Part shown: one piece after another, positions 1 through 64,000 of the stretch
How the letters are laid out: each line of letters opens with the position of its first letter
How positions within the stretch are numbered: position 1 is the stretch's first letter
Assembly: GCA_050954785.1 (NCBI GenBank)
Contig: JBPBQO010000146.1
Coordinates: 7,226 to 71,225, forward strand
From: Janthinobacterium lividum
GTDB taxonomy: Bacteria > Pseudomonadota > Alphaproteobacteria > Acetobacterales > Acetobacteraceae
DNA length: 64,000 bases
Direction of reading: 5' to 3'
Notes under the pieces: generated by a model
What the model saw: the letters and a program-made list of their open reading frames with translations, nothing else
What the model was told of the DNA's origin: nothing
Databases searched by the model: none
Position numbers and translations under genes: made by a program

Positions 1-1008
1 CATTTCGAGCCGAGGCGCATTACCGCCGAGCGCATCGTGATCGCGACAGGCAGCACCCCGATCGTGCAGCCGCACATCGAGGGGCAGGAACTCGGCATCA
101 ATTCGGACCAGGCGTTCCACCTCGCTGAGCGGCCGCAGCGGGTCACCATCGTCGGCAGCGGCTATATCGGCGTCGAGTTCGCCGGGATCTTCGCCGGCCT
201 CGGGTCCGAAGTGCAGATGATCTACCGCCAGACACTGCCCCTGCGCGGCTTCGACGAGGATATGCGCACCGCTTTGGCCGAGGCGATCGAGGAGCGCGGC
301 ATCATCGCCCATCCGAGCACGCTGCTGCACCGGATCCGCCGCCATGAGGGCGCGCTGCGCGTGACGCTGACCGACGGGCGGGAGTGGGATACCGACCTGG
401 TGTTCTTCGCGGTCGGACGGATGCCGAACGTCGCGGGCCTCGGGCTCGAAACGACCGGCGTGCGGAGTACCGAGGAGGGGCGCATCCTGGTGGATGGCGG
501 CAGCGAGACGCACGAACCCGGCGTGTTCGCCATCGGCGACGTCACCAATCGGATGAACCTGACCCCGGTGGCGATCGCCGAGGGGCATATCCTGGCCGAC
601 CGGCTGTTCGCCGGCACGACCCGGGAATGGTCGTTCGATACGACGCCGAAAGCGGTTTTCTTCTCGCCGCCGCTGGCGAGCGTCGGCCTGACCGAGCACG
701 AGGCGGCCGAGCGCGGCCCGGCCGACATCTACCTCACCCGCTTCACGCCGATGCGCCACACGCTGAGCGGCCGCAAGCGGCACCACGTGATGAAGCTGGT
801 GGTCGACCAGGCCAGCCGGAAAGTGGTGGGCGTGCACATGCTCGGCGAGGACGCGCCGGAGATGATGCAGGGCCTGGCGATCGCGGTAACCGCCGGCCTG
901 ACGAAGGAGGATTTCGACCGCACGATTGGCATCCATCCGACCTCGGCGGAGGAGTTCGTCACCCTGCGCGTGCGCACCCGGGTCGCCGTCCCGGCTGCCG
1001 CAATCTGA
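1..1008 (+). CDS. gor: Glutathione-disulfide reductase, 5'-truncated by window edge
   Basis: Frame open from base 1 (HFEPRRITAERIVIATGS); NADPH-binding GSGYIGVEFAG; GDV FAD motif; C-terminal HPTSAEEFVT active-site His-Glu pair. Confidence 0.85.
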   Translation, partial: HFEPRRITAERIVIATGSTPIVQPHIEGQELGINSDQAFHLAERPQRVTIVGSGYIGVEFAGIFAGLGSEVQMIYRQTLPLRGFDEDMRTALAEAIEERGIIAHPSTLLHRIRRHEGALRVTLTDGREWDTDLVFFAVGRMPNVAGLGLETTGVRSTEEGRILVDGGSETHEPGVFAIGDVTNRMNLTPVAIAEGHILADRLFAGTTREWSFDTTPKAVFFSPPLASVGLTEHEAAERGPADIYLTRFTPMRHTLSGRKRHHVMKLVVDQASRKVVGVHMLGEDAPEMMQGLAIAVTAGLTKEDFDRTIGIHPTSAEEFVTLRVRTRVAVPAAAI

Positions 1009-1182
1009 ACAGTGGCGCCGCTTGTACGGAAAGAGTAGAGTTATGAAACAGGTCGGCCAGTAAAGCGGTTCGACCTAGCTGAGGCCGATCTAGAAATGGC
1101 TTCAGTCGATCCCCACATCGCATTTACCGCATTAATTTTGAATATTTTGCTGTATATCGCTTCCTTTGGAAGGATACTTCCC

Positions 1183-1497
1183 ATGACCACTCCCGAGCCG
1201 AAGTTGGTGTTGGCCAAGCCACGATGGGACGGGAGTCGCGTCGTGTTCGAGATCGATGTCGACGGCGAGATCGTGGATTGCGCGATTTCCAGGTCCGCCC
1301 TCCAGGACATCAGCGGCGTCAGGCGATTTGCCCCGGTCGACCTGCTTCGCGGTTTTGCCGAGGTCCAGGCCCGTATCGAGGAAATAGCCGCCAACAAGTT
1401 TCGGATCAGGCCGGAAACCGTCTCCGGGTTCGTCAGCATCTGGGCGGACGATGTCGAGGACGGGCGTGCACCAACCGGCGCCGCGCAGAGCGCCTGA
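1183..1497 (+). CDS. DUF1488-like small protein
   Basis: ATG 1183 with GGAAGG SD; pattern V.F....GE.V.CAISR.AL...resembles DUF1488 from memory; track ORF starts further upstream at 1096. Confidence 0.65.
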   Translation: MTTPEPKLVLAKPRWDGSRVVFEIDVDGEIVDCAISRSALQDISGVRRFAPVDLLRGFAEVQARIEEIAANKFRIRPETVSGFVSIWADDVEDGRAPTGAAQSA

Positions 1498-1566
1498 TCG
1501 CCTCCAGGTTCGGTGTCCGTGCCGGGCATCGGATGACGCCGTTACACATGAAGACGGGAGCATACG

Positions 1567-1704
1567 ATGTCCAAGGAACAGAATCGCGGTAATCGCGAGG
1601 CCAAGAAACCCAAGGCGAACAAGAAGCCGGTCGCTGTGGCGGCATCGCAGTTTTCCAGCCCGCAAAGCTCCTTACCGTCCAAGACTGCCCGCAAACCGAA
1701 CTGA
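1567..1704 (+). CDS. 45-aa Lys-rich small protein (below ORF-track cutoff)
   Basis: Hand translation MSKEQNRGNREAKKPKANKKPVAVAASQFSSPQSSLPSKTARKPN; GGGAG SD at 1556-1560. Confidence 0.65.
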   Translation: MSKEQNRGNREAKKPKANKKPVAVAASQFSSPQSSLPSKTARKPN

Positions 1705-1795
1705 TCGCGGTTTCGGGACATACCGATCCTCGGCGCCGGCAGGGCGTCCGAGGATCTGCCGGCCCCTGAGCGGCCGAAGCTCTCCATCATCCTGA

Positions 1796-3458
<1,663 letters not shown>

Positions 3459-3460
<2 letters not shown>

Positions 3461-3521
3461 TCTTCCGAGCATAACCGATCGGCGGTCCGGAGTTCCGGAC
3501 CGCCGATCATGCTTGAAGATC
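3459..3521. repeat. Long palindrome (REP-like element or terminator)
   Basis: Perfect 15-bp stem GATCGGCGGTCCGGA(3477-3491)/TCCGGACCGCCGATC(3494-3508); imperfect outer arms GATCTTCCGAGCAT/ATGCTTGAAGATC. Confidence 0.75.
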
Positions 3522-3538
3522 GAGTTGGCCCGGCCTAT

Positions 3539-3555
3539 CTGACTAGTCTGGTCAG
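3539..3555. promoter_or_regulatory. Putative TA autoregulatory operator
   Basis: Imperfect palindrome CTGACTAG-T-CTGGTCAG ending 9 nt upstream of the antitoxin ATG. Confidence 0.45.
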
Positions 3556-3564
3556 GGGACAGAA

Positions 3565-3888
3565 ATGCCGGCTCGGTCATCGGATACGGACGATTTTTCG
3601 ACCCCAGCTTCCGGAGCCGGCTTGCCCGTCTGGAAGCTGGAGGACGCCAAGTCCCGATTCAGTGAACTGGTGCGGCTTGCGCGCGAGCGTGGCCCGCAAC
3701 GCGTGACAGTGCGTGGACAGGATGCCGTCGTCGTCCTGTCCGCTGCCGACTACGCCCATCTGGCGCCGGCAGCAGCGAAACCGACCCTTGCCGCATTGTT
3801 CGGGGATAGCCCATTCGCCAGGATGGATGGCTTCGAGGAAGGGCTTGTCCGAGAGCAGGCAGCGTTCCGGGAACCCCTGGAGTTCTGA
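3565..3888 (+). CDS. Phd/YefM-family antitoxin
   Basis: WKLEDAKSRFSELVRLARERGPQRVTVRGQDAVVV is a typical Phd DNA-binding domain; directly upstream of a PIN toxin. Confidence 0.9.
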   Translation: MPARSSDTDDFSTPASGAGLPVWKLEDAKSRFSELVRLARERGPQRVTVRGQDAVVVLSAADYAHLAPAAAKPTLAALFGDSPFARMDGFEEGLVREQAAFREPLEF

Positions 3889-3891
3889 TCG

Positions 3892-4338
3892 GTGGCTGTC
3901 GTCCCACGCGGCTGGCTGCTCGATACCAACGTCGTTTCCGAACTCCGCAAAGGTGGCAAGGCCGACCCGGGTGTCCGGTCCTGGGCGGAATCGGTGCCGC
4001 CCGGCGCCTGCTTCCTGAGCCTGGTCACCGTGGCGGAGATCCGTTTCGGTATCGAGCGGGTCGCCGACCTGCGGTTTCGCGGTGAACTCGAGGCCTGGCT
4101 CCGCGACGGCGTGCGTGTCTGGTTCGGCGATCGTATCCTGGCGCCGGACGAGGCCGTGCTGATGACATGGCGACGGCTGGTGATGGAGGGCCAGAAGGCC
4201 CGGTATACCTATTCACAGCCGGATGCCCTGATCGCCGCGACCGCGCTGGTGCATGGGCTGGGCGTGGTGACGCGAAACATCTCCGACTTCGAGCGTGCGG
4301 GCCTGGCCCTGGTCGATCCATGGATCGCGCCGCATTGA
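3892..4338 (+). CDS. vapC: VapC-family PIN-domain toxin
   Basis: LLDTNVVSE, VAEIRFG, DALIAATALVHGL.VVTRNISDF acidic PIN residues; GTG start. Confidence 0.92.
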   Translation: MAVVPRGWLLDTNVVSELRKGGKADPGVRSWAESVPPGACFLSLVTVAEIRFGIERVADLRFRGELEAWLRDGVRVWFGDRILAPDEAVLMTWRRLVMEGQKARYTYSQPDALIAATALVHGLGVVTRNISDFERAGLALVDPWIAPH

Positions 4339-4344
4339 CACGTG

Positions 4345-4462
4345 CCGGGCCTGCATGGAGTTTCGCCCTGTTCGAGATGGGAAGCCGGCGTAAATCCGGC
4401 ACGGTCGCGCCACTGTGTCTGGACGGCGTCATTTCGCCGGCCAGGAGTCAGACCTCTCCCGG
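4345..4462 (+). ncRNA. Cobalamin riboswitch
   Basis: GGGAA-GCCGG-CGTAAAT-CCGGC (P4/T-loop), GCCACTG, and GAGTCAGACCT B12-box elements, upstream of cbtB. Confidence 0.88.
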
Positions 4463-4507
4463 GCAGTGTGCAATCGAGCGGGACGCGTCGATTCCCGAGG
4501 AGACGTC

Positions 4508-4717
4508 ATGAGTGCAACCACATCCATTCCGGCATCGGAACCGATCGTCATCCCGGTCCGGGAGATCCTTCCCTGGGCGATCTTTGCCGGCCTGATCGCG
4601 CTGCTGGCGCTTTATTTCGTCGGTGCCGAGCAGGGTGCGACGTCGCTCATCAAGGGCATGTACGTGCATGAGTTCGTGCATGACGGCCGCCACGTGCTCG
4701 GCTTTCCCTGCCACTGA
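4508..4717 (+). CDS. cbtB: Cobalt transporter subunit CbtB
   Basis: One TM helix, then HEFVHDGRHVLGFPCH; GAGGAG SD. Confidence 0.9.
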   Translation: MSATTSIPASEPIVIPVREILPWAIFAGLIALLALYFVGAEQGATSLIKGMYVHEFVHDGRHVLGFPCH

Positions 4718-4729
4718 GCGGACCGGATC

Positions 4730-5497
4730 ATGGTTCGGCAACTCCTGATCCGGGGGATGCTGGTCGGCATCCTCGCGGGTCTGTTCGGGTTCGGGTTCGC
4801 CTGGCTGTTCGGCGAGAAACAGATCGATCTGGCGGTCGCGTTCGAGGATCATGTGCGGCAGTTGGCCGGCGAGGCTCCGGAGCCTGAACTGGTCAGCCGC
4901 GCGGTGCAGAGCACGGTCGGACTGCTGACCGGCATGCTGGTGTATGGCGGCGCGCTGGGCGGCATTCTGTCGCTGGTGTTCGCCTATGTGCAGGGCCGGG
5001 TCGTGCGGCTGAGCCCACGGGCCACGTCCGCGATACTGGGGCTTGCCGGCCTCGTGGTGTTGATCCTGGTGCCGCAGATCAAGTATCCGGCCAACCCGCC
5101 GTCGGTCGGTGATCCGGCGACGATCGGGCTTCGGACCGGGCTGTATTTCGAGATGATCGCGCTGTCGGTGGTGGCGGCCGTGGCCGGCGTCCGTATCGCA
5201 CGGAAACTGCTTTTGCGGTTCGGGCGCTGGAATGCGGTTCTGGCGGGGGTCGGTGTCTACGTGGTGGCGATGGCGGTGACGATGCTGGTGCTGCCGCCGG
5301 TCGACGAGGTGCCGCCGGCGTTCCTGGCCGTCACCTTGTGGCACTTTCGTCTGGCCTCGTTCGGCACCAATATCGTCGTCTGGACGGTGCTCGGTCTCGG
5401 CTTCGGCGCCCTAACCGAACGCTTCCTACAAACGGTTCCCAAAGGCTCCGCCTTTGGCGGGGTCAAGGGGCAGCGCCCCATGCCTTCTTCCTACTGA
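4730..5497 (+). CDS. cbtA: Cobalt transporter subunit CbtA
   Basis: RGMLVGILAG, E.QIDLAVAFE, VSRAVQST.GL, KYPANPPSVG, LWHFRLAS; follows cbtB; last ~20 aa repeat-derived. Confidence 0.9.
   Translation: MVRQLLIRGMLVGILAGLFGFGFAWLFGEKQIDLAVAFEDHVRQLAGEAPEPELVSRAVQSTVGLLTGMLVYGGALGGILSLVFAYVQGRVVRLSPRATSAILGLAGLVVLILVPQIKYPANPPSVGDPATIGLRTGLYFEMIALSVVAAVAGVRIARKLLLRFGRWNAVLAGVGVYVVAMAVTMLVLPPVDEVPPAFLAVTLWHFRLASFGTNIVVWTVLGLGFGALTERFLQTVPKGSAFGGVKGQRPMPSSY
5434..5484. repeat. Half copy of the multi-hairpin repeat, inside the cbtA 3' end
   Basis: GGTTCCCAAAGGCTCCGCCTTTGGCGGGGTCAAGGGGCAGCGCCCCATGCC aligns with 53923-53974. Confidence 0.75.
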
Positions 5498-6060
5498 AGT
5501 TCGGGGACGATCGCCGAAGCCAGCCGGTCCAGCAGCCTGCTCATCGCACTTACCTGAGCCTGACTGTTTTCCGCCACGCCCCCGACCACCAGATGGGCTC
5601 GCCGACGGGCCATGACAGCGGGTGGCCGGGTGGTTTCGATGCTCCAGCTTGCATCCAGCGCCAGGGTTCCGGCCTGATCCGGCTCGAAGCTGGTGATGGT
5701 CAGGTTCAGCCTGCGGAAGTCGGGCTGGATCGGCGAGGTCGTGACAACCGAGGCCTGTGGAAGCCGCGCCTGCAGGTCGGCCGCAATCGCCTGCCGGATC
5801 CCGACCGACAATCGATCGCCCCAGCGTCCGTTGCGGCTGGCCGAGAGTTCGTTGGTGCCGACGCGGCGCAGGATGTCGCGGCTGTCGAGGTGGTCGGGCA
5901 GCAGCACCGGCCGCACCTCGATGACGGTCGTGGACACGGTCTCGATCGATGGCCGCGCAGCGGCGGATACCGGTCCGGTCAGCACGTATGTCCGCAGTTT
6001 GGGCGCGGCGCAGCCGGCGAGCGCAAGTGCCGGGACCAGCATGAACAGGATCGGTTTCAT
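5491..6060 (-). CDS. PqiC-like ABC auxiliary lipoprotein
   Basis: Lipobox LAGC; LPDHLDSRDIL, RWGDRLS.GIR..IAADL. Confidence 0.85.
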   Translation of the reverse strand: MKPILFMLVPALALAGCAAPKLRTYVLTGPVSAAARPSIETVSTTVIEVRPVLLPDHLDSRDILRRVGTNELSASRNGRWGDRLSVGIRQAIAADLQARLPQASVVTTSPIQPDFRRLNLTITSFEPDQAGTLALDASWSIETTRPPAVMARRRAHLVVGGVAENSQAQVSAMSRLLDRLASAIVPELQ

Positions 6061-7025
6061 CGGCTGCGTCCTCGCAGGACCAGGGATGGATCGCTTTCGA
6101 CGTCGCGGGCAATGCCGCGCAGGCTGTCGGCGGCGGCGGCGAGGTCGCGCAGGCTGGTTTCCAGGTTGAGACGCACCTCGGAGCGTTCGCCGGCGACGGC
6201 GTTGATCGTCACCGTAAGCTGTCTCGCATTCTCGGCTGCCTGGTTCGCGGTGGCGATCAGGTGCTTGAGCTCCGGTCCGCGTCCGGCGACCTGATCGTGC
6301 AACTGGAGCGACAGGTCCTGATAGCGATGGAGCGTCGTGAGCGCCTGGTCGCGTACGGCCAGCACGGACTGGTTGATGATCGGGCCGGTATCGTGCAGCC
6401 CGTCCGCGGTCACCTGCAGGCTGGCGATCAGCGGGGGCAGGTTGGTGTCCAGCGTGATGGCGAGATGCTCGATCGCGTGCAGGGTGCGGGTGGTGCTGTC
6501 GGCGAGGTCGCGCAACGGCAGCTTCGGGATCTGCTCGCGCAGCCGTTCGAAGTCGGACTGCACTGTCGGGATCTCGATCAGGCTGCTTTTCAGGCCGGAG
6601 AACACCGCGCCGGAGTTCGGCTTCATGTCGAGGTCGACCGCCATCTGCCCGGTCACGAAACTCTGCATGATGAGCTGGGCGCGGAGGCCCGCTGCAACCA
6701 GCTGGTCCAGGTCGACGCGCTCGGACGCGCTGGCCGGCCGGTCCAGCACCACGCGGCCGGGATCGAGCTGGATCATGACCGGGATTCGCGCTTCCAGATC
6801 GACCGGGTTCACGTGCAGCGAAATGGTCCCGACCGACCCTACGCGCACGCCACGGAACGTGACCGGAGCGCCCGGGGCCAGCCCGCCGACGCCGCCATGG
6901 AAATAGATGACCGCGCGATCGACCGGCGTCAGCAGATGCAGCCGGCCGAACACCAGGATCACCCCCATGCCGAGTGCCAGCCCGACCAGCACGAACAAGC
7001 CGACGAGAGTCTGCCTAGCTGCCAT
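6057..7025 (-). CDS. MlaD/MCE-domain protein
   Basis: N-terminal TM; GL.PGAPVTFRGVRVGSV MCE motif; GLRAQL..QSFVTGQ; helical C-terminus ending PSLVLRG. Confidence 0.9.
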   Translation of the reverse strand: MAARQTLVGLFVLVGLALGMGVILVFGRLHLLTPVDRAVIYFHGGVGGLAPGAPVTFRGVRVGSVGTISLHVNPVDLEARIPVMIQLDPGRVVLDRPASASERVDLDQLVAAGLRAQLIMQSFVTGQMAVDLDMKPNSGAVFSGLKSSLIEIPTVQSDFERLREQIPKLPLRDLADSTTRTLHAIEHLAITLDTNLPPLIASLQVTADGLHDTGPIINQSVLAVRDQALTTLHRYQDLSLQLHDQVAGRGPELKHLIATANQAAENARQLTVTINAVAGERSEVRLNLETSLRDLAAAADSLRGIARDVESDPSLVLRGRSR

Positions 7026-7824
7026 CCGCGTCGCTCCCGTTCGACTGCATCATCGGTGCCTGGCTTTCAGGTGTGCGTTCCCGGTGCATGAAGGCCTGCA
7101 CCGTTGGATGAGCGCAATGGTCGCGCAGCTCGGCAGGCGAGCCGGACGCGATCACGGTATGGGTTTCCGCATCGAGGAATGCGCCATCGTCGGCGATCGC
7201 GAACAGGCTGGGCAGTTCGTGGCTGACCAGCACGATGGTGGTGCCGAGACCTTCGCGCAGCTCCAGGATCAAATCGTCCAGGCGCCGCGAGGTGATCGGG
7301 TCGAGGCCGGCGGAGGGTTCGTCGAAGAACAGCACCTCCGGATCCAGCGCCAGGGCACGGGCCAGGCCGGCGCGCTTGCGCATGCCGCCGCTGAGTTCGG
7401 CCGGCATCAGGTCGGCGGCCGATTCCATACCGACCAGGGCCAGCTTGAGCCGTACCAGGTCGGCGATCGCGGCGGGCTTCTGCCGGGTGAACAGCTTGAG
7501 CGGCAGGGCGACATTCTCGGCCACGGTGAGCGAACTCCAGAGAGCGGAGCTCTGGAACAGCACACCATAGCGACGGTTGATCTCGATACGGCGGTCGTCG
7601 CGTGCGTCCCAGTAGCTTTCGCCATCGATCAGCACCTCGCCGGCGATCGGCCGCAGCAGGCCGAACAGGCCCTTCATGACCGTGCTCTTGCCACAGCCGC
7701 TCCCGCCCATCAGCGCGAAGATGGACCCCTGACGGATACGCAACGCGACATCGCGCTGGATCACCCGGTCGCCGAACGCGAGCGTCAGGCCGCGTGTCTC
7801 GATCTTGAACGGAGCTGCACCCAT
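7015..7824 (-). CDS. MlaF/Mkl-type ABC ATPase
   Basis: GGSGCGKST, LFQSSAL, LSGGMRKR, FFDEPSAGLDP. Confidence 0.92.
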   Translation of the reverse strand: MGAAPFKIETRGLTLAFGDRVIQRDVALRIRQGSIFALMGGSGCGKSTVMKGLFGLLRPIAGEVLIDGESYWDARDDRRIEINRRYGVLFQSSALWSSLTVAENVALPLKLFTRQKPAAIADLVRLKLALVGMESAADLMPAELSGGMRKRAGLARALALDPEVLFFDEPSAGLDPITSRRLDDLILELREGLGTTIVLVSHELPSLFAIADDGAFLDAETHTVIASGSPAELRDHCAHPTVQAFMHRERTPESQAPMMQSNGSDADGS

Positions 7825-7830
7825 CCGGCG

Positions 7831-9039
7831 TCAGAACCCGAACACGTTGGCGACGACCGCGAACAGGGCATCGAGCGCGATGACGCCGACGATCCCGGCC
7901 ACCACCGCACGGGTCGCCGCCTCGCCGACAGCCGCCGCGCTGCGGCCGGCATTGAGGCCGATCTGGCACGAGACGAGGCCGATCAGCGCGGCGAAGGCAA
8001 TGCTCTTCGCCAGCCCGAACCCGAACTGGCTGAGCGGCACCGCATGCGCCACGGCCGTCGCGAAGGCGAGGGGAGACAGGTCGAGCATGGTTGTCGCGAC
8101 CAATGCGCCGCCAGCAATGCCGATCAGGCAGGCATACAGATAGAGCAGCGGCATGGTGAGCATGAGCGAGAGCGTCATCGGCAACACCAGGTACGTCTGT
8201 TCGCTGATGCCGAGCACGCGCAACGCGTCGATTTCCTCGTTGCCCTGCATGGTGGCGAGGCGCGCGGCGTTGGCGCCGCCGGTGCGGCCGGCCAGGACGA
8301 TCGCGGTCATCACCGCCGCGAGTTCGCGCACCAGGGCCAGCCCGACCAGGTTGCTGACGAAGATTTCGGCGGCAAAACGCCTCAGCTCCACTGCGCCGAT
8401 GAAGGCGAGGATCGCGCCCAGCAGGAAATTGACCACGCCCACGATCGGCAAGGCGCTGGGGCCGGCACGCTGCACCGCGTCCAGCAGGTCGGCCCCCTGC
8501 ATGCGGGTGCGGCGGCTGCGCGGCCAGACGCTGCTGACCAGGCCACGGGCCATCTCGCCGACGAGCTGCGCGCCGGCTCCCACCGAGGCGAGCGTGGACA
8601 GGCAGATCTTCCCGATCACGGCGAGCGGGTTCAGCCGCGGGCGGCGAGGGGCCGGAATGGCTGGCGTGCTCGCCGCGAGGGCGAGCAGCCGACGAGCGGA
8701 GGGAGGCAGTCCATCCTCGTCCAGCATCGTGCCGTCCGCCTGCACCAGGCCACGCAGGCGCCACAGCGTCGCGACCAGCAGACTGTCCCAGGCGACCAGC
8801 TCCCGTGCGTCGAAGCTCAGGCGGCGCGGGCTCGCCATAGCGCTGCGAATTGCCGCGGCCTGCACAGTCGGCACGATGTCGGTTGCATGCCGCCAGTCTC
8901 CACCGAACACCAGGACGGCATCGTCGCCTTCCCGGCGAACCTGCCAGAGCGGGTCCGGCTTACCCGGTGGTTTGGACAGAGGCGAACGCGCCAGGGGGCC
9001 GGCTCCTAGCCGGTGCAGCGCTTGAGCCGGGCTCCGCAA
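7831..9039 (-). CDS. MlaE-family permease with N-terminal STAS-like domain (start uncertain: TTG 9039 or CTG 8994)
   Basis: VRELAAVMTAIVLAGRTG...M..NEEIDALRVLG; SAAAVGEAATRAVV. Confidence 0.88.
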   Translation of the reverse strand: MRSPAQALHRLGAGPLARSPLSKPPGKPDPLWQVRREGDDAVLVFGGDWRHATDIVPTVQAAAIRSAMASPRRLSFDARELVAWDSLLVATLWRLRGLVQADGTMLDEDGLPPSARRLLALAASTPAIPAPRRPRLNPLAVIGKICLSTLASVGAGAQLVGEMARGLVSSVWPRSRRTRMQGADLLDAVQRAGPSALPIVGVVNFLLGAILAFIGAVELRRFAAEIFVSNLVGLALVRELAAVMTAIVLAGRTGGANAARLATMQGNEEIDALRVLGISEQTYLVLPMTLSLMLTMPLLYLYACLIGIAGGALVATTMLDLSPLAFATAVAHAVPLSQFGFGLAKSIAFAALIGLVSCQIGLNAGRSAAAVGEAATRAVVAGIVGVIALDALFAVVANVFGF

Positions 9040-10352
9040 GCCGAAAGCTTGTGCGCCAGCCCGTCATAACCCCGGTCGATATGGTCCAGGCCATCGACCA
9101 GGGTAGTGCCGCGCGCGGTCAGTCCGGCAATGACCAGGGCTGCGCCCGCACGCACATCGGTTGCCATGACCGATGCGCCGTCCAGGGCCGGGACGCCGCG
9201 GATCAGTGCGGTCCGGCCGCGCACGGTGATGACCGCCCCCATCCGGCGCAGCTCGTCGACATGCCGGAAGCGGCTCTCGAAGATGGTCTCGGTCACCGTC
9301 CCGGCGCCATCGGCGATGCACAGCAAGGCCATCGTCGGCGCCTGCAGGTCGGTGGCGAAGCCGGGCCACGGCTGTGTCACGACATCGATGCCGATCAATC
9401 CGCCCGCAGCCCGCGCGGCGACCAGGCCTCCGGGCACCTCGCGCAGACTCACGCCGGCCTGTTCGAGCAGCGGGGCGGCGGCACCGAGCAGGCCCAGTGT
9501 GCCGCCTTCGAGCAGGATCTCGCCACCGGTCGCGGCAGCGGCGCAAGCGATCGTGCCGAGCTCGATCCGGTCCGGCATCACCCGGTGCAGCACGCCGCCG
9601 AGAGCGTGCCTGCCCTCGATGGTCAGGGTCGAGCTGCCGGCCCCCTTGATCCGGGCGCCCATGGCGATCAGGCACGCGCACAGATCGACCACTTCCGGCT
9701 CGCGCGCGACATTGCCCAGACGGGTGATGCCGTTGGCCAGGACAGCGGCGAGCAGCAGGTTCTGGGTCGCGCCGACCGACGGGAACTCGAGCTGGATGTC
9801 TGCGCCATGCAGTCCGTCCGGCGCGCGCGCGTCGATGATGCCGTGCTCGAGGGTGATCTCGGCGCCCATGGCCCTGAGGCCGGCCAGATGGAAGTCCACG
9901 GTTCTCAGGCCGATCGAATCGCCGCCGGGCATCGGCATCCTGGCTTCGCCGCACCGTGCCAGCAACGCGCCGAGCAGCAGGATCGAGGCGCGCATGCGCA
10001 TGACCAGTCCTGCCTCGATCTCGCCCGGACGCACGCGATCGGCGCACAGGGTCAGGGAGAGCGGGGCACGCGGATCCCCGTCCGACCATGAGACGCCGAC
10101 CCCGAGCCGGTGCAGCAGCGCGCCGAGGACGGCAACGTCGAGGCTGCGCGGAACGTTCTGTAGCGTCACCAGATGCGGTGTCAGCAGGGCGGAAACCATC
10201 AGCGGCAGTACCGCATTCTTGGCGCCGCTGATCGGATAGCGGCCGGACAAGGGACGGCCGCCCTCGATCGACAGCAGATGGTTCGGGTCCGGCTGCCACC
10301 AGGGCGACGCCTCGGACAGGATACGGGCCGGTGCGGATTGGATCGAGGTCAT
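9006..10352 (-). CDS. murA: UDP-N-acetylglucosamine 1-carboxyvinyltransferase, Cys115Asp variant
   Basis: SGAKNAVLP, MRASILLLG, PGGDSIGLRTVDFH, PGFATDLQA, HIDRGY. Confidence 0.93.
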   Translation of the reverse strand: MTSIQSAPARILSEASPWWQPDPNHLLSIEGGRPLSGRYPISGAKNAVLPLMVSALLTPHLVTLQNVPRSLDVAVLGALLHRLGVGVSWSDGDPRAPLSLTLCADRVRPGEIEAGLVMRMRASILLLGALLARCGEARMPMPGGDSIGLRTVDFHLAGLRAMGAEITLEHGIIDARAPDGLHGADIQLEFPSVGATQNLLLAAVLANGITRLGNVAREPEVVDLCACLIAMGARIKGAGSSTLTIEGRHALGGVLHRVMPDRIELGTIACAAAATGGEILLEGGTLGLLGAAAPLLEQAGVSLREVPGGLVAARAAGGLIGIDVVTQPWPGFATDLQAPTMALLCIADGAGTVTETIFESRFRHVDELRRMGAVITVRGRTALIRGVPALDGASVMATDVRAGAALVIAGLTARGTTLVDGLDHIDRGYDGLAHKLSACGARLKRCTG

Positions 10353-10508
10353 GGCGAGCCGGCTTTCCCATGGCGTTGAGCCAGGATACCAAAAACTCGG
10401 CCAGCCGATACGTCTCAGGCTTCAGAAACTTGGCTATTCTCGCGCTTCGACGATCGCGCGGACTATCGGGCCGGTTGCCTCCGGCGCGGAGTGACGGGAT
10501 GATCGGTC

Positions 10509-11993
10509 ATGAATTTCATACGCTTGCGCAATGACTGGCTCGGCAACGTAAGAGGCGACGTGCTGGCCGGGATGGTCGGGACCTTCGCCCTGATCCCCGA
10601 GGTGATCGCCTTCTCTTTTGTCGCCGGTGTCGATCCGGAGGTCGGGCTGTTCGCCTCGTTCGTGATCGGCACGGTGATCGCCATTACCGGCGGGCGTCCG
10701 GCGATGATCTCGGGCGCCGCTGGCTCGGTGGCGCTGGTTGCCGCGGCGCTGGTGCGCGGCCATGGGCTCGAATACCTGCTTGCGGCCACCCTGCTGGCCG
10801 GCCTGATCCAGATCCTGTTCGGGTTGCTCCGGCTCGACGTGCTGATGCGGTTCGTGTCCCGCTCGGTGCGGACCGGCTTCGTGAACGCGCTGGCGATCCT
10901 GATCTTCTCGGCACAGTTGCCACAGATCGTCGGCCCGAACTGGGGATTCGGCACGCAGTTCGGCTGGCAGAACGACGTGATGATCGCGGCCGGCGTGGCG
11001 CTGATCTACCTGGTACCGCGCTTGTTCACCGCGATCCCGTCGCCGCTGATCTGCGTGGTCGTGCTGACGCTCGTATCCGTGCTGCTGCCGATGCCGCTTC
11101 GCACGGTGGCCGATCTCGGCCGGCTGCCGTCGTCGCTGCCGATGCTGCACTGGCCGACATTGCCGCCGACGCTGGCGACGCTCGGCATCATCGCGCCGTA
11201 CGCGCTGGCGATGGCGGTGGTGGGCCTGCTCGAATCCATGATGACGGCGAGCGTCGTCGACGACCTCACGGAAACCAACAGCGACAAGCGGCGCGAGTGT
11301 ACCGGGCTCGGCATCGCCAACATGGCGGCCGGCCTGTTCGGCGGCATCGCCGGCTGCGGAATGATCGGCCAGACCGTCGGCAACGTGCGCTACGGCGGAC
11401 GCGGACGGCTTTCGACCTTCGTGGCGGGTGCGTTCCTGCTGGTGCTGATGGTGGCGTTGCGGCCCTGGGTGGCGAAGGTGCCGGTGGCGGCACTCGTCGC
11501 CATCATGATCATGGTGTCGATCAGCACCTTCTCGTGGGGCTCGCTGCGCGACCTGGTGGTGCATCCCAAAACCTCCAGCATGGTGATGCTGGTCACCGTC
11601 GCCGTGGTCGTGGCGACCTCGGACCTGGCGATCGGCGTGGTCGTGGGCGTCCTGCTGAGCGGGGTGTTCTTCGCGTTCAAGGTGATGCGGTTGATGGCGG
11701 TCGAGATCGGATACGATGCGGACACCGATACCCGCCTGTATACGGTCCATGGCCAGGTGTTCTTCGCGTCCGCGGACATGTTCGCTGATCGCTTCGACCT
11801 TCGCGATACCGCGCGCGCGGTGCGGATCGATCTGCGGCAGGCGCATCTGTGGGACATCACCGCGGTCGGCGCGCTGGAGTCGGTCGTCACCAAGATGCGG
11901 CGCCATGGCCTGCGCGTCGAACTGGTCGGGCTGAACGAGGCCAGTGCCGGCATGGTCGAGCGGCATGCCGGGCCAGGACTGGATCTTGCATAG
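10509..11993 (+). CDS. SulP-family anion transporter with C-terminal STAS
   Basis: ALIPEVIAFS..AGVDP.VGL, GGRPAMISGA, GC.MIGQT, YTVHGQVFFASAD. Confidence 0.92.
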   Translation: MNFIRLRNDWLGNVRGDVLAGMVGTFALIPEVIAFSFVAGVDPEVGLFASFVIGTVIAITGGRPAMISGAAGSVALVAAALVRGHGLEYLLAATLLAGLIQILFGLLRLDVLMRFVSRSVRTGFVNALAILIFSAQLPQIVGPNWGFGTQFGWQNDVMIAAGVALIYLVPRLFTAIPSPLICVVVLTLVSVLLPMPLRTVADLGRLPSSLPMLHWPTLPPTLATLGIIAPYALAMAVVGLLESMMTASVVDDLTETNSDKRRECTGLGIANMAAGLFGGIAGCGMIGQTVGNVRYGGRGRLSTFVAGAFLLVLMVALRPWVAKVPVAALVAIMIMVSISTFSWGSLRDLVVHPKTSSMVMLVTVAVVVATSDLAIGVVVGVLLSGVFFAFKVMRLMAVEIGYDADTDTRLYTVHGQVFFASADMFADRFDLRDTARAVRIDLRQAHLWDITAVGALESVVTKMRRHGLRVELVGLNEASAGMVERHAGPGLDLA

Positions 11994-12018
11994 CAGTCAG
12001 GCGTAACTCGTCGATATG

Positions 12019-12049
12019 GGGGGTGTCCCGGGTTGCCGGCGACACCTTC
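12019..12049 (+). terminator. GC hairpin after sulP, possible terminator
   Basis: GGTGTC-CCGG-GTTG-CCGG-C-GACACC followed by TTCT; weak U-tract. Confidence 0.4.
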
Positions 12050-12446
12050 TGTCCGAACGCTGGATGCCGGATGGACAGCCCTGAACGCAGTCCAGCAAAA
12101 CAATACTTAAAGTTGATGAAGACCGGCATCCACTACCCTTGTCGGAGGCCAAGGCCGGCACGCCGCTGATTTCAGATCGGCAAGTATTAATGGAAGTAAA
12201 CGATTGGCTGCATATTTCCAGTTCGAGTATCGGTATTGAAACGATTTTAATTATCGTCTCAAATTTGAGCAATTGTGCAGTGCACCTAATCAAGTTTGTA
12301 CAAAAGCGTTTCTTGACTTACAGCGCAGGAGGATCCAGATGATCGTGCGCACCCGAACCTAGAGAAAAGTCTCTTAAAAGTCGGAAATGGCGTTGGCAGT
12401 CGAGCCATCTATCAATTCGACAAAGCGATATTTCGGACGAACGCCC

Positions 12447-12644
12447 ATGAACCGTATGCTTGTCGGCAATTCCCTGGCTACTTTCGGCGCCGCCACGATT
12501 ACTCCGGATCGACGCGTGTCCGCGGCAGCGGCAAACCATGCCACCAACGGTTTTTTTCGTGGCATCGTGTTCGGATTCGTCGCCGTGGTTCCATTCTGGA
12601 CCGGGCTGATCTGGCTTGGACTCAGACTGTTCAATCACGGGTAA
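12447..12644 (+). CDS. 65-aa hypothetical membrane protein
   Basis: C-terminal hydrophobic stretch GFFRGIVFGFVAVVPFWTGLIWLGLRLF; start uncertain. Confidence 0.5.
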   Translation: MNRMLVGNSLATFGAATITPDRRVSAAAANHATNGFFRGIVFGFVAVVPFWTGLIWLGLRLFNHG

Positions 12645-12698
12645 CGACGACGTGCCTCGATAATTTAAGGCACCTCGTCGCCAAGTCCTGGCGACGGA

Positions 12699-13706
12699 TC
12701 AGTGGGCTGCGGATCGACTAAGGTAGGGCAGCAGGACTGTCATTTGAGCACGATCGCGTCCATGGTCCGGCTCCAGAGTGAACATGTAGTTTCCCCAGAG
12801 GGGGCCGGCTGCCCAGTACGTCCACCCGAGCCATTCTTTGGAATTGGCCTTCATGAAGGCCACCACGTGGTCCAGGACCGCGGCGCATTCCGGCCGGCGA
12901 CTGACGCCGAACTCGCCGAGAAATCCTTGCTGATGGTGAGCGTGCAGCCATTGCGTGACCGAGGTCAGTCTCCGCACGGCTTCATCCGGGGCGACACACG
13001 TATCCTTGGTCCCCGACGAGTCCCGGTCGAAATACTGATGGACCTCGAACACCATGCGATGCCGTGGATCCTTTAATCCGGCGAGCGCATCACCGTTGAG
13101 AGAGGCAAAGTTGTGGGCACCGTCCCAGCCTACCCCCGACACGAGAATACGGTTGTTCGAACCGGTGCGCCGGATGCCGTCGATTGCCTGCTGCTGGATG
13201 TTCTTCCAGAGAAGGGGGTCCGGGATTTGAGGCTCGTTCATCAAACCGAACAGCACGCTGTCGTCACGGCCGAAGCGCCCGGCCAGCTTGACCCAGAGAT
13301 CCGTGAACGCCGATGCCGTCACGTCGCCGGTGCCGATCTGAACGCCGCGATAGCGGCCGTAATCATGGATGTCGATGATGGTAGAGGCGCCGTGCTGGCG
13401 TATGATCTCGATCAGATCGGCAAGCCGCGTCAGCTCCTTGGCATCGAGCGGACCGAGAAGTTCGGGCTGTAGGCGCGACCACAGCACCGAGATCCGAAAG
13501 ACGTTCATGCCTTTCCGGGTGAAGTAGGTCACTTCCTCCGCCTTCGGGTAAAGATAGTCTTTCCCGTAGATCCCGGGCACCTTCGAAGATGCGAAGCCCG
13601 CACCGGCCAGATTGACGCCCTTGAGGTCCTGGGCGTGGCCGCATGGCGTGCCAAAGGCGCACATCGCCAGGGTAGCCCATCCCGCGACGGTCCCCATCTT
13701 TTTCAT
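12699..13706 (-). CDS. GH5 endoglucanase-like glycoside hydrolase #1
   Basis: Signal peptide, GVNLAGAGF, W.RLQP, DIHDYGRY, LMNEP (acid/base), FLGEFG (nucleophile), WTYWAAGP; start overlaps the wzy stop as ATGA. Confidence 0.92.
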   Translation of the reverse strand: MKKMGTVAGWATLAMCAFGTPCGHAQDLKGVNLAGAGFASSKVPGIYGKDYLYPKAEEVTYFTRKGMNVFRISVLWSRLQPELLGPLDAKELTRLADLIEIIRQHGASTIIDIHDYGRYRGVQIGTGDVTASAFTDLWVKLAGRFGRDDSVLFGLMNEPQIPDPLLWKNIQQQAIDGIRRTGSNNRILVSGVGWDGAHNFASLNGDALAGLKDPRHRMVFEVHQYFDRDSSGTKDTCVAPDEAVRRLTSVTQWLHAHHQQGFLGEFGVSRRPECAAVLDHVVAFMKANSKEWLGWTYWAAGPLWGNYMFTLEPDHGRDRAQMTVLLPYLSRSAAH

Positions 13707-14995
13707 GCGAGGCTGCCCTGGATCGCGGGGCGAGTGAACCGTTGCAAGCTCGGCATGGAGCGTGCGCGCGCCTTTACCGCCTGCGTCGCCGGGCAGTTCG
13801 CCACGCCATACAGGAACCAGAGAAGAGCCGCTGTCTTGATCGTGAAGATCGACGCTCCGATGCACAAGGACGTCGACAGGTAGACCGCGATCATGACCTT
13901 CATGGATGTCGCTTCCATCCGTACGGATCGATTGAAGGCGAACAGTGCCAGGAACATCAGGGTCAGCGGCAGGCCCATATTGTTCACGACATACGCATAT
14001 CCGGTGTCCGCAGTATAAACCTGGGACGGCAACATGGCGAACCATTGCGGCAGGTGCCAGTAGTTGAGAAGCCGGCTGGAGAACAGGAGCCGTCCCGAAA
14101 GATTGTCGATCATGATGGCTGGAACGACACCCTTCAACTCGTTCAGCGAGCCGACCAGGGTCAGTCCCACCATCACCACGAGCGGCATCACGAACACTGC
14201 GATACGGGACCGAACCAGTGGCGTCAAACGCACGAGCAGCATCGCCGTGCAGCATCCGCCGGCGAAGCGACTATCGGCGATGATCACGCAAAGTACGGAG
14301 AGCGCCAGCAACCAGCCTCTGCTTCGCCGCGATCCATTGGTCGTGGTTATGCACCACGCAAACATGATGGCAGCGTAGTTACCGAGTGAATCCGGCTCGA
14401 GAAAGATCGACGAGACACGATGCGATCCCAGCAGCGTGGGGAAGAAGGTGCGGGACAGTGCACCGCGATCGCCACTGAGATAGAGGTTCGTGCCGCTGTA
14501 ATTCACCGTGCCTGGGGCGATCACACCCTTGTCGACGTAGTACGACCAGACGTCGAAAATCTCGCCGAACGTCGGTGTGAACAGCAGCTCGAAGAACCCG
14601 ACTGCGAGAACAATCGCCATCAGTGTCCAGACCAGGCGACTGGCCTGACGCGGAGTGGCCATCCTGCCTAGTTTGTAGAAAATGTACATGATCCCGAGGT
14701 CATGCAGGATTTTCAGGTTCACCTCGGAATTGATCAGCTTCATGCCGACCATGAACAGGACGCTCATGACAAGAAGCTGTTTTACCCACAGCGCCACATC
14801 GTTTCGGATAGCGATGATGCCGATCAGCAGGATCAGAAGCTCCGTGGCGACGATCGGAAGACTTCCGATTGGCGCCCAGCCACGCGTCTTGATGAAGCAC
14901 AGCACCATGTTGAACATCATGGATGCGATGATCAGCCACGACCCAAGGTCCAGGCTCTGGCCTCTGTTCGCTGATCGTGCTCGGCTGGCAGGCAT
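13703..14995 (-). CDS. Polysaccharide polymerase (Wzy, GumE-like)
   Basis: Polytopic membrane protein with RVSSIFLEPDSLGNY and DTGYAY motifs; AAGGAG SD. Confidence 0.75.
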   Translation of the reverse strand: MPASRARSANRGQSLDLGSWLIIASMMFNMVLCFIKTRGWAPIGSLPIVATELLILLIGIIAIRNDVALWVKQLLVMSVLFMVGMKLINSEVNLKILHDLGIMYIFYKLGRMATPRQASRLVWTLMAIVLAVGFFELLFTPTFGEIFDVWSYYVDKGVIAPGTVNYSGTNLYLSGDRGALSRTFFPTLLGSHRVSSIFLEPDSLGNYAAIMFAWCITTTNGSRRSRGWLLALSVLCVIIADSRFAGGCCTAMLLVRLTPLVRSRIAVFVMPLVVMVGLTLVGSLNELKGVVPAIMIDNLSGRLLFSSRLLNYWHLPQWFAMLPSQVYTADTGYAYVVNNMGLPLTLMFLALFAFNRSVRMEATSMKVMIAVYLSTSLCIGASIFTIKTAALLWFLYGVANCPATQAVKARARSMPSLQRFTRPAIQGSLA

Positions 14996-15598
14996 TCATC
15001 CTCTCCTTATAGAGATGTTCGGCACGCGTTTTCGGACAGGAGTGCAATCCAGCAGACTCGGCGCGGGCCGCTTCCCGCCCGATCGTTCCCAATCGTCCGG
15101 CAGACCGCCATGGCCGATCCGCCGGCCAGTCCGGCGCGTATCATCACGCACTGGGGCCTCGATACGGCGATGGGTGTGACCGGACAGTGGGATCATGAGT
15201 TGCCATGGCTGGTTGAACGAAAGCGATGCGGGACATGTTCGGGCTGCTTGCGTCTGCAGGCGGGCTTAACGTACTGGTCAGCCTTGTGAATACCATGCTG
15301 GCAACCGGAAGGCGCTGCAAATATGCACGGTGCGGCCGTTCGCCATGCGAATCGGCGACCTCGGCGTCGGCCGATACGGTCGGGTCACGGCGGGTATCCT
15401 GGACCAGCACCAGGGGCGTCATTGTTGCCAATGACGATACGCGGATGTTCGCGCAACGGAGGTGACGTGTCCCAAGACTGAAATCCTCCAACGTTACGAT
15501 CATGTGCAGGTTGCCAATCATTACAAAATTTAAAGAAACGTTCGCTAGGTAATATGCTGTTGTAGCGATCAGCAGGCAGTCCTGAATAAAGTTGCTCG

Positions 15599-15613
15599 TT
15601 AAATCACAGTTAA
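15599..15613. promoter_or_regulatory. Candidate CtrA box
   Basis: Exact TTAA-ATCACAG-TTAA (TTAA-N7-TTAA) in the divergent wzy/gumK intergenic region. Confidence 0.4.
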
Positions 15614-15858
15614 ACCGTGTGATCTGTTCTTCCGATGCGTAGTATGCGACGTCAGAAGCTCGATTGCGCCACGATCGTCAAGTATGGCTTGACGATTCCA
15701 TGCTTGGTGCTAGCTGAATAAACAGGCTGTGAACGTGGCTATCTTGATGAATGTCCTCATTGTAGAGATAATCAGATGCGCCTGATATGTGAAGAGTGGA
15801 AGACAACGTGATCAATACGGATGCAAGATTTACTGATGAAGGGTAATGGTATCATTCC

Positions 15859-16965
15859 ATGCTCAACTCCCTAGTCATATCAGTTCATGATTTCCGCAGC
15901 CTTCGCAAAGCGAGTGTTCATTTTATCACGGGCGAACTCGTGCATCGGGGCCCCACACGGTTTTTCTCGATCGGCATGTCCCGCCTCTCGATGCGTCGCG
16001 GCGACACACGTGCCAACCTCGACGGACGCTCGAACCGGGTCGAACGGTATGAAGGCGTCGATTGCTACCTGTGGAAGAAAGCCTGGCATCCGTTCAACAC
16101 GCGCCGCAGGCAGCTCGCCATGCTGGAATCAGCCATGTTCAGCTTATACCGGCTGGTCCTGCCATCCGTTCCGAGGCAATGGGTACGCGAGGCCGACATC
16201 GTGTTTATCGAGTCCGGTCTCGCCGCCATCTTCGTCGCGGATGTCAAGCGGATCAACCCGGCTGCCAGGATCGTCTATCTTGCATCGGACGATCTCGACG
16301 TCGTGGATTGCGCGCCGACCATCAAGCGAGATTTCGCGAAAAACTTCGACAGCATCGACACCGTGAGGCTTCCCTCGCGTTTCCTGGCCAGTGGCATGCC
16401 GCACACGCGAAGCTCCATCTTCGTTCCGCATGGTATCGACCGCGACATGGCCACCAAGCGCTATCCAAATCCATACAAGGGTCGTTTGGCGGCGGTTTCG
16501 GTCGGTTCGATGCTGTTCGATGCCTCCTTCTTCACCGAGGCCGCGTCGCTGTTTCCCGATATCGACTTCCATGTGATCGGTGCAGGCAAAGCGGCGGCAT
16601 CTCTTGCCGGGACCAACATCATCGTCCATCCGGAACTGGCATTCGTGGAAACACTCGGCTACCTGCAGCACGCCGCATTCGGTATCGCGCCGTATCGCGA
16701 CGCGGAAACGCCGCGCTATCTGATCGACACCTCCCTCAAGCTTCGTCAGTTCGCGTTGTTCGGCATCCCGGCGGTGTGCCCCTATTTCGCTCTCGGGACC
16801 GAGGCCGGCCGCTTCGGCTATCTGCCGGGGGATGCCGAATCCATCCGCGCTGCGATTACGGCCGCCCTGGCGAACCAGGTGCCGATCGTCGACGCATCGT
16901 TCTCCTGGGCGGAGGTCGTCGAACGGATCCTCGAGCCGCAGGCCTATCCGGACACGAGGCTATGA
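15859..16965 (+). CDS. gumK: GumK-like beta-1,2-glucuronosyltransferase (GT70)
   Basis: HDFR..RKA.VHFIT, GVDCYLW, HPFNTRR, VGSMLFD, FGIAPY, SLKL.QF..FGIPAVCP, C-terminal PQAYPDTRL, matching Xanthomonas GumK from memory. Confidence 0.9.
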   Translation: MLNSLVISVHDFRSLRKASVHFITGELVHRGPTRFFSIGMSRLSMRRGDTRANLDGRSNRVERYEGVDCYLWKKAWHPFNTRRRQLAMLESAMFSLYRLVLPSVPRQWVREADIVFIESGLAAIFVADVKRINPAARIVYLASDDLDVVDCAPTIKRDFAKNFDSIDTVRLPSRFLASGMPHTRSSIFVPHGIDRDMATKRYPNPYKGRLAAVSVGSMLFDASFFTEAASLFPDIDFHVIGAGKAAASLAGTNIIVHPELAFVETLGYLQHAAFGIAPYRDAETPRYLIDTSLKLRQFALFGIPAVCPYFALGTEAGRFGYLPGDAESIRAAITAALANQVPIVDASFSWAEVVERILEPQAYPDTRL

Positions 16966-16993
16966 TCGCATCCGCTCGCATGGTGGCCGTCGC

Positions 16994-18172
16994 ATGACGA
17001 CCCAATCGGCTCCATCGCGCCCTGTGGTCGCGATCTACCGGACGGAGGTGCTCCCGCTGTCCGAGACGTTCGTTCGGGACCAGGCATTGGCGCTCCGACG
17101 CTGGCAGCCGATCCTTGTCGGCGAGCGACAGATCGACGCGTTGCCGCTGTCCGGTCTGGCAGTCTCCACCTGCCATTCCGGACCGGCAACCTTGGCCCAG
17201 CGTCTCGCAAGCCTGGCCTGGCGCCGGCTCGGACGTCCGTCGCCGTCGATGGTCGCTCTGGTCAGGCGCGCGGCGCCCAACCTGATCCATGCGCATTTCG
17301 GCTTCGACGGCGTCGAGGCCTGGCCGATCGCCCGGCGCCTCGGCCTGCCGCTCCTGGTCACGCTGCACGGATCCGACATCACGACGACGATGGACTGGTT
17401 CACCTCGGGCCGAGCCGGGCGACGCTGGGCGGCCTATCCGTCGCGTCTCGCCCAGATCGCCACGCAGCGCCAGGTCAGTTTCGTCGCCATTTCGGAAAAC
17501 ATCCGCCGCGCGGCGCTCGATGCCGGGCTCCCGCCGGAAAGGATTTTCGTGGAACGGATCGGCGTGAACACCAGCGGGTTCGCACCGGGCGGACTGCCGA
17601 TCGCCAGGCGTCAGCCGCTCATCCTGTTCCTGGGTCGGCTTGTCGAAAAGAAAGGCTGCAGCTTCCTGATCGAATCCTTCAAGACTCTCCGCCGAGACGT
17701 GCCTGGTTGTCAGCTGGTCATCGCCGGCGACGGGCCCTTGCGAGCGGAACTGGAAGCTCAGGCAGCCGGCCTCGACGGGGTGCGGTTTGCCGGCAGCGTG
17801 TCCCACGATCAGGTCCGGGCGCTCATGCAGCAGGCTCGTGTGTTCTGCCTGCCGAGCATCACGGCAGCGAGTGGCGATGCCGAGGGGCTGCCGCTGGTGA
17901 TATTGGAAGCACAGGCCAGCGGCGTGCCGGTCGTTACCTCCGCGCGTGGTGGGGCCGAGGAAGGGATACGTGATGGCCAGACCGGGCTCGCATTCGCCGA
18001 GCGCGACGTTGCCGCCATGACCAGGCATCTGGTGAGCGTGCTGAGCGACGACGCGCTTGCCACACGCATGTCCGAGGCTGCTCCCGGCTTCATTGCCGCC
18101 GAGCACGACCTCCTGAAATGTACCGAGCGGCTGGAACGCGTTTACGATGTCGTCGCCAGGACCCGGTCGTGA
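16994..18172 (+). CDS. GT4 glycosyltransferase
   Basis: LPLSETFV, HAHFG, TLHGSD, GRLVEKKG, AEGLPLVILEAQASG. Confidence 0.9.
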   Translation: MTTQSAPSRPVVAIYRTEVLPLSETFVRDQALALRRWQPILVGERQIDALPLSGLAVSTCHSGPATLAQRLASLAWRRLGRPSPSMVALVRRAAPNLIHAHFGFDGVEAWPIARRLGLPLLVTLHGSDITTTMDWFTSGRAGRRWAAYPSRLAQIATQRQVSFVAISENIRRAALDAGLPPERIFVERIGVNTSGFAPGGLPIARRQPLILFLGRLVEKKGCSFLIESFKTLRRDVPGCQLVIAGDGPLRAELEAQAAGLDGVRFAGSVSHDQVRALMQQARVFCLPSITAASGDAEGLPLVILEAQASGVPVVTSARGGAEEGIRDGQTGLAFAERDVAAMTRHLVSVLSDDALATRMSEAAPGFIAAEHDLLKCTERLERVYDVVARTRS

Positions 18173-19134
18173 CCGATCTCGACAGCGTCGCGGTCATTAT
18201 CCCGACCTTCAATGCGCAAGCCTTCATGATCCGTGCGATCAAGTCGGTGCAGGCACAGACGCGTCCGGCCAGTGAGATCATTATCGTCGACGATTGCTCG
18301 ACCGACGATACGCGAGCGATCCTCGACCGGATCGCGGGCGAGGATCCCCGGATCCGGATCGTCCACATGCCGCGTAATGGCGGACCGTCCGCCGCACGGA
18401 ACGCCGGTATCAAACTTGCGACAAGCCGATGGATCGCGATCCTGGATGCCGACGATGCCTTTGCTCCGCAACGGCTGGCCGAACTGGTGCCGTTTGCCGT
18501 CGACACGAACGCGGATATCGCGACCGATAACCTCGCCCTCTACGATGCCCAGGCCAAGCTGGTTACCGGCACCGGACTGGCGGATGGCGTCGTCGTTCCC
18601 GACTGCCCGATTGGCTTGCGCGACTTTCTCGATCACAACCGTGCCGACGGAAAAAGCTTCGACTGGGGTTTGCTCAAACCCCTGTTCAGGCGGCAGGTCC
18701 TGGTTGATCGCGCCGTGTTTTACAACCCGGAAGTCCGCCATGGCGAAGATTTTCAACTTGCGGTCGAGTTATTGTTGGCCGGCGCAACGTTCAGAATTCT
18801 GAACCGTCCGCTTTATCTCTATACACAGCGTCAGGGCGCCGTCAGCGGACGCGCCTCGGGCATGACGCGCACGACGGTCGCGTATGGCACCATGAGGGAT
18901 GCCGCACTCAAGATGAGCCGGGATGAGCGGCTGACATCGGATCCGGAGCTCGTCGAGCTGCTGCGGATCAGGGCTCATGGGCTTGGGCGTCTCGATGACG
19001 CCGATTTCGTGTCGAGGGCCGTGCACGGTGGCCAGATCGGGCGGATCGTGCAGCGGTGCATGCGCGACCCGGCCTTCTTCCCGCGGATGCTGCGTCAGAT
19101 CGGCGCCGCGCTTCGACGACGGCTCCCGTTCTGA
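18169..19134 (+). CDS. GT2 glycosyltransferase (ExoO/AceP-like)
   Basis: IIP.FNA, VDDCSTD, NGGPSAARN, LDADD, GLLKP, GEDF; GTG start overlaps the upstream TGA. Confidence 0.88.
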   Translation: MTDLDSVAVIIPTFNAQAFMIRAIKSVQAQTRPASEIIIVDDCSTDDTRAILDRIAGEDPRIRIVHMPRNGGPSAARNAGIKLATSRWIAILDADDAFAPQRLAELVPFAVDTNADIATDNLALYDAQAKLVTGTGLADGVVVPDCPIGLRDFLDHNRADGKSFDWGLLKPLFRRQVLVDRAVFYNPEVRHGEDFQLAVELLLAGATFRILNRPLYLYTQRQGAVSGRASGMTRTTVAYGTMRDAALKMSRDERLTSDPELVELLRIRAHGLGRLDDADFVSRAVHGGQIGRIVQRCMRDPAFFPRMLRQIGAALRRRLPF

Positions 19135-19158
19135 CGCAGCGACGCGGGCCCTTCCTGC

Positions 19159-20682
19159 TCAGGCCGGCAAGACACCCAGCTTCTTGCCGAACCTACCGGC
19201 AAGCTGGTTGAGCCGGCCGGCGAACTGCAGGAACACGTCGCGTCGCAGAAGGTAGAGCGCCAGGGGATAAAGCACGCTGCTCACCACGGTGATGACAGCG
19301 ACCTTGGCGATGTTCGATCCCGATACCAGTGGCAGGAACGAGGCGGCATAGGCGATCAATGTCGTCGTGCCGGCCAGGAGGAGCGGCATCACATAGAGTT
19401 CGAGCACTTTCCATGTCCCGATCCCGCCTTCACGCAGGATGAGGACCGAGCAGATCGGCGGGTAGACCGCGTAATACACCACGACACCGGCGGCGACACC
19501 GATCGCCCCGTCGATCATCCCACCGACGATGACGGTGCCGAAGAACAGCGGCGCGGAGATTGCCGCATAGATCAGGGAGCGGCGGAACTGGCGTCGCGCG
19601 CTCAGCAGCGAACCGGTGATCCAGGAGACGGCGTCGAACGGAAGTCCGATGCTCAGCAACTGGACCAGGGGAATGGCGCCCAGCCAGCGCCGCCCGAACA
19701 GCAACTCCAGGCCGGGAGCCGCAAGTGCCGCCTGCAGAAAGCAGAATGGGACCACGAGATAGGAGAGAAGCCGCGATGCACGCCAGGCCGCGTCCGCCTG
19801 TCGTTTCGGCTCGCTGCGCAGTTGGGCCAGGGCGGGGAACACGACGCTGATGAAGTTGCCGGCGAGCATCCGGACCGGCTGCACCGAAAAGCGGAAGGCG
19901 AAATAGTACAAGCCGACGACACTGTGCGACGCGATCAGTCCCAGGATGATGTAGTCGCCCTGGTTGACGATCTCGATAATGGTACGAGCCGCGAACACCA
20001 GCGTGCTGTTGCCGAACATGTACTTCATCTGCACCAGCCGGAAGCGGCGGCGGATCGTCGGAGGTGCCTTCCACCAGTACAGGACCGCCTTGATCAGTGC
20101 CAGAAGCGGAACCGGTATCGCGAAACTGTAGGCCCCGAGACCGCTCCAGGCGCAGACGATGGTCCCGAGCTGGAGTGCTGCGATCTCGAAGGTATTGTAC
20201 CCGGCGAGAAAGCGGAAATTCATGTCCAGCCGGATCTGCACCATCGGCACCGTCGCCAGGGTGCGAATCGGCATCGCCACCGCCAGGATGACGATCAACC
20301 ACCCCACGCTCGGGCTATGATAGAAATGGGCGGCGATCGGCGCTGCCGCCATGACCAGCAGCATGCCGAGCGTGCCGAGCGCCAGGCTGATCCAGAAGGC
20401 CGGGGCCGACCACATCTTCATTGTTCGCTGCCGTTGCAGCAGCACGTCATCCACCCCGAAGCTGACCAGCACCTGGGCGATCCCGGTGACGGTGTTCGCC
20501 AGGCCGATGATGCCGAAATCGGTGGGCAGCAGGAGTGCTGCCAGGATGAGTTGCGAGAAAAGTCCCAGCACGCGCGCCGTGAGGCTCTGCGCCATCAGCC
20601 AGATCACGCCGCTCGTGGTCGTGCGATTGAGCCGATGCTTTACGCCCGCGACATCGTTCGCGGATGGTCCGATTACCGGCAT
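19159..20682 (-). CDS. Wzx flippase (PST family)
   Basis: LAALLLPTDFGIIG, many TMs, D.IILG......VGLY.FA; AGW/track ORF extends 48 codons upstream. Confidence 0.88.
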   Translation of the reverse strand: MPVIGPSANDVAGVKHRLNRTTTSGVIWLMAQSLTARVLGLFSQLILAALLLPTDFGIIGLANTVTGIAQVLVSFGVDDVLLQRQRTMKMWSAPAFWISLALGTLGMLLVMAAAPIAAHFYHSPSVGWLIVILAVAMPIRTLATVPMVQIRLDMNFRFLAGYNTFEIAALQLGTIVCAWSGLGAYSFAIPVPLLALIKAVLYWWKAPPTIRRRFRLVQMKYMFGNSTLVFAARTIIEIVNQGDYIILGLIASHSVVGLYYFAFRFSVQPVRMLAGNFISVVFPALAQLRSEPKRQADAAWRASRLLSYLVVPFCFLQAALAAPGLELLFGRRWLGAIPLVQLLSIGLPFDAVSWITGSLLSARRQFRRSLIYAAISAPLFFGTVIVGGMIDGAIGVAAGVVVYYAVYPPICSVLILREGGIGTWKVLELYVMPLLLAGTTTLIAYAASFLPLVSGSNIAKVAVITVVSSVLYPLALYLLRRDVFLQFAGRLNQLAGRFGKKLGVLPA

Positions 20683-20963
20683 GAGGTGTCGCCGCGGCCG
20701 GAACGGAGGGTGACGCGAGGACCCGACCGACGTGGCGGCCACTCCAACGCTCGGCTCGGGGACAGAATTCGGATGTCCCTGATCGTCGGATGCTGGATGG
20801 CGGCGCGCACATCCTGCAGCAAGCATACGGCGTCGAATCCCGTTATGACGACGTCGATGACCGGTTCCGTCAAGTTGTTCATCCTCGGTCTATCGTAACG
20901 AGACTATATAATGCGTCATGAAATGGGCGTTGGCCAAGGTTGTGCCTGTTCAACATGTGGCGT

Positions 20964-21572
20964 TCAGCGATCAATATTTTGAAGGTCCGGGCAGATTAGT
21001 GCCCGCAGCCGTAATGTCGCGAAGGAATGGATGCGATATTCGACCGTCATGCGGTGGCCATGCTCGAGCAGGGCGATGACTGCGAACACGAGCACGAAGC
21101 ATATGCGGGGGAGGCGGGCCGGCCCTGCCCCCTTGAAGTGCATGAAGAAGCCCAGACCGCCCAGGCCGACGATACCGCCGATCAGGACCTCGATCACGCT
21201 GTGATCGTGCAGGACGACACGTGACGCGCCGAACAGAAGCGCGATGGTGATCGCCAGCATGAACCGCAGGATAACGTTCAGCCTCGGAAACAGGATCGTG
21301 GCGATGCCGCCATAGAGCATCGTTGCACTGGCAGTATGGCCGCTCGGGCTGTCCAGCGCGCCGGCCCCGAGAGCTGGGCCGCATGCACCGATTCCGAGCT
21401 TCAGGACCAGCATGGCCGCGAGGACGCCTCCCATCGCGATCGTCCAGGTGAGCGCGGTCTTCCAGCAGCGGCTCAGGAGCAGAAAGAGCAGGACGCACAC
21501 GGAGGTCGGGAGCACGATCGCTTGATCCGCGAAGTCGGTGACCCATTGGATCACGGCAAGTGTGGCATGCAT
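20964..21572 (-). CDS. PAP2-superfamily membrane protein
   Basis: SPSGHT (C2), SRVVLHDHSVIE (C3-like); C1 degenerate. Confidence 0.75.
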   Translation of the reverse strand: MHATLAVIQWVTDFADQAIVLPTSVCVLLFLLLSRCWKTALTWTIAMGGVLAAMLVLKLGIGACGPALGAGALDSPSGHTASATMLYGGIATILFPRLNVILRFMLAITIALLFGASRVVLHDHSVIEVLIGGIVGLGGLGFFMHFKGAGPARLPRICFVLVFAVIALLEHGHRMTVEYRIHSFATLRLRALICPDLQNIDR

Positions 21573-21731
21573 CTATTGGTATCGTCCCTGACAGCTCTGC
21601 TCGTAAGACGATACACGGCGGACGCCCTGCCGCCACAGCCCTCATGCCACGCACGCGGAATGGTTGTGAAAGCGCTTTTCTTTCACTGGTTCCATCACTA
21701 CGGTCCACGATTGTTACACGTGGCAAGGTGG

Positions 21732-23144
21732 ATGCGGATAAAAAAGTCGGAACATTTCACGCGCATACGAGCGTCGGCACGGAGGAGATCGGATTGCGTT
21801 GCAATCTCGGGCCTCGTGGCTCGTGTGATCGGCGTAACGACAATCGGTCTGTTTTCCGTATATGCCGCCGCGTCCCCTTTGGCTGACCACGGCATTCGAT
21901 GGGGTATCAACGACAGCGGCATGGAGTTCGGGCGGGGCATGAAAGCCTCCACGAACTATGCGGTGCCCGATCCCACCTATTATCTGCAGCATGGCGTACA
22001 GCTCGTTCGTGTGCCGGTACAGATCGACCGGCTGGTTCCCGATCCTGGTCGTGAGCTGAATTCCGCAGTGCTTCAGGAGCTCCGCGATATCGTCAAGATG
22101 GACAAGGCAGCCGGCGCCATCACCGTCATAGATCCGCATGGTTACGGATACATGAACAAGGATGGTCACCCGCGCGACATCCTGACGGACCAACAGGGCC
22201 GTGCCGACTACGTCGATCTCATGCGCAGGCTCGGGCAGGTGTTCGCGGGCGACGCTGTCGCCCTGGATCTGATGAACGAACCTCATTCCGGAAGCGATGT
22301 GTCCTACATCCCGATCTGGAACGACGCGATCGCGGCGATACGCCAGGCCGGCTTCCGCGGCACGGTACTTGTTCCCCATGCGCATTGGAGTGCCGCATCC
22401 GACATAAGCCCAGCCAGACCGTATCCCGACGGCATTGTGGACCCGCAGGAAAACTGGGTCCTCGAACTGCACTCCTATCTCGATCCCGATGGAACGGGGA
22501 CCTACCGTAAGGCTGTCCTGTCGCCCGATATCGGCGTGACGCGGCTCGCGGGCGCCATAGCCTGGTCCCGTCAAAGCCACATTCGCATCTTCCTCGGCGA
22601 GACCGGCGGCCCAGCTTCGCCGATCGGCCTCGCCGCGCTGGCGAACATGCTGTCACAGGTGGCAGATGCGCCGGACGTTTTCTGGGGCGTGGCGCTGTGG
22701 GGCGCTGGACCCTGGTGGAAGCCGAACTACCCGATGCGGCTCGATCCGATCGACCACGTTATGCGTCCGCAGATGGCTGTTCTCGAGCATCAGATCGCGC
22801 CCGAGCAGATTTATCTGGCGACCGATCCGGATGCGCCGGAAGCGGTGGTGACGATCAGGCTGAATGGTCGGGTGGTCGCGGACGAGGTGCATGTTCAGGC
22901 TAGTCGATTACAGATGCCTCAGGCGTTGCCCGTGATGGCGATCATGCGGCCAGGCTGTCATGTGATGCAGGTCGAGCTGCATCGGACCGACGCATCGAAG
23001 ACCGCAACAGTCTATGTCGTCGGGTCGAGCTGGAAAGATCACGTCAATAGTGACGATGCGTTCGGCCGTACGAAAAACGGGGAATTCACGTTTCACGTCC
23101 GTATCCCTGATAAAAATGATGTAATCAACGGGTTCTGTAGTTGA
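21732..23144 (+). CDS. GH5 glycoside hydrolase #2 with extra C-terminal beta domain (start uncertain)
   Basis: GINDSGMEFG, DPHGYG, DLMNEPH, ELHSYLD, FLGETG, WGAGPWW. Confidence 0.85.
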   Translation: MRIKKSEHFTRIRASARRRSDCVAISGLVARVIGVTTIGLFSVYAAASPLADHGIRWGINDSGMEFGRGMKASTNYAVPDPTYYLQHGVQLVRVPVQIDRLVPDPGRELNSAVLQELRDIVKMDKAAGAITVIDPHGYGYMNKDGHPRDILTDQQGRADYVDLMRRLGQVFAGDAVALDLMNEPHSGSDVSYIPIWNDAIAAIRQAGFRGTVLVPHAHWSAASDISPARPYPDGIVDPQENWVLELHSYLDPDGTGTYRKAVLSPDIGVTRLAGAIAWSRQSHIRIFLGETGGPASPIGLAALANMLSQVADAPDVFWGVALWGAGPWWKPNYPMRLDPIDHVMRPQMAVLEHQIAPEQIYLATDPDAPEAVVTIRLNGRVVADEVHVQASRLQMPQALPVMAIMRPGCHVMQVELHRTDASKTATVYVVGSSWKDHVNSDDAFGRTKNGEFTFHVRIPDKNDVINGFCS

Positions 23145-23199
23145 TCTTTATCAGCCCGGCGGCGTTCGTTATCTGACCGGGGAATAGGATTCATAACTG

Positions 23200-24567
23200 A
23201 TGCGCATCGCGATGATTGGTGGCGGCTATGTCGGCCTCGTCTCCGCCGCTTGTTTCGCGGAGTTCGGCACCGAAGTTTCGGTCGTGGAAACCCATCCTGT
23301 TCGGCTGTCGGCGTTGCAGCGCGGTGAAATTCCGATTTACGAACCTGGCCTCGATAAGCTGGTCGGCGACAATATTGAGGCGGGCCGGCTTTCGTTTGGC
23401 AACGACATTGCCCTCGCGGTCGCGGGGGCGGACGCGATTTTCATTGCAGTCGGCACACCACCCCGTAACGGCGATGGACATGCCGACCTGACCTATGTGT
23501 TTGCCGCCGCCGAGCAGGTGGCGCGCGCCATGACCGGTTATGCGGTGATCGTCACCAAATCGACGGTGCCTGTGGGTACCGGACGCCGAATTGCCGAGAT
23601 CATTCGCCACCTGCGGCCGGAACTCGAATTCGATGTTGCCTCCAATCCCGAATTCCTGCGTGAGGGTTCGGCGATCGGCGACTTCATGAAGCCGGACAGA
23701 GTGGTGATTGGCACCGATACCGACCAGCCTGGTGGGACCGAGCGAGCCCAGGAAATCATGCGCCGGCTGTATCGCCCGCTTTATGTGATCGAGGCGCCGA
23801 TCCTGTTCACCAGCCTGGAAAGTTCGGAGCTGATCAAATATGCGTCCAACTCGTTCCTGGCGATGAAGATCAGTTTCATCAATGAGATGGCCGACCTCTG
23901 CGAGCGTGTCGGCGCGGATGTGCACGAGCTGGCCCGCGGCATCGGCATGGACGAACGTATCGGACGCAAATTCCTGCACGCAGGTCCCGGCTATGGCGGA
24001 TCATGCTTTCCCAAGGACACCCTGGCCTTGATGCGGATTGCCCAGGAAGCGGGCGCCTCGTCGCGGCTGGTCGAGGCAACGGTTCAGGTGAACGATGCGC
24101 GCAAGGCCAGCATGGGAGCGCGTATTATGTCGGCTTGTGGCGGCAGCGTGCGCGGCAAGACGATCGCGGTGTTCGGGCTGACCTTCAAACCCGAAACAGA
24201 CGATATGCGCGATGCGCCGTCGATCCCGATCATTCACCGCCTGATCGAGAACGGCGCGCAAATCCGGACCTTCGATCCGGCAGGCATGGTAGCGGCGCGA
24301 CCACTTCTGCCGGCACACAAAATCACCTACTGCGCTGACGCGATCGACGCGGCAACCGGTGCGGATGCGCTTCTGGTGCTCACCGAGTGGAACGAGTTCC
24401 GGGCTGTTTCTCCAGAACAGTTGCGGGGGTTGATGACCGGCAATATCGTAATCGACCTTCGGAACATCTGGGAGCCTGGTTCCATGGCTCAAGCAGGCTT
24501 TGTTTATAGCAGCATTGGACGGCCGGAACGCCGTACCCGGTTGGACGTCGGTATCGCTGTGGCCTGA
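23200..24567 (+). CDS. ugd: UDP-glucose 6-dehydrogenase
   Basis: IGGGYVGL, AVGTP, KSTVPVGT, NPEFLREG, GYGGSCFPKD, FKPETDDMR. Confidence 0.95.
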   Translation: MRIAMIGGGYVGLVSAACFAEFGTEVSVVETHPVRLSALQRGEIPIYEPGLDKLVGDNIEAGRLSFGNDIALAVAGADAIFIAVGTPPRNGDGHADLTYVFAAAEQVARAMTGYAVIVTKSTVPVGTGRRIAEIIRHLRPELEFDVASNPEFLREGSAIGDFMKPDRVVIGTDTDQPGGTERAQEIMRRLYRPLYVIEAPILFTSLESSELIKYASNSFLAMKISFINEMADLCERVGADVHELARGIGMDERIGRKFLHAGPGYGGSCFPKDTLALMRIAQEAGASSRLVEATVQVNDARKASMGARIMSACGGSVRGKTIAVFGLTFKPETDDMRDAPSIPIIHRLIENGAQIRTFDPAGMVAARPLLPAHKITYCADAIDAATGADALLVLTEWNEFRAVSPEQLRGLMTGNIVIDLRNIWEPGSMAQAGFVYSSIGRPERRTRLDVGIAVA

Positions 24568-24723
24568 ACTGCTTCATGATACCGAACATGTCCGTAACAT
24601 GCCGGTCATTGCCAGGAGCAGTGCCAGTCTCGCGTCGAGAGAATGACACTGCGTTGACATCGGTCATGTCGGAAATCGACCTGGAGAGTGGACCGACCTA
24701 TCCTGAAGTGGATTGCAACGAAT

Positions 24724-25755
24724 TCAGTTGCTTCCGTATTTGGCAACCACCGACATCTGGGTTGCATCGACCCCATTGACCGGCTCGATGTTCATTGCGT
24801 AGCTGCCCCACCATGGGCCGCCCGCCCAATAGGTAAATCCAAGGAGCCCGCCGGACCGCATTGCGGCAAAGCCGTTAGCAAGCTGCTGATTCCATTTGGC
24901 ATTGTCCTTGCCGACGCCGATTTCGCCGATCATGCACCTGCGGCTTTTGACCTGGCACCAGTTCGAAAAAACACCGATCCGCTGTGCCAGCGTATCCACC
25001 GTAACTCCATGGGACGCTTCGATTGCCCAGTTGAAATGCGTGCCGCTCGCGTTGCGGTCACCGTAGACGTGTGCCTCGTAGATGATCCGAGATTTAGGAT
25101 CGTTTATGGTGAGATTCTGGTTGTTGGAAGCCCAGCTACCGGCTGAAGCCCAGTTGTTACCTTCGACGAAAATGTAAGAACTCGTATCGACTTTTCGAAT
25201 CGCCGTGACGGCGGCCTGCGCAGCGTTAGGCCAGACGTCGGCAGATGGCATGTTGCTCGGCTCGTTCATCAAGTCGTAACCGCCAAGACCTGGCAGGCTT
25301 TTCAGAGCCGATGCAAAAATCTGCCAGAACTGTGCGAATTGTGCCTGCGTGACCGTTCCATCGCCAATTTTATGCGTTGCATATCCACCGTAGTTGTGAA
25401 CGTCGACGATGACCTGCATCTTGCGAGCAGCAGCCTCGGCAAGAACCTTCTGGATGAGGGCAAAATAAGCAGGATCCAACGTTGTGCTCGGATTGGCCGC
25501 CAGCAGGTTGGGTTGCAGGCGACCCCAGAGGACCGGAAGCCTGATCATCATCACGCCCTTGCTTTGGTAATAAGCAAGTTCCTTATCGGTGGGCGCAACA
25601 TAATCGTGGTTCGCCCGACCAGGCAATGTGCCGGATTTGAACTCAAGTCCTGAAAGATTGACGCCCGCTGAGAGAGCTGACGTCGCAGCGCGTCCCGAGG
25701 ACGCATCCAGCAAACCGAGGCATGCGCCGATAACCAAAGCTGCTTCTAACTTCAT
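24724..25755 (-). CDS. GH5 glycoside hydrolase #3
   Basis: Signal peptide, GVNLSGLEF, W.RLQP, DVHNYGGY, DLMNEP, EAHVYGD, MIGEIG, WAGGPWW. Confidence 0.9.
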   Translation of the reverse strand: MKLEAALVIGACLGLLDASSGRAATSALSAGVNLSGLEFKSGTLPGRANHDYVAPTDKELAYYQSKGVMMIRLPVLWGRLQPNLLAANPSTTLDPAYFALIQKVLAEAAARKMQVIVDVHNYGGYATHKIGDGTVTQAQFAQFWQIFASALKSLPGLGGYDLMNEPSNMPSADVWPNAAQAAVTAIRKVDTSSYIFVEGNNWASAGSWASNNQNLTINDPKSRIIYEAHVYGDRNASGTHFNWAIEASHGVTVDTLAQRIGVFSNWCQVKSRRCMIGEIGVGKDNAKWNQQLANGFAAMRSGGLLGFTYWAGGPWWGSYAMNIEPVNGVDATQMSVVAKYGSN

Positions 25756-27407
25756 TCTGTAGACTCTCAATTTCTGTCCAGACCGATCACGCTGCGGTGA
25801 TGATCTTCTACATGAAAAAACCGAGAGAAAAAGAGACTGATCATCAATTAACGATGAAGTTTCTGCCGCTTCCGGCGGCGAATGCATCGATAATAGGCGA
25901 TGAACGTGTTTTTCTGCCTGCTGTGGAGCACGGCATATTTAGCGGCCGTTGGGGGTATCTTATGTTAAAGTGCTGATAGGAAAGATTTTGTAGCACCATT
26001 GGACATCGATACCAGATGGTCTGGACATGTTCGAAAGATCGGCGTCTCGAATTAAAAAGATTATCTGCTTACAATCGAAGCACTCGGCCAAAAGTTCTAA
26101 GGCTAAACTTTTGTGAGCGCGAGGTGGCAATGCTCTATAATATCGTCAAGAGTACTGTAGTGGTGCAATTCTGGACCCCTATCTAACCTTGATAGACGAT
26201 CAACGATTAAGGGTCAGATCGGTTATATTAGCTAAACTTTTCAAACGTGTAGCGGCAACTCGGAAGCTGATGATCCTCACTGTTGGGCACAGATATATGC
26301 AAAATTGAAGCTAGACCGTGAGCCAAGCTTATCGATCGTTATAAACCTCTGATACTTCGTATCCGCTGATCATCCATATCGGATAAAAACAACGCAACTT
26401 CTAAGATTATTCGTTGTAAAATTGCTCGCGGGGCGTGTAACCTATCTCTGATAACATTTTACAGAGTTAATTAAGATTATTTTCTTCTCATCATCTACGC
26501 TCATTAGTAGTGGAATCACATTGCGCGTCATCAAAGCTATGTTGTTTATAGGAGGCTTTAGGTTGCGCGTGTGCGAAGTATGCGATTCGCTGCTTGGCTA
26601 GCGGCAATACGTTAGTCATAACGTAATACTAACGAAATTCGGCTTGTAACCGTGACGGGGCACATCGTCTATGACGAGTGTCGCTGTATCACAGCTATTT
26701 GAACCTGAAGCAGTTTATCAACCGGTCGAGTAGCTTGGCATTCCTGTTTTCAGCGAACATGCCTGACAACGTGAGGGCGCGATGCCGGCCTCGTTCGCGA
26801 TATCGACCGCGAACTACGATAGACTAGGCGTGCCTCCCAAGCAGCAATGATGACCTTGGCGGTGCTAGATGCTGGATCAACGTCGATCTAAGGTAGTCGT
26901 TCTGATTCTATAGCAAGTCAACAGAAGCCTTTTGTCGTGGATGCGACGTCAGTGCCATGAATTTGCCCAACTCGCCGGTTAAGTTCTGATCCAGAAGCCC
27001 ACGACGAGAGGAAGAAGGTCACACGGAATTCGCCGATCCAAACTAGTTTCATAGAATAATATGATATAATTGAACTATTAACCCAATCCTTACATGAATA
27101 TCGGCATCGGTTAGGATCATTCAGCGAGTAATTGTAACTCAACACGAGTAGACAATTCTCTGTTGATCAAGAAAACGTTTGTGGCGCAGGTTATAAACTG
27201 TGTTTACAGATCAAGAGATGGGCTAGCTTTACGCTGCTTGCTGTATACACTCTTGGATTTGTGTGTGGATTGAATCGGAACTGAGGGGCGTTCGATCGAC
27301 TGTAATAATGTCTCCCGCGAGTTCGGGTTTTGTCAATATTAACGTCAGCGCCGCCGGTTCGTAATCGTCGTGTTAATTCACGCAATATCCAGGGCAGAGT
27401 ATTTCAG

Positions 27408-28925
27408 ATGAGGCAGACAGTTTCTTCCACCAAGCATCTGCTCCAAGCTGCCAAACTAGAGCAGGGCCAGGATACGGTGCTTCCGCCTTTCGCATCTCAG
27501 GTGAAGGCGGAACCAATCGACGTGTATGGTTACAGTCATCCTGTGCTTCCCTGGACGATCAAGATCATCGACGTCGTTGCGACGATTGCGGCGACTTTGC
27601 TGCTGACATGGGGCGGTGGTCACCTCCTGACACATCTTCAGGACCGTGTGCGTGTCACAGCGGACCTGGTCTCGATCCTGATAATTTTCCTCTGGCCTAA
27701 AACTGAACGTCTTCTCGATATTCCCCATGTGACGCGGATCTGGGATCAGGCCCGATATATTGGGTCTGCACTTCTTGTGGCTGCTATCTCACAATTCATC
27801 ATCCTGTGGGTGTTGGGGTGGGCGCCGGCGCCATCTGCGACCACAGCCCTGAACTGGTTCGTCGCTGCCGGTCTTACACTGCTGCTCGTCCGCTCCTGCC
27901 TGATCTATGTTCTGTCCAAGCCATCGGTCCGAAGCAGGTTGGCATGCAGGCTCGCGATCGTGGGGGACGGGATTCAGGCATCTGGCGTGGCGGAGCGCTT
28001 CAGTCGTGGAACGTCCGGAACATTTTCGACACTCGGAATTTTTAGCGATACGCTCTCCGAGTCCGATCCTGCGAAGGTGCGTGGTTCCCTTACCGAACTT
28101 GTTGCGCTCAGTCGGGAGCGCACTCTACACGGGGTCATTATTGCGGTTTCCCCGTCGCAGGACAATGAACGCCAAATAGAAGAGATCGTATGGCAACTGC
28201 GCAGCGTGTCGGCGCACATCTATGTCATGCCCCATCTGGTGCCTGAGCTCGACGTGGCGCTGCCGATCGAGGTGGTCGGCCCGGTTTCCCTGATGGTTTT
28301 GCGCCGACGTCCCCTGACCGAACGTCAGACCATCGCGAAATTAGGCATTGACCTTCTGTTTGGAAGTATAGCTCTCATAATCCTGCTTCCGCTTTTGCTT
28401 ACGATCGCTCTGGCCATCAAGCTGGATTCTCCCGGGCCTGTGTTCTTCAGGCAGTCACGTCTGGGCTTTAATAACCGGTCGTTCCAGGTTTTTAAATTTC
28501 GTTCTATGTATGCAGACATGGCGGATCCTACTGCGATGAAGCAGACAAGCCGGAACGATGCGAGAGTAACCCGGGTTGGAAAATGGCTTCGTAAACTTAG
28601 TCTTGACGAGTTGCCGCAGCTGTTGAACGTGCTGCGTAATGAGATGTCATTGGTCGGGCCCAGGCCGCATGCGCCACATACCCGTGCTGGAGGTGAGCTT
28701 CTCGACGATGCTCTCGCGGAGTACGTTATCCGTCATCAGGTAAAACCAGGAATTACGGGTTGGGCTCAGGTCAATGGATCGCGCGGCGAACTTGTGACAA
28801 CCGAAGATCTGCATAAGCGCGTTACGCTGGATCTCGAATATATGCAACGCTGGTCAATCTGGTTCGATATCAAGATCATGTTTCTCACAGTCATTCGGGA
28901 AGTGGTGAGTCGTCATTCCTATTAG
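27408..28925 (+). CDS. gumD: Undecaprenyl-phosphate glucose phosphotransferase (GumD/WcaJ/AceA)
   Basis: KFRSM, RVTRVG..LR..SLDELPQL.NVL..EMSLVGPRPHA, VKPGITGWAQVNG.RGE. Confidence 0.93.
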   Translation: MRQTVSSTKHLLQAAKLEQGQDTVLPPFASQVKAEPIDVYGYSHPVLPWTIKIIDVVATIAATLLLTWGGGHLLTHLQDRVRVTADLVSILIIFLWPKTERLLDIPHVTRIWDQARYIGSALLVAAISQFIILWVLGWAPAPSATTALNWFVAAGLTLLLVRSCLIYVLSKPSVRSRLACRLAIVGDGIQASGVAERFSRGTSGTFSTLGIFSDTLSESDPAKVRGSLTELVALSRERTLHGVIIAVSPSQDNERQIEEIVWQLRSVSAHIYVMPHLVPELDVALPIEVVGPVSLMVLRRRPLTERQTIAKLGIDLLFGSIALIILLPLLLTIALAIKLDSPGPVFFRQSRLGFNNRSFQVFKFRSMYADMADPTAMKQTSRNDARVTRVGKWLRKLSLDELPQLLNVLRNEMSLVGPRPHAPHTRAGGELLDDALAEYVIRHQVKPGITGWAQVNGSRGELVTTEDLHKRVTLDLEYMQRWSIWFDIKIMFLTVIREVVSRHSY

Positions 28926-28947
28926 CAAGTCGCCTGCAACGGCTGCA

Positions 28948-29730
28948 GTGCCCGGTTCATCGTCTCGAAACGACAATGACCGCTTCAATGTCATGGGTAT
29001 CGATCTGCATGACCTTCCTCGGGAAGCGATTGCCGAACGCGTCCTTCTTGCAGCATCTGCGAAACGCAAGATGCTGGTGGTCAACGCGAATGCCAATCTA
29101 GTTGTCCTCTCGCAGAGAGAGACCTGGCTGCGTTCCATGTTCAAGCAAGCAGATATTGCATTCTGTGACGGCGCAGGTGTCCAGTTGGCTGGCTTGATTC
29201 TGCGTGGTCGAATTATAAACAGAACGACACCGCCGGAGTGGATAGGTAGTGTCCTGGAACGAATTGGGCCGGACGCTTCCATTTTCTGGCTTGGTGGTAC
29301 GGAAGCGGCTGTCACCGCTGCAGCGGACACTTACTCTGCCCGCTATGGCGTCAAGACTGCCGGTACTCAACATGGTTATTTCGATGCTTCTCCGGGATCC
29401 TCGGAAACGAAATCCGTCGTCGAAAAAATAAACGCCGCCAATCCATCTATCCTCCTTGTCAACATGGGAATGCCACAGCAGGAACGCTGGCTATGGACCA
29501 ACTGGGACCAGCTTCGTCCCGGTGTTGCAATTACTGCTGGCGCATTGGTCGATCATGCGGCTGGCAGTGTCAGTCGTCCGCCCAGGTGGGTGGCAAGCAT
29601 GGGGATCGAGTGGCTGGTAAGGCTCATACGCGAGCCACGGCGGCTATGGCGACGTTACCTATTAGGTCTGCCAGTGTTCGGGCTTTATCTTTTGCGCTAC
29701 CGCTTCACGGTGACGAAACGATCTAGCTGA
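28948..29730 (+). CDS. gumM: WecB/TagA/CpsF-family glycosyltransferase (GT26, GumM-like)
   Basis: VNANAN, DG.GV, .HGYF, V.MGMP.QE.W, R.PRW...GIEWL.RL..EPRRLWRRY. Confidence 0.85.
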   Translation: MPGSSSRNDNDRFNVMGIDLHDLPREAIAERVLLAASAKRKMLVVNANANLVVLSQRETWLRSMFKQADIAFCDGAGVQLAGLILRGRIINRTTPPEWIGSVLERIGPDASIFWLGGTEAAVTAAADTYSARYGVKTAGTQHGYFDASPGSSETKSVVEKINAANPSILLVNMGMPQQERWLWTNWDQLRPGVAITAGALVDHAAGSVSRPPRWVASMGIEWLVRLIREPRRLWRRYLLGLPVFGLYLLRYRFTVTKRSS

Positions 29731-29806
29731 TTCAGGCGATTGCGGTTAAGCTCGAACTTCTTGACCTGATCCCGTAATCTTTTCATGCTGAGGATACATT
29801 GGCACC

Positions 29807-32005
29807 GTGAGCGACATGCTTGTGAACGAGGGCACCTTTTCGAGGGAACGTCCGGAAGCTGATGGCGTGCAGGCCGTTACGCGCGTCTTCCGTCTTTTAC
29901 GCAGGCACATAGTGCTTTTTTTATGTGTTTTTTGCGGTGTCGGACTTCTCGGCGCAGCGGTATTGGCACTTCTTACGCCTAGCTTCACTGCGATAACGAG
30001 CGTGGCGATAGCGGGGCGGGATGCAGATCCACTGGCTGCTTCTGGCCAGCAGACGACGGATCGGCTCGAAGACGACGTTCCTGCTACGGAAGCTGCGAAG
30101 CTGGAATCGCGTGATGTCGTCGGTGCCGTCGTACGGCAGTATCCGCAGCTTCTGTCGGAGCCGGAGCATGGCTTGCGTCCCGAGTTGTGCACGTTGGGAC
30201 TCACCATGGCTTGCCCGAAGCCAATTACGGTACCGGTGGATCCCGAAGAGCAATTTCAGCAGCAAGTCGACACGGCGCTGGCCAGGCTGGTGATATTGCC
30301 TCGTCCGCGTTCCCGCATAATTGACGTAAGTGCTACCGCTGGTACTGGCTACCAGGCTGCGACGCTTGCCAACGCGCTGGTGACGAACTACCAGCGACTT
30401 GCCCTTGCCCAGCAGACCACGGACATCGATCGTGTCGCCCATTGGCTTGACGCCAGGACAGATCAACTCCGTCAGCGTTGGCTGGATGCTTTGCATAAGG
30501 CCGATAATTTCAATGTCGTGCACAACCTCGATAATACGGGTGACGGTACGACCGCGAACCCGCTGATCAACAGCCAGATCTCGGAAATTTCGGCGGAACT
30601 TGGTCAGGCTCAAGCGCGTCTGGCCGGTGCCCTTGCCCGGTCTTCCGCTTTGCATGATGCGTCGGGACGTGGGGGCGGTCGCGCGGCGATAGCATTGGCG
30701 CAACAGCCTACGCTTGTCGCGGCTTCGAATGCGCTCATGCAATTACAGGCATCCCGTGCGCAGCAGGCGGCCCAGTTCGGCGCCAATTATCCCGGGATCA
30801 GGGCGCTGGATCGCCAGATCGCAAGTACTCAGACAGCCCTTCGCTCAGAGACCGGTGCCGCTCTTGCATCGATCCGCCAGGATAGTGTCTCCGCACAAGC
30901 CGAGGTCAGCCAACTTACCCAGAGGCTTAACTCCCTTCGTGCGCAGGCTGGTCAACAGAGCCCGCCGCAGGCCGAATATCGTAGCCTTGTCCAGGAATCT
31001 CAAAGTGCCCGGGACGTCTATCAGACCTTCCTGGAGCATTCGAAGGCTGTTGTGGATCGTGCGGCTCTGCTTCAGCCGCCGGTTGTTGTCGTATCGCATG
31101 CAGTTGCGTCGCGCACGCCTACCTTTCCCAATCACATGAAGCTCGGCATCGGGATCTTTATCGTTGCGTTGGCTATAGCGTCGGCTGCGGTTCTTGTTCG
31201 GAGCGGCTTTGCGACCGGCTTCGAGGATGCCGATTATCTGCGGGCCGCCGTGCAACTTCCACTGCTCGGAACGATACCGTTGATCACACGACGCCGTGAT
31301 CAGCAAATCGCACGATATGTGCTTGATGAACCGAGTTCACGCGTCAGCGATGCAGTCCATGAACTGGCCCTACAACTCTCTTTGCTTTCGTCTAAAACCG
31401 ATGCTCCGATGGCCGTCGTGATCACGTCTGCCACGCCGCAAGAGGGTAAGAGCACGCTTGCAATGTGGCTTGCACTGGTCGTGCGTCCAAATGGTCTTCG
31501 CGTATTGATCATCGACTCCGACCGCCGACGCATTGCTCCTGGGCTGCACAAGGTCCGGAATAACCATCCTGGATTTACCGACCTGATTGCCGGCACGGCC
31601 ACGCCGGAAGAGGCGATCCAGACCGATGCCGAGACTCGGATAGACTTCATCTCGCCCGGGACGACGACATCCTATTCTCGTGGAAGCGCGGGGATCACCC
31701 GCTTGCGGAAATTGATCGACACTCTGAAGCTTTCCTACGACATGATCATCATCGATAGCCCGCCGCTGCTTTCAAGCAGCGATGTCTTAGCTCTTGCCCG
31801 GGTTGCCGACCAGACCGTGTTCGTGTGCCGTTGGCAGCAAACGTCACGCCAGGCAGTCATGACGTCACTGGATCGTCTTCGCACATGTGGTGCACGGATC
31901 TCCGGTGTTGTCGTGTCGATGGTCAGCAAAGGATACGACGATAATGGATATGACGATTATAATCGACGTGAGCTGGCGCTGATCAAAAAGTTCTACGGTT
32001 CCTAG
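29807..32005 (+). CDS. Polysaccharide co-polymerase / BY-kinase (Wzc/GumC/ExoP-like)
   Basis: Two TMs, coiled periplasmic region, Walker A SATPQEGKST, IIDSD, IIIDSPP, C-terminal GYDDNGYDDY. Confidence 0.92.
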   Translation: MSDMLVNEGTFSRERPEADGVQAVTRVFRLLRRHIVLFLCVFCGVGLLGAAVLALLTPSFTAITSVAIAGRDADPLAASGQQTTDRLEDDVPATEAAKLESRDVVGAVVRQYPQLLSEPEHGLRPELCTLGLTMACPKPITVPVDPEEQFQQQVDTALARLVILPRPRSRIIDVSATAGTGYQAATLANALVTNYQRLALAQQTTDIDRVAHWLDARTDQLRQRWLDALHKADNFNVVHNLDNTGDGTTANPLINSQISEISAELGQAQARLAGALARSSALHDASGRGGGRAAIALAQQPTLVAASNALMQLQASRAQQAAQFGANYPGIRALDRQIASTQTALRSETGAALASIRQDSVSAQAEVSQLTQRLNSLRAQAGQQSPPQAEYRSLVQESQSARDVYQTFLEHSKAVVDRAALLQPPVVVVSHAVASRTPTFPNHMKLGIGIFIVALAIASAAVLVRSGFATGFEDADYLRAAVQLPLLGTIPLITRRRDQQIARYVLDEPSSRVSDAVHELALQLSLLSSKTDAPMAVVITSATPQEGKSTLAMWLALVVRPNGLRVLIIDSDRRRIAPGLHKVRNNHPGFTDLIAGTATPEEAIQTDAETRIDFISPGTTTSYSRGSAGITRLRKLIDTLKLSYDMIIIDSPPLLSSSDVLALARVADQTVFVCRWQQTSRQAVMTSLDRLRTCGARISGVVVSMVSKGYDDNGYDDYNRRELALIKKFYGS

Positions 32006-32014
32006 GAACGGTAG

Positions 32015-33166
32015 ATGAAAGTTGCGCATATCGTTCGCCAGTTCAGTCCTGCAATTGGCGGGCTGGAAGAGGCGGTGCACAGCATTGCTCGTTCACAGCG
32101 CGACCAGCTTGGGATTGATGCGCATATTATCACGTTGAACCGTATATTCGATAAGCCGGACTATTTGCCGGTCCATGACGTCGTGGACGGCATTCCCGTC
32201 TTGCGGTTGCCATGGACCGGTTCTACTCGGTATCCGCTGGCACCTTCTGTGCTTCGGCATGTCTATTCGTTCGATCTGCTTCACGTGCACGCTATCGACT
32301 TCTTCTTCGACTTCCTTGCTTTGTCACGGCCTCTTCACTGGCGTCCGATGGTTGCATCGACCCACGGTGGCTTCTTTCATAGCAAAGAGCTTGCAAAGCT
32401 TAAGCGTATCTGGTTTTCGACAGTAACGCGGGCGTCTACCTTAGCTTATCAGCGTATTATTGCTTGCAGCCATCACGATGCGGATCTGTTCAAACCAGTT
32501 GCGGGTGATCGGCTAACGACAATCGAAAACGGCATCAACCAATCCAAATTCTCTGGAGCATCTTCAGAGATCCCATGTCGAACGATTATCAGTTACGGAC
32601 GTTTTGCCAAGCATAAGCGACTTGACGCATTATTTCCCGTGCTGGCGCAGCTACATAAAAATGACTCTACATGGCGCCTGATCATTGCGGGATCCTACGG
32701 CGATCAAACAGAGAGCGAGTTGCGCAATTCGGCAATTGGGGCAGGTGTTGGAGATCTGGTGGAGTTCGTTATCGGTCCAACGGACGGAGAGCTAAAATCT
32801 CTTTTGGCGCGGTGCAGCTATTTCGCCAGCTTCTCGGCACATGAAGGGTTCGGCTTGGCCGCCGTAGAAGCCATGTCGGCCGGTCTGTTTCCACTTCTTA
32901 GCGGTATCGAGCCGTTTCGACGGCTGGTTTCGGCCGCCGGCGTCGGTCTTATCCTCGATCCGGATGACGTTACGCAAACCTCTTCCGCAATTGCATCGAG
33001 CGTTACGACCGATATGGAAATCTATACAAGGCGCCGGGCGCAGTGCATGCAGGCGGTCCGGCGCTATGACTGGAACGCCGTGGCGAGATTGTATACGGAT
33101 CTTTATCATGATGTCTTATCCAGTAAGCGCTCGACGCACGCCACAACAAGTCAGCCTCTTGGATGA
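32015..33166 (+). CDS. gumH: GT4 alpha-mannosyltransferase (GumH/AceC-like)
   Basis: MKV.HIVRQF.P.IGGLE, HVHAIDFFFD, STHGGFFH, IENG, HEGFGLAAVEAMSAG. Confidence 0.88.
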   Translation: MKVAHIVRQFSPAIGGLEEAVHSIARSQRDQLGIDAHIITLNRIFDKPDYLPVHDVVDGIPVLRLPWTGSTRYPLAPSVLRHVYSFDLLHVHAIDFFFDFLALSRPLHWRPMVASTHGGFFHSKELAKLKRIWFSTVTRASTLAYQRIIACSHHDADLFKPVAGDRLTTIENGINQSKFSGASSEIPCRTIISYGRFAKHKRLDALFPVLAQLHKNDSTWRLIIAGSYGDQTESELRNSAIGAGVGDLVEFVIGPTDGELKSLLARCSYFASFSAHEGFGLAAVEAMSAGLFPLLSGIEPFRRLVSAAGVGLILDPDDVTQTSSAIASSVTTDMEIYTRRRAQCMQAVRRYDWNAVARLYTDLYHDVLSSKRSTHATTSQPLG

Positions 33167-33273
33167 CCTATAGAAAATGTTCGACACACCCGGTTGCGAG
33201 TTCATATTCTAAGCGTTTCTGCCGGGAAGGTGGGAGCAGAGCTTTTACGTCTAGAACGCTTGTGCAGGTTTTG

Positions 33274-34617
33274 ATGAAACAATCGGTGGAAGCTCCACAG
33301 CGCCTCTTACTGTTCGTGGTCAGTTTTGCGGGCTTTGCCTCGTTGTTGCCGCAAGGTGCGATGGGACAACAGTTGGTTCAGCAGTATTTTCCATCAGATG
33401 TGCCGGGATATGCGCCGGACTTCAGTTCTTCGGTGGTCAATCGGCTGGTCACTCAGAATCAGTCTCAGGGAATAAATGTCGGCAGTTTCGTCGTGCGTCC
33501 CACTGCAACCCAGGCGTTCGGCTACAATAGCAGTACGCTCGGATTGCCCGGAACTGGAAGCTCCAGTGAGTCCACATCGGCAGGAATCGGTGTCAAATCG
33601 AACTGGGGTCGCGATAGTCTCGGCGCATCCGTCAGCGTAGCCGACCAGCGTTATCTCGATATCCCGATCGCGAGTTTCACCAACTGGAACGCCGCGATTG
33701 GGGGTGCTGTCGCGCTTGGCGACGACTCTCTCAGCCTAGCTTATTCTCATCTTGCGCTTCATCTTTCGGCAACCGACCTCGGCGTCTATGGGGTAACGAC
33801 ACCAGCACCTTACGACGTCAACGACGTCAGGCTGTCCTACAACAGCACGTTTGGCCGTTTCAGCGTTACGCCTTCCTTCGAGTTCGAAGACTTCTCTTTC
33901 GGAACAAGTAGCGGCCAGACGAACATCAACTATGCGTCACTCAGCCATCATCTAGAATCCGGTTCGTTGCAGACACGGTATCAATTGTCGACGGGCAATG
34001 CCGTCGTTGCAATTCTCCGTGGATCGACTGCTCAATTCTCCCGTCTTCCCGGAACCACTCCAAATAATTATGGTGACATCGAGGCATTCGTCGGCCTCGA
34101 TTTCCGTGGCGATAGTGTGGTTCAGTATAGGGTGCTGATTGGCGGCGAACATCGAAGCTTTTCATCCGCCGGTTTCGTTTCGGCCAGTACACCAACCGCT
34201 GAGGTCGACGCGGTATGGACGCCGACACGGTTGGACACCGTAACGGCAAGTCTGTTTCGTCGCCTCGATGATCCAGAGTCACCATTTGCACGCAACCAGA
34301 CAATTACGTTTGGCACACTACAATACGATCACGAGCTCAGGCAGAACCTTTATTTTCGTGTGATCGGTTCCCTCGGAGCAACCGACTCTCAATCGAATAG
34401 AGTTGGTCAAGAAAACAATAGCCAGACCCAGTATAAGACCGGCGTATCCGGAACCTGGTTGGTAAACCGTCATGTCAGCACGTCTTTAGGATATAGTTTT
34501 AATCACAGCCACAGTTCATCGAACGTGTCCGCGCTTGAAAACGTTACGGCCTTCGGCACGACCTTCAACAGTTTCACCAGTCATACGGTTTCGATCAGCG
34601 TCAGCTTCTTCGAATAG
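33274..34617 (+). CDS. Outer-membrane beta-barrel of EPS loci (BBP2/DUF2320-like; start uncertain)
   Basis: Signal peptide, alternating amphipathic strands, C-terminal aromatic end VSFFE; adjacent to OPX. Confidence 0.75.
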   Translation: MKQSVEAPQRLLLFVVSFAGFASLLPQGAMGQQLVQQYFPSDVPGYAPDFSSSVVNRLVTQNQSQGINVGSFVVRPTATQAFGYNSSTLGLPGTGSSSESTSAGIGVKSNWGRDSLGASVSVADQRYLDIPIASFTNWNAAIGGAVALGDDSLSLAYSHLALHLSATDLGVYGVTTPAPYDVNDVRLSYNSTFGRFSVTPSFEFEDFSFGTSSGQTNINYASLSHHLESGSLQTRYQLSTGNAVVAILRGSTAQFSRLPGTTPNNYGDIEAFVGLDFRGDSVVQYRVLIGGEHRSFSSAGFVSASTPTAEVDAVWTPTRLDTVTASLFRRLDDPESPFARNQTITFGTLQYDHELRQNLYFRVIGSLGATDSQSNRVGQENNSQTQYKTGVSGTWLVNRHVSTSLGYSFNHSHSSSNVSALENVTAFGTTFNSFTSHTVSISVSFFE

Positions 34618-34666
34618 ACCCGACAGCGCCTAGTCTTCAAAACTTAACTCATTCACCGAGAGCAAA

Positions 34667-35281
34667 ATGACCTTTGTAAAGCATCCATCGGGTCGGCGAT
34701 CTTTGCCAGCAAGACCGATTGTGTCAGTTGCGATCATGCTTTCTCTTGCCATAAGCATGGAAGGATGTGCACCGGGATCGAAACTGTCTCCGTTGCCGCC
34801 AGCCACGAGCGCAGGGTATGTCCTTGGCCCAAGTGACCAGATACGCGTCATCACTTATAATGAGCCACAACTTACAAACAGCTTCACGGTCGGCGACAAC
34901 GGGAGCATTGCCTTTCCGTTGATCGGCACTGTCCATGCTGCCGGAATGGCCGCTAATGACGTAGCCGCCACGATCTCGACCGCACTTGTAGAAAAAAAGC
35001 TCCTAAGCGAGCCCAGCGTGTCTGTTGAAATCACGCAATATCGGCCAATCTTCGTGTTGGGCGAGGTCAGTCATCCTGGACAATATCCGTACCAGCCGGG
35101 GATGACGATGTTGAGCGGTGTCGCCTTGGCGGGTGGCTTCACCTATCGCGCCATTACCGGCTATGGCGGTGCTGTCAGAAGCCAGGGTGAAGAGGCCGGG
35201 CATGCGATCGAAGGCAAGATCGGTAGAGCTACATACCTCCAGCCGGGTGACGTCATAACAATTTACGAGCGGTACTTCTAA
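34667..35281 (+). CDS. Short OPX polysaccharide export lipoprotein (GumB/Wza-like)
   Basis: Lipobox SMEGC, Y.LGPSD.I, G.IAFPLIG, VLGEVSHPGQY, ends PGDVITIYERYF with no C-terminal helix domain. Confidence 0.9.
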   Translation: MTFVKHPSGRRSLPARPIVSVAIMLSLAISMEGCAPGSKLSPLPPATSAGYVLGPSDQIRVITYNEPQLTNSFTVGDNGSIAFPLIGTVHAAGMAANDVAATISTALVEKKLLSEPSVSVEITQYRPIFVLGEVSHPGQYPYQPGMTMLSGVALAGGFTYRAITGYGGAVRSQGEEAGHAIEGKIGRATYLQPGDVITIYERYF

Positions 35282-35811
35282 GACAACCCTACGTAATCTC
35301 CGGACTGACATTAACAACAATACTTCGTGTCAGTCCGGTTTGCGGCTTGTGTTTCGTCTTGCGAACGGATGAATGCGTAAGCAGTAAGCTTTGAGAAATA
35401 TAACTTCTGCAGCGCTGTAATAATATTGCTGTGCGTCGGCTGCAGGATTGATTGGGCAGAGCGCTGAGGATTTCGCTGGAATTCTGACGACTTCCGAATG
35501 TTGCCCATGTCTCGCGGCAATGCGCTTTCGTCGACGCCACCAATCACGTCGATTTGACTGCACGAGTTTGACTGGGTTGAGCAGGTGTCGATGATGACTG
35601 CTGGATCAGACCAAATGTATTATGCATCGCTACTTTCTATTCGATTGCACAAAAACCGACTGCACACCTCATCCTGAAAGGCTAATCGCAAAATCAGTGT
35701 AATAACTGATAGAATCCCAGAAGTGATAATTCGCGAAAAACTTCGACAAAACCTTCTGCTTGTGCTTTTACTGATTATCAATAGTCGATAGCTCGTGGCA
35801 GGAAGCACTCA

Positions 35812-36774
35812 ATGGCGAGATCTGGCGTTACCACGGTCGACTTCAAATATGCCGATTCGCCCTTGCAGGTTCCCGGTTTTGCCGTAGGCGAAAAAGAGAA
35901 AACTGCATTTGGAAGCCGTGGGTTCGTTGAGCTTCGTCAAGTCAGTCCGCCCGATGATTTATTTGCCATACGGACGCGGATCTCGGGGCTTTTTGCCCGT
36001 CGTGCCGGTCATGAGGAAGGATTGTTCTTCGACTTTGCAGGAAGCGACGATCAGACGAACAAGATGCGGCTTCCGCAATTGCTCGATGTCAGAAACTTCG
36101 CGCCGGAACTGACCAGGACTGCATTCTTTCGCAACGCAAGCGACATTGCAAAATCGTTGCTCGGACCAGATGCGACGTTCAAGGCGGATCACGCGCTGAT
36201 GAAACCCTCCAGCGACGGAGCGGCAACACCCTGGCATCAGGACGATGCGTTTCGGAACCTGGACAGCGAATATAACGAAATCAGCATCTGGTTGGCTCTC
36301 CAGGATACAACTCGCGAAAACGGTTGTATGGGTTTCGTTCCTGTATCGAAGGGCGATGAAATCTTGCCTCACCGGTGGGTTGGCGGCGACCGCCGGATCC
36401 ATGCTCTCGAATGTTATGATGGATGGTCGGCGGAAGACGTCGTCTGGTGTCCTTTGTCGTCGGGAGACTGCACTGTCCATACGAACCGTGTTCTACACGG
36501 CGCCGGTCCCAACGTTTCCAAGCAACCCCGTATGGCGTACGTCCTTGTTTTCGGAACGCCGGTCAAGAAACCTGCGGTTCCGGTTCACCACGCCTGGCTG
36601 AAGAATAAAATCGAGCCGAGGGCCGAGCGCCGTCAGCAATGGCTCCGGCGTGGGGGTATTGCCATCCATGTCTGGCGCCGGTTCAAGCAGATTCCCGAAA
36701 TCGGTATTCTCGAGATGACAAACCGGGTCGTTCTGAAAGTCGGTAAAAGGCTTACCCATCGGAATGCCGGGTGA
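35812..36774 (+). CDS. PhyH-family Fe(II)/2-oxoglutarate dioxygenase
   Basis: TPWHQD (HxD), IWLALQDTT.ENGCM, distal LHGAGPN and R of QPRMAY. Confidence 0.88.
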   Translation: MARSGVTTVDFKYADSPLQVPGFAVGEKEKTAFGSRGFVELRQVSPPDDLFAIRTRISGLFARRAGHEEGLFFDFAGSDDQTNKMRLPQLLDVRNFAPELTRTAFFRNASDIAKSLLGPDATFKADHALMKPSSDGAATPWHQDDAFRNLDSEYNEISIWLALQDTTRENGCMGFVPVSKGDEILPHRWVGGDRRIHALECYDGWSAEDVVWCPLSSGDCTVHTNRVLHGAGPNVSKQPRMAYVLVFGTPVKKPAVPVHHAWLKNKIEPRAERRQQWLRRGGIAIHVWRRFKQIPEIGILEMTNRVVLKVGKRLTHRNAG

Positions 36775-36810
36775 TCCCGGCTTTGTCCAGCAGCAAGCCA
36801 GGCGGAACCG

Positions 36811-39156
36811 CTATAGCGGTGCTGTTCGCAGGCGCAGAGCGTTGGCGATGACCGAGACCGAGCTGAGCGACATCGCCAATGCCGCGATCGTCGGGCTCAG
36901 CAGAATACCGAAGATCGGGTAGAGGACACCAGCAGCAACCGGGATGCCTATGACGTTATAGGCGAATGCGAACACCAGGTTCTGGCGAATGTTGCGCATC
37001 GTCAGGCGGCTGAGCGAGCGCGCCCGCACGAGCGCCGACAAGTCGCCGTTCACCAGGGTGATGCCGGCACTCTGGATCGCCACTTCCGTGCCGGTGCCCA
37101 TCGCGATGCCGACATCCGCTTCCGCTAGTGCCGGCGCGTCGTTGACGCCGTCTCCGGCCATGGCGACGACATGACCCTTTGCTTTCATCTCGCGAACGAT
37201 CCGATGCTTGTCCTCGGGCAGCGTGTCGCCGTGTACGTCGGTGATACCCAGCGTCTTGCCGACGGCCCGGGCCGTCGTCGCATTGTCGCCGGTCAGCATC
37301 ACGATGTTGATACCGTCCGCGCGTAATGCCTTCAGGGCGGCGTCGGTGGTAGCCTTGATCGGATCTTCTATGCCGACGATCGCCCCGGGTTTCCCGTCCA
37401 CCGCCAGGAACAGTGCGGTGGTGCCGTCGTGACGAAGCCGATCCGCCTGCTCGTTCATGCTCGAGAAATCGATCTGCAACTCGCCCATCCAGGCAGCATT
37501 GCCGAGTGCGACTGATCGTCCGCCGAGCGTCGCGGATACGCCTTTTCCGGTGCTGGAGAGGAACTCCGCCGTATCCTGCATGACCAGCCCACGTCGCTTC
37601 GCCTCCGCGACGATCGCCGCCGCCAGCGGATGCTCGCTGGATCGCTCCACACCGGCGGCAAGCGCCAGCAGATCGTCTTCCGGCAGGCTGTCGGCAGCAG
37701 CGAGTACCGCGACCACGCGGGGCTTGCCCTCGGTCACGGTTCCGGTTTTGTCGATCACCAGCACATCGACCTTCTCCAGCCGTTCGAGCGCCTCCGCGGA
37801 CTTGATCAGCACTCCGGCGCCGGCACCCTTGCCGACACCGACCCCGATGCTCATCGGCGTCGCCAGTCCGAGCGCGCAGGGACAGGCGATGATGACGACC
37901 GATACTGCGGCGACCAATCCGTACGCGAGTGCCGGCGACGGTCCCCAAATTGCCCAGGCGATGAACGCGAGTGCGGCCACCGCAAGCACGATGGGCACGA
38001 AATAGCCGGCGACATGATCGGCCACGCGCTGGATCGGCGCGCGGCTTCGTTGCGCGTCGGCGACCATGGCGACGATCCGCGCCAGCATGGTGTCGGCACC
38101 CACCTTGTCCGCCCGCATGACCAGCGAGCCGGTACCGTTGATGGTGCCGCCGATCAGCCTGTCGCCGGCCTGCTTGAACACCGGCATCGGCTCGCCGGTG
38201 ATCATCGCCTCGTCGACGGCGCTGCTGCCGTCCAGCACCGCGCCATCAACCGGAATGCCGTCGCCAGGACGCACCCGGAGTCGGTCGCCGGATTCCACCT
38301 GATCGAGCGGGATCTCGTTGTCATGACCATCCGTGCCGAGACGCCACGCAGTTTTCGGCGTGAGATTGAGCAGTGCCCGGATTGCTCCGCCGGTGCGGTC
38401 GCGGGCCCGCAATTCGAGAACCTGGCCGAGCAGGACGAGTACGGTAATGACCGCGGCCGCTTCGAAATAGACCGCGACCGTACCGCCCATGCCGCGGAAC
38501 CCGAGCGGGAAGATGCCGGGCAGGAACGTTGCGAACAGGCTGTACAAATAGGCGGTCCCGGTCCCGAGCGCGATCAGGCTGAACATGTTCAGGCTCCGGT
38601 GCATGACCGATGCCCAGCCGCGCTGGAAGAACGGCCATCCGGCCCAGAGCACCACCGGCGTCGACAGGGCAAGCTGGATCCAAGCCGATATTCGTGGCGG
38701 CACCAGTGCATCGAGCCCGAGTGCCGGGATGTGGCCGCTCATCTCCAGCACGAACACCGGCAGCGTCAGCACAAGCGCGATCCAGAACCGGCGCGTCATG
38801 TCGATAAGCTCGTGGTTGATCGGAGCCTCGGCGGTCATCGCCATCGGCTCGAGCGCCATGCCGCAGAACGGGCAACTGCCGGGACCTTCGTTACGCACGT
38901 CCGGATGCATCGGGCAGGTGTAGAGCGCGCCGGGCAGGGCAGGCGGAACCGCACCCGCCGGCGCCGGGTGCAGATATTTTTCGGGGTCGGCGATGAACTT
39001 CGTGCGGCAGCCCGCGGAGCAGAAGTGGAACGACGCGCCCGCATGGTCGTGCCGGTGCTTCGACGTTTCCGGATCGACCGTCATGCCGCAAACCGGATCG
39101 ACGACCCGGTTGGACGCTGCATGATCGTGGAGGTGGTCGCAATGATGGTCGGTCAC
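36811..39156 (-). CDS. copA: Cu(I)/Ag(I) P1B-type ATPase with N-terminal YHS and heavy-metal-binding domains
   Basis: DPVCGM, FCS..C, YTCPMHP..CP.CGM, TGE, ACPCALG, DKTGT, GDGVND, YN, MSLSS; GTG start with GAGGA SD. Confidence 0.93.
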
Positions 39157-39213
39157 GGGAAGTCCTCGAAGGGTTCGGGTCATCGGACGGCGTCGATTGC
39201 TGCTTGTCGCATA

Positions 39214-39228
39214 TACCCCATGGGGGTA
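39214..39228. promoter_or_regulatory. CsoR-type operator
   Basis: TACCCC-ATG-GGGGTA palindrome with C/G tracts between divergent copA and csoR. Confidence 0.8.
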
Positions 39229-39239
39229 GGGTAACAAGT

Positions 39240-39515
39240 ATGCACGATGTCACGAAGAAGCAGGTCTCCATCCGGCTCAGGAAGGTCCAGGGCCAGATCG
39301 GCGGTCTGCTGCGCATGGTCGAGGAGGATCGCTACTGCGTGGACGTGCTGACGCTGATCAGCGCCACCCGGGCGGCGCTGCACACCATCGAGAGCCGGAT
39401 CCTCGAGGACCACGTGTCGCATTGCGTCGCCGACGCCTTTTCGTCCGGCGACCGGGTCGACCAGCAGCATAAGATAACCGAGCTCGTCGCCACGATCGGA
39501 CGAATGACGAAGTAG
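39240..39515 (+). CDS. csoR: CsoR/RcnR-family metal-sensing repressor
   Basis: [18 protein letters not shown]...H...C (Cys-His-Cys Cu site). Confidence 0.9.
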
Positions 39516-39538
39516 CCGTGTTTCTTGGTCCCGGGCCG

Positions 39539-39871
39539 CTATCCGCCCGAACCGGATCGGGAGAACAGGTTCACCACCAGCACGCCGCACAGGATGAGCG
39601 CCATGCCGATGATCGCGGCGAGGTCCGGGGCCTGATCGAACAGGATCCATGCGAGCAGGGAGATCAGCACGATGCCGATGCCCGACCAGATCGCATAGGC
39701 GATGCCGACCGGCATGGTGCGCAGCGTCAGCGAAAGACAGTAGAAGGAAATCCCGTAACCGATCACCACGATGACCGACGGCCAGAGCCGGGTGAAGCCG
39801 GCCGATGCCTTGAGTGCCGACGTGGCCGCGGTCTCGGCAAGGATGGCGATCAACAGGGTAAGATAAGGCAT
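39539..39871 (-). CDS. SMR multidrug efflux protein (EmrE/QacE-like)
   Basis: 110 aa, 4 TM, conserved Glu (AE), AYAIWSGIG. Confidence 0.92.
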
Positions 39872-39969
39872 GGACGCCGTTCTGCTCCCGGATGTGGCGC
39901 GGTTCTACTGTCGGCGACGTTCATTGTGGCTGGCCCGACAGGCGCGAACGATAGCGTGCGGATGGAACG

Positions 39970-40719
39970 ATGGCTGATCTGTTCGATACCCTGACACCCG
40001 CGCCCGGCGAGGCGGTGGGCTTGGCGCCCGATGCCTGGCTGTTGCCGGGTTTCGCCGGCACGGAAGCGCAGGCATTGCTGGCCGACCTGCTTGCCGTGGC
40101 GGAGGAGTCGCCGTTCCGCCATCTCGTCACGCCGGGCGGCGCTACGATGTCGGTGGCGATGACCAACTGCGGCGGCCTGGGCTGGATCAGCGATCGTCGC
40201 GGCTATCGCTACGAGCCGGTCGACCCGCTTACCTCCCGATCCTGGCCAACGATGCCGGATCGGTTCCTGCACTTGGCGCGGCGAGCCTCCGATGCTGCCG
40301 GCTTCCCCGGCTTTGCGCCGGACGCATGCCTGATCAACCGCTACGTGCCCCGATCCAAGCTGTCGCTGCACCAGGACCGCGACGAGCTGGATCTCGATGC
40401 CCCGATCGTGTCCGTATCGCTCGGTCTGCCAGCGGTGTTCATGTTCGGCGGCCAGGCTCGCGGCGCGTGCGCATCCCGGCACCGCCTGCAGAGCGGTGAT
40501 GTCGCCGTCTGGGGCGGCGCATCCAGACTGGCCTTCCATGGCATCGCGCCGCTTGCGGACGGCACGCACCACCTGACCGGGCCGTTCCGCTACAACCTGA
40601 CCTTCCGAAAGGTCACGTCCGACTCAGGGTCGGGGGCAGTCCGGAGCGGTAAACTCCCCGTCGTCGCACTTTCGTTCCTGCCGGAATGGGAGGATAAGAG
40701 CGCCATTCCAGGTATATGA
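39970..40719 (+). CDS. alkB: DNA oxidative demethylase AlkB (with C-terminal extension)
   Basis: TPGG..MSV.MTNCG..GW.SDR.GYRY, CLINRY, LHQD, FHGI, RYNLTFR. Confidence 0.93.
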
Positions 40720-40771
40720 GGGCTGTTTCGCGCGGTTCGCCTGCCTGACAGAGGATCCGGAAGCCAGATCG

Positions 40772-42163
40772 ATGAGCGCTGTTCTATCTGCGACAGGCCC
40801 GACCCGCCCAGCCTGGACCCCCGACACGTGGCGCTCGTTCCCGATCAGCCAGGCGCCGTCCTATCCGGACCAGGACGCGCTCGACACGGTCGAGGCGCGT
40901 CTGCGCGGATATCCGCCGCTGGTGTTCGCGGGTGAGGCACGTCGGCTGAAGCAGCAGCTCGCACTCGCTGCCCAGGGCCGTGCCTTCGTGCTGCAGGGCG
41001 GCGCCTGTGCCGAGAGCTTCGGCGAGTTCAAGGCGGACATCATCCGCGACACTTTTCGCGTGCTGCTGCAGATGGCGGTGGTGCTGACTTTCGGCGCCAA
41101 GGTGCCGGTGGTGAAGATCGGCCGCATGGCCGGCCAGTATGCCAAGCCGCGTTCCTCCGGCATGGAGATCATGGCCGGCGAGACGCTGCCGTCCTATCGC
41201 GGCGACATCATCAACGGTCCGGACTTCACCTCGGCGGACCGTGTGCCCGACCCGGTGCGGATGGAAACCGGATATTTCCAGTCGGCCGGCACGCTCAACC
41301 TGCTGCGCGCTTTCGCCGGCGGCGGCTATGCCAACCTGCACCAGGTGCATCGCTGGAATCTCGGTTTCGTCGAGCGCAGCCCGCTGGCGGCCCGCTACCA
41401 GGATCTGGCCCAGCGGATCGACGAGACGCTGGAGTTCATGGGGGCCTGCGGCCTGTCGGCCAATGCGCCGCAGGTCAACGAGACCGAGTTCTATACCAGT
41501 CACGAGGCGCTGCTGCTGCCGTACGAGCAGGCGCTGACCCGGGTCGATTCCACCACCGGCGACTGGTACGGCTGCTCGGCGCATTTCCTTTGGATCGGCG
41601 ACCGCACCCGCCAGCCGGACGGCGCGCATGTCGAATACCTGCGCGGCGTGCGCAATCCGATCGGCCTCAAGGTCGGTCCGACCACCACCACCGACGATTT
41701 GCTTCGGCTGATCGATCTGCTCAATCCGCACGAGGAAGCCGGACGCCTGACGCTGATCAGCCGGATGGGCGCCGAGGGAGTCGCCCGTCATTTGCCGCCG
41801 TTGCTCCGGGCGGTGCAGAAGGCCGGCCGCAAGGTGGTCTGGCTGTGCGACCCGATGCACGGCAACACCATCAGCACCGCCTCCAAGATCAAGACCCGCT
41901 CGTTCGATGCGATCCTGTCGGAGCTGCGAGGCTTCTTCGACGTGTTCGCGGCCGAGGGCGCATGGCCCGGCGGCATCCATGTCGAGATGACCGGCCAGGA
42001 TGTCACCGAATGCGTCGGCGGTGCGCACCGTCTGACCGAAGCCGATCTCGGCAACCGCTACGAGACCTTCTGCGACCCGCGCCTCAACGCGGAGCAGTCG
42101 CTCGAGATGGCGTTCCTGGTCGCTGAGGAACTGACCGCGCGACGTCGCGCCAATGCACGGTGA
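40772..42163 (+). CDS. Class II DAHP synthase
   Basis: [60 protein letters not shown]. Confidence 0.95.
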
Positions 42164-43358
42164 CCGTCCCGTGAGCGATGTCTCCGGCGTCTCAAAGGTG
42201 ACCGACGACGCGTCGATCACGGCGCGAACCGACGCCTACTTCAACCGGACCCGGACGATCGTCGGCCATTACGGCGATGTCCGCGTTACCTATGCGCTGT
42301 TCCTGCGCCGTCCGGTCATCGCCGCTTGCCGGCTGATGACGGACTGGCTGCTTGGCGTGGCATCCGCTCGTGGCCTCGATATCGAGGTCGAGCAAAACTT
42401 CGCGGAAGGCGATTGGGTCGGGGCAGGCGAGCCGCTGGTCTATGTGACGGGCAGCTTCCAGGGACTGGTCGATCTCGAGACGCTGCTGCTGCAGAAGCTC
42501 GGGCCGGCCTGCGTCGCCGCGCACAATGCGTACCAGATGTGCCTCGGCCTGCCGCAGGTGCGATTCCTTGCGATGGAAGCCAGGCACTGCGCCGGCTTCG
42601 AGATGCAGGAGATGATGGCCTATGCCGCGTCGGTCGGCGGGCGCGCGGCACAGAAGGAAGGCGCACTCGGCTTCGTCGGATGCGCCAACGATGCGACTGC
42701 CCATTTCTATGGGGCTGCGTCCGGCTTCGGCACCATGCCGCATGCCCTGATCGGTTATGCCGGCTCGACTCTGCGTGCGGCCGAGATGTTCCATGAGAGC
42801 TTCCCGGACGTCGATCTCACCGTGCTGACCGACTATTTCGGCCGCGAGATCACCGATGGGCTGGAGGTCTGCTGCCGGTTTCCCGAGCTGGCGGCTGCCG
42901 GCCGGATGGCGGTCCGGCTGGACACGCATGGCGGCCGGTTCCTGGAGGGGCTGGACCCGCAACTGAGCTACGCGGTGATCGAGCGGCACGTGCCGGGTGC
43001 GATCCGCCGCTATCGCAGCGAGACCGAACTGCGTCACCTGGTCGGCACCGGCGTTTCGGCGGCGGCGATCTGGCGCATGCGCGAGGCGCTGGACGAGGCG
43101 GGTTTCCCCGCGGTCCGCATCATCGCATCGTCCGGCTTCGGCGTGGATAAATGCCGGGTGATGGCCGACGCCAGGGCGCCGATCGACGTGGTCGGCACCG
43201 GCAGCTTCATTCCCGATAGCTGGTCCGAGACCTATGCGACCGCCGACATCGTCGCCTATGACAGCGTCCCGCGGGTCAAGGTGGGTCGCGAGTTCCTGTT
43301 GCGGAAAATCGAGGACCGGCCAGGCCGTGGCCGATCCCATACGAAAGACGATGCATGA
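42153..43358 (+). CDS. Nicotinate phosphoribosyltransferase-like protein (start may be GTG 42171)
   Basis: [29 protein letters not shown] type II PRTase motifs. Confidence 0.75.
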
Positions 43359-43858
43359 CCGACGATGAATTTCCTCCGGAAGGCGAGCCGTTTTCGTCCG
43401 AGGGAGGACTGTTCGCGCCTGAAGGCGGCTGGGTGGTGCGGCTTCTCGACCAGTCCGGCGCTTCCGACGACGACATCGTCGAGGAGATCAAGGGCTTCCC
43501 GACGCTGATGCAGGCGAACGCGTTCTGCCAGGCCTATGTAAGGGATAGCGTCGAGCGCTGCCGCGTGGCCGGCGCGACGGCGCGCGAGGTGCTCGCCTCC
43601 TGGTTCGCGTTCGGAGAGGATGCCGAGGTGATCGATGCCGGCGAGTCCGGATGGCGCTCATCCGGCGAACTCGAGGATTTCGCGGCGACCCCGAGTACCG
43701 AGATCGAGCGCGACTGGCGTTCGATCGACCCGCGCGGCGAGGCCCTGGATCCGGGCCATGAGCCGGACGACGAGGACGAGCCCGACGACGCCGAGGAGCA
43801 CGACGAGCACGGCGAGCCCGACGACGAAGCGTGGCCGTTGCCCAGGCATAAATCGTGA
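43355..43858 (+). CDS. Acidic hypothetical protein
   Basis: Overlaps flanking genes by 4 nt at both ends; D/E-rich tail. Confidence 0.7.
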   Translation: MTDDEFPPEGEPFSSEGGLFAPEGGWVVRLLDQSGASDDDIVEEIKGFPTLMQANAFCQAYVRDSVERCRVAGATAREVLASWFAFGEDAEVIDAGESGWRSSGELEDFAATPSTEIERDWRSIDPRGEALDPGHEPDDEDEPDDAEEHDEHGEPDDEAWPLPRHKS

Positions 43859-45198
43859 AGCTCCGTTTCGCTCCCAGTCCGACCGGGCTGCTGCATGTCG
43901 GCAACGCCCGGCAGGCGGTGGCGAATGCCCTGCATGCGCGCAGGCACGGCGCCGGGTTCCTGCTGCGTATCGACGACACCGATGTCGAACGCTCGCGCGA
44001 GGAGCACGTGCAGGGGATCCAGCAGGATCTGAGCTGGCTCGGCCTCGAGTGGGACGAGATGGTGCGGCAGTCCGAGCGGCAGCCGCGCTATGCGGCGGCA
44101 GCCGAGCGGCTCCGGCATTCCGGCCGGCTCTATCCATGCTTCGAAAGCGAGGAAGAGCTGCGCGCCAAGCGCGAGCTGCGCCTGCGCCAGCGCAAGCCCC
44201 CGGTATACGACCGGGCCATGCTGCGGATGACCCCGGAGCAGCGCACCCAGGCCGAGGCCAACGGCAAGGTGCCATACTGGCGCTTCCGCCTCTCCGACGG
44301 GATGGTTACCTGGGACGATCTGGTCCTCGGACGGTCGCAGGTGAAGCTGCCGTCGATTTCGGACCCGGTGCTGATCCGTGCCGACGGCACAGTGCTCTAT
44401 ACGCTGGCATCCGTAGTCGACGACCTCGAGCTCGGCATCACCCATGTCCTGCGTGGCGAGGACCACGTCACCAACACCGGCGTGCAGCTCGATATTCTCG
44501 AAGCCCTGGGTGGACGGCCGGATCGGTTTACCTTCGCCCATCTGCCGCTGTTGCTGGACGAAGCGGGCGGCAAGCTGTCGAAACGCTTCGACGGGCTGTC
44601 GTTGCGGGCGCTGCGTCATGATGGCATCGAGCCGGCGGCGCTGGTGTCCTACCTGGCACGTCTCGGAACCTCGGAGGATCCTCATCCTCTGTCGTTCGCG
44701 GAACTCGCCTCGACCTATGACGTGCGTCGCGTGTCGAAGTCGCCCGCTCGTTTCGACATGCGCCAGTTGCTGGCGCTGAACCGCCGAACGACCCATCACA
44801 TGTCGTTCGAGCAGGTGCGCGACCGGCTGCCCGCCGGTGCGACGGAGGTGTTCTGGAACGCGGTTCGCGGCAACGTCGATATGTTGTCCGAGATGCGGCA
44901 TTGGTGGGACGTGGTCGGCGGCAGCATCGTGCCGCCGGTGCAGGAGGAGGAGGTCGGCTTCCTGCTGCAGGCGCTCGACGCGCTCCCGGACGACGCGGCC
45001 GAACGGCCGTGGAGCGAGACCACCTGGACCGAGTGGACGACAGCGCTTCGCGAAGCCAGTGGCCGAACCGGTCGGGCCTTGTTCCATCCGCTTCGTCTTG
45101 CGCTGACCGGGGAAGAGAAGGGGCCGGAACTGCGTGATCTACTGCCGATCATGGGTCATGAACGTGTGTCCGGTCGCCTTAGAATGGCCGCAAGTTGA
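43855..45198 (+). CDS. gltX: Glutamate-tRNA ligase
   Basis: RFAPSPTG.LHVGN, LRIDDTD, RGEDH, KLSKR. Confidence 0.95.
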   Translation: MKLRFAPSPTGLLHVGNARQAVANALHARRHGAGFLLRIDDTDVERSREEHVQGIQQDLSWLGLEWDEMVRQSERQPRYAAAAERLRHSGRLYPCFESEEELRAKRELRLRQRKPPVYDRAMLRMTPEQRTQAEANGKVPYWRFRLSDGMVTWDDLVLGRSQVKLPSISDPVLIRADGTVLYTLASVVDDLELGITHVLRGEDHVTNTGVQLDILEALGGRPDRFTFAHLPLLLDEAGGKLSKRFDGLSLRALRHDGIEPAALVSYLARLGTSEDPHPLSFAELASTYDVRRVSKSPARFDMRQLLALNRRTTHHMSFEQVRDRLPAGATEVFWNAVRGNVDMLSEMRHWWDVVGGSIVPPVQEEEVGFLLQALDALPDDAAERPWSETTWTEWTTALREASGRTGRALFHPLRLALTGEEKGPELRDLLPIMGHERVSGRLRMAAS

Positions 45199-45402
45199 AT
45201 TACCGGGTGTTCATGACAAAGATGCAATCCAGCGATGAGTGTCAGACGCCTTTTGTGCAGTGCGGTAATAACGAAACAGGCCCAAAACAACGTGTATGAC
45301 TCGCGGCACACGTGTTTCGAGCCGTTTCGTCTCCTTGGGGCGACTGGTGGTCGTAGTGACGGTCCTGGGATTACACGGATGATGAGATCGACGAGGGATG
45401 GA

Positions 45403-46275
45403 ATGAGAACAAAGATACTGCCGTCATTATCTGGAGCACTTGCTCTGGCGGCAATGACAATGCTCACAGGCTGCAAATATTCGATCCTTGACCCCAAGGG
45501 TGCAGTCGGCATGGCGCAGAAATCGCTCATCCTGACCTCGACCTACGCCATGCTGGTCATTGTGGTCCCGGTGATCATCCTGACCCTCTGGTTCGCGTGG
45601 CGTTATCGCGAAGGCTCCGGCGCGCGTTATGAGCCGGACTGGGCCCATTCTGGCATCATCGAGATCTTCTGCTGGGGCATTCCCTGCGCGATCATCCTGT
45701 TCCTCGGCATCCTGACCTGGACCAGCACGCACGAACTGGACCCCTACAAGCCGCTCGTCAGCGACAAGAAGCCGATCAACATCGAGGTCGTGGCGCTGAA
45801 CTGGAAGTGGCTGTTCATCTACCCGGACCAGGGGATCGCGACGATCAACGAGATCGCCTTCCCGGTCGATACCCCGGTCACCTTCCACATCACGTCCGAC
45901 TCGGTGATGAACTCGTTCTTCATCCCCGAGCTTGGCAGCCAGATCTACGCAATGGCCGGAATGAAGACCCAGTTGCACCTGATCGCCAACCAACAGGGCA
46001 CGTTCCCCGGATTGTCGTCTTTCTATAGCGGCCGTGGCTTCTCTGACATGCACTTCAACGCCATATCCACCACGAACGAGAAGTTCGCCGATTGGGTGGC
46101 CAATGCCAAGAAGTCCCCTTCCGTCATCGATGCCGCGGACTATTCCAAGGTCGCGGCGCCTGAGGAAAAAGCCCCTGTACAGTATTTTTCCACGGTAGAG
46201 CCCAACCTCTTCAACGAGATCATCGCCAAGTATCTTGGCAAGGCCGAGAGCTTCCACTCCGGCATGAAGGAGTAG
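45403..46275 (+). CDS. cyoA: Cytochrome bo3-type ubiquinol oxidase subunit II
   Basis: Lipobox [34 protein letters not shown]. Confidence 0.95.
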
Positions 46276-46279
46276 ACCA

Positions 46280-48271
46280 ATGCTGGGAAAGCTCACGCTC
46301 TCGGACATACCCTACGACCAGCCCATCATCATGGGCGCCGCCGGCTTCATGGGCCTGGTGGTGCTGGTCGTTCTTGGCGCCATTACCTATTACCGCAAAT
46401 GGGCCTATCTCTGGTCCGAGTGGATCACCTCGGTGGACCACAAGCGCATCGGCGTGATGTACATCATCGTCGCCCTGGTCATGCTGCTGCGTGGCTTCTC
46501 GGATGCGATCCTGATGCGCTCGCAGCAGATGATGGCCTCGGGCGGGCGGCCCGGCTTCCTTCCGCCGCACCATTACGACCAGATCTTCACCGCCCACGGC
46601 ACCATCATGATCTTTTTCATGGCGATGCCGTTCATGATCGGGCTGATGAACATCGCGGTGCCGCTGCAGATCGGCGCCCGTGACGTCGCCTTCCCGTTCC
46701 TGAACTCGTTCAGCTTCTGGATGACCGCGGTCGGTGCGATCCTGGTCAACGTCTCGCTGGTGATCGGCGAGTTCGGTCAGGTCGGCTGGCTCGCGTATCC
46801 GCCGCTGTCCGAGCTGAAGTTCAGTCCGGGAGTGGGTGTCGACTACTATATCTGGAGTCTCCAGCTTACCGGTCTCGGCACGCTGCTGACCGGCGTGAAC
46901 TTCTTTGTCACCATCGTGAAGATGCGTGCGCCGGGCATGACCTGGATGCGGATGCCGATCTTCACCTGGACCATCCTGTGCACGTCGATCCTCATCATGG
47001 CGGCGTTCCCGATCCTGACCGTCACCTTCGGCATGCTGTCGCTGGACCGCTATCTGGGCATGCACTTCTTCACCAACGAGCTTGGTGGAAACCAGATGAT
47101 GTACATGAACCTCATCTGGTGCTGGGGTCATCCGGAGGTCTACATCCTGATCCTGCCGGCCTTCGGCATCTTCTCCGAAGTGGTTCCGACCTTCGCGCAC
47201 AAGCGGCTGTTCGGCTATGTGGCCATGGTCTACGCGACGGTCTGCATCACCTTCCTGTCGTTCGTCGTCTGGCTGCACCATTTCTTCACGATGGGTTCCG
47301 GCGCCAACGTGAATGCCTTCTTCGGCATCACCACGATGATCATCTCGATCCCGACCGGGGTGAAGATCTTCAACTGGCTGTTCACCATGTATCGCGGCCG
47401 GATCACCTATACGGCGCCCATGCTGTGGACCATCGGCTTCATGGTGACCTTCACCATCGGCGGCATGACCGGCGTCATGCTGGCCCTCCCGGGCAACGAC
47501 TGGGTGCTGCATAACAGCCTGTTCCTGATCGCCCACTTCCATAACGTCATCATCGGCGGCGTGCTGTTCGGCTACCTCGCCGGCTATGCCTACTGGTTCC
47601 CGAAGGCGATGGGCTTCAAGCTGCACGATGGCTGGGGCAAGGCGTCGTTCTGGTGCTGGCTCGTCGGCTTCTACGTCGCGTTCATGCCGCTCTACGCACT
47701 CGGCTTCATGGGCATGACCCGTCGCATGAACCATTACGACAATCCCGCCTGGACTCCCTACCTGATGGTGGCGGCCCTCGGCGCGCTCATCGTGCTTGCA
47801 GGCATCTGCTGCCAGATCATGCAGCTCTATGTCAGCATCCGCGACCGCGCCCAGAACATGGATGTGACCGGCGACCCCTGGGGCGGCCGTACTCTCGAGT
47901 GGTCGACCTCGTCGCCGCCGCCCTTCTACAACTTCGCCGTGCTGCCGCATGTCGATGCACTGGACGCCTTCAACGAAACCAAGAAGCGTGGCGTCGAGGC
48001 ACGTGAGACGCCGGTCTATTCCGACATCCACATGCCGCGGAACACGTCGGCCGGCTTCATCATGTCGGTCGCTGCCGGCGTCGTCGGGTTCGCGTTGATC
48101 TGGCACATCTGGTGGCTCGCCATCGTCGGCATGCTGGTCGTGGTCGGCACCTTCATCGTCCGTTCGTGCAACGACGATATCGACTACTACGTGCCGGCGG
48201 CCGAGGTGGCCCGGATCGAGGGGCTGCACAATGCCCGCGTCGCCAGCCTGGAGCTTACCCATGTCGCCTGA
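46280..48271 (+). CDS. cyoB: Ubiquinol oxidase subunit I
   Basis: [40 protein letters not shown]. Confidence 0.97.
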
Positions 48272-48875
48272 TTCACTCGTCGCGCATCACGGCGAGTTCG
48301 CTGAGGATCACTCCCACGAGCCGAACAACGTGTTCGGCTTCTGGCTCTATCTGATGACGGACTGCATCCTGTTCGCGACCCTGTTCGCAGGGTTCGCGGT
48401 AGCTCGGCATCAGTATGCGGGTGACGTCAGCGGGCGTGACATCTTCAACCTGAGATACGTGGGCGTGGAGACGGCGCTCCTTCTGGTCAGCTCGTCCACC
48501 TACGGCTTCGCCATGATCGGCGCCTACCAGCGCAACCTCCGCCAGGTCATCACCTGGCTGGCGGTGACGTTCCTGCTCGGTGCCGGTTTCGTGGCCATGG
48601 AAATCAACGAGTTCCACCATCTGGTGGCCGAAGGGCATGGCCCGGACAAGAGCGCGTTCCTTTCCGCGTTCTTCACCCTGGTCGCGACGCACGGCCTGCA
48701 CGTCACCTGCGGCCTGATCTGGATGTCGGTGCTGATCTTCCAGATGACCGTGCTGAAGAAGGGCCTGACCACCGTTTACGTGAACCGGCTCATGTGCCTC
48801 AGCCTGTTCTGGCATTTCCTGGACATCGTCTGGATCTGCGTCTTTACACTGGTCTATCTGATGGGGGTCCGGTGA
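48261..48875 (+). CDS. cyoC: Ubiquinol oxidase subunit III
   Basis: [26 protein letters not shown]. Confidence 0.95.
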
Positions 48876-49312
48876 TGGATCATCCTGCTCTGCACGGTCA
48901 CTCCCACAAGACCCACATCGAGGGCTCCGGCGGTGCCGGCCATGCCGGATACCGTGCCTACGGCATCGGCTTCGCGCTTTCGGTCATCCTCACGGTCGCC
49001 GCGTTCTATCCGATCATGGTTCCCGGCACGCTGCCGGCCGGATGGATCGTTCCGACGATCGCCGCCCTGGCGATCATCCAGATCTTCGTGCACCTCGTCT
49101 GCTTCCTGCATATGAGTGCTGCCTCGGAGCAGCGCTGGAATGTCACCGCGTTCGGCTTCGCGCTGCTCGTGGTGTTCATCCTGATCACCGGCTCGCTGTG
49201 GATCATGCGCAACGTGTCCGAGAACATGATGACCCCCGAGGTTCCGGCCGCACCGACCGCGAGCCAGGCCCAGGGCACCGAGCCCAAGCCCGGCGGCATG
49301 GGCGGCATGTAG
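48875..49312 (+). CDS. cyoD: Ubiquinol oxidase subunit IV
   Basis: GF.LSVILT, QI.VHL..FLHM, GSLWIM. Confidence 0.93.
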   Translation: MDHPALHGHSHKTHIEGSGGAGHAGYRAYGIGFALSVILTVAAFYPIMVPGTLPAGWIVPTIAALAIIQIFVHLVCFLHMSAASEQRWNVTAFGFALLVVFILITGSLWIMRNVSENMMTPEVPAAPTASQAQGTEPKPGGMGGM

Positions 49313-49340
49313 CCTTCCACGCCTGTTCCTGGCGCCTTCG

Positions 49341-49373
49341 AAAACGCCTGCCGCTTCCCGCGGCAGGCGTTTT
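49341..49373. terminator. Bidirectional intrinsic terminator between cyoD and MATE
   Basis: AAAACGCCTGCCGC-TTCCC-GCGGCAGGCGTTTT perfect stem with A/T flanks. Confidence 0.88.
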
Positions 49374-49380
49374 TCGTTGT

Positions 49381-50757
49381 TCAGCGGTTGGTGCCGGTCC
49401 GGGCCAGGAAGCGCAGCGTCATCATCAGCGCGACCGCGCCGAGTGCCACTGCAAGCCCGGTCCATAAGCCGGCCGCGCCTAGCCCGAGCCGAAACGCCGA
49501 CCATCCGCCGAGCGGTGCGCCGATCGCCCAGTAGCCGATCGTCGCCAGCACCATCGGCACCGCGGTATCGCCCATGCCGCGCAGCGCACCGAGTGCGACC
49601 ACCTGGATTCCGTCCGCCACCTGGAACAGCGCGGCGATGCCGAGCAGCGACACCACGATCCGGATCGCCGCATGGTTCGCGACCACGTGCGGGTCCAGGA
49701 ACAGCGACGCGAGCATATGCGGCACCAGCAGCAGCGTGATGCCGATCGTGCTCATCACCAGCACGACCACGCCGATCGCCGCCAGCCCGGCGCGTCTTGC
49801 TTCCACCAGGTCGCCGGCCCCGAACGCCAGCCCGACCCGGACATTGGCCGCCTGGCCCAGCGAGAGCGGTACCATGAAGATGAAGGCGGTGATGCTCAGT
49901 ACCACCTGATGCGCCGTGAGGGCGGATGCGCCCAGGCGCCCGGCCGCAAGCCCGGCCACCAGGAACAGCAGCGTCTCCGCGGCGATCGTGACCGAGATCG
50001 GGATGCCGATACGAACGATCGTCCAGTTCTCCGCCCGTACGAACCGAGGCGGCGTCACCAGCCGACGGCCGGCCGGACTGCGATGCAACAGGACGAACAG
50101 GATGACGACGGTGAGCCAGAGCGTGAGCGTGGTCGCCAGCGCCGAGCCCCGCAGCCCGAGTGCCGGCAGCAGGTGCCGGCCGGACAGGTCGAAACCATGG
50201 ATCAGGCCATAGTTCAGCAGCCCGTTGACCACCACCATCGGCGGCATTACCCGCAGCAGCAGCCCGGCCTCGTCGATCGCCGGCAGGATCGCCCGCAGCA
50301 TGCCAAGGCAGGCGAGCGAAGCCGGGCAGCCCCAGCGCAATACATCCATGTAGAGCCCGACATCGTTCGCCAGCGCCGGCGGCTCGTGCAGGAGCAGCAG
50401 TGCCGGCTTCACCAGGCTGAAGCCGGCGAAGGCGATCACGCTGAGCACCGCTCCGACGACCAGCCCGGTGCCGTACAGCGAGGCCACGCGACGATCGTCC
50501 CCGGCGCCGAGTGCCTGTGCCGCCAGCACGCCGGCGGCGATCAGCGCACCCTGCAGGATCACCAGCAGGGTAAAGAACAACGAGGCGGCCAAGCCGCCCG
50601 CTGCGAGCGCGCCGCCGCCGATCCCGCCCAGCAGCACGCTGTCGGTCAGGCCCATCGCCATCTGCGACAGGCTCGACAGTGCCAGCGGCACCGCCAGCCG
50701 AAGCAGCGCCTGCGCATGGGCCGTCATCGTCATCCGTGCAGCCAGGTGCGTGGTCAT
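49381..50757 (-). CDS. MATE efflux transporter (NorM-like)
   Basis: LAVPL..S.L.Q.AM..TD..LLG, LNYGLI.G, ADG.QV...GALRG.GDT; GGAG SD. Confidence 0.92.
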   Translation of the reverse strand: MTTHLAARMTMTAHAQALLRLAVPLALSSLSQMAMGLTDSVLLGGIGGGALAAGGLAASLFFTLLVILQGALIAAGVLAAQALGAGDDRRVASLYGTGLVVGAVLSVIAFAGFSLVKPALLLLHEPPALANDVGLYMDVLRWGCPASLACLGMLRAILPAIDEAGLLLRVMPPMVVVNGLLNYGLIHGFDLSGRHLLPALGLRGSALATTLTLWLTVVILFVLLHRSPAGRRLVTPPRFVRAENWTIVRIGIPISVTIAAETLLFLVAGLAAGRLGASALTAHQVVLSITAFIFMVPLSLGQAANVRVGLAFGAGDLVEARRAGLAAIGVVVLVMSTIGITLLLVPHMLASLFLDPHVVANHAAIRIVVSLLGIAALFQVADGIQVVALGALRGMGDTAVPMVLATIGYWAIGAPLGGWSAFRLGLGAAGLWTGLAVALGAVALMMTLRFLARTGTNR

Positions 50758-50821
50758 TCGGTCTCCTCCGCACCATCGGGCGGCTTGAGGGCATGCGGAT
50801 GCGCTTGCCGGCACCGCACCG

Positions 50822-52192
50822 ATGCCGCAAAACCCGCCAATGCCCGAGCTTGTGCTTCATGACAGCCTGACCAGGAAAACGGCACCCTTCGTGCCGCTCG
50901 ATCCCGACCATGTGCGTCTCTATTACTGTGGCCCGACCGTTTACGACCTGGCGCATATCGGCAACCTGCGGGCGATGCTGTCCGCCGACCTGCTGGTCCG
51001 GCTGCTGCGGCTGCTTTATCCGCGCGTGACCTTCGTGCGCAACATCACCGACGTCGACGACAAGATCAACGCGCGCGCCGCCGAGCGCGGCATCGGCATC
51101 GACGTGCTGACCGCGGATACGATCGCCGAGCTGCACGCCGATCTCGCCGCCGCCGGCATACTGGCGCCCGACATCGAGCCACGCGCTACCCACCATATCG
51201 ACGACATGATCGCGTTGATCGGCAGCCTGATCGGATCTGATCATGCCTATGAGGCAGACGGGCACGTGCTGTTCTCGGTGCGCCATTTCGCGGATTACGG
51301 CCGGCTGTCCGGCCGTGATCCTGACGAGTTGATCGCCGGCGCACGGATCGAGGTCGCATCCTACAAGCACGATGCCGGCGACTTCGTGTTATGGAAGCCC
51401 TCGACGCCGGAACTGCCCGGCTGGGACAGCCCATGGGGCCGTGGCCGTCCGGGCTGGCATATCGAGTGCAGTGCCATGGCGCACCGCTATCTCGGCGACA
51501 GCTTCGACATCCATGGCGGCGGCGACGATTTGCTGTTTCCCCACCACGAGAACGAGCGTGCACAGAGCCTGTGCGGCTATCCTGGCAGCCGGTTCGCCAA
51601 CATCTGGCTGCATAACGCGATGCTGCTCGTCGATGGCGAGAAGATGTCGAAGAGCCTCGGGAATTTCTTCACGGTGCGTGAAATTCTGGCCGACACTCCG
51701 CCGGAGGCACTGCGGCTGCTGCTGATGCAGACGCATTACCGGTCGGTACTGAACTTTACCCGTGCCGGGCTGGTCGAGGCACGACGAACGCTCGATCGCT
51801 TCTATCGGGCCATCGAAGCCTGCAACCTGGCGCCGGAGCGTGGCGACGAACCGGTTCCCGTGGCGGTGGTGGACGCGCTGTGCCAGGATCTCAACACTCC
51901 AGGCGTGATGGCCGTGCTGCACCGGCTGGCCGATGCGGCGATTGCGGGCGACGCGACAGCGGGCGAGGGGCTTCGGGCCGCGGGCCGTGCGATCGGCCTG
52001 CTCCGGCTGGACCCCGAGGCCTGGTTCCGTTCGGGCGTCGACGAGCCGGCGATCCAGGCTGCCATCGCTGAACGGCTGCAGGCACGCACGGCGCGAGATT
52101 TCGTTCGGGCCGATGCGATCCGGGCCACGCTGCTGGCGGATGGCATCGTGCTCGAGGATGGACCCGGCGGCACCATCTGGCGTCGCGTATGA
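50822..52192 (+). CDS. cysS: Cysteine-tRNA ligase
   Basis: YYCGPTVYD.AHIGN, GRPGWHIECSAM, FPHHENE, KMSKS. Confidence 0.97.
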   Translation: MPQNPPMPELVLHDSLTRKTAPFVPLDPDHVRLYYCGPTVYDLAHIGNLRAMLSADLLVRLLRLLYPRVTFVRNITDVDDKINARAAERGIGIDVLTADTIAELHADLAAAGILAPDIEPRATHHIDDMIALIGSLIGSDHAYEADGHVLFSVRHFADYGRLSGRDPDELIAGARIEVASYKHDAGDFVLWKPSTPELPGWDSPWGRGRPGWHIECSAMAHRYLGDSFDIHGGGDDLLFPHHENERAQSLCGYPGSRFANIWLHNAMLLVDGEKMSKSLGNFFTVREILADTPPEALRLLLMQTHYRSVLNFTRAGLVEARRTLDRFYRAIEACNLAPERGDEPVPVAVVDALCQDLNTPGVMAVLHRLADAAIAGDATAGEGLRAAGRAIGLLRLDPEAWFRSGVDEPAIQAAIAERLQARTARDFVRADAIRATLLADGIVLEDGPGGTIWRRV

Positions 52193-52995
52193 CCGGCCGT
52201 GACGGCGGCGCCGACCTCAGTCCGATCGGCAACAGCCCGGTGGTGGTGCTGGTACGTCCGCAACTGGCCGAGAATATCGGCGCGGTGGCGCGCGCGATGG
52301 CCAATGGCGGGCTGTTCCATCTGCGCCTGGTCGCCCCGCGCGACGGCTGGCCGCAGGAGCGCGCCTGGCGCTCGGCGTCCGGCGCCGACCGTATCCTGGA
52401 CGCCGCCACGGTGCATCCCGACGTCGATGACGCGGTGTCCGACCTGCACCGGGTGTTCGCGACCTGCCCGAGGCCGCGCCACATCGTGAAGCCGATCCTG
52501 ACCGCGCGCGGCGGTGCAGCCGAGATCCGCGAGATCAGCCGGCGCGGACTCGGCGTCGGCTTGCTGTTCGGGCCGGAGCGGGCCGGGCTCGACAATGACG
52601 ACATGGCGCGGGCCGACGCGTTGATCCGCTATCCGCTGAACCCGGGCTTCTCGTCGCTCAACCTCGCCCAGGCGGTCATGATCATGGCCTACGAGTGGTG
52701 GCTGAGTGCTGCGGGAGAAAATGGCGAGGAGGAGATCCCGCCACGCGTGCTGATGACCAACGAGACCCAGGTCGCCACCAAGGGCGAGCTCGGCAACTTC
52801 ATGACCCACCTGGTGCGCGAGCTCGACGCCTGCGGCTTCCTGCGCAACATGCCCAAGCGCCCCGGCATGGTACGCAACCTGTGGCATTTCTTCGAGCGCG
52901 GCGAGGTGACCCAGCAGGAGCTGCGCACGCTGCATGGGGTGGTGACGGAACTGGCGCTGGGCCGCCGGCTACGCGGTCGCGACGAGGCCGGCTGA
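52189..52995 (+). CDS. TrmJ/LasT-family SPOUT RNA methyltransferase
   Basis: LVRPQLAENIGAVARAM.N, FGPERAGL.N, SSLNLAQAV. Confidence 0.9.
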   Translation: MTGRDGGADLSPIGNSPVVVLVRPQLAENIGAVARAMANGGLFHLRLVAPRDGWPQERAWRSASGADRILDAATVHPDVDDAVSDLHRVFATCPRPRHIVKPILTARGGAAEIREISRRGLGVGLLFGPERAGLDNDDMARADALIRYPLNPGFSSLNLAQAVMIMAYEWWLSAAGENGEEEIPPRVLMTNETQVATKGELGNFMTHLVRELDACGFLRNMPKRPGMVRNLWHFFERGEVTQQELRTLHGVVTELALGRRLRGRDEAG

Positions 52996-53224
52996 CTGCG
53001 AACGTTGACTTGAATGCGTGTCGCACCTATACGCCGCCGCACTGCCGGGAACGTGGACGGTCCGGTTGGTGCTGCACCTGCATACGAGGCGGCGGCACCA
53101 ATGATACGGACTGCGCCCGTCGCGACCAAATCCGGTCGCGGCCTACCGGTGCAACAAGCGGAACAGGGCGACGGGCTTCTGGCCTGAACGCGCGCCGCAC
53201 CGACGATAAGAAAGGAGCGCGCTC

Positions 53225-53842
53225 ATGACCAAGCGCCTCGAAAGCAAGTACAAGATCAACCGCCGCCTCGGCGTCAATCTCTGGGGCCGTGCGAAGTCGC
53301 CGATCAACAAGCGCGAATACGGTCCGGGCCAGCACGGCCAGCGCCGCAAGCAGAAGCCCTCGGACTTCTCCGTGCAGCTCATGGCGAAGCAGAAGCTCAA
53401 GGGCTACTACGGCAACATCAGCGAGAAGCAGTTCCGCAAGTATTACGACGAGGCGGTCCGCCGCAAGGGCGACACCTCGGAGAACCTGATCGACCTGCTC
53501 GAGCGCCGGTTGGATGCGGTGATCTATCGCCTCAAGTTCGCGATGACGCCGTTCGCCGCCCGCCAGTTCGTCAACCATGGCCATGTCACCGTCAACGGCA
53601 AGAAGGTCAACATTCCGTCCTTCCTGGTGCGCGACGGCGATGCGATCGAAGTTCGCGAGAAGTCGAAGCAACTGGCCGTCGTGCTCGATGCTGCACAGAG
53701 CGGCGAGCGGGATGTTCCGGAATATCTCGAGGTCGATCATCGTGCGATGAAGGGCAAGTTCCAGCGCAGCCCGAAGCTGTCGGACGTGCCGTATCCGGTA
53801 TCGATGGAACCGAACCTGGTCGTCGAGTTCTACTCGCGCTAG
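53225..53842 (+). CDS. rpsD: 30S ribosomal protein S4
   Basis: [36 protein letters not shown]. Confidence 0.98.
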
Positions 53843-53850
53843 TGACGACC

Positions 53851-53972
53851 GCAGGAGGCTCTGCCTCCTGCACCTCCGCCAGAGGGCAGTCGCCCTCTGG
53901 ACACCCAATTTCTTAAACCCTGGGTTCCAAGGGCGACTGCCCTTGGCGGGGTCCAGGGGCGGAGCCCCTTGG
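53851..53972. repeat. ~120-bp four-hairpin inverted-repeat element (REP/MITE-like)
   Basis: Hairpins at 53851-71, 53879-900, 53927-46 and 53953-72; left and right halves are imperfect reverse complements. Confidence 0.85.
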
Positions 53973-53974
53973 CC

Positions 53975-55507
53975 TTGTCCGACCTAGCATCCGAAATCTC
54001 CCGCCGCCGCACCTTCGCGATCATCTCGCATCCGGACGCCGGCAAGACCACGCTCACCGAGCGCCTGCTCCGTGCCGGTGGTGCGATCCAGCTCGCCGGC
54101 AACGTCCGCGCCAAGGGTGAGCGACGCCGCACCCGGTCCGACTGGATGGGCATCGAGCGCGATCGTGGCATCTCCGTCGTCACCTCGGTGATGACGTTCG
54201 AGTATGGCGGCTGCATCTTCAACCTGCTCGACACGCCAGGCCACGAGGACTTCTCCGAGGATACCTATCGGACGCTGACTGCGGTCGATTCCGCGGTCAT
54301 GGTGATCGACGCCGCCAAGGGCATCGAGGCCCGCACGCTCAAGCTGTTCGAGATCTGCCGGCTGCGCGACATCCCGATCATCACCTTCGTCAACAAGATG
54401 GATCGCGAGGCGCAGGACCCGTTCGCGCTGCTGGACGAAGTATCGTCCGCGCTGGCACTGGACACCGCGCCGGCGACCTGGCCGATCGGTCGTGCCTTCA
54501 ACTTCGTCGGCACCTACGATCTGCGCGCCCGCGAAGTGCATGTATCGGTGCCACTGGAGCAGTCGGACCCGCGTATGATCGCACTCGGCGAGGAGCTCGA
54601 GCTGGTGCAGGCGGCGTTGCCGGAATGGGACCGGGAAAGCTTCGATGCCGGCCATCTGACGCCGGTCTATTTCGGCAGCGCGATGCGCGAGATCGGCGTG
54701 ACCGACCTGCTGGATGCGCTGGTGAGCTTCGGCCCACAGCCGCGCGCGCAGGCAACCGACGGCCGCATCGTGCAGGCGGACGAGCCGACCATGACCGCGC
54801 TGATTTTCAAGATCCAGGCCAACATGGATCCCAACCATCGGGATCGCATGGCGTTCGCGCGGGTCTGTTCCGGCCAGTTGACGCGCGGCATGCGGGTCAA
54901 GCACGTGCGGTCGGGCAAGCAGTTCGCGCTGCATACGCCGCAGTTCTTCTTTGCCCGCGATCGCCAGCTTGCCGAGGAGGCCTATGCCGGAGACGTCGTC
55001 GGCATCCCGAACCACGGCACGCTGCGGATCGGCGACACGCTGACCGAGGGGGAGGAGCTGCGCTTCACCGGCGTGCCGCATTTCGCGCCCGAGATCCTGA
55101 GGCGGGTACGGCTCGACGATGCGATGAAGGCCAAGAAGCTGCGTCAGGCATTGCAGGAGCTGGCGGAAGAGGGCGTCGTGCAGTTGTTCCGGCCGCAGGA
55201 TGGCAGTCCGCCGATCGTCGGCGTGGTCGGCACACTGCAGCTCGACGTGCTGCAGGCGCGTCTGACCGGCGAATACGGGGTGGGGATCGGTTTCGAATCC
55301 ACGCCGTTCTCGCTTGCGCGCTGGGTCGATGGCGATAAGCTACGGCTCGCGACTTTCGTGGCGACGAACCGGACCGCGATGGCGGACGATCTGGATGGCG
55401 ATCCGGTGTTTCTTGCAAGCTCGGCCTTCATGATGCGCCGAACCGCCGAGATGAACGCCGAACTGCGGTTCGTGGATATCAAGCAGATCGGCAGCAACTT
55501 CAGCTGA
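53975..55507 (+). CDS. prfC: Peptide chain release factor 3
   Basis: RRTFAIISHPDAGKTT, SDWM.IE..RGIS, DTPGHEDF, NKMD; TTG start (53969 or 53975). Confidence 0.96.
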   Translation: MSDLASEISRRRTFAIISHPDAGKTTLTERLLRAGGAIQLAGNVRAKGERRRTRSDWMGIERDRGISVVTSVMTFEYGGCIFNLLDTPGHEDFSEDTYRTLTAVDSAVMVIDAAKGIEARTLKLFEICRLRDIPIITFVNKMDREAQDPFALLDEVSSALALDTAPATWPIGRAFNFVGTYDLRAREVHVSVPLEQSDPRMIALGEELELVQAALPEWDRESFDAGHLTPVYFGSAMREIGVTDLLDALVSFGPQPRAQATDGRIVQADEPTMTALIFKIQANMDPNHRDRMAFARVCSGQLTRGMRVKHVRSGKQFALHTPQFFFARDRQLAEEAYAGDVVGIPNHGTLRIGDTLTEGEELRFTGVPHFAPEILRRVRLDDAMKAKKLRQALQELAEEGVVQLFRPQDGSPPIVGVVGTLQLDVLQARLTGEYGVGIGFESTPFSLARWVDGDKLRLATFVATNRTAMADDLDGDPVFLASSAFMMRRTAEMNAELRFVDIKQIGSNFS

Positions 55508-55684
55508 CGCCACGACGATCGACGACCAGTTTCGATCAGCACATACCCGACATCGTCAGACGCAGCCTGCGTTCTGTTCCTGACGATAAGGCGCTTGAGG
55601 AAGCGCGCTATGGCCTGCCTGAAACCGTGGCTGTGCGCCTCATCGTGCGAAGCAATACGCAAGCCGGGCCATGAGGCCCTGGCC

Positions 55685-55709
55685 GGAACATGCCTCGGTA
55701 CGTTCCGTT
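55685..55709 (+). promoter_or_regulatory. Candidate general-stress ECF sigma (EcfG/SigT) promoter
   Basis: Exact GGAAC-N16-CGTT, 69 nt upstream of the HAD ATG. Confidence 0.6.
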
Positions 55710-55778
55710 CGCGTGTAGACAGCGACCCAATTCAATCTCGATTCATATGATTACTCACTCGAAAATTAAGGAATAAAC

Positions 55779-56474
55779 ATGACGACGACAGATCTGCACG
55801 TGCCGCATCCGATCAACGCGGTCATATTCGATATGGACGGCCTCCTGCTGGACACTGAAAGCCTGGCAATGGATGCCCTGGTCAGTGCCGGCGACGCGCT
55901 CGGCTACGATATGCCACCTGCATTCTGCTACCTGATGATCGGCGCGCCGGCCGACCGCTGCCGCGAACTCGTCGTCGAGAAATACGGCGCGGACTTTCCG
56001 CTGCAACGCTATTTCGACCTGCAGGAAGCGCATCTGCGCGCACTCGTCGACGAGGGCAAGATGTCGCTGAAGGCAGGGGTGGTCGATCTGCTCGACTATC
56101 TGGACGCGCACGGCATCAAGCGTGCGATTGCCACCTCATCCAGTCGGACGCGCACCGACCATCATCTCGCCCTCATGGGCATAGCGCAGCGTTTCGGGGC
56201 AATCGTCACCCGGGACGATGTGGCGCGGGGCAAGCCGCATCCGGATCCGTTCCTGACGGCAGCCGGGAAGCTCGGGGTCGAGCCGGGCATGTGCCTGGCA
56301 CTGGAAGATTCCTATAATGGGATCCGGGCCGCGCATGCCGCCGGGATGCGGGTCATCATGGTCCCGGATCTTCTGGAGCCGACCGAGGAAATGCATACGA
56401 AGGCGCACCGCGTCGTGCAAAGTCTGCACGACGTGATCCACTTCCTCGGCAAGAATGAGTCGCCGGTTTCCTGA
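55779..56474 (+). CDS. HAD-superfamily phosphatase (beta-PGM/CbbY-like)
   Basis: DMDGLLLDT, ATSS, GKPHPD, LEDS. Confidence 0.9.
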   Translation: MTTTDLHVPHPINAVIFDMDGLLLDTESLAMDALVSAGDALGYDMPPAFCYLMIGAPADRCRELVVEKYGADFPLQRYFDLQEAHLRALVDEGKMSLKAGVVDLLDYLDAHGIKRAIATSSSRTRTDHHLALMGIAQRFGAIVTRDDVARGKPHPDPFLTAAGKLGVEPGMCLALEDSYNGIRAAHAAGMRVIMVPDLLEPTEEMHTKAHRVVQSLHDVIHFLGKNESPVS

Positions 56475-56551
56475 CTGCAGCCGCTCTGAACGTTTCGGCG
56501 AGCATCTTTATCCGATCGAATAGCAAGACGATCGGATATGCTCTGGCTGCT

Positions 56552-58093
56552 TCAGGCAGCCAGAGCGAGAGCCCGCTGTACGACATCACGGACCGGGTAC
56601 AGATGGAGGTCCCGTAGCGCCTGCGCGAGTTGCAGAACGATCCTGTCGTGATCCGGAAGAGCCGGTCCGAATACCGGTTCGATCCCGAGGAAACTCGCGG
56701 CCTGCCGGTGATGATCCTCGCCGATGGTTTCGCACAGGTTTTTCATCTCGGCGGCACTCGGGTCGATCGGCGCCACGTGCGTGCCCGTGGTGTCCCGCAA
56801 CGCGAACCACCGGATCCAGGCGGCGATACCGAGGATCGCGCAGGGGCTGTCGCGACCTGCATGCAGACCTTCCCGTAGCGGCTCCATCAGCCGGGTCGCG
56901 AGTTTGCCCGACCCGTTCCGACCGATCCGGCCGACATCGTGCTGGATGGCAGGGTTCTGCAATCGCGTGATGAGTTCGGACACGTAGTGCTGCAGGGCAG
57001 CCGGCTCCATATCCAGGGTCTGGCCTTGCTCACGGAGCATGAAGGTCTCGACGAATGTCCGGAACAACGGATCGGCGATGGTGTCGGCGATGGTTCTGAA
57101 GCCGGCGAGGGCACCAACATAAGCCAGCATCATGTGGGCACCGTTGAGCAGGCGCAGCTTGGCGAGTTCGAACGGCTGGACGTCCGTAACGAAACGAGCG
57201 CCGGCCGCTTCCCAGAGCGGACGCGGCCCATCGAAATTCTCGATTATCCACTGCAGGTATGGTTCCGCCGAAACCGGCGCAGCGTCTTCCAGGCCGAGAA
57301 GACGAGCGGCGTCCTCGCGATCGAGATCGGTCGTCGCAGGAACGATGCGATCCACCATGGAGTTCGGGAAGCGTACGGTACGCTCGATCCATCCGGCGAG
57401 CGCATCGTCGTGCAGCGAGGCGAAATCGATGACCGCCTGGCGCAACGTATTGCCGTTCGATGCGACATTGTCGCAGCTCAGGATGACCGGCGGCTTCCGT
57501 CCCGCCCGGCGCGACACATCGAGCCCATAGGTGATCGCGCCGACGGCGCTGCGAGGATGCTGCCGGTGACCGAGGTCGTGCAGGATGTCGGGATGAGATG
57601 CCTGCAACCGTCCGGTCGCTGGTTCCAGGAGGTAGCCGTCCGCCGTCACGGTGAGCGTGACGAGGTGCGTGTCGGCATCGGCCAGCCGGGCGGGCAGGCC
57701 TCTCTCGTCGGAAGGGGCATGCAGTACTTCGCGCAGGCTCCCCACCACTTCCGCGCGGATACCCTGCTCGCTCCGTTCCAGCAGCGTGTAGAGCCCGTCC
57801 TGCGGACGCAATTGATTGGGTGTCGTCGAGCGAAGCATGCTGGCCGAGGCAATGCCCCAGCGTGTTCCAGCAGGACCCTCCGCTTCGATAGCCCGTTGCG
57901 TGGCGACCGCCTGATGACCACGATGGAAAGCACCGCAGCCCAGATGGAGAATCCCCGTTCCGAGCGAAGCGGGATCGAAGCCGGGCTTCCGCACGGCGGG
58001 CGGAACGGAACTCAATGTCGAATAGCAAAGGCGTGGATCGACCCGGATGCCAAGTAAGCCTGGGTCTCGTAAAACTTTATTCAGAACCGTCAT
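56552..58093 (-). CDS. Mannitol dehydrogenase-family oxidoreductase (UxuB/MtlK-like)
   Basis: HLG.GAFHRGHQA, TVTADGY, LSCDN, FPNSMVDRIVP, KLRLLNGAH. Confidence 0.92.
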   Translation of the reverse strand: MTVLNKVLRDPGLLGIRVDPRLCYSTLSSVPPAVRKPGFDPASLGTGILHLGCGAFHRGHQAVATQRAIEAEGPAGTRWGIASASMLRSTTPNQLRPQDGLYTLLERSEQGIRAEVVGSLREVLHAPSDERGLPARLADADTHLVTLTVTADGYLLEPATGRLQASHPDILHDLGHRQHPRSAVGAITYGLDVSRRAGRKPPVILSCDNVASNGNTLRQAVIDFASLHDDALAGWIERTVRFPNSMVDRIVPATTDLDREDAARLLGLEDAAPVSAEPYLQWIIENFDGPRPLWEAAGARFVTDVQPFELAKLRLLNGAHMMLAYVGALAGFRTIADTIADPLFRTFVETFMLREQGQTLDMEPAALQHYVSELITRLQNPAIQHDVGRIGRNGSGKLATRLMEPLREGLHAGRDSPCAILGIAAWIRWFALRDTTGTHVAPIDPSAAEMKNLCETIGEDHHRQAASFLGIEPVFGPALPDHDRIVLQLAQALRDLHLYPVRDVVQRALALAA

Positions 58094-58455
58094 GCGTGGT
58101 GGAGTTCCTTCCTATCGTGGACCTGATGTGTGTCGCATCGCACAACTTTCCACCCTTTTTAGTGGGTAAGGGCGAGCGGAACTGTGAGTGGATGAAGGAG
58201 ATCCCTGTCACGGCAACGCAAAGATCGAGGCATCTTCATCATCGGAAATTTTACGATACACGCAGGCAATCGACCGATCGACGGTCCTGCCATGTCGGTT
58301 ATGCAGCCGCAGACCACATTCGTAGGGATGTACCTTCGGTATTCTCGCTCGAACCGGTTCCACGCATCGCTACGTTTCGCATGGATCATCGCAAGAGCCG
58401 GTCACCGTGAATTCAGCCGGGCACGCCGGCTGATCCAGGCTGTCGACGTAGCGCG

Positions 58456-59172
58456 CTACAGGCAGGTGAGCAGGATGCGGGCCGACGGCATCAAGGTCGG
58501 TCCGGCCAGCGTGACGAACCGGTCGATTTCGGCACGCGGCACAAGCTTCAGAACATCGTATTCGTTATTGCCGGCTTCTGCATGACGTTGTCCGACCTGT
58601 ATGAAATCCAGCTTCGTGCGAAGCAGGAAGCCGACATCGATCACATGGCTGACGCCATGCTCGATTGCCGCGACCGGCCTGACCATGTCGATATCGTCGT
58701 GCGTCAGTCCCAGCTCCTCCTCCAGTTCCGCGAAGAGCTGGTCAGTCAGGTCGAGGCCGCCATCGACACCGTCACGTGCTTCCACGTTGCCGGCCGGCGC
58801 GGCCTGCCAGCATCCGGGCAGATAGACCGAATCCGGTTGGCGCCGACCCAGGACAAGGCCGTCGGCGCACTCGAGCAAGCCGTTCACGGCCAGGGCGCGG
58901 ATCGACAGCAGCGGGAACAGCGACGGACGAAGCAACTGCGCGAACGTCCGTCGATACTCGGTCCAGTGCCCACCGATTTCCGACGCGGTAATCCGGTCCG
59001 CGCAGAACACCCGGCCGTTGAACAATGAGGGCCGCAGGGCACACTGCTCGGTCCAGAACGCGGCGATCTCGGCCTCGAGCTCGACGGACAGGATCGGCGC
59101 CGCGCGGTCGACCACCAGCCTGACGTCGCCGTCGAGCGGGGTGCTGGTCCAGTCTGCCGGGGCGCCGATCAT
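58456..59172 (-). CDS. NUDIX-like hydrolase
   Basis: LFNGRVF, PG.W..APAG, ELEEELGL Nudix-box remnant. Confidence 0.75.
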   Translation of the reverse strand: MIGAPADWTSTPLDGDVRLVVDRAAPILSVELEAEIAAFWTEQCALRPSLFNGRVFCADRITASEIGGHWTEYRRTFAQLLRPSLFPLLSIRALAVNGLLECADGLVLGRRQPDSVYLPGCWQAAPAGNVEARDGVDGGLDLTDQLFAELEEELGLTHDDIDMVRPVAAIEHGVSHVIDVGFLLRTKLDFIQVGQRHAEAGNNEYDVLKLVPRAEIDRFVTLAGPTLMPSARILLTCL

Positions 59173-59179
59173 GATGCCG

Positions 59180-60655
59180 CTACTTCATGTCCTCGTGCCA
59201 GACGTGACCGGTCGACTTGATGAGGTCGCGTGCCGCATCCGGACCCCAGGTGCCGGCCGTGTAGTGGTGCGGTGTTCCGGCACGCTCCTTCCACGCCTTC
59301 AGGATCGGCTCGACCCACGTCCAGGCTGCCTCGACCTCGTCGCGGCGCATGAACAGCACCGGGTCGCCACGCACGGTATCCATCAGGAGCCGCTCGTAGG
59401 CGTCGGGGTAGCGCGTCGCGAACGCCTTCTCGAACGAGATATCGATGTTCGCGGGCCGGAGCACCATGCCGTCCGGGCCGGGGTCCTTGCTCATGATCGA
59501 GAGCTGTATGCCCTCTTCCGGCTGCAGCCGGATGATCAGCCGGTTCGGCTCCAGCTTGGTTTCGAAAATCGACCAGGGGGTTTCGCGGAACTGCACGACC
59601 ACCTCGCTGACCTTGCTCGGCAGGCGCTTGCCGGAGCGCAGGTAGAAGGGAACGTTGCCCCAGCGCCAGCTATGCACTTCGGCCTTGATCGCGATGAATG
59701 TCTCGGTGTCGCTCTGGCGGCCCTCGCCGAGTTCCTCGAGATAGGCCGGCACGATCTCCTTGCCGACCATGCCTCGGCCGTACTGGCCACGTACCGCCAC
59801 ATGCTGCACGTCCGCCGCGCTGATCGGCTTCAGCGCACGCAGCACCTTCAGCTTCTCGTTGCGCAGATTGTCAGCGTCGAGCGAACCCGGCGGCTCCATC
59901 GCCACCAGGCACAGCACCTGCAGCAGATGGTTCTGGATCATGTCGCGCAGCGCGCCGGAATGGTCGTAATAGTCGCCGCGCCCTTCGACGCCGACCGTCT
60001 CGGCCGCGGTGATCTGGACATGGTCGATCGCGTCCGCGTTCCACAGGCGTGCGAACACCGGGTTGGCGAAGCGGAGTGCGATCAGGTTCTGCACCGTCTC
60101 CTTGCCGAGATAATGGTCGATCCGGAAGATCTTGCTCTCGACGAAATACTGGCCGACTTCGTCGTTGATCGTGCGGGCGGATTCGAGGTCATGCCCGATC
60201 GGCTTCTCCAGCACGACGCGGGCGCTCTCGGTGACCAGTCCTTTCGAGGACAGGTTCCCGCAGATGCGGCCATAGAGTTCCGGCGAGGTCGCCAGGTAGA
60301 AGACGCGGATCTTGTCCTTGGTGGAATCGTCGAACAGCCTGGTCATGTTCTCCCAGGTGCTGTCCGCCTCGGCGCCGTTGACGCTGGCGTAGAAGATCAT
60401 GCCGAGGAAGCGATGGATCAGGTCCTCGTCCAGCGCGTCCGGCTTCACGAAACGGCGGAGCGCCTTGTCGGCACGATCACGGTACTCGTCGTCGGACAGC
60501 ACCGACCGTGCCGCGCCGATGACCCGCGCAGTCTCGGGGATCTGCTTGTCGCGGAATCGATGATACAGCGCCGGCAGCAGCTTGCGCATGGTCAGGTCGC
60601 CGGTCGCGCCGAAAACCACGTAGTCGAATGTGTCGATCGCACTCATCGAGGGCAT
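59180..60655 (-). CDS. zwf: Glucose-6-phosphate 1-dehydrogenase
   Basis: FGATGDL, EKPIG, RIDHYLGKE, DMIQNHLLQ, FYLRSGK. Confidence 0.97.
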   Translation of the reverse strand: MPSMSAIDTFDYVVFGATGDLTMRKLLPALYHRFRDKQIPETARVIGAARSVLSDDEYRDRADKALRRFVKPDALDEDLIHRFLGMIFYASVNGAEADSTWENMTRLFDDSTKDKIRVFYLATSPELYGRICGNLSSKGLVTESARVVLEKPIGHDLESARTINDEVGQYFVESKIFRIDHYLGKETVQNLIALRFANPVFARLWNADAIDHVQITAAETVGVEGRGDYYDHSGALRDMIQNHLLQVLCLVAMEPPGSLDADNLRNEKLKVLRALKPISAADVQHVAVRGQYGRGMVGKEIVPAYLEELGEGRQSDTETFIAIKAEVHSWRWGNVPFYLRSGKRLPSKVSEVVVQFRETPWSIFETKLEPNRLIIRLQPEEGIQLSIMSKDPGPDGMVLRPANIDISFEKAFATRYPDAYERLLMDTVRGDPVLFMRRDEVEAAWTWVEPILKAWKERAGTPHHYTAGTWGPDAARDLIKSTGHVWHEDMK

Positions 60656-60823
60656 CCTGTTAATTCCTGCTCGTCTAGGGCCGGCACGTTCCCTCGGCGA
60701 GACGTTCTCGAATGGCCGGATGGTCCATATTCATTGACCGGGCGCGTCCTGCCAAGGTAAGCCCCCCGACCTTGCCGGTCGATAGGGACGGGTGACCAAT
60801 GACGTTTTGGGACGTAGGGGATC

Positions 60824-61126
60824 ATGACGCTTGAAGCGGCAGACCGCGGGGCCGGGCATGACGACACGCCGGCAGATTCGACCTCCAGCGCGGTGGGCGG
60901 CATTGCCGCGGACCGGCTGCGGAGCATCATCGAACGGGTCGAGCGTCTTGAGGAGGAGCGCAAGGCACTAGGCTCCGACATCAAGGACATTTTTTCGGAA
61001 GCGAAGTCGGCCGGGTTCGACGTCAAGGTGATCCGGCAGATCATCCGCATCCGCAAACAGGAGCCGGCCGACGTCGAGGAGCAGGAGACGCTGCTCGACA
61101 TCTATCGTCGCGCCCTGGGCATGTAG
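60824..61126 (+). CDS. gapR: DUF2312 / GapR-like nucleoid-associated protein
   Basis: AADRLRSIIERVERLEEERK.L..DIKDIF.EAKS.GFDVK.IRQII. Confidence 0.9.
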   Translation: MTLEAADRGAGHDDTPADSTSSAVGGIAADRLRSIIERVERLEEERKALGSDIKDIFSEAKSAGFDVKVIRQIIRIRKQEPADVEEQETLLDIYRRALGM

Positions 61127-61204
61127 CCCACGGTCCGGCGGAGGTCTTGCCAGCCGCCCTCACGGGCCCTGGCGAGATCGCCGCCGGGTCCGTATGCTCG
61201 GGCC

Positions 61205-61711
61205 ATGCCCTTGACGTTGCCACTGCCAAGCTGGGTGCCCTGGTGGGGGCAACTGTCGATCCTCGTGATCGTGATCCTGTTCGGGCTCGCGTTCCTGATG
61301 ATGCCGTTCGCGGTATTCGGCCTGAAGGGTCGGCTCGACTTCCTCGAGGCGCAACTCGACGACATCCATGCCGAACTGCGCATGCTGGCCACGCGCCTGC
61401 CCGACTCCGATCGGCGTCCCGCACGCCCGGCCGAACCGATCGTGCAGGAGATCGTCAGCACGCCGCTGCCTCCGTTGCCGCTCCGAAAACGGACTGCGGA
61501 GTCTCCCAAGCAATTCGCGACAACGCCATCCGAACCGGCGCCTGCTCCACGACGTCCTCGAGCGGCAGATGACTGGTCCACGCGTGAACCGTCGGCCTAC
61601 GACGACGAGGATGGTCCACGGCGGACGCTCAGGGCGCCGCGTGAACCCGAGCTGCGTCCGATCGAACGCAACCGGTCCGAACCCACGCTCCGTTGGCCGC
61701 CGCCGCGCTGA
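61205..61711 (+). CDS. Hypothetical membrane-anchored protein with Pro/Arg-rich tail
   Basis: N-terminal TM, coiled segment, disordered tail ending EPTLRWPPPR. Confidence 0.75.
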   Translation: MPLTLPLPSWVPWWGQLSILVIVILFGLAFLMMPFAVFGLKGRLDFLEAQLDDIHAELRMLATRLPDSDRRPARPAEPIVQEIVSTPLPPLPLRKRTAESPKQFATTPSEPAPAPRRPRAADDWSTREPSAYDDEDGPRRTLRAPREPELRPIERNRSEPTLRWPPPR

Positions 61712-62103
61712 TGACCGAGCGCGCAAAAGGAACACTGACCCGGGCCGACAAGGGGCCGATCTGTCCGCCGCCGATCCTCGACGGACAGATGGGAGCCGTC
61801 GCAAGCATCATTGCCGGCTGGCCGGGGGTAAGCGCTACGACCCATTGGGACCTGTTCCGCCCCACGGAGGTCGATGGAATCGACTTCTATTTCGGTGAGG
61901 AGGAACTCGGCCACATTCACCTCGATGGCTCGATTCACTTGGCCACCAGCCCGAGCCTGGGAAAGGCTTTGGTTGCGGAAGGCCTGGCCAACCCGTTCCG
62001 GTATCAGCAGGGCTGGGTCGAACAGCGGGTGCAACGCATCGGATCCGCTGCCGCCGTTGCATTGTTCCAACGCAACTACGACCGGCTGTCGCATCCTGGC
62101 TGA
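61711..62103 (+). CDS. 'Luciferase-like'/DUF5519-type small protein
   Basis: I..WPGV...H, ELGHIH.DG.IH pattern; TGATG overlap with the upstream gene. Confidence 0.65.
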   Translation: MTERAKGTLTRADKGPICPPPILDGQMGAVASIIAGWPGVSATTHWDLFRPTEVDGIDFYFGEEELGHIHLDGSIHLATSPSLGKALVAEGLANPFRYQQGWVEQRVQRIGSAAAVALFQRNYDRLSHPG

Positions 62104-62214
62104 CAGGATGCCGAAAACGCGTAGCCGACATCGACCGACCGGCAGGACTGGTCCGAGGTTGTCCGTCAGGCAACTCGCCTGCCAAGGTCAGCCCGTCAGA
62201 ACAGGCCCTCCAGC

Positions 62215-63357
62215 CTAATTTGCATCAAGGACAAGATCGTCACGGTGGATCATCTCGTCGCGGCCGCGCCAGCCAAGCAGGGCCTCGATCGCATCGGAGC
62301 GATGGCCGATGATTCGAGCGGCATCGGTGCTGCCATAGGCGGTCAGCCCGCGTCCCAGCAGTTGCTGTGTCTCGGACAGCACCAGTACCAGATCCCCACG
62401 CTCGAACACGCCTTCGACCGACCGGACCCCAGCCGGCAACAGCGAACTGCCTCGGGCGAGGGCATGCATGGCACCGGTATCGATCACCAGTCTGCCGGCC
62501 GGTTGGAGGCTTCCTGCAATCCAGCGCTTGCGGGCCGAGCGTCCCTCGGGCAGCGGCAGAAACCAGGTGCAACGCGCACCATCGTACAAAGCCTGCAACG
62601 GATGGCCGATCGCGCCGAGGCCGATCGCCATCGCACATCCGGCCCGCGTTGCGATGCCGGCGGCCAGCAGCTTGGTGCGCATCCCGCCCGATGAGTAGCC
62701 GGGTGGAGGAGCGCCGCCCATCGCCTCGATCTCGGGCGTGAGAACGTGCACCACCGGGATGTGCCGTGCATCCGGTTCGCGCCTTGGGTCAGCCGTATAC
62801 AGGCCGTCTATATCGGACAGCAGCACCAACTGGTCCGCCTGGACCATCTCGGCGACGCGGGCTGCCAGCCGGTCATTGTCGCCGAAGCGGATCTCGGCGG
62901 TGGCGATGGTGTCGTTCTCGTTGATCACCGGTATGCAACCGAGCCCCAACAGGGTCGAAAGCGTGGCCCGCGCGTTCAGGTAGCGACGCCGGTCCTCGGT
63001 ATCGCCGGGGGTCAGCAGAAGCTGTGCCGCGACAAGCCCGTGCGCCGACAGGGCCATGCTCCAGGCGTGGGCCAGACGGATCTGCCCGACCGCCGCGGCC
63101 GCCTGTTTCTCCTCGAGCCGCAGCACCGGACGCACCAGCCCCAGCGTATGTCGGGCCAGTGCGATCGCGCCGGAGGACACCACGATCACCTCGACGCCGC
63201 GGGCCCGCAACGCGGCGATGTCGGCAGCCACCCCATCCAGCCATTCGGCACGTAGGCGGGCAGCTTCGGCATCGACCACCAGGGCGCTGCCGATCTTGAC
63301 GACCAGCCGCCTGGCCTGGCCGACATTCGGCAGGGCCAGTTCGGCCGACCCGCTCAT
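62215..63357 (-). CDS. proB: Glutamate 5-kinase
   Basis: [34 protein letters not shown]-terminal PUA. Confidence 0.96.
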
Positions 63358-64000
63358 TCGGGTAGCCGGCTTGGTGCTCCATCATCGACGATACGACGTC
63401 GCGGGGCAGGGGCACCGTCCTTGCGGAACTGGGTCACCCGGTCCTGCAACATGCGCAGCGCCTCCGGCACTTTCCCATGCGTGGCCGCGGACAGCATGAG
63501 CACCGGATTGCCGGTCGCCTTTTCCAGCGCGCGGCGGCGGGTGCCGATCTGCTGGGGGGTCATCGCATCGGTCTTGTTGATCGCCACGATCTCCGGCTTG
63601 TCGGCCAGGCCGTTGCCGTAGGCGATCAGCTCCTCGCGGATGGTGCGCCAGGCATCGACCACGTTGCCGGATGCGCCATCGATCAGGTGCAGCAGCACCG
63701 CGCAGCGCTCGACATGGCCGAGGAAGCGGTCACCGAGGCCGGCACCGTCATGCGCACCCTCGATCAGGCCCGGGATGTCGGCGAGCACGAACTCCTCGGA
63801 ATCGGACAGCCGCACGACGCCGAGCTGGGGGTGCAGGGTGGTGAACGGGTAGTCGGCGATCTTCGGCCGTGCCGCGGACGCCACCGACAGGAAGGTGGAC
63901 TTGCCGGCATTGGGCAGGCCGATCAGCCCGGCATCGGCGATCAGCTTCAGCCGCAGCCAGATCCAGCGCTCCTCGCCGGGCCAGCCTTTGTCGGCGCGGC
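63354..64000 (-). CDS. obgE: GTPase ObgE, 5'-truncated by window edge
   Basis: Hand-read [43 protein letters not shown]. Confidence 0.95.

What the first reader, a model, noticed from the sequence alone, without database searches (positions are those of the whole stretch)
5491..11993. Candidate new envelope module: atypical murA co-transcribed with an Mla/Pqi-type lipid ABC system, divergent from SulP
Seen: murA, mlaE, mlaF, mlaD and pqiC are on one strand with overlaps or gaps of a few nt, and an AGGAG SD overlaps the murA stop, so they form an operon. sulP is divergent across 156 bp. Known: the housekeeping alphaproteobacterial murA usually sits in a different context; in E. coli murA follows mlaFEDCB-ibaG. 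Inference: this is a second, accessory peptidoglycan-initiation plus outer-membrane lipid/hydrophobic-compound transport unit. It may protect against electrophilic MurA poisons or envelope stress. I know of no description of this combination.
Basis: partly seen in the sequence, partly recalled or inferred. Interest (0 to 1): 0.7.

Follow-up and report, generated by a model that had tools for sequence, protein, structure and literature searches.

The report
Asp-type murA heading an MCE operon
In the lichen and leaf bacterium Lichenicola, a cell-wall enzyme gene of the naturally fosfomycin-insensitive kind (murA with Asp instead of Cys) sits at the head of an already known type of envelope lipid-transporter operon; the parts are ordinary, the linkage is confined to this genus, and I could not settle whether it is a spare copy.

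Summary
The described genes are there. On the minus strand, murA (9006-10352, Asp145 in place of the catalytic Cys), an MlaE-like permease, an MlaF-like ATPase, a single-MCE protein and a PqiC-like lipoprotein follow each other with gaps or overlaps of 4-34 nt. AGGAG overlaps the murA stop, and sulP diverges across 156 bp.

The source is a Lichenicola species (Acetobacteraceae). The same arrangement occurs in every Lichenicola sequence I could reach. It occurs in none of eight Asp-type murA loci from other genera.

The transporter half is not new. It has the architecture of Pseudomonas aeruginosa PA3211-PA3214, described structurally in 2026.

The Asp-type MurA belongs to a large, monophyletic alphaproteobacterial clade. 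It is never in the conserved dcd-murA position of the Cys-type gene. In Lichenicola it is under purifying selection as strong as groEL.

Metagenome depth matching is compatible with a second copy but not decisive; I estimate about 50%. Co-transcription is inferred from spacing only, because no RNA data exist.

Verdict: a real, genus-specific operon arrangement of known parts, of moderate-to-low interest.

The parts
10353..10508 (.). 156-bp divergent intergenic region between sulP and murA; presumed promoter region of the operon
   Evidence: About the last 45 nt before the murA ATG, plus the blocks GACGTATCGG and AGTTTT, are conserved among three Lichenicola sequences. No sigma-70 consensus match.
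9006..10352 (-). murA, UDP-GlcNAc 1-carboxyvinyltransferase, Asp-type (Asp145 in place of E. coli Cys115), with a clade-specific N-terminal extension (A15-x-P17-W18-W19-x-P21)
   Evidence: TIGR01072 480.7 bits against a cut-off of 392.7. Full-length match to solved MurA structures, E 4.5e-105. PGGD motif. K45, N46, R150, D335 and R427 are invariant in alignment A1. dN/dS 0.056 against L. cladoniae.
9003..9007 (-). AGGAG Shine-Dalgarno-like motif overlapping the murA stop codon (TAG 9008-9006)
   Evidence: It reads AGGAA in L. cladoniae and in SRR22405843.
7831..9039 (-). MlaE-family ABC permease with an N-terminal cytoplasmic extension of about 170 aa. Start uncertain: TTG 9039, or CTG 8994.
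   Evidence: PF02405 at residues 187-395, 203 bits. TIGR00056 gives 160.8 bits, below its 212.2 cut-off. PDB MlaE homologues match residues 174-400 only. Junction alignment.
8674..8856 (-). Weak STAS-like (MlaB-like) segment inside the N-terminal extension of the permease (residues 62-122)
   Evidence: PF13466 STAS_2, E 9e-4, 19.8 bits, below its 29.2 cut-off. This is a suggestion, not an assignment.
7015..7824 (-). MlaF-like ABC ATPase
   Evidence: PF00005 102.7 bits. Best NCBIfam match is MlaF NF008809, 200 bits, below its 441 cut-off.
6057..7025 (-). Single-MCE-domain protein, 322 aa, with an N-terminal TM helix and a long helical C-terminal half (needle type)
   Evidence: PF02470 at residues 41-134. 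Best PDB match is PqiB MCE3, 5uvn, E 4.9e-20. A weak match to the 312-aa 'Mce/MlaD domain-containing protein' 13hr, E 0.002. Helices 2-32 and 136-311 in a low-confidence model, pLDDT 42. dN/dS 0.055.
5491..6060 (-). PqiC-like outer-membrane lipoprotein (ABC_trans_aux / DUF330), lipobox LAG-C17
   Evidence: PF03886 108.9 bits. PqiC 8q2c, E 1.9e-8. The sequence MKPILFMLVPALALAGC is read. dN/dS 0.285, the least constrained gene of the operon.
10509..11993 (+). sulP-family anion transporter with a C-terminal STAS domain, divergent neighbour
   Evidence: PF00916 and PF01740. Same neighbour in all Lichenicola loci.
4730..5497 (+). cbtA (with cbtB upstream), convergent neighbour; its 3' end overlaps the lipoprotein gene's 3' end by 7 bp and marks the operon's end
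   Evidence: PF09490 226.6 bits. Coordinates.

Best explanation
This is a Lichenicola-specific five-gene operon. It is made of two known kinds of part.

(1) A catalytically complete MurA of the Asp type. MurA transfers enolpyruvate from PEP to UDP-GlcNAc, the first committed step of peptidoglycan synthesis. Asp145 replaces the Cys that fosfomycin alkylates, so the enzyme should be intrinsically fosfomycin-insensitive, as in Mycobacterium, Chlamydia and Borrelia. The insensitivity is inferred from established knowledge, not tested here.

(2) A tripartite, ABC-driven MCE transporter of the PA3211-PA3214 type. It comprises a permease with a possibly STAS-like N-terminal domain, an ATPase, a hexamer-forming single-MCE protein whose helical C-terminal half should form a periplasm-spanning needle, and a PqiC-like ring lipoprotein at the outer membrane. 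It moves phospholipid or another hydrophobic substrate between the two membranes. Substrate and direction are unknown.

The Asp-type murA is a xenolog or paralog. It is not the ancestral dcd-linked murA of Acetobacteraceae. In an ancestor of Lichenicola it came to lie directly upstream of the MCE genes. The five genes are therefore most likely transcribed from one promoter in the 156-bp sulP-murA spacer and translationally coupled. That co-regulates cell-wall precursor synthesis with envelope lipid transport. It is an independent parallel to mlaFEDCB-ibaG-murA of Beta- and Gammaproteobacteria.

The enzyme is clearly in use, given its strong purifying selection. Whether it is the cell's only MurA or one of two is open; I estimate about 50:50.

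Shown: gene identities, spacing, conservation within the genus, absence of the linkage elsewhere, clade structure, selection. Inferred: co-transcription, fosfomycin insensitivity, the transporter's architecture and role, and any functional meaning of the linkage.
For: Gene identities and spacing:
-.

Same arrangement in all Lichenicola material:
- GCA_050954485.1.
- L. cladoniae.
- Logan SRR22405843.
- Contigs spanning the junctions in X18 and X29 at about 89-90% nt identity.

No MCE or Mla neighbour at eight Asp-type murA loci of other genera, each in a different context:
-.

The Asp-type clade:
- All 120 best homologues are Asp-type.
- The clade is monophyletic on a long stem, inside Alphaproteobacteria, and apart from the Acetobacteraceae Cys-type clade.
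- dcd-murA synteny is seen in 15 Cys-type loci and in no Asp-type locus.

MurA is intact and in use:
- Catalytic residues are invariant.
- Full-length match to solved MurA structures.
- dN/dS is 0.056 for murA, 0.055 for the MCE gene and 0.068 for groEL.
- GC3 of the operon equals that of core genes.

The transporter:
- Its architecture equals that described for PA3211-PA3214 (PMC13631591; PDB matches).

The parallel in other classes:
- mlaF and mlaE lie upstream of murA in betaproteobacterial loci.
Against: - No transcript data exist, so the operon is inferred only.
- The start codon of the permease gene differs between species (ATG in L. cladoniae, lost in the window). Translational coupling is therefore not uniformly built.
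- Sequence similarity of the MCE protein to the chain I take to be PA3213 (13hr) is weak (E 0.002).
- The lipoprotein matched PqiC but no chain attributable to PA3214.
- The structure models are of low confidence.
- A linkage confined to one genus may be a neutral rearrangement with no functional meaning.
Confidence: 0.6

Rival explanations
1. The Asp-type murA is a second, accessory copy kept beside a housekeeping Cys-type murA. Together with the MCE transporter it forms a protective module against MurA-targeting electrophiles (fosfomycin-like phosphonates, terreic acid) or envelope stress.
For: - The Asp-type gene is not in the ancestral dcd-murA position.
- Its clade does not follow taxonomy, and every genus has it in a different place. 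This is the pattern of a transferred gene, and transfer creates a two-copy state.
- Lichenicola belongs to the 'acetous' group (PMC11239595), yet its closest Asp-type relatives are unnamed soil MAGs and Roseomonas-like sequences at only about 70%.
- Acetobacteraceae-type Cys-type murA contigs occur at depths matching the Lichenicola-like population:
  - X29: 6.9-7.0x against 5.1-7.9x.
  - X18: 33.5x against 33.5-50.5x.
  - X1: 10.9-11.4x against 9.6-11.7x.
  - X3: 6.6x against 2.8-7.4x.
  - Source calls: 29, 36, 42, 44, 60, 73, 81.
- A dcd lineage is shared by X29 (5.35x) and X18 (41.8x) at those same depths.
Against: - Depth matching is not linkage. X29 holds at least two Acetobacteraceae-like Cys-type lineages at 5-7x, and X18 holds two dcd lineages at 42-44x.
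- No contig joins a Cys-type murA to known Lichenicola sequence.
- dN/dS of the Asp-type gene is as low as groEL's, and its composition is native.
- No member of the clade lies on any of 72,556 plasmids.
- In the truncated genome scan, Acidisoma cellulosilyticum and a Rhodopila MAG each gave only the Asp-type locus; this is weak evidence.
- All described Asp-type MurAs are sole copies (my own knowledge).
- Nothing in the data addresses a protective role of the MCE genes.
Confidence: 0.35
2. Xenologous displacement. The Asp-type gene is the only MurA of Lichenicola, the ancestral dcd-linked Cys-type copy having been lost. Its position in front of the MCE genes is a neutral rearrangement with no functional coupling beyond shared transcription.
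For: - Strong purifying selection and native codon composition.
- The gene is chromosomal only.
- The large clade is annotated simply as MurA in complete genomes such as Rhodovastum atsumiense and Allostella vacuolata.
- The neighbourhoods of the clade are unrelated to one another, so no particular neighbour is required for function.
- Gram-negative bacteria as a rule have one murA. The literature searches returned paralogue pairs only in Firmicutes and other Gram-positives.
Against: - The depth-matched Cys-type contigs in four metagenomes.
- The operon junction is maintained across species about 10% diverged in DNA, with apparent compensation at the permease start. The ATG is lost in the window and AGGAA has become AGGAG.
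- An independent murA-Mla linkage exists in Beta- and Gammaproteobacteria. This makes a purely accidental association somewhat less likely.
Confidence: 0.35

Closest known systems
Pseudomonas aeruginosa PA3211-PA3214 MCE system (Giacometti et al., J Biol Chem 2026, PMC13631591)
   Same: - Four genes in the same order: MlaE-like permease, ABC ATPase, single-MCE protein of about 310-320 aa with a C-terminal helical needle, and a PqiC-like outer-membrane lipoprotein.
- A tripartite trans-envelope design, with no MlaC shuttle and no MlaA.
   Different: - Sequence similarity is low (MCE protein to 13hr E 0.002; no PDB match to PA3214).
- I could not compare the permease N-terminal extension.
- Here the cluster is preceded by murA in the same transcription unit; that paper mentions no such link.
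mlaFEDCB-ibaG-murA cluster of E. coli and other Gamma- and Betaproteobacteria
   Same: - murA lies next to an ABC-driven MCE lipid transporter on the same strand.
- The linkage is also seen in nine betaproteobacterial loci here.
   Different: - The order is reversed: here murA comes first.
- There is no BolA-like ibaG and no MlaC.
- The MCE subfamily differs: needle plus PqiC-like lipoprotein instead of the MlaD-MlaC-MlaA shuttle.
- MurA is Asp-type instead of Cys-type.
- The linkage arose independently, in a single alphaproteobacterial genus.
Naturally fosfomycin-insensitive Asp-type MurA (Mycobacterium tuberculosis, Chlamydia trachomatis, Borrelia burgdorferi, Vibrio fischeri)
   Same: - Asp at the position of the fosfomycin-alkylated Cys115.
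- All other catalytic residues are kept.
   Different: - A separate, alphaproteobacterial clade with its own conserved N-terminal extension.
- Not in the ancestral gene position.
- Copy number in the genome is unknown.
E. coli PqiABC
   Same: - A PqiC-family lipoprotein (8q2c, E 1.9e-8).
- An MCE protein whose MCE domain is most like the third domain of PqiB (5uvn, E 4.9e-20).
   Different: - No PqiA.
- One MCE domain instead of three.
- Energised by an ABC transporter.
MurAA/MurAB (MurA/MurZ) paralogue pairs of Firmicutes
   Same: If Lichenicola has two murA genes, it would likewise have two active UDP-GlcNAc enolpyruvyl transferases.
   Different: - Both Firmicute copies are Cys-type.
- They are regulated by PASTA-kinase and ClpCP pathways.
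- A second copy is not demonstrated here.

Membership tests
MurA (UDP-N-acetylglucosamine 1-carboxyvinyltransferase, TIGR01072) | Full-length match above the curated equivalog cut-off | tested here: met
   480.7 bits against a cut-off of 392.7. NF006873 gives 503 bits against 297. Solved MurA structures match, E down to 4.5e-105 over residues 27-448.
MurA (UDP-N-acetylglucosamine 1-carboxyvinyltransferase, TIGR01072) | Catalytic and substrate-binding residues (E. coli Lys22, Asn23, Arg120, Asp305, Arg397) | tested here: met
   K45, N46, R150, D335 and R427 are invariant in the 17-sequence alignment A1. The mapping to E. coli numbering rests on motif position and my own knowledge.
MurA (UDP-N-acetylglucosamine 1-carboxyvinyltransferase, TIGR01072) | Active-site Cys115, the fosfomycin target | tested here: not met
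   Asp145 in PGGDSIG. This defines the Asp-type subgroup and does not exclude MurA activity.
MurA (UDP-N-acetylglucosamine 1-carboxyvinyltransferase, TIGR01072) | Enolpyruvyl transfer activity; essentiality | not testable with these tools
   Only indirect support: dN/dS 0.056.
Canonical Mla system (MlaFEDCB plus MlaA) | MlaE, MlaF and MlaD at equivalog level | tested here: not met
   perm_MlaE_1 gives 108 bits against 315. MlaF NF008809 gives 200 against 441. OM_asym_MlaD TIGR04430 gives 27.5 against 135. Only the Pfam superfamily models pass.
Canonical Mla system (MlaFEDCB plus MlaA) | Periplasmic shuttle MlaC and OM lipoprotein MlaA | tested here: not met
   Neither is in the operon. tblastn with MlaC and MlaA from an Acetobacteraceae-like contig (L090) finds nothing in the 64-kb window. 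They may lie elsewhere in the genome.
Canonical Mla system (MlaFEDCB plus MlaA) | STAS-domain partner MlaB | tested here: inconclusive
   There is no separate gene. The permease's N-terminal extension gives STAS_2 at E 9e-4, below the cut-off.
PqiABC | PqiA membrane protein and a three-MCE PqiB | tested here: not met
   No PqiA gene. There is one MCE domain. PqiB NF008070 gives 77 bits against 525.
PqiABC | PqiC-family lipoprotein | tested here: met
   PF03886 gives 108.9 bits against 26. 8q2c matches at E 1.9e-8. The lipobox is LAGC. The pqiC 'exception' model gives only 38.6 bits against 200, so the match is at family level and not to PqiC itself.
PA3211-PA3214-type tripartite MCE system | Gene set and order: permease, ATPase, single-MCE protein, PqiC-like lipoprotein | tested here: met
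   compared with the description in PMC13631591.
PA3211-PA3214-type tripartite MCE system | MCE protein with an N-terminal TM anchor and a C-terminal helical needle ending in a lipoprotein-binding peptide | tested here: inconclusive
   TM-like helix 2-32 and helices 136-311, but model pLDDT is 42. Length is 322 aa against 312 aa for 13hr. The C-terminal ...DPSLVLRGRSR was not compared residue by residue.
PA3211-PA3214-type tripartite MCE system | Assembly of MCE hexamer with lipoprotein octamer; lipid transport | not testable with these tools
   None available.
Two-MurA genomes (accessory paralogue) | A second murA in the same genome | tested here: inconclusive
   - There is none in the 64-kb window.
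- The genome-collection scan was truncated at 600 rows and did not include Lichenicola.
- Depth matching in metagenomes is compatible with a second copy but not decisive.

The most novel reading that the evidence does not exclude
The Asp-type MurA clade is a horizontally spreading, fosfomycin-insensitive 'target replacement' enzyme of soil and plant-associated Alphaproteobacteria. It coexists with the native dcd-linked Cys-type MurA. In Lichenicola it has been wired to a trans-envelope MCE lipid transporter, so that one promoter switches on a drug-proof cell-wall entry step together with outer-membrane lipid repair. The conserved N-terminal PWW extension of the clade would then be a clade-specific regulatory or interaction handle.
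Probability: 0.3. Interest if true: 0.6.

Novelty: new variant of a known kind. Interest (0 to 1): 0.35.

Why it matters
If the two halves are truly co-regulated, this would be a second, independent case of murA being tied to an MCE lipid transporter. The first case is mla-ibaG-murA in enterobacteria. A second case would strengthen the idea that bacteria coordinate peptidoglycan entry flux with outer-membrane lipid homeostasis.

The side result may matter more. A large, apparently undescribed alphaproteobacterial clade of Asp-type MurA sits outside the ancestral gene position and does not follow taxonomy. If these enzymes coexist with Cys-type MurA, they would be a natural reservoir of target-replacement fosfomycin resistance.

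If instead it is simply the only MurA of these organisms, the finding is an ordinary genus-specific gene order.

Tried and rejected
(1) Finding a second murA directly.
It returned mostly Cys-type genes of other taxa and no Lichenicola genome.
- A protein search with an Acidiphilium Cys-type MurA was saturated by Acidiphilium and Acidocella down to 78% identity.
- Cluster look-ups gave no organism names.
- A third protein search used a Cys-type fragment reconstructed from X29 contigs. It returned only partial, unnamed proteins.

(2) Isolate read sets.
- All runs holding the locus are metagenomes or mixed samples.

(3) Depth matching.
- It is compatible with a second copy. It is not decisive, because several lineages share similar depths.

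(4) Plasmid carriage of the Asp-type clade: none.

(5) RNA evidence: no runs.

(6) Promoter and terminator scan: nothing beyond chance.

(7) Rfam: no RNA family in the window.

(8) Structure prediction from single sequences: pLDDT 42 and 48, so I ran no fold search.

(9) Metagenome scan with the MCE protein: one 1.5-kb contig only.

(10) Recent horizontal transfer of the operon into Lichenicola: rejected, because GC3 equals that of core genes.

(11) A link between Cys-type murA and MlaA/MlaC in Acetobacteraceae: seen in one contig only (L090), not general.

Full report
**What is there.**
On the minus strand of the window lie five ORFs.

| Gene | Coordinates | Evidence |
|---|---|---|
| murA | 9006-10352, 448 aa | TIGR01072, 480.7 bits, cut-off 392.7 |
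| MlaE-family permease | 7831-9039 | PF02405 |
| MlaF-like ABC ATPase | 7015-7824 | PF00005 |
| Single-MCE protein | 6057-7025 | PF02470 |
| ABC_trans_aux (PqiC-like) lipoprotein | 5491-6060 | PF03886, lipobox LAGC |

- The junctions are a 6-nt gap, an 11-nt overlap and a 4-nt ATGA overlap.
- The murA stop (TAG 9008-9006) is overlapped by AGGAG.
- sulP starts 156 bp upstream of murA on the other strand.
- cbtB-cbtA converge on the 3' end.
- The MurA active-site loop reads PGGD145SIG, so Asp replaces the fosfomycin-reactive Cys.

**The permease start is uncertain.**
- L. cladoniae and a third Lichenicola use an ATG 32 nt after the murA stop.
- In the window that codon is AAA.
- The possible starts in the window are TTG 9039, overlapping murA by 34 nt, or a CTG 8 nt after the AGGAG.
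- The AGGAG reads AGGAA in the other two strains.

**Whose genome.**
- The window's MurA is in the same 90% cluster as L. cladoniae WP_171836667.1.
- The window is 89-90% identical in DNA to L. cladoniae and to a Logan assembly.
- It is 99.9% identical to a MAG contig.
- Lichenicola belongs to the 'acetous' group of Acetobacteraceae (PMC11239595).

**How far the arrangement goes.**
The layout sulP <> murA-permease-ATPase-MCE-lipoprotein < cbtAB is identical in:
- the MAG;
- L. cladoniae;
- SRR22405843.

Contigs of two mixed samples also span the junctions.

Outside the genus, eight Asp-type murA loci have no MCE or Mla gene nearby. They also share no neighbour with one another. They are Rhodovastum, Rhodopila, Acidisoma, Allostella, Roseomonas sp. 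18066 and three MAG or metagenome contigs. The linkage is a Lichenicola-specific gene order.

**The murA.**
- All 120 best homologues, at 66-71% identity outside the genus, carry Asp.
- In a neighbour-joining tree the Asp-type sequences form one clade on a long stem. The clade sits inside Alphaproteobacteria and is separate from the Cys-type clade of Acetobacteraceae (Acidiphilium, Acidocella and relatives).
- The clade's inner branching does not follow taxonomy.
- The catalytic residues and a clade-specific N-terminal extension (A-x-P-W-W-x-P) are invariant.
- Cys-type murA follows dcd in 15 alphaproteobacterial loci, including all Acetobacteraceae-like ones. No Asp-type locus has dcd.
- The Asp-type gene is therefore a paralogue or xenolog, not the positional orthologue.
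- No clade member is on any PLSDB plasmid.
- In Lichenicola the gene has native GC3 and dN/dS 0.056, like groEL at 0.068. It is in use.

**Is it a second copy?**
The genome scan was truncated. The protein searches were saturated or uninformative. No isolate read set was available.

Indirect evidence comes from depth matching. Acetobacteraceae-type Cys-type murA fragments occur at depths matching the Lichenicola population:

| Sample | Cys-type murA depth | Lichenicola depth |
|---|---|---|
| X29 | 6.9-7.0x | 5.1-7.9x |
| X18 | 33.5x | 33.5-50.5x |
| X1 | about 11x | about 10x |
| X3 | 6.6x | 2.8-7.4x |

(Source calls: 29, 36, 42, 44, 60, 73, 81.)

However, X29 has at least two such lineages at 5-7x, and X18 has two dcd lineages at 42-44x. 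This is compatibility, not linkage. I put a second copy at about 50%.

**The transporter.**
- Its four genes match, in content and order, the PA3211-PA3214 system of P. aeruginosa. That system's MCE needle and octameric PqiC-like lipoprotein were solved in 2026 (PMC13631591).
- PDB matches fit this: PqiB MCE3 (E 4.9e-20), a weak match to the 312-aa 13hr chain, PqiC (E 1.9e-8), and MlaE structures over the membrane part only.
- The permease's extra N-terminal 170 residues or so give only a sub-threshold STAS_2 match.
- It fails the equivalog models for MlaE, MlaF, MlaD, PqiB and PqiC. It lacks MlaC, MlaA and PqiA.
- It is therefore neither Mla proper nor Pqi, but the known hybrid type.
- Single-sequence structure models were too poor to use.

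**Co-transcription.**
- The spacing argues for one transcript.
- There are no internal terminator-like or promoter-like sites above chance.
- No RNA data exist.
- Co-transcription remains inferred.

**Comparison with what is known.**
- The mla...murA linkage of E. coli is real and is seen in betaproteobacterial loci here. There murA is last, is Cys-type, and follows a BolA-like gene and a shuttle-type Mla system.
- The Lichenicola arrangement is an independent, reversed linkage with a different MCE subtype.
- Literature searches found no description of an alphaproteobacterial Asp-type MurA clade, or of two murA genes in Proteobacteria.

**Verdict.**
This is a real, tight, genus-specific operon arrangement of two known kinds of part. 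The claim of a 'new envelope module' is overstated, and the 'accessory murA' claim is open. The most interesting by-product is the non-syntenic, taxonomically incongruent Asp-type MurA clade.

Noticed in passing
window 9006-10352 (residues 1-30 of MurA); alignment A1: The whole Asp-type MurA clade carries a conserved N-terminal extension of about 25 residues that Cys-type MurA lacks. Its invariant residues are A15, P17, W18, (W19) and P21. Function unknown.
   Followed up: partly
window 8965-9010; L085 and L089 11340-11385: The permease start codon differs between Lichenicola species. It is an ATG 32 nt after the murA stop in two strains. In the window it is AAA, and the upstream AGGAA has become AGGAG, with a CTG at ideal spacing. 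This may be a compensatory change of the translation start.
   Followed up: partly
L014, L007, L009, L010, L012, L015, L019, L022, L036, L074, L075, L082, L090-L092: dCTP deaminase (dcd) lies immediately upstream of Cys-type murA in 15 alphaproteobacterial loci spanning several orders. This is a conserved dcd-murA pair that no Asp-type locus shows.
   Followed up: yes
L021 8001-9350: One alphaproteobacterial MAG has Asp in an otherwise Cys-type-like MurA (VSLPGGDAIG) and branches with the Cys-type sequences. This is an independent Cys-to-Asp switch outside the main Asp clade.
   Followed up: partly
window 1868-3460: A 530-aa GroEL gene has no Cpn10/GroES gene beside it. In the syntenic L. cladoniae locus the neighbours are DUF1488 and a 45-aa ORF. 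It is probably an orphan groEL paralogue.
   Followed up: no
window 3565-4338: A Phd/YefM-type antitoxin and a PIN-domain (VapC) toxin pair lie between groEL and cbtBA, as judged from the Pfam assignments for the syntenic genes in L085.
   Followed up: no
window about 12000-35300: A large exopolysaccharide cluster with lower G+C (0.49-0.61) than its surroundings. It holds three GH5 cellulase-family genes, an unassigned 430-aa multi-pass membrane protein, a GumK-like glucuronosyltransferase, GT4 and GT2 transferases, a Wzx-like flippase, PAP2, UDP-glucose dehydrogenase, a priming sugar transferase, WecG, a Wzz-type protein with a P-loop ATPase domain, a BBP2_2 barrel and Wza. This is a xanthan/acetan-like Wzx/Wzy pathway, possibly an acquired island.
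   Followed up: no
window 5491-5497: The convergent genes cbtA and the PqiC-like lipoprotein gene overlap by 7 bp at their 3' ends. There is no room for a terminator between them.
   Followed up: no
plasmid collection: Cys-type murA genes are annotated on many large alphaproteobacterial plasmids and chromids (Rhizobium, Sinorhizobium, Ruegeria, Sphingomonas, Pseudochrobactrum). Extra or relocated murA copies may therefore not be rare in this class.
   Followed up: no
L090 11517-12885: In one Acetobacteraceae-like metagenome contig, MlaC and MlaA lie about 6 kb downstream of the dcd-murA (Cys-type) pair. This was not seen in the other Cys-type loci of the family.
   Followed up: yes

What the first reader, a model, noticed from the sequence alone, without database searches (positions are those of the whole stretch)
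9906..9935. MurA carries Asp at the fosfomycin-target Cys115
Seen: the loop reads MPGGDSIGLRT (codon GAT at 9918-9920, minus strand) where E. coli has LPGGCTIGARP. K22, R91, R120, D305 and R397 equivalents are intact. Known: Cys-to-Asp MurA (as in Mycobacterium tuberculosis and Chlamydia) stays active but cannot be alkylated by fosfomycin; the fungal metabolite terreic acid also attacks Cys115. Inference: a naturally resistant MurA in an environmental alphaproteobacterium.
Basis: partly seen in the sequence, partly recalled or inferred. Interest (0 to 1): 0.65.

Follow-up and report, generated by a model that had tools for sequence, protein, structure and literature searches.

The report
Spare cysteine-free MurA cell-wall enzyme
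This lichen-associated bacterium has, besides its normal cell-wall enzyme MurA, a second, well-conserved copy in which the cysteine attacked by the antibiotic fosfomycin is replaced by aspartate.

Summary
The ORF at 9006-10352 (minus strand, 448 aa) is a MurA. Its loop reads PMPGGDSIGLRT, and Asp145 (GAT, 9920-9918) aligns with E. coli Cys115. All other catalytic and substrate-binding residues are intact.

The interpretation needs correcting. The same genome, a Lichenicola species (Acetobacteraceae) close to L. cladoniae, also has a canonical Cys-MurA (VSLPGGCAIGTRPVD) on another contig. The two proteins are 53% identical.

- **Clade.** The window gene belongs to a well-supported, all-Asp clade of accessory MurAs. 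Its signatures are C115D, P99A, P121G/T, P303A, L370V and a roughly 22-aa N-terminal extension with an invariant PW(W) motif.
- **Distribution.** The clade is patchy: 2 of 22 genomes in the genus and 7 of 301 in the family. It sat beside a Cys-MurA in all 9 genomes that could be assessed. It has no conserved gene neighbourhood.
- **Selection.** dN/dS is 0.056, so the gene is under purifying selection.
- **Local context.** The gene lies at the edge of a ~31-kb variable segment and overlaps the start of an mlaE-mlaF-mlaD-pqiC operon. That linkage is specific to this lineage.
- **Wider picture.** Asp at this site is common and arose several times (17 of the 146 nearest MurA cluster representatives whose loop could be read).

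Best reading: a fosfomycin- and thiol-reagent-insensitive back-up isozyme. This is a new variant of a known kind, of moderate interest. No biochemistry was done.

The parts
9006..10352 (-). murA2: accessory Asp-type UDP-GlcNAc 1-carboxyvinyltransferase, 448 aa
   Evidence: ORF. TIGR01072 scores 480.7 bits against a cut-off of 392.7. PF00275. PDB MurA hits down to E = 4.5e-105. AlphaFold2 pLDDT 92.9. Foldseek TM 0.88-0.96 to MurA crystal structures. dN/dS 0.056 against L. cladoniae.
9918..9920 (-). GAT codon for Asp145, the equivalent of E. coli Cys115 (the residue fosfomycin alkylates)
   Evidence: Sequence. Alignments. Asp in 119 of the 120 nearest homologues.
9900..9935 (-). Active-site loop P-M-P-G-G-D-S-I-G-L-R-T. 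R150 (= R120) is at 9903-9905. T151 replaces the conserved P121 at 9900-9902.
   Evidence: The clade consensus is PMPGGDAIGLRG. P121 is Pro in 118 of 128 Cys-type MurAs and Gly in 110 of 120 clade members.
10278..10352 (-). Clade-specific N-terminal extension (residues 1-25), absent from canonical MurA. The P17-W18-W19 motif is at 10296-10304.
   Evidence: P17 and W18 are invariant and W19 is at least 90% conserved in 48 clade members. The AlphaFold2 model shows a helix at residues 7-15, with block pLDDT of 87 for residues 11-20.
7831..9039 (-). mlaE-family permease. Its only standard in-frame start (TTG at 9039) overlaps the 3' end of murA2 by 34 nt, so the two genes are probably co-transcribed.
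   Evidence: PF02405, 4.3e-60. Junction sequence. No terminator found.
5491..7824 (-). mlaF-like ABC ATPase (7015-7824), MlaD/MCE protein (6057-7025) and PqiC-type auxiliary lipoprotein (5491-6060): the rest of the downstream operon.
   Evidence: Pfam hits. The same four-gene operon occurs without murA2 in congeners.
10509..11993 (+). Divergently transcribed SulP-family anion permease with a STAS domain. Like murA2, it is present only in this lineage.
   Evidence: Pfam. Absent next to the mla operon in G018, G007 and G006.
9040..40020 (.). Variable segment of about 31 kb that congeners G018 and G006 lack. It holds murA2 and sulP (GC about 0.69), a low-GC exopolysaccharide cluster (about 12-36.8 kb), and a metal ATPase, CsoR-type repressor and SMR pump.
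   Evidence: In G018 and G006 the DNA upstream of mlaE continues directly into the homologue of window ~40022-45198. GC profile. Pfam annotation.

Best explanation
murA2 encodes a working UDP-GlcNAc enolpyruvyl transferase in which Asp145 takes over the general-acid and product-release role of Cys115.

- **Insensitivity to inhibitors.** With no thiol in the active-site loop, the enzyme cannot be alkylated by fosfomycin or by other Cys115-directed electrophiles, and the active-site residue cannot be oxidised. It also cannot form the covalent Cys-PEP adduct.
- **Role in the cell.** The enzyme is an accessory isozyme beside the housekeeping Cys-MurA. It would keep UDP-MurNAc synthesis going when the housekeeping enzyme is blocked, that is, target-bypass resistance.
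- **In this genome.** The gene was gained in the common ancestor of this species and L. cladoniae. It sits at the edge of a variable region and is probably co-transcribed with an Mla-type lipid-transport operon.

Shown here: enzyme family, fold, the complete set of catalytic and substrate-binding residues, the Asp, accessory status, purifying selection, clade membership and patchy distribution.

Inferred: catalytic activity, drug insensitivity, the back-up role and expression.
For: - **It is a MurA.** It passes the equivalog model, and the predicted fold superposes on MurA structures, including the E. cloacae and C. difficile Cys-to-Asp mutants (3v4t, 6q0a).
- **Active site.** K22, N23, R91, R120, S162-V163-G164, E188, D305, R331, D369, R371 and R397 are invariant in 120 clade members.
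- **Asp is fixed, not a sporadic mutation.** 119 of the 120 nearest homologues have it, and the clade is all-Asp with 99% local support.
- **Accessory status.** A canonical Cys-MurA is present in the same genome and in all 9 clade-carrying genomes that could be assessed.
- **Patchy distribution.** 2 of 22 genomes in the genus, 7 of 301 in the family and about 1 of 400 in the class.
- **Under selection.** dN/dS is 0.056, against 0.036 for murA1 and 0.05 for neighbouring genes.
- **A second PEP-site change.** L370 is Val or Ile in 119 of 120 clade members. L370I in E. coli MurA has been linked to reduced fosfomycin susceptibility (PMC4790336).
- **Precedent.** E. coli C115D is fully active and fosfomycin-insensitive, and natural Asp-MurAs confer intrinsic resistance (PMC4790336).
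Against: - No activity, MIC or expression data exist.
- No genome was found in which a clade member is the only MurA, so there is no genetic proof that it can carry peptidoglycan synthesis alone.
- The clade has extra changes of unknown effect: the N-terminal extension, P99A, P121G/T and P303A.
- No GlpT/UhpT-type fosfomycin importer scored above the family cut-off in this genome, so fosfomycin itself may not be the selective agent.
- No promoter-like site was detected upstream.
Confidence: 0.6

Rival explanations
1. A regulatory or physiological isozyme rather than a resistance device. Without Cys115 the enzyme cannot form the Cys-PEP adduct that accompanies the UDP-MurNAc-locked 'dormant complex', so it would escape feedback inhibition. 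Alternatively, it could be tuned to a more acidic cytoplasm, because Asp must be protonated to act as the general acid.
For: The dormant complex contains the Cys-PEP adduct plus UDP-MurNAc (PMC9975281; PMC9995270). The host family is largely acidophilic or acid-tolerant, and clade hosts include Acidisoma. The lack of any conserved neighbourhood fits a general metabolic role.
Against: C. difficile C116D was crystallised with UDP-MurNAc bound (6q0a), so loss of Cys does not by itself abolish binding of the feedback ligand. Many clade hosts, such as Roseomonas, Reyranella and Allostella, are not known to me as acidophiles (my own knowledge). Only 2% of the family carries the gene.
Confidence: 0.15
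2. A neofunctionalised enolpyruvyl transferase acting on a substrate other than UDP-GlcNAc. Candidates are a nucleotide sugar for the adjacent exopolysaccharide cluster, a NikO-like reaction, or shikimate-3-phosphate as reported for bryophyte MurA.
For: The gene lies at the edge of a gum/acetan-like EPS island. MurA-family enzymes with other substrates exist: NikO (4fqd) and bryophyte MurA making EPSP (PMC11588093). The clade has its own N-terminal extension and loop changes.
Against: All UDP-GlcNAc-contacting residues are invariant. The protein scores above the MurA equivalog cut-off. It matches NikO only at 98 bits, against 278-355 bits for MurAs. The EPS genes have a different GC content. 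Seven other clade members are not next to polysaccharide or biosynthetic clusters.
Confidence: 0.08
3. Part of an envelope-coordination module. On this reading MurA2 is co-expressed with the Mla/Pqi-type lipid transporter to couple peptidoglycan synthesis to outer-membrane homeostasis, perhaps through LpxC as shown for P. aeruginosa MurA.
For: The mlaE start overlaps the murA2 stop by 34 nt and there is no terminator. MurA binds and activates LpxC in Pseudomonas and in some Rhodospirillales (PMC9995270). An earlier first-reader note made the same proposal.
Against: The linkage exists only in this species and L. cladoniae. Thirteen other congeners have an mlaE homologue but no murA2, and the full mlaEFD-pqiC operon was confirmed without murA2 in the three examined. 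Seven other clade members have unrelated neighbours.
Confidence: 0.07
4. A self-resistance gene protecting the producer of an endogenous phosphonate or PEP-analogue antibiotic.
For: The genome encodes a genuine PEP mutase: TIGR02320 scores 392 bits against a cut-off of 319.55.
Against: pepM is present in 20 of 22 congeners, whereas murA2 is in 2 of 22. PepM is fused to a nucleotidyltransferase domain, an arrangement I know (from my own knowledge) from cell-surface phosphonate decoration. It lies on another contig. No biosynthetic cluster flanks murA2 in any of the 8 contexts examined.
Confidence: 0.03

Closest known systems
[quoted passage not shown]
   Same: Asp replaces the fosfomycin-alkylated Cys in an otherwise complete MurA active site, and the fold is the same. 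By analogy the enzyme should be active and fosfomycin-insensitive (PMC4790336).
   Different: Those natural enzymes are described as their organisms' intrinsic MurA (PMC4790336); that each is the only MurA in its genome is my own understanding and was not checked here. Here the Asp enzyme is an extra copy beside a Cys-MurA. The clade also carries an N-terminal PWW extension and P99A, P121G/T, P303A and L370V. Asp arose independently at least six times in the tree, so the resemblance is likely convergent. Those three sequences were not placed in the tree.
MurA1/MurA2 (MurAA/MurAB or MurZ) paralog pairs of Firmicutes
   Same: Two MurA-family enzymes in one genome with overlapping function (PMC12077105).
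   Different: As far as I know, both Firmicute paralogs normally keep the catalytic Cys and are fosfomycin-sensitive; this was not checked here. The window protein scores below the cut-off of the second MurA model NF009470 (396.5 against 552 bits); I take this to be the MurAB/MurZ-type model but did not confirm that. This pair is in a Gram-negative alphaproteobacterium and the second copy is rare in the family (2%).
Target-replacement resistance genes (my general knowledge: mecA/PBP2a, sul1/sul2, dfrA)
   Same: An extra, drug-insensitive copy of an essential target enzyme with a patchy distribution, located in a variable genome region.
   Different: No mobility genes, tRNA or plasmid link were found next to murA2. 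Codon-position GC matches the host. Resistance has not been demonstrated.

Membership tests
MurA (UDP-N-acetylglucosamine 1-carboxyvinyltransferase, TIGR01072 equivalog) | Whole-protein score above the curated equivalog cut-off | tested here: met
   480.7 bits against a cut-off of 392.7. NF006873 scores 503.2 against 297.
MurA (UDP-N-acetylglucosamine 1-carboxyvinyltransferase, TIGR01072 equivalog) | Two-domain inside-out alpha/beta barrel fold of enolpyruvyl transferases | tested here: met
   AlphaFold2 pLDDT 92.9 and pTM 0.92. Foldseek TM 0.88-0.96 and rmsd 1.6-2.8 Å to more than 40 MurA chains.
MurA (UDP-N-acetylglucosamine 1-carboxyvinyltransferase, TIGR01072 equivalog) | Catalytic and substrate-binding residues K22, N23, R91, R120, S162-G164, D305, D369, R371 and R397 | tested here: met
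   All are present in the window protein and invariant in 120 clade members.
MurA (UDP-N-acetylglucosamine 1-carboxyvinyltransferase, TIGR01072 equivalog) | Cys115 in the mobile loop | tested here: not met
   Asp145. This exception is known to be compatible with activity (PMC4790336).
MurA (UDP-N-acetylglucosamine 1-carboxyvinyltransferase, TIGR01072 equivalog) | Enolpyruvyl transfer from PEP to UDP-GlcNAc | not testable with these tools
   Needs an enzyme assay or complementation.
Intrinsically fosfomycin-resistant Asp-MurA (M. tuberculosis / Chlamydia / Borrelia type) | Asp at the Cys115 position | tested here: met
Intrinsically fosfomycin-resistant Asp-MurA (M. tuberculosis / Chlamydia / Borrelia type) | It is the organism's only (essential) MurA, so the organism is intrinsically resistant | tested here: not met
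   A canonical Cys-MurA is on contig C43. The same holds in 9 of 9 assessable clade-carrying genomes.
Intrinsically fosfomycin-resistant Asp-MurA (M. tuberculosis / Chlamydia / Borrelia type) | Enzyme not inactivated by fosfomycin; expression raises the MIC | not testable with these tools
   Needs biochemistry or MIC measurement.
Firmicute-type second MurA (MurAB/MurZ; NF009470 assumed to be its model) | Score above the equivalog cut-off; catalytic Cys retained | tested here: not met
   396.5 bits against a cut-off of 552. Asp rather than Cys.
NikO-type enolpyruvyl-UMP transferase | Closer to NikO than to MurA; located in a nucleoside-antibiotic cluster | tested here: not met
   98 bits to NikO against 278-355 bits to MurAs. 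No such cluster nearby.

The most novel reading that the evidence does not exclude
The PWW-extension Asp-MurA clade is a distinct, so far uncharacterised class of accessory MurA in Alphaproteobacteria. On this reading it was kept because it is immune to both thiol-directed inhibition and Cys-dependent regulation, so it acts as a stress-proof second entry into peptidoglycan synthesis. It would also be an environmental reservoir of target-replacement fosfomycin resistance, a mechanism I did not find described in the papers searched.
Probability: 0.25. Interest if true: 0.55.

Novelty: new variant of a known kind. Interest (0 to 1): 0.4.

Why it matters
Fosfomycin resistance is usually attributed to loss of uptake, to Fos enzymes, or, in a few organisms, to an intrinsically Asp-type MurA. 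This finding shows a conserved clade of extra Asp-MurA genes that coexist with a normal Cys-MurA and are scattered among soil and lichen Alphaproteobacteria. If active, they are a natural example of target bypass for MurA.

That matters in three ways:
- Resistome surveys that flag any Asp-MurA as an 'intrinsic murA' should distinguish sole from accessory copies.
- The design of covalent Cys115-directed MurA inhibitors would need to take such enzymes into account.
- It raises the question of why most bacteria keep a vulnerable cysteine at this position.

The clade-specific changes (N-terminal PWW extension, P99A, P121G, P303A, L370V) suggest what may accompany a stable Cys-to-Asp switch.

It does not change the basic picture. 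Asp-MurA is a known and, as shown here, common natural variant.

Tried and rejected
1. **The organism's only MurA.** Rejected: a canonical Cys-MurA is on contig C43.
2. **A conserved murA-mla envelope module.** Rejected as a general feature. Thirteen congeners have an mlaE homologue but no murA2; the full operon without murA2 was confirmed in three of them. Seven other clade members have unrelated neighbours.
3. **Self-resistance to an endogenous phosphonate.** pepM is nearly genus-wide (20 of 22), whereas murA2 is in 2 of 22.
4. **Acquired together with the EPS island.** Unresolved, leaning against. murA2 and sulP have host-like GC (0.69; GC3 0.85-0.89), whereas the EPS genes are at 0.47-0.62. 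No tRNA was found, and none of the scanned ORFs had an integrase or transposase domain; several island ORFs were not scanned.
5. **Search for a genome where a clade member is the sole MurA,** which would prove function. None was found. G392, a single-copy genome with a 57% hit, turned out to have Cys.
6. **Regulatory elements upstream.** No Rfam hit, sigma-70-like promoter or terminator in 8800-10800.
8. **Pattern-based genome-contig scan.** It retrieved mostly canonical MurAs, and only two Acidisoma genomes from the clade, because the patterns chosen were peculiar to this lineage. It was not a useful survey.
9. **Literature searches.** They found no description of an accessory Asp-MurA paralog in Alphaproteobacteria. 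The library lacks most subscription-journal papers, so this is absence in the papers searched only.
10. **Equivalents of the PaMurA LpxC-interface residues G58 and E406.** I compared them by eye. MurA1 keeps Glu at the E406 position and MurA2 has Ala. This is too weak to use.
Full report
**Observation**

The window holds a 448-aa ORF on the minus strand at 9006-10352. The minus-strand sequence around the finding reads ATG CCG ATG CCC GGC GGC GAT TCG ATC GGC CTG AGA ACC, which translates to MPMPGGDSIGLRT. GAT is at 9920-9918 and is codon 145.

The protein is a MurA by every sequence test:
- TIGR01072 (murA equivalog) scores 480.7 bits against a cut-off of 392.7, and NF006873 scores 503.2 bits.
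- Pfam gives PF00275.
- Thirty-two distinct MurA sequences in the PDB match at E = 1e-81 to 1e-105.

The HMMER alignment to P. aeruginosa MurA (5bq2) puts Asp145 opposite the Cys of LPGGCAIGSRP. A MAFFT alignment with E. coli MurA gives these equivalences: D145 = C115, K45 = K22, N46 = N23, R121 = R91, R150 = R120, S192-V193-G194 = S162-V163-G164, E218 = E188, D335 = D305, R361 = R331, D399 = D369, R401 = R371 and R427 = R397.

No other cysteine lies in the mobile loop. The nearest is C134 (E. coli F104), in the preceding helix.

A search of the window's own assembly with the MurA model finds two full-length genes above the cut-off. One is on contig C43 (551 bits) and the other is the window gene (480 bits). 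A third, weak hit at 50 bits over the whole model is most likely AroA, the other enolpyruvyl transferase; I did not confirm this.

The C43 protein is a textbook MurA of 420 aa with the loop VSLPGGCAIGTRPVD. It is 53% identical to the window protein. I call the window gene murA2.

Among 21 other genomes of the same genus, only G010 has murA2, at 96% identity. The other congeners show one MurA hit of about 53% identity, or two fragments of one gene in G002. G010 is Lichenicola cladoniae, a lichen-associated member of the Acetobacteraceae.

**murA2 belongs to a large, conserved, all-Asp clade**

The 120 best hits in the 5.8-billion-protein collection are 66-96% identical and about 440-450 aa long. 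Of these, 119 have Asp in the loop, with consensus P[ML]PGGDAIGLRG[IV]. Named sources include Roseomonas, Pseudoroseomonas, Rhodovastum, Allostella, Reyranella, Vineibacter and Hyphomicrobiaceae, and Acidisoma.

I built a FastTree of 168 MurAs: 16 clade members, the nearest 50%-identity cluster representatives of at least 400 aa, and canonical copies from four clade-carrying genomes. In it:
- The window protein sits in an all-Asp clade of 19 rows with 99% local support.
- That clade is separate from the clade holding the canonical alphaproteobacterial MurAs, which includes the genome's own MurA1.
- The tree needs at least 6 to 9 changes between Cys and Asp.

Of the 146 nearest representatives whose loop could be read, 129 have Cys and 17 have Asp. 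Asp at this position is therefore a common natural state with several independent origins. Five other first-reader notes from other genomes describe the same substitution.

**Clade signatures**

I compared 120 clade members with 128 Cys-type representatives. Only four columns are at least 90% fixed in the clade and at least 75% fixed to a different residue in the Cys set: P99A, C115D, P121G (Thr in the window protein) and P303A. Just below that threshold are L370V/I, A119L and L124F.

L370I in E. coli MurA has been associated with reduced fosfomycin susceptibility (PMC4790336).

The clade also has an N-terminal extension of about 22 residues that canonical MurAs lack. Its motif is A-[AS]-P-W-W-[QR]-P. 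P17 and W18 are invariant, and W19 is at least 90% conserved, in 48 aligned members.

AlphaFold2 on that alignment gives mean pLDDT 92.9 and pTM 0.92. It predicts a helix at residues 7-15 in the extension and, as expected for MurA, a low-confidence loop at 146-149. Foldseek superposes the model on MurA structures with TM 0.88-0.96, including E. cloacae C115D and C. difficile C116D. NikO and AroA are clearly more distant.

**Always an extra copy, rare, and with no fixed neighbours**

A canonical Cys-MurA, identical in the 15-residue window around the loop (VSLPGGCAIGTRPVD), is present in every clade-carrying genome that could be assessed. These are G000, L. cladoniae, Allostella vacuolata, Rhodovastum atsumiense and five further Acetobacteraceae genomes, 9 of 9 in total. 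In a tenth genome, G427, the second copy is a contig-end fragment without the loop.

Prevalence is low:
- 7 of 301 Acetobacteraceae genomes, in 6 of 118 genera. Apart from this 4.45-Mb genome, all are large (5.3-7.4 Mb).
- About 1 of 400 in an even sample of the class. One further genome there, G207, carries a different Asp lineage beside a Cys copy.

Gene neighbourhoods of seven clade members from different organisms share nothing with each other or with the window.

The gene is under purifying selection. Between the window and L. cladoniae, dN/dS is 0.056 for murA2, 0.036 for murA1, 0.051 for sulP and 0.055 for mlaD.

**Local setting**

The murA2 stop codon (TAG, 9008-9006) lies inside the mlaE-family ORF. 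That ORF's only standard in-frame start is TTG at 9039, and no terminator-like site follows. Downstream on the same strand are an ABC ATPase, an MlaD/MCE protein and a PqiC-type lipoprotein. Co-transcription is therefore likely here.

The linkage is recent, however. Thirteen other congeners have an mlaE homologue at 67-83% identity. In the three examined, the whole four-gene operon is there without murA2 or sulP.

In G018 and G006, the DNA upstream of mlaE runs straight into the homologue of window ~40022-45198, which encodes an AlkB-like oxygenase and DAHP synthase. Window ~9040-40020 is thus an indel of about 31 kb. It contains:
- murA2 and a divergent SulP permease (GC about 0.69, GC3 0.85-0.89).
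- A low-GC (0.47-0.62) Wzx/Wzy-type exopolysaccharide cluster with three GH5 enzymes, GumK, GT4 and GT2 transferases, a flippase, UDP-glucose dehydrogenase, a priming transferase, a Wzz-kinase and an exporter.
- A PhyH-family oxygenase, a heavy-metal P-type ATPase, a CsoR-type repressor and an SMR pump.

No tRNA gene was found, and no integrase domain in the ORFs scanned. L. cladoniae is collinear over at least window 1268-22805.

**How it most likely works**

Established knowledge (review PMC4790336):
- Fosfomycin inactivates MurA by alkylating Cys115.
- E. coli C115D is fully active and insensitive.
- The natural Asp enzymes of M. tuberculosis, C. trachomatis and B. burgdorferi confer intrinsic resistance, and reverting Asp to Cys restores sensitivity.

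murA2 keeps every other catalytic and UDP-GlcNAc-binding residue, has the MurA fold and is under selection. The best-supported reading is therefore a working UDP-GlcNAc enolpyruvyl transferase that cannot be hit at the loop thiol.

Because it is always an extra copy and is patchily distributed, its role is most simply a back-up or bypass for the housekeeping Cys enzyme. It would be useful against fosfomycin-like or other thiol-reactive inhibitors, or against oxidants. I put this at 0.6 overall. The enzymology by analogy is more secure, at about 0.8. The physiological role is less so, at about 0.4.

What argues for caution:
- There are no functional data.
- No genome has a clade member as its only MurA.
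- No GlpT/UhpT-type importer scores above the family cut-off in this genome, so fosfomycin may not be the natural selective agent.

**Rivals**

- **Feedback-escape or pH-specialised isozyme (0.15).** The UDP-MurNAc 'dormant complex' includes the Cys-PEP adduct. However, a C116D enzyme was still crystallised with UDP-MurNAc (6q0a).
- **New substrate (0.08).** Argued against by the invariant UDP-GlcNAc site and the equivalog score.
- **Envelope-coordination module with Mla, or an LpxC partner (0.07).** The overlap with mlaE and the MurA-LpxC precedent (PMC9995270) are suggestive, but the linkage is confined to two species.
- **Self-resistance to an endogenous phosphonate (0.03).** A true PEP mutase exists, but it is present in 20 of 22 congeners, is fused to a nucleotidyltransferase domain and lies on another contig.

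**Comparison with what is known, and novelty**

murA2 works like the known Asp-type MurAs but fails one feature of that group: it is not the organism's only MurA. It resembles the Firmicute MurA1/MurA2 arrangement in having two copies. As far as I know, both Firmicute copies keep Cys, and the window protein does not reach the cut-off of the second MurA model NF009470.

I found no description of an accessory Asp-MurA clade in Alphaproteobacteria in the papers searched. That library lacks most subscription-journal papers.

I rate this a new variant of a known kind, with interest 0.4. The substitution itself is well known and common. The conserved accessory clade, with its own signatures, is the part worth a bench test.

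**Limits**

- The tree is a FastTree with local support values only.
- The prevalence figures come from evenly drawn samples, not a full census.

Noticed in passing
window 12000-36800: Low-GC (0.47-0.62) Wzx/Wzy-type exopolysaccharide cluster resembling gum/acetan loci. It holds three GH5 cellulase-family genes (12699-14255, 21336-23144, 24724-25887), GumK (15859-16965), a GT4 (16832-18172), a GT2 (18118-19134), a flippase (19159-20826), UDP-glucose dehydrogenase (23200-24567), a priming transferase (27330-28925), a Wzz/kinase (29807-32005), a second GT4 (32015-33166) and a Poly_export protein (34667-35281). It is part of a ~31-kb segment that congeners G018 and G006 lack.
   Followed up: partly
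window 36811-39871: Heavy-metal P-type ATPase with YHS and HMBD domains (36811-39237, minus strand), a CsoR-type metal repressor (39204-39515) and an SMR small multidrug pump (39539-39871). They lie at the right end of the same variable segment and have host-like GC.
   Followed up: no
G000 contig C45:187-1986 (outside the window): A 599-aa fusion of PEP mutase and an NTP-transferase domain, scoring above the PEP-mutase cut-off. It is present in 20 of 22 genomes of the genus, so phosphonate biosynthesis is a near genus-wide trait. The fusion suggests cell-surface phosphonate decoration, from my own knowledge.
   Followed up: partly
window 7831-9039 (minus strand): The MlaE-family permease has an N-terminal region of about 185 residues with no Pfam match. 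Its only standard start codon (TTG at 9039) lies inside murA2. Homologues in congeners align only from about residue 12-36.
   Followed up: no
G207 (loci L147 and L148): An unrelated alphaproteobacterial genome also has two MurAs. One has Cys (VAMPGGCTIGARPID) and one has Asp (VALPGGDAIGSRPVD). The Asp copy lacks the PWW extension and keeps P121. This is a second, independent case of an accessory Asp-MurA.
   Followed up: partly
L146 (G392), L065, L067: Some Cys-type alphaproteobacterial MurAs already carry Ala at the P303 position (GFATDLQ). P303A also occurs in 46% of other Asp lineages. P303A is therefore not exclusive to Asp enzymes, but it may make the Cys-to-Asp switch easier.
   Followed up: no
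window 1868-3460 (+) and 4730-5497 (+): A Cpn60/GroEL-family gene and a CbtA cobalt-transporter subunit lie left of the mla operon. Long antisense ORFs overlap both, as is usual in high-GC DNA. The longest-ORF list is misleading in this region.
   Followed up: no
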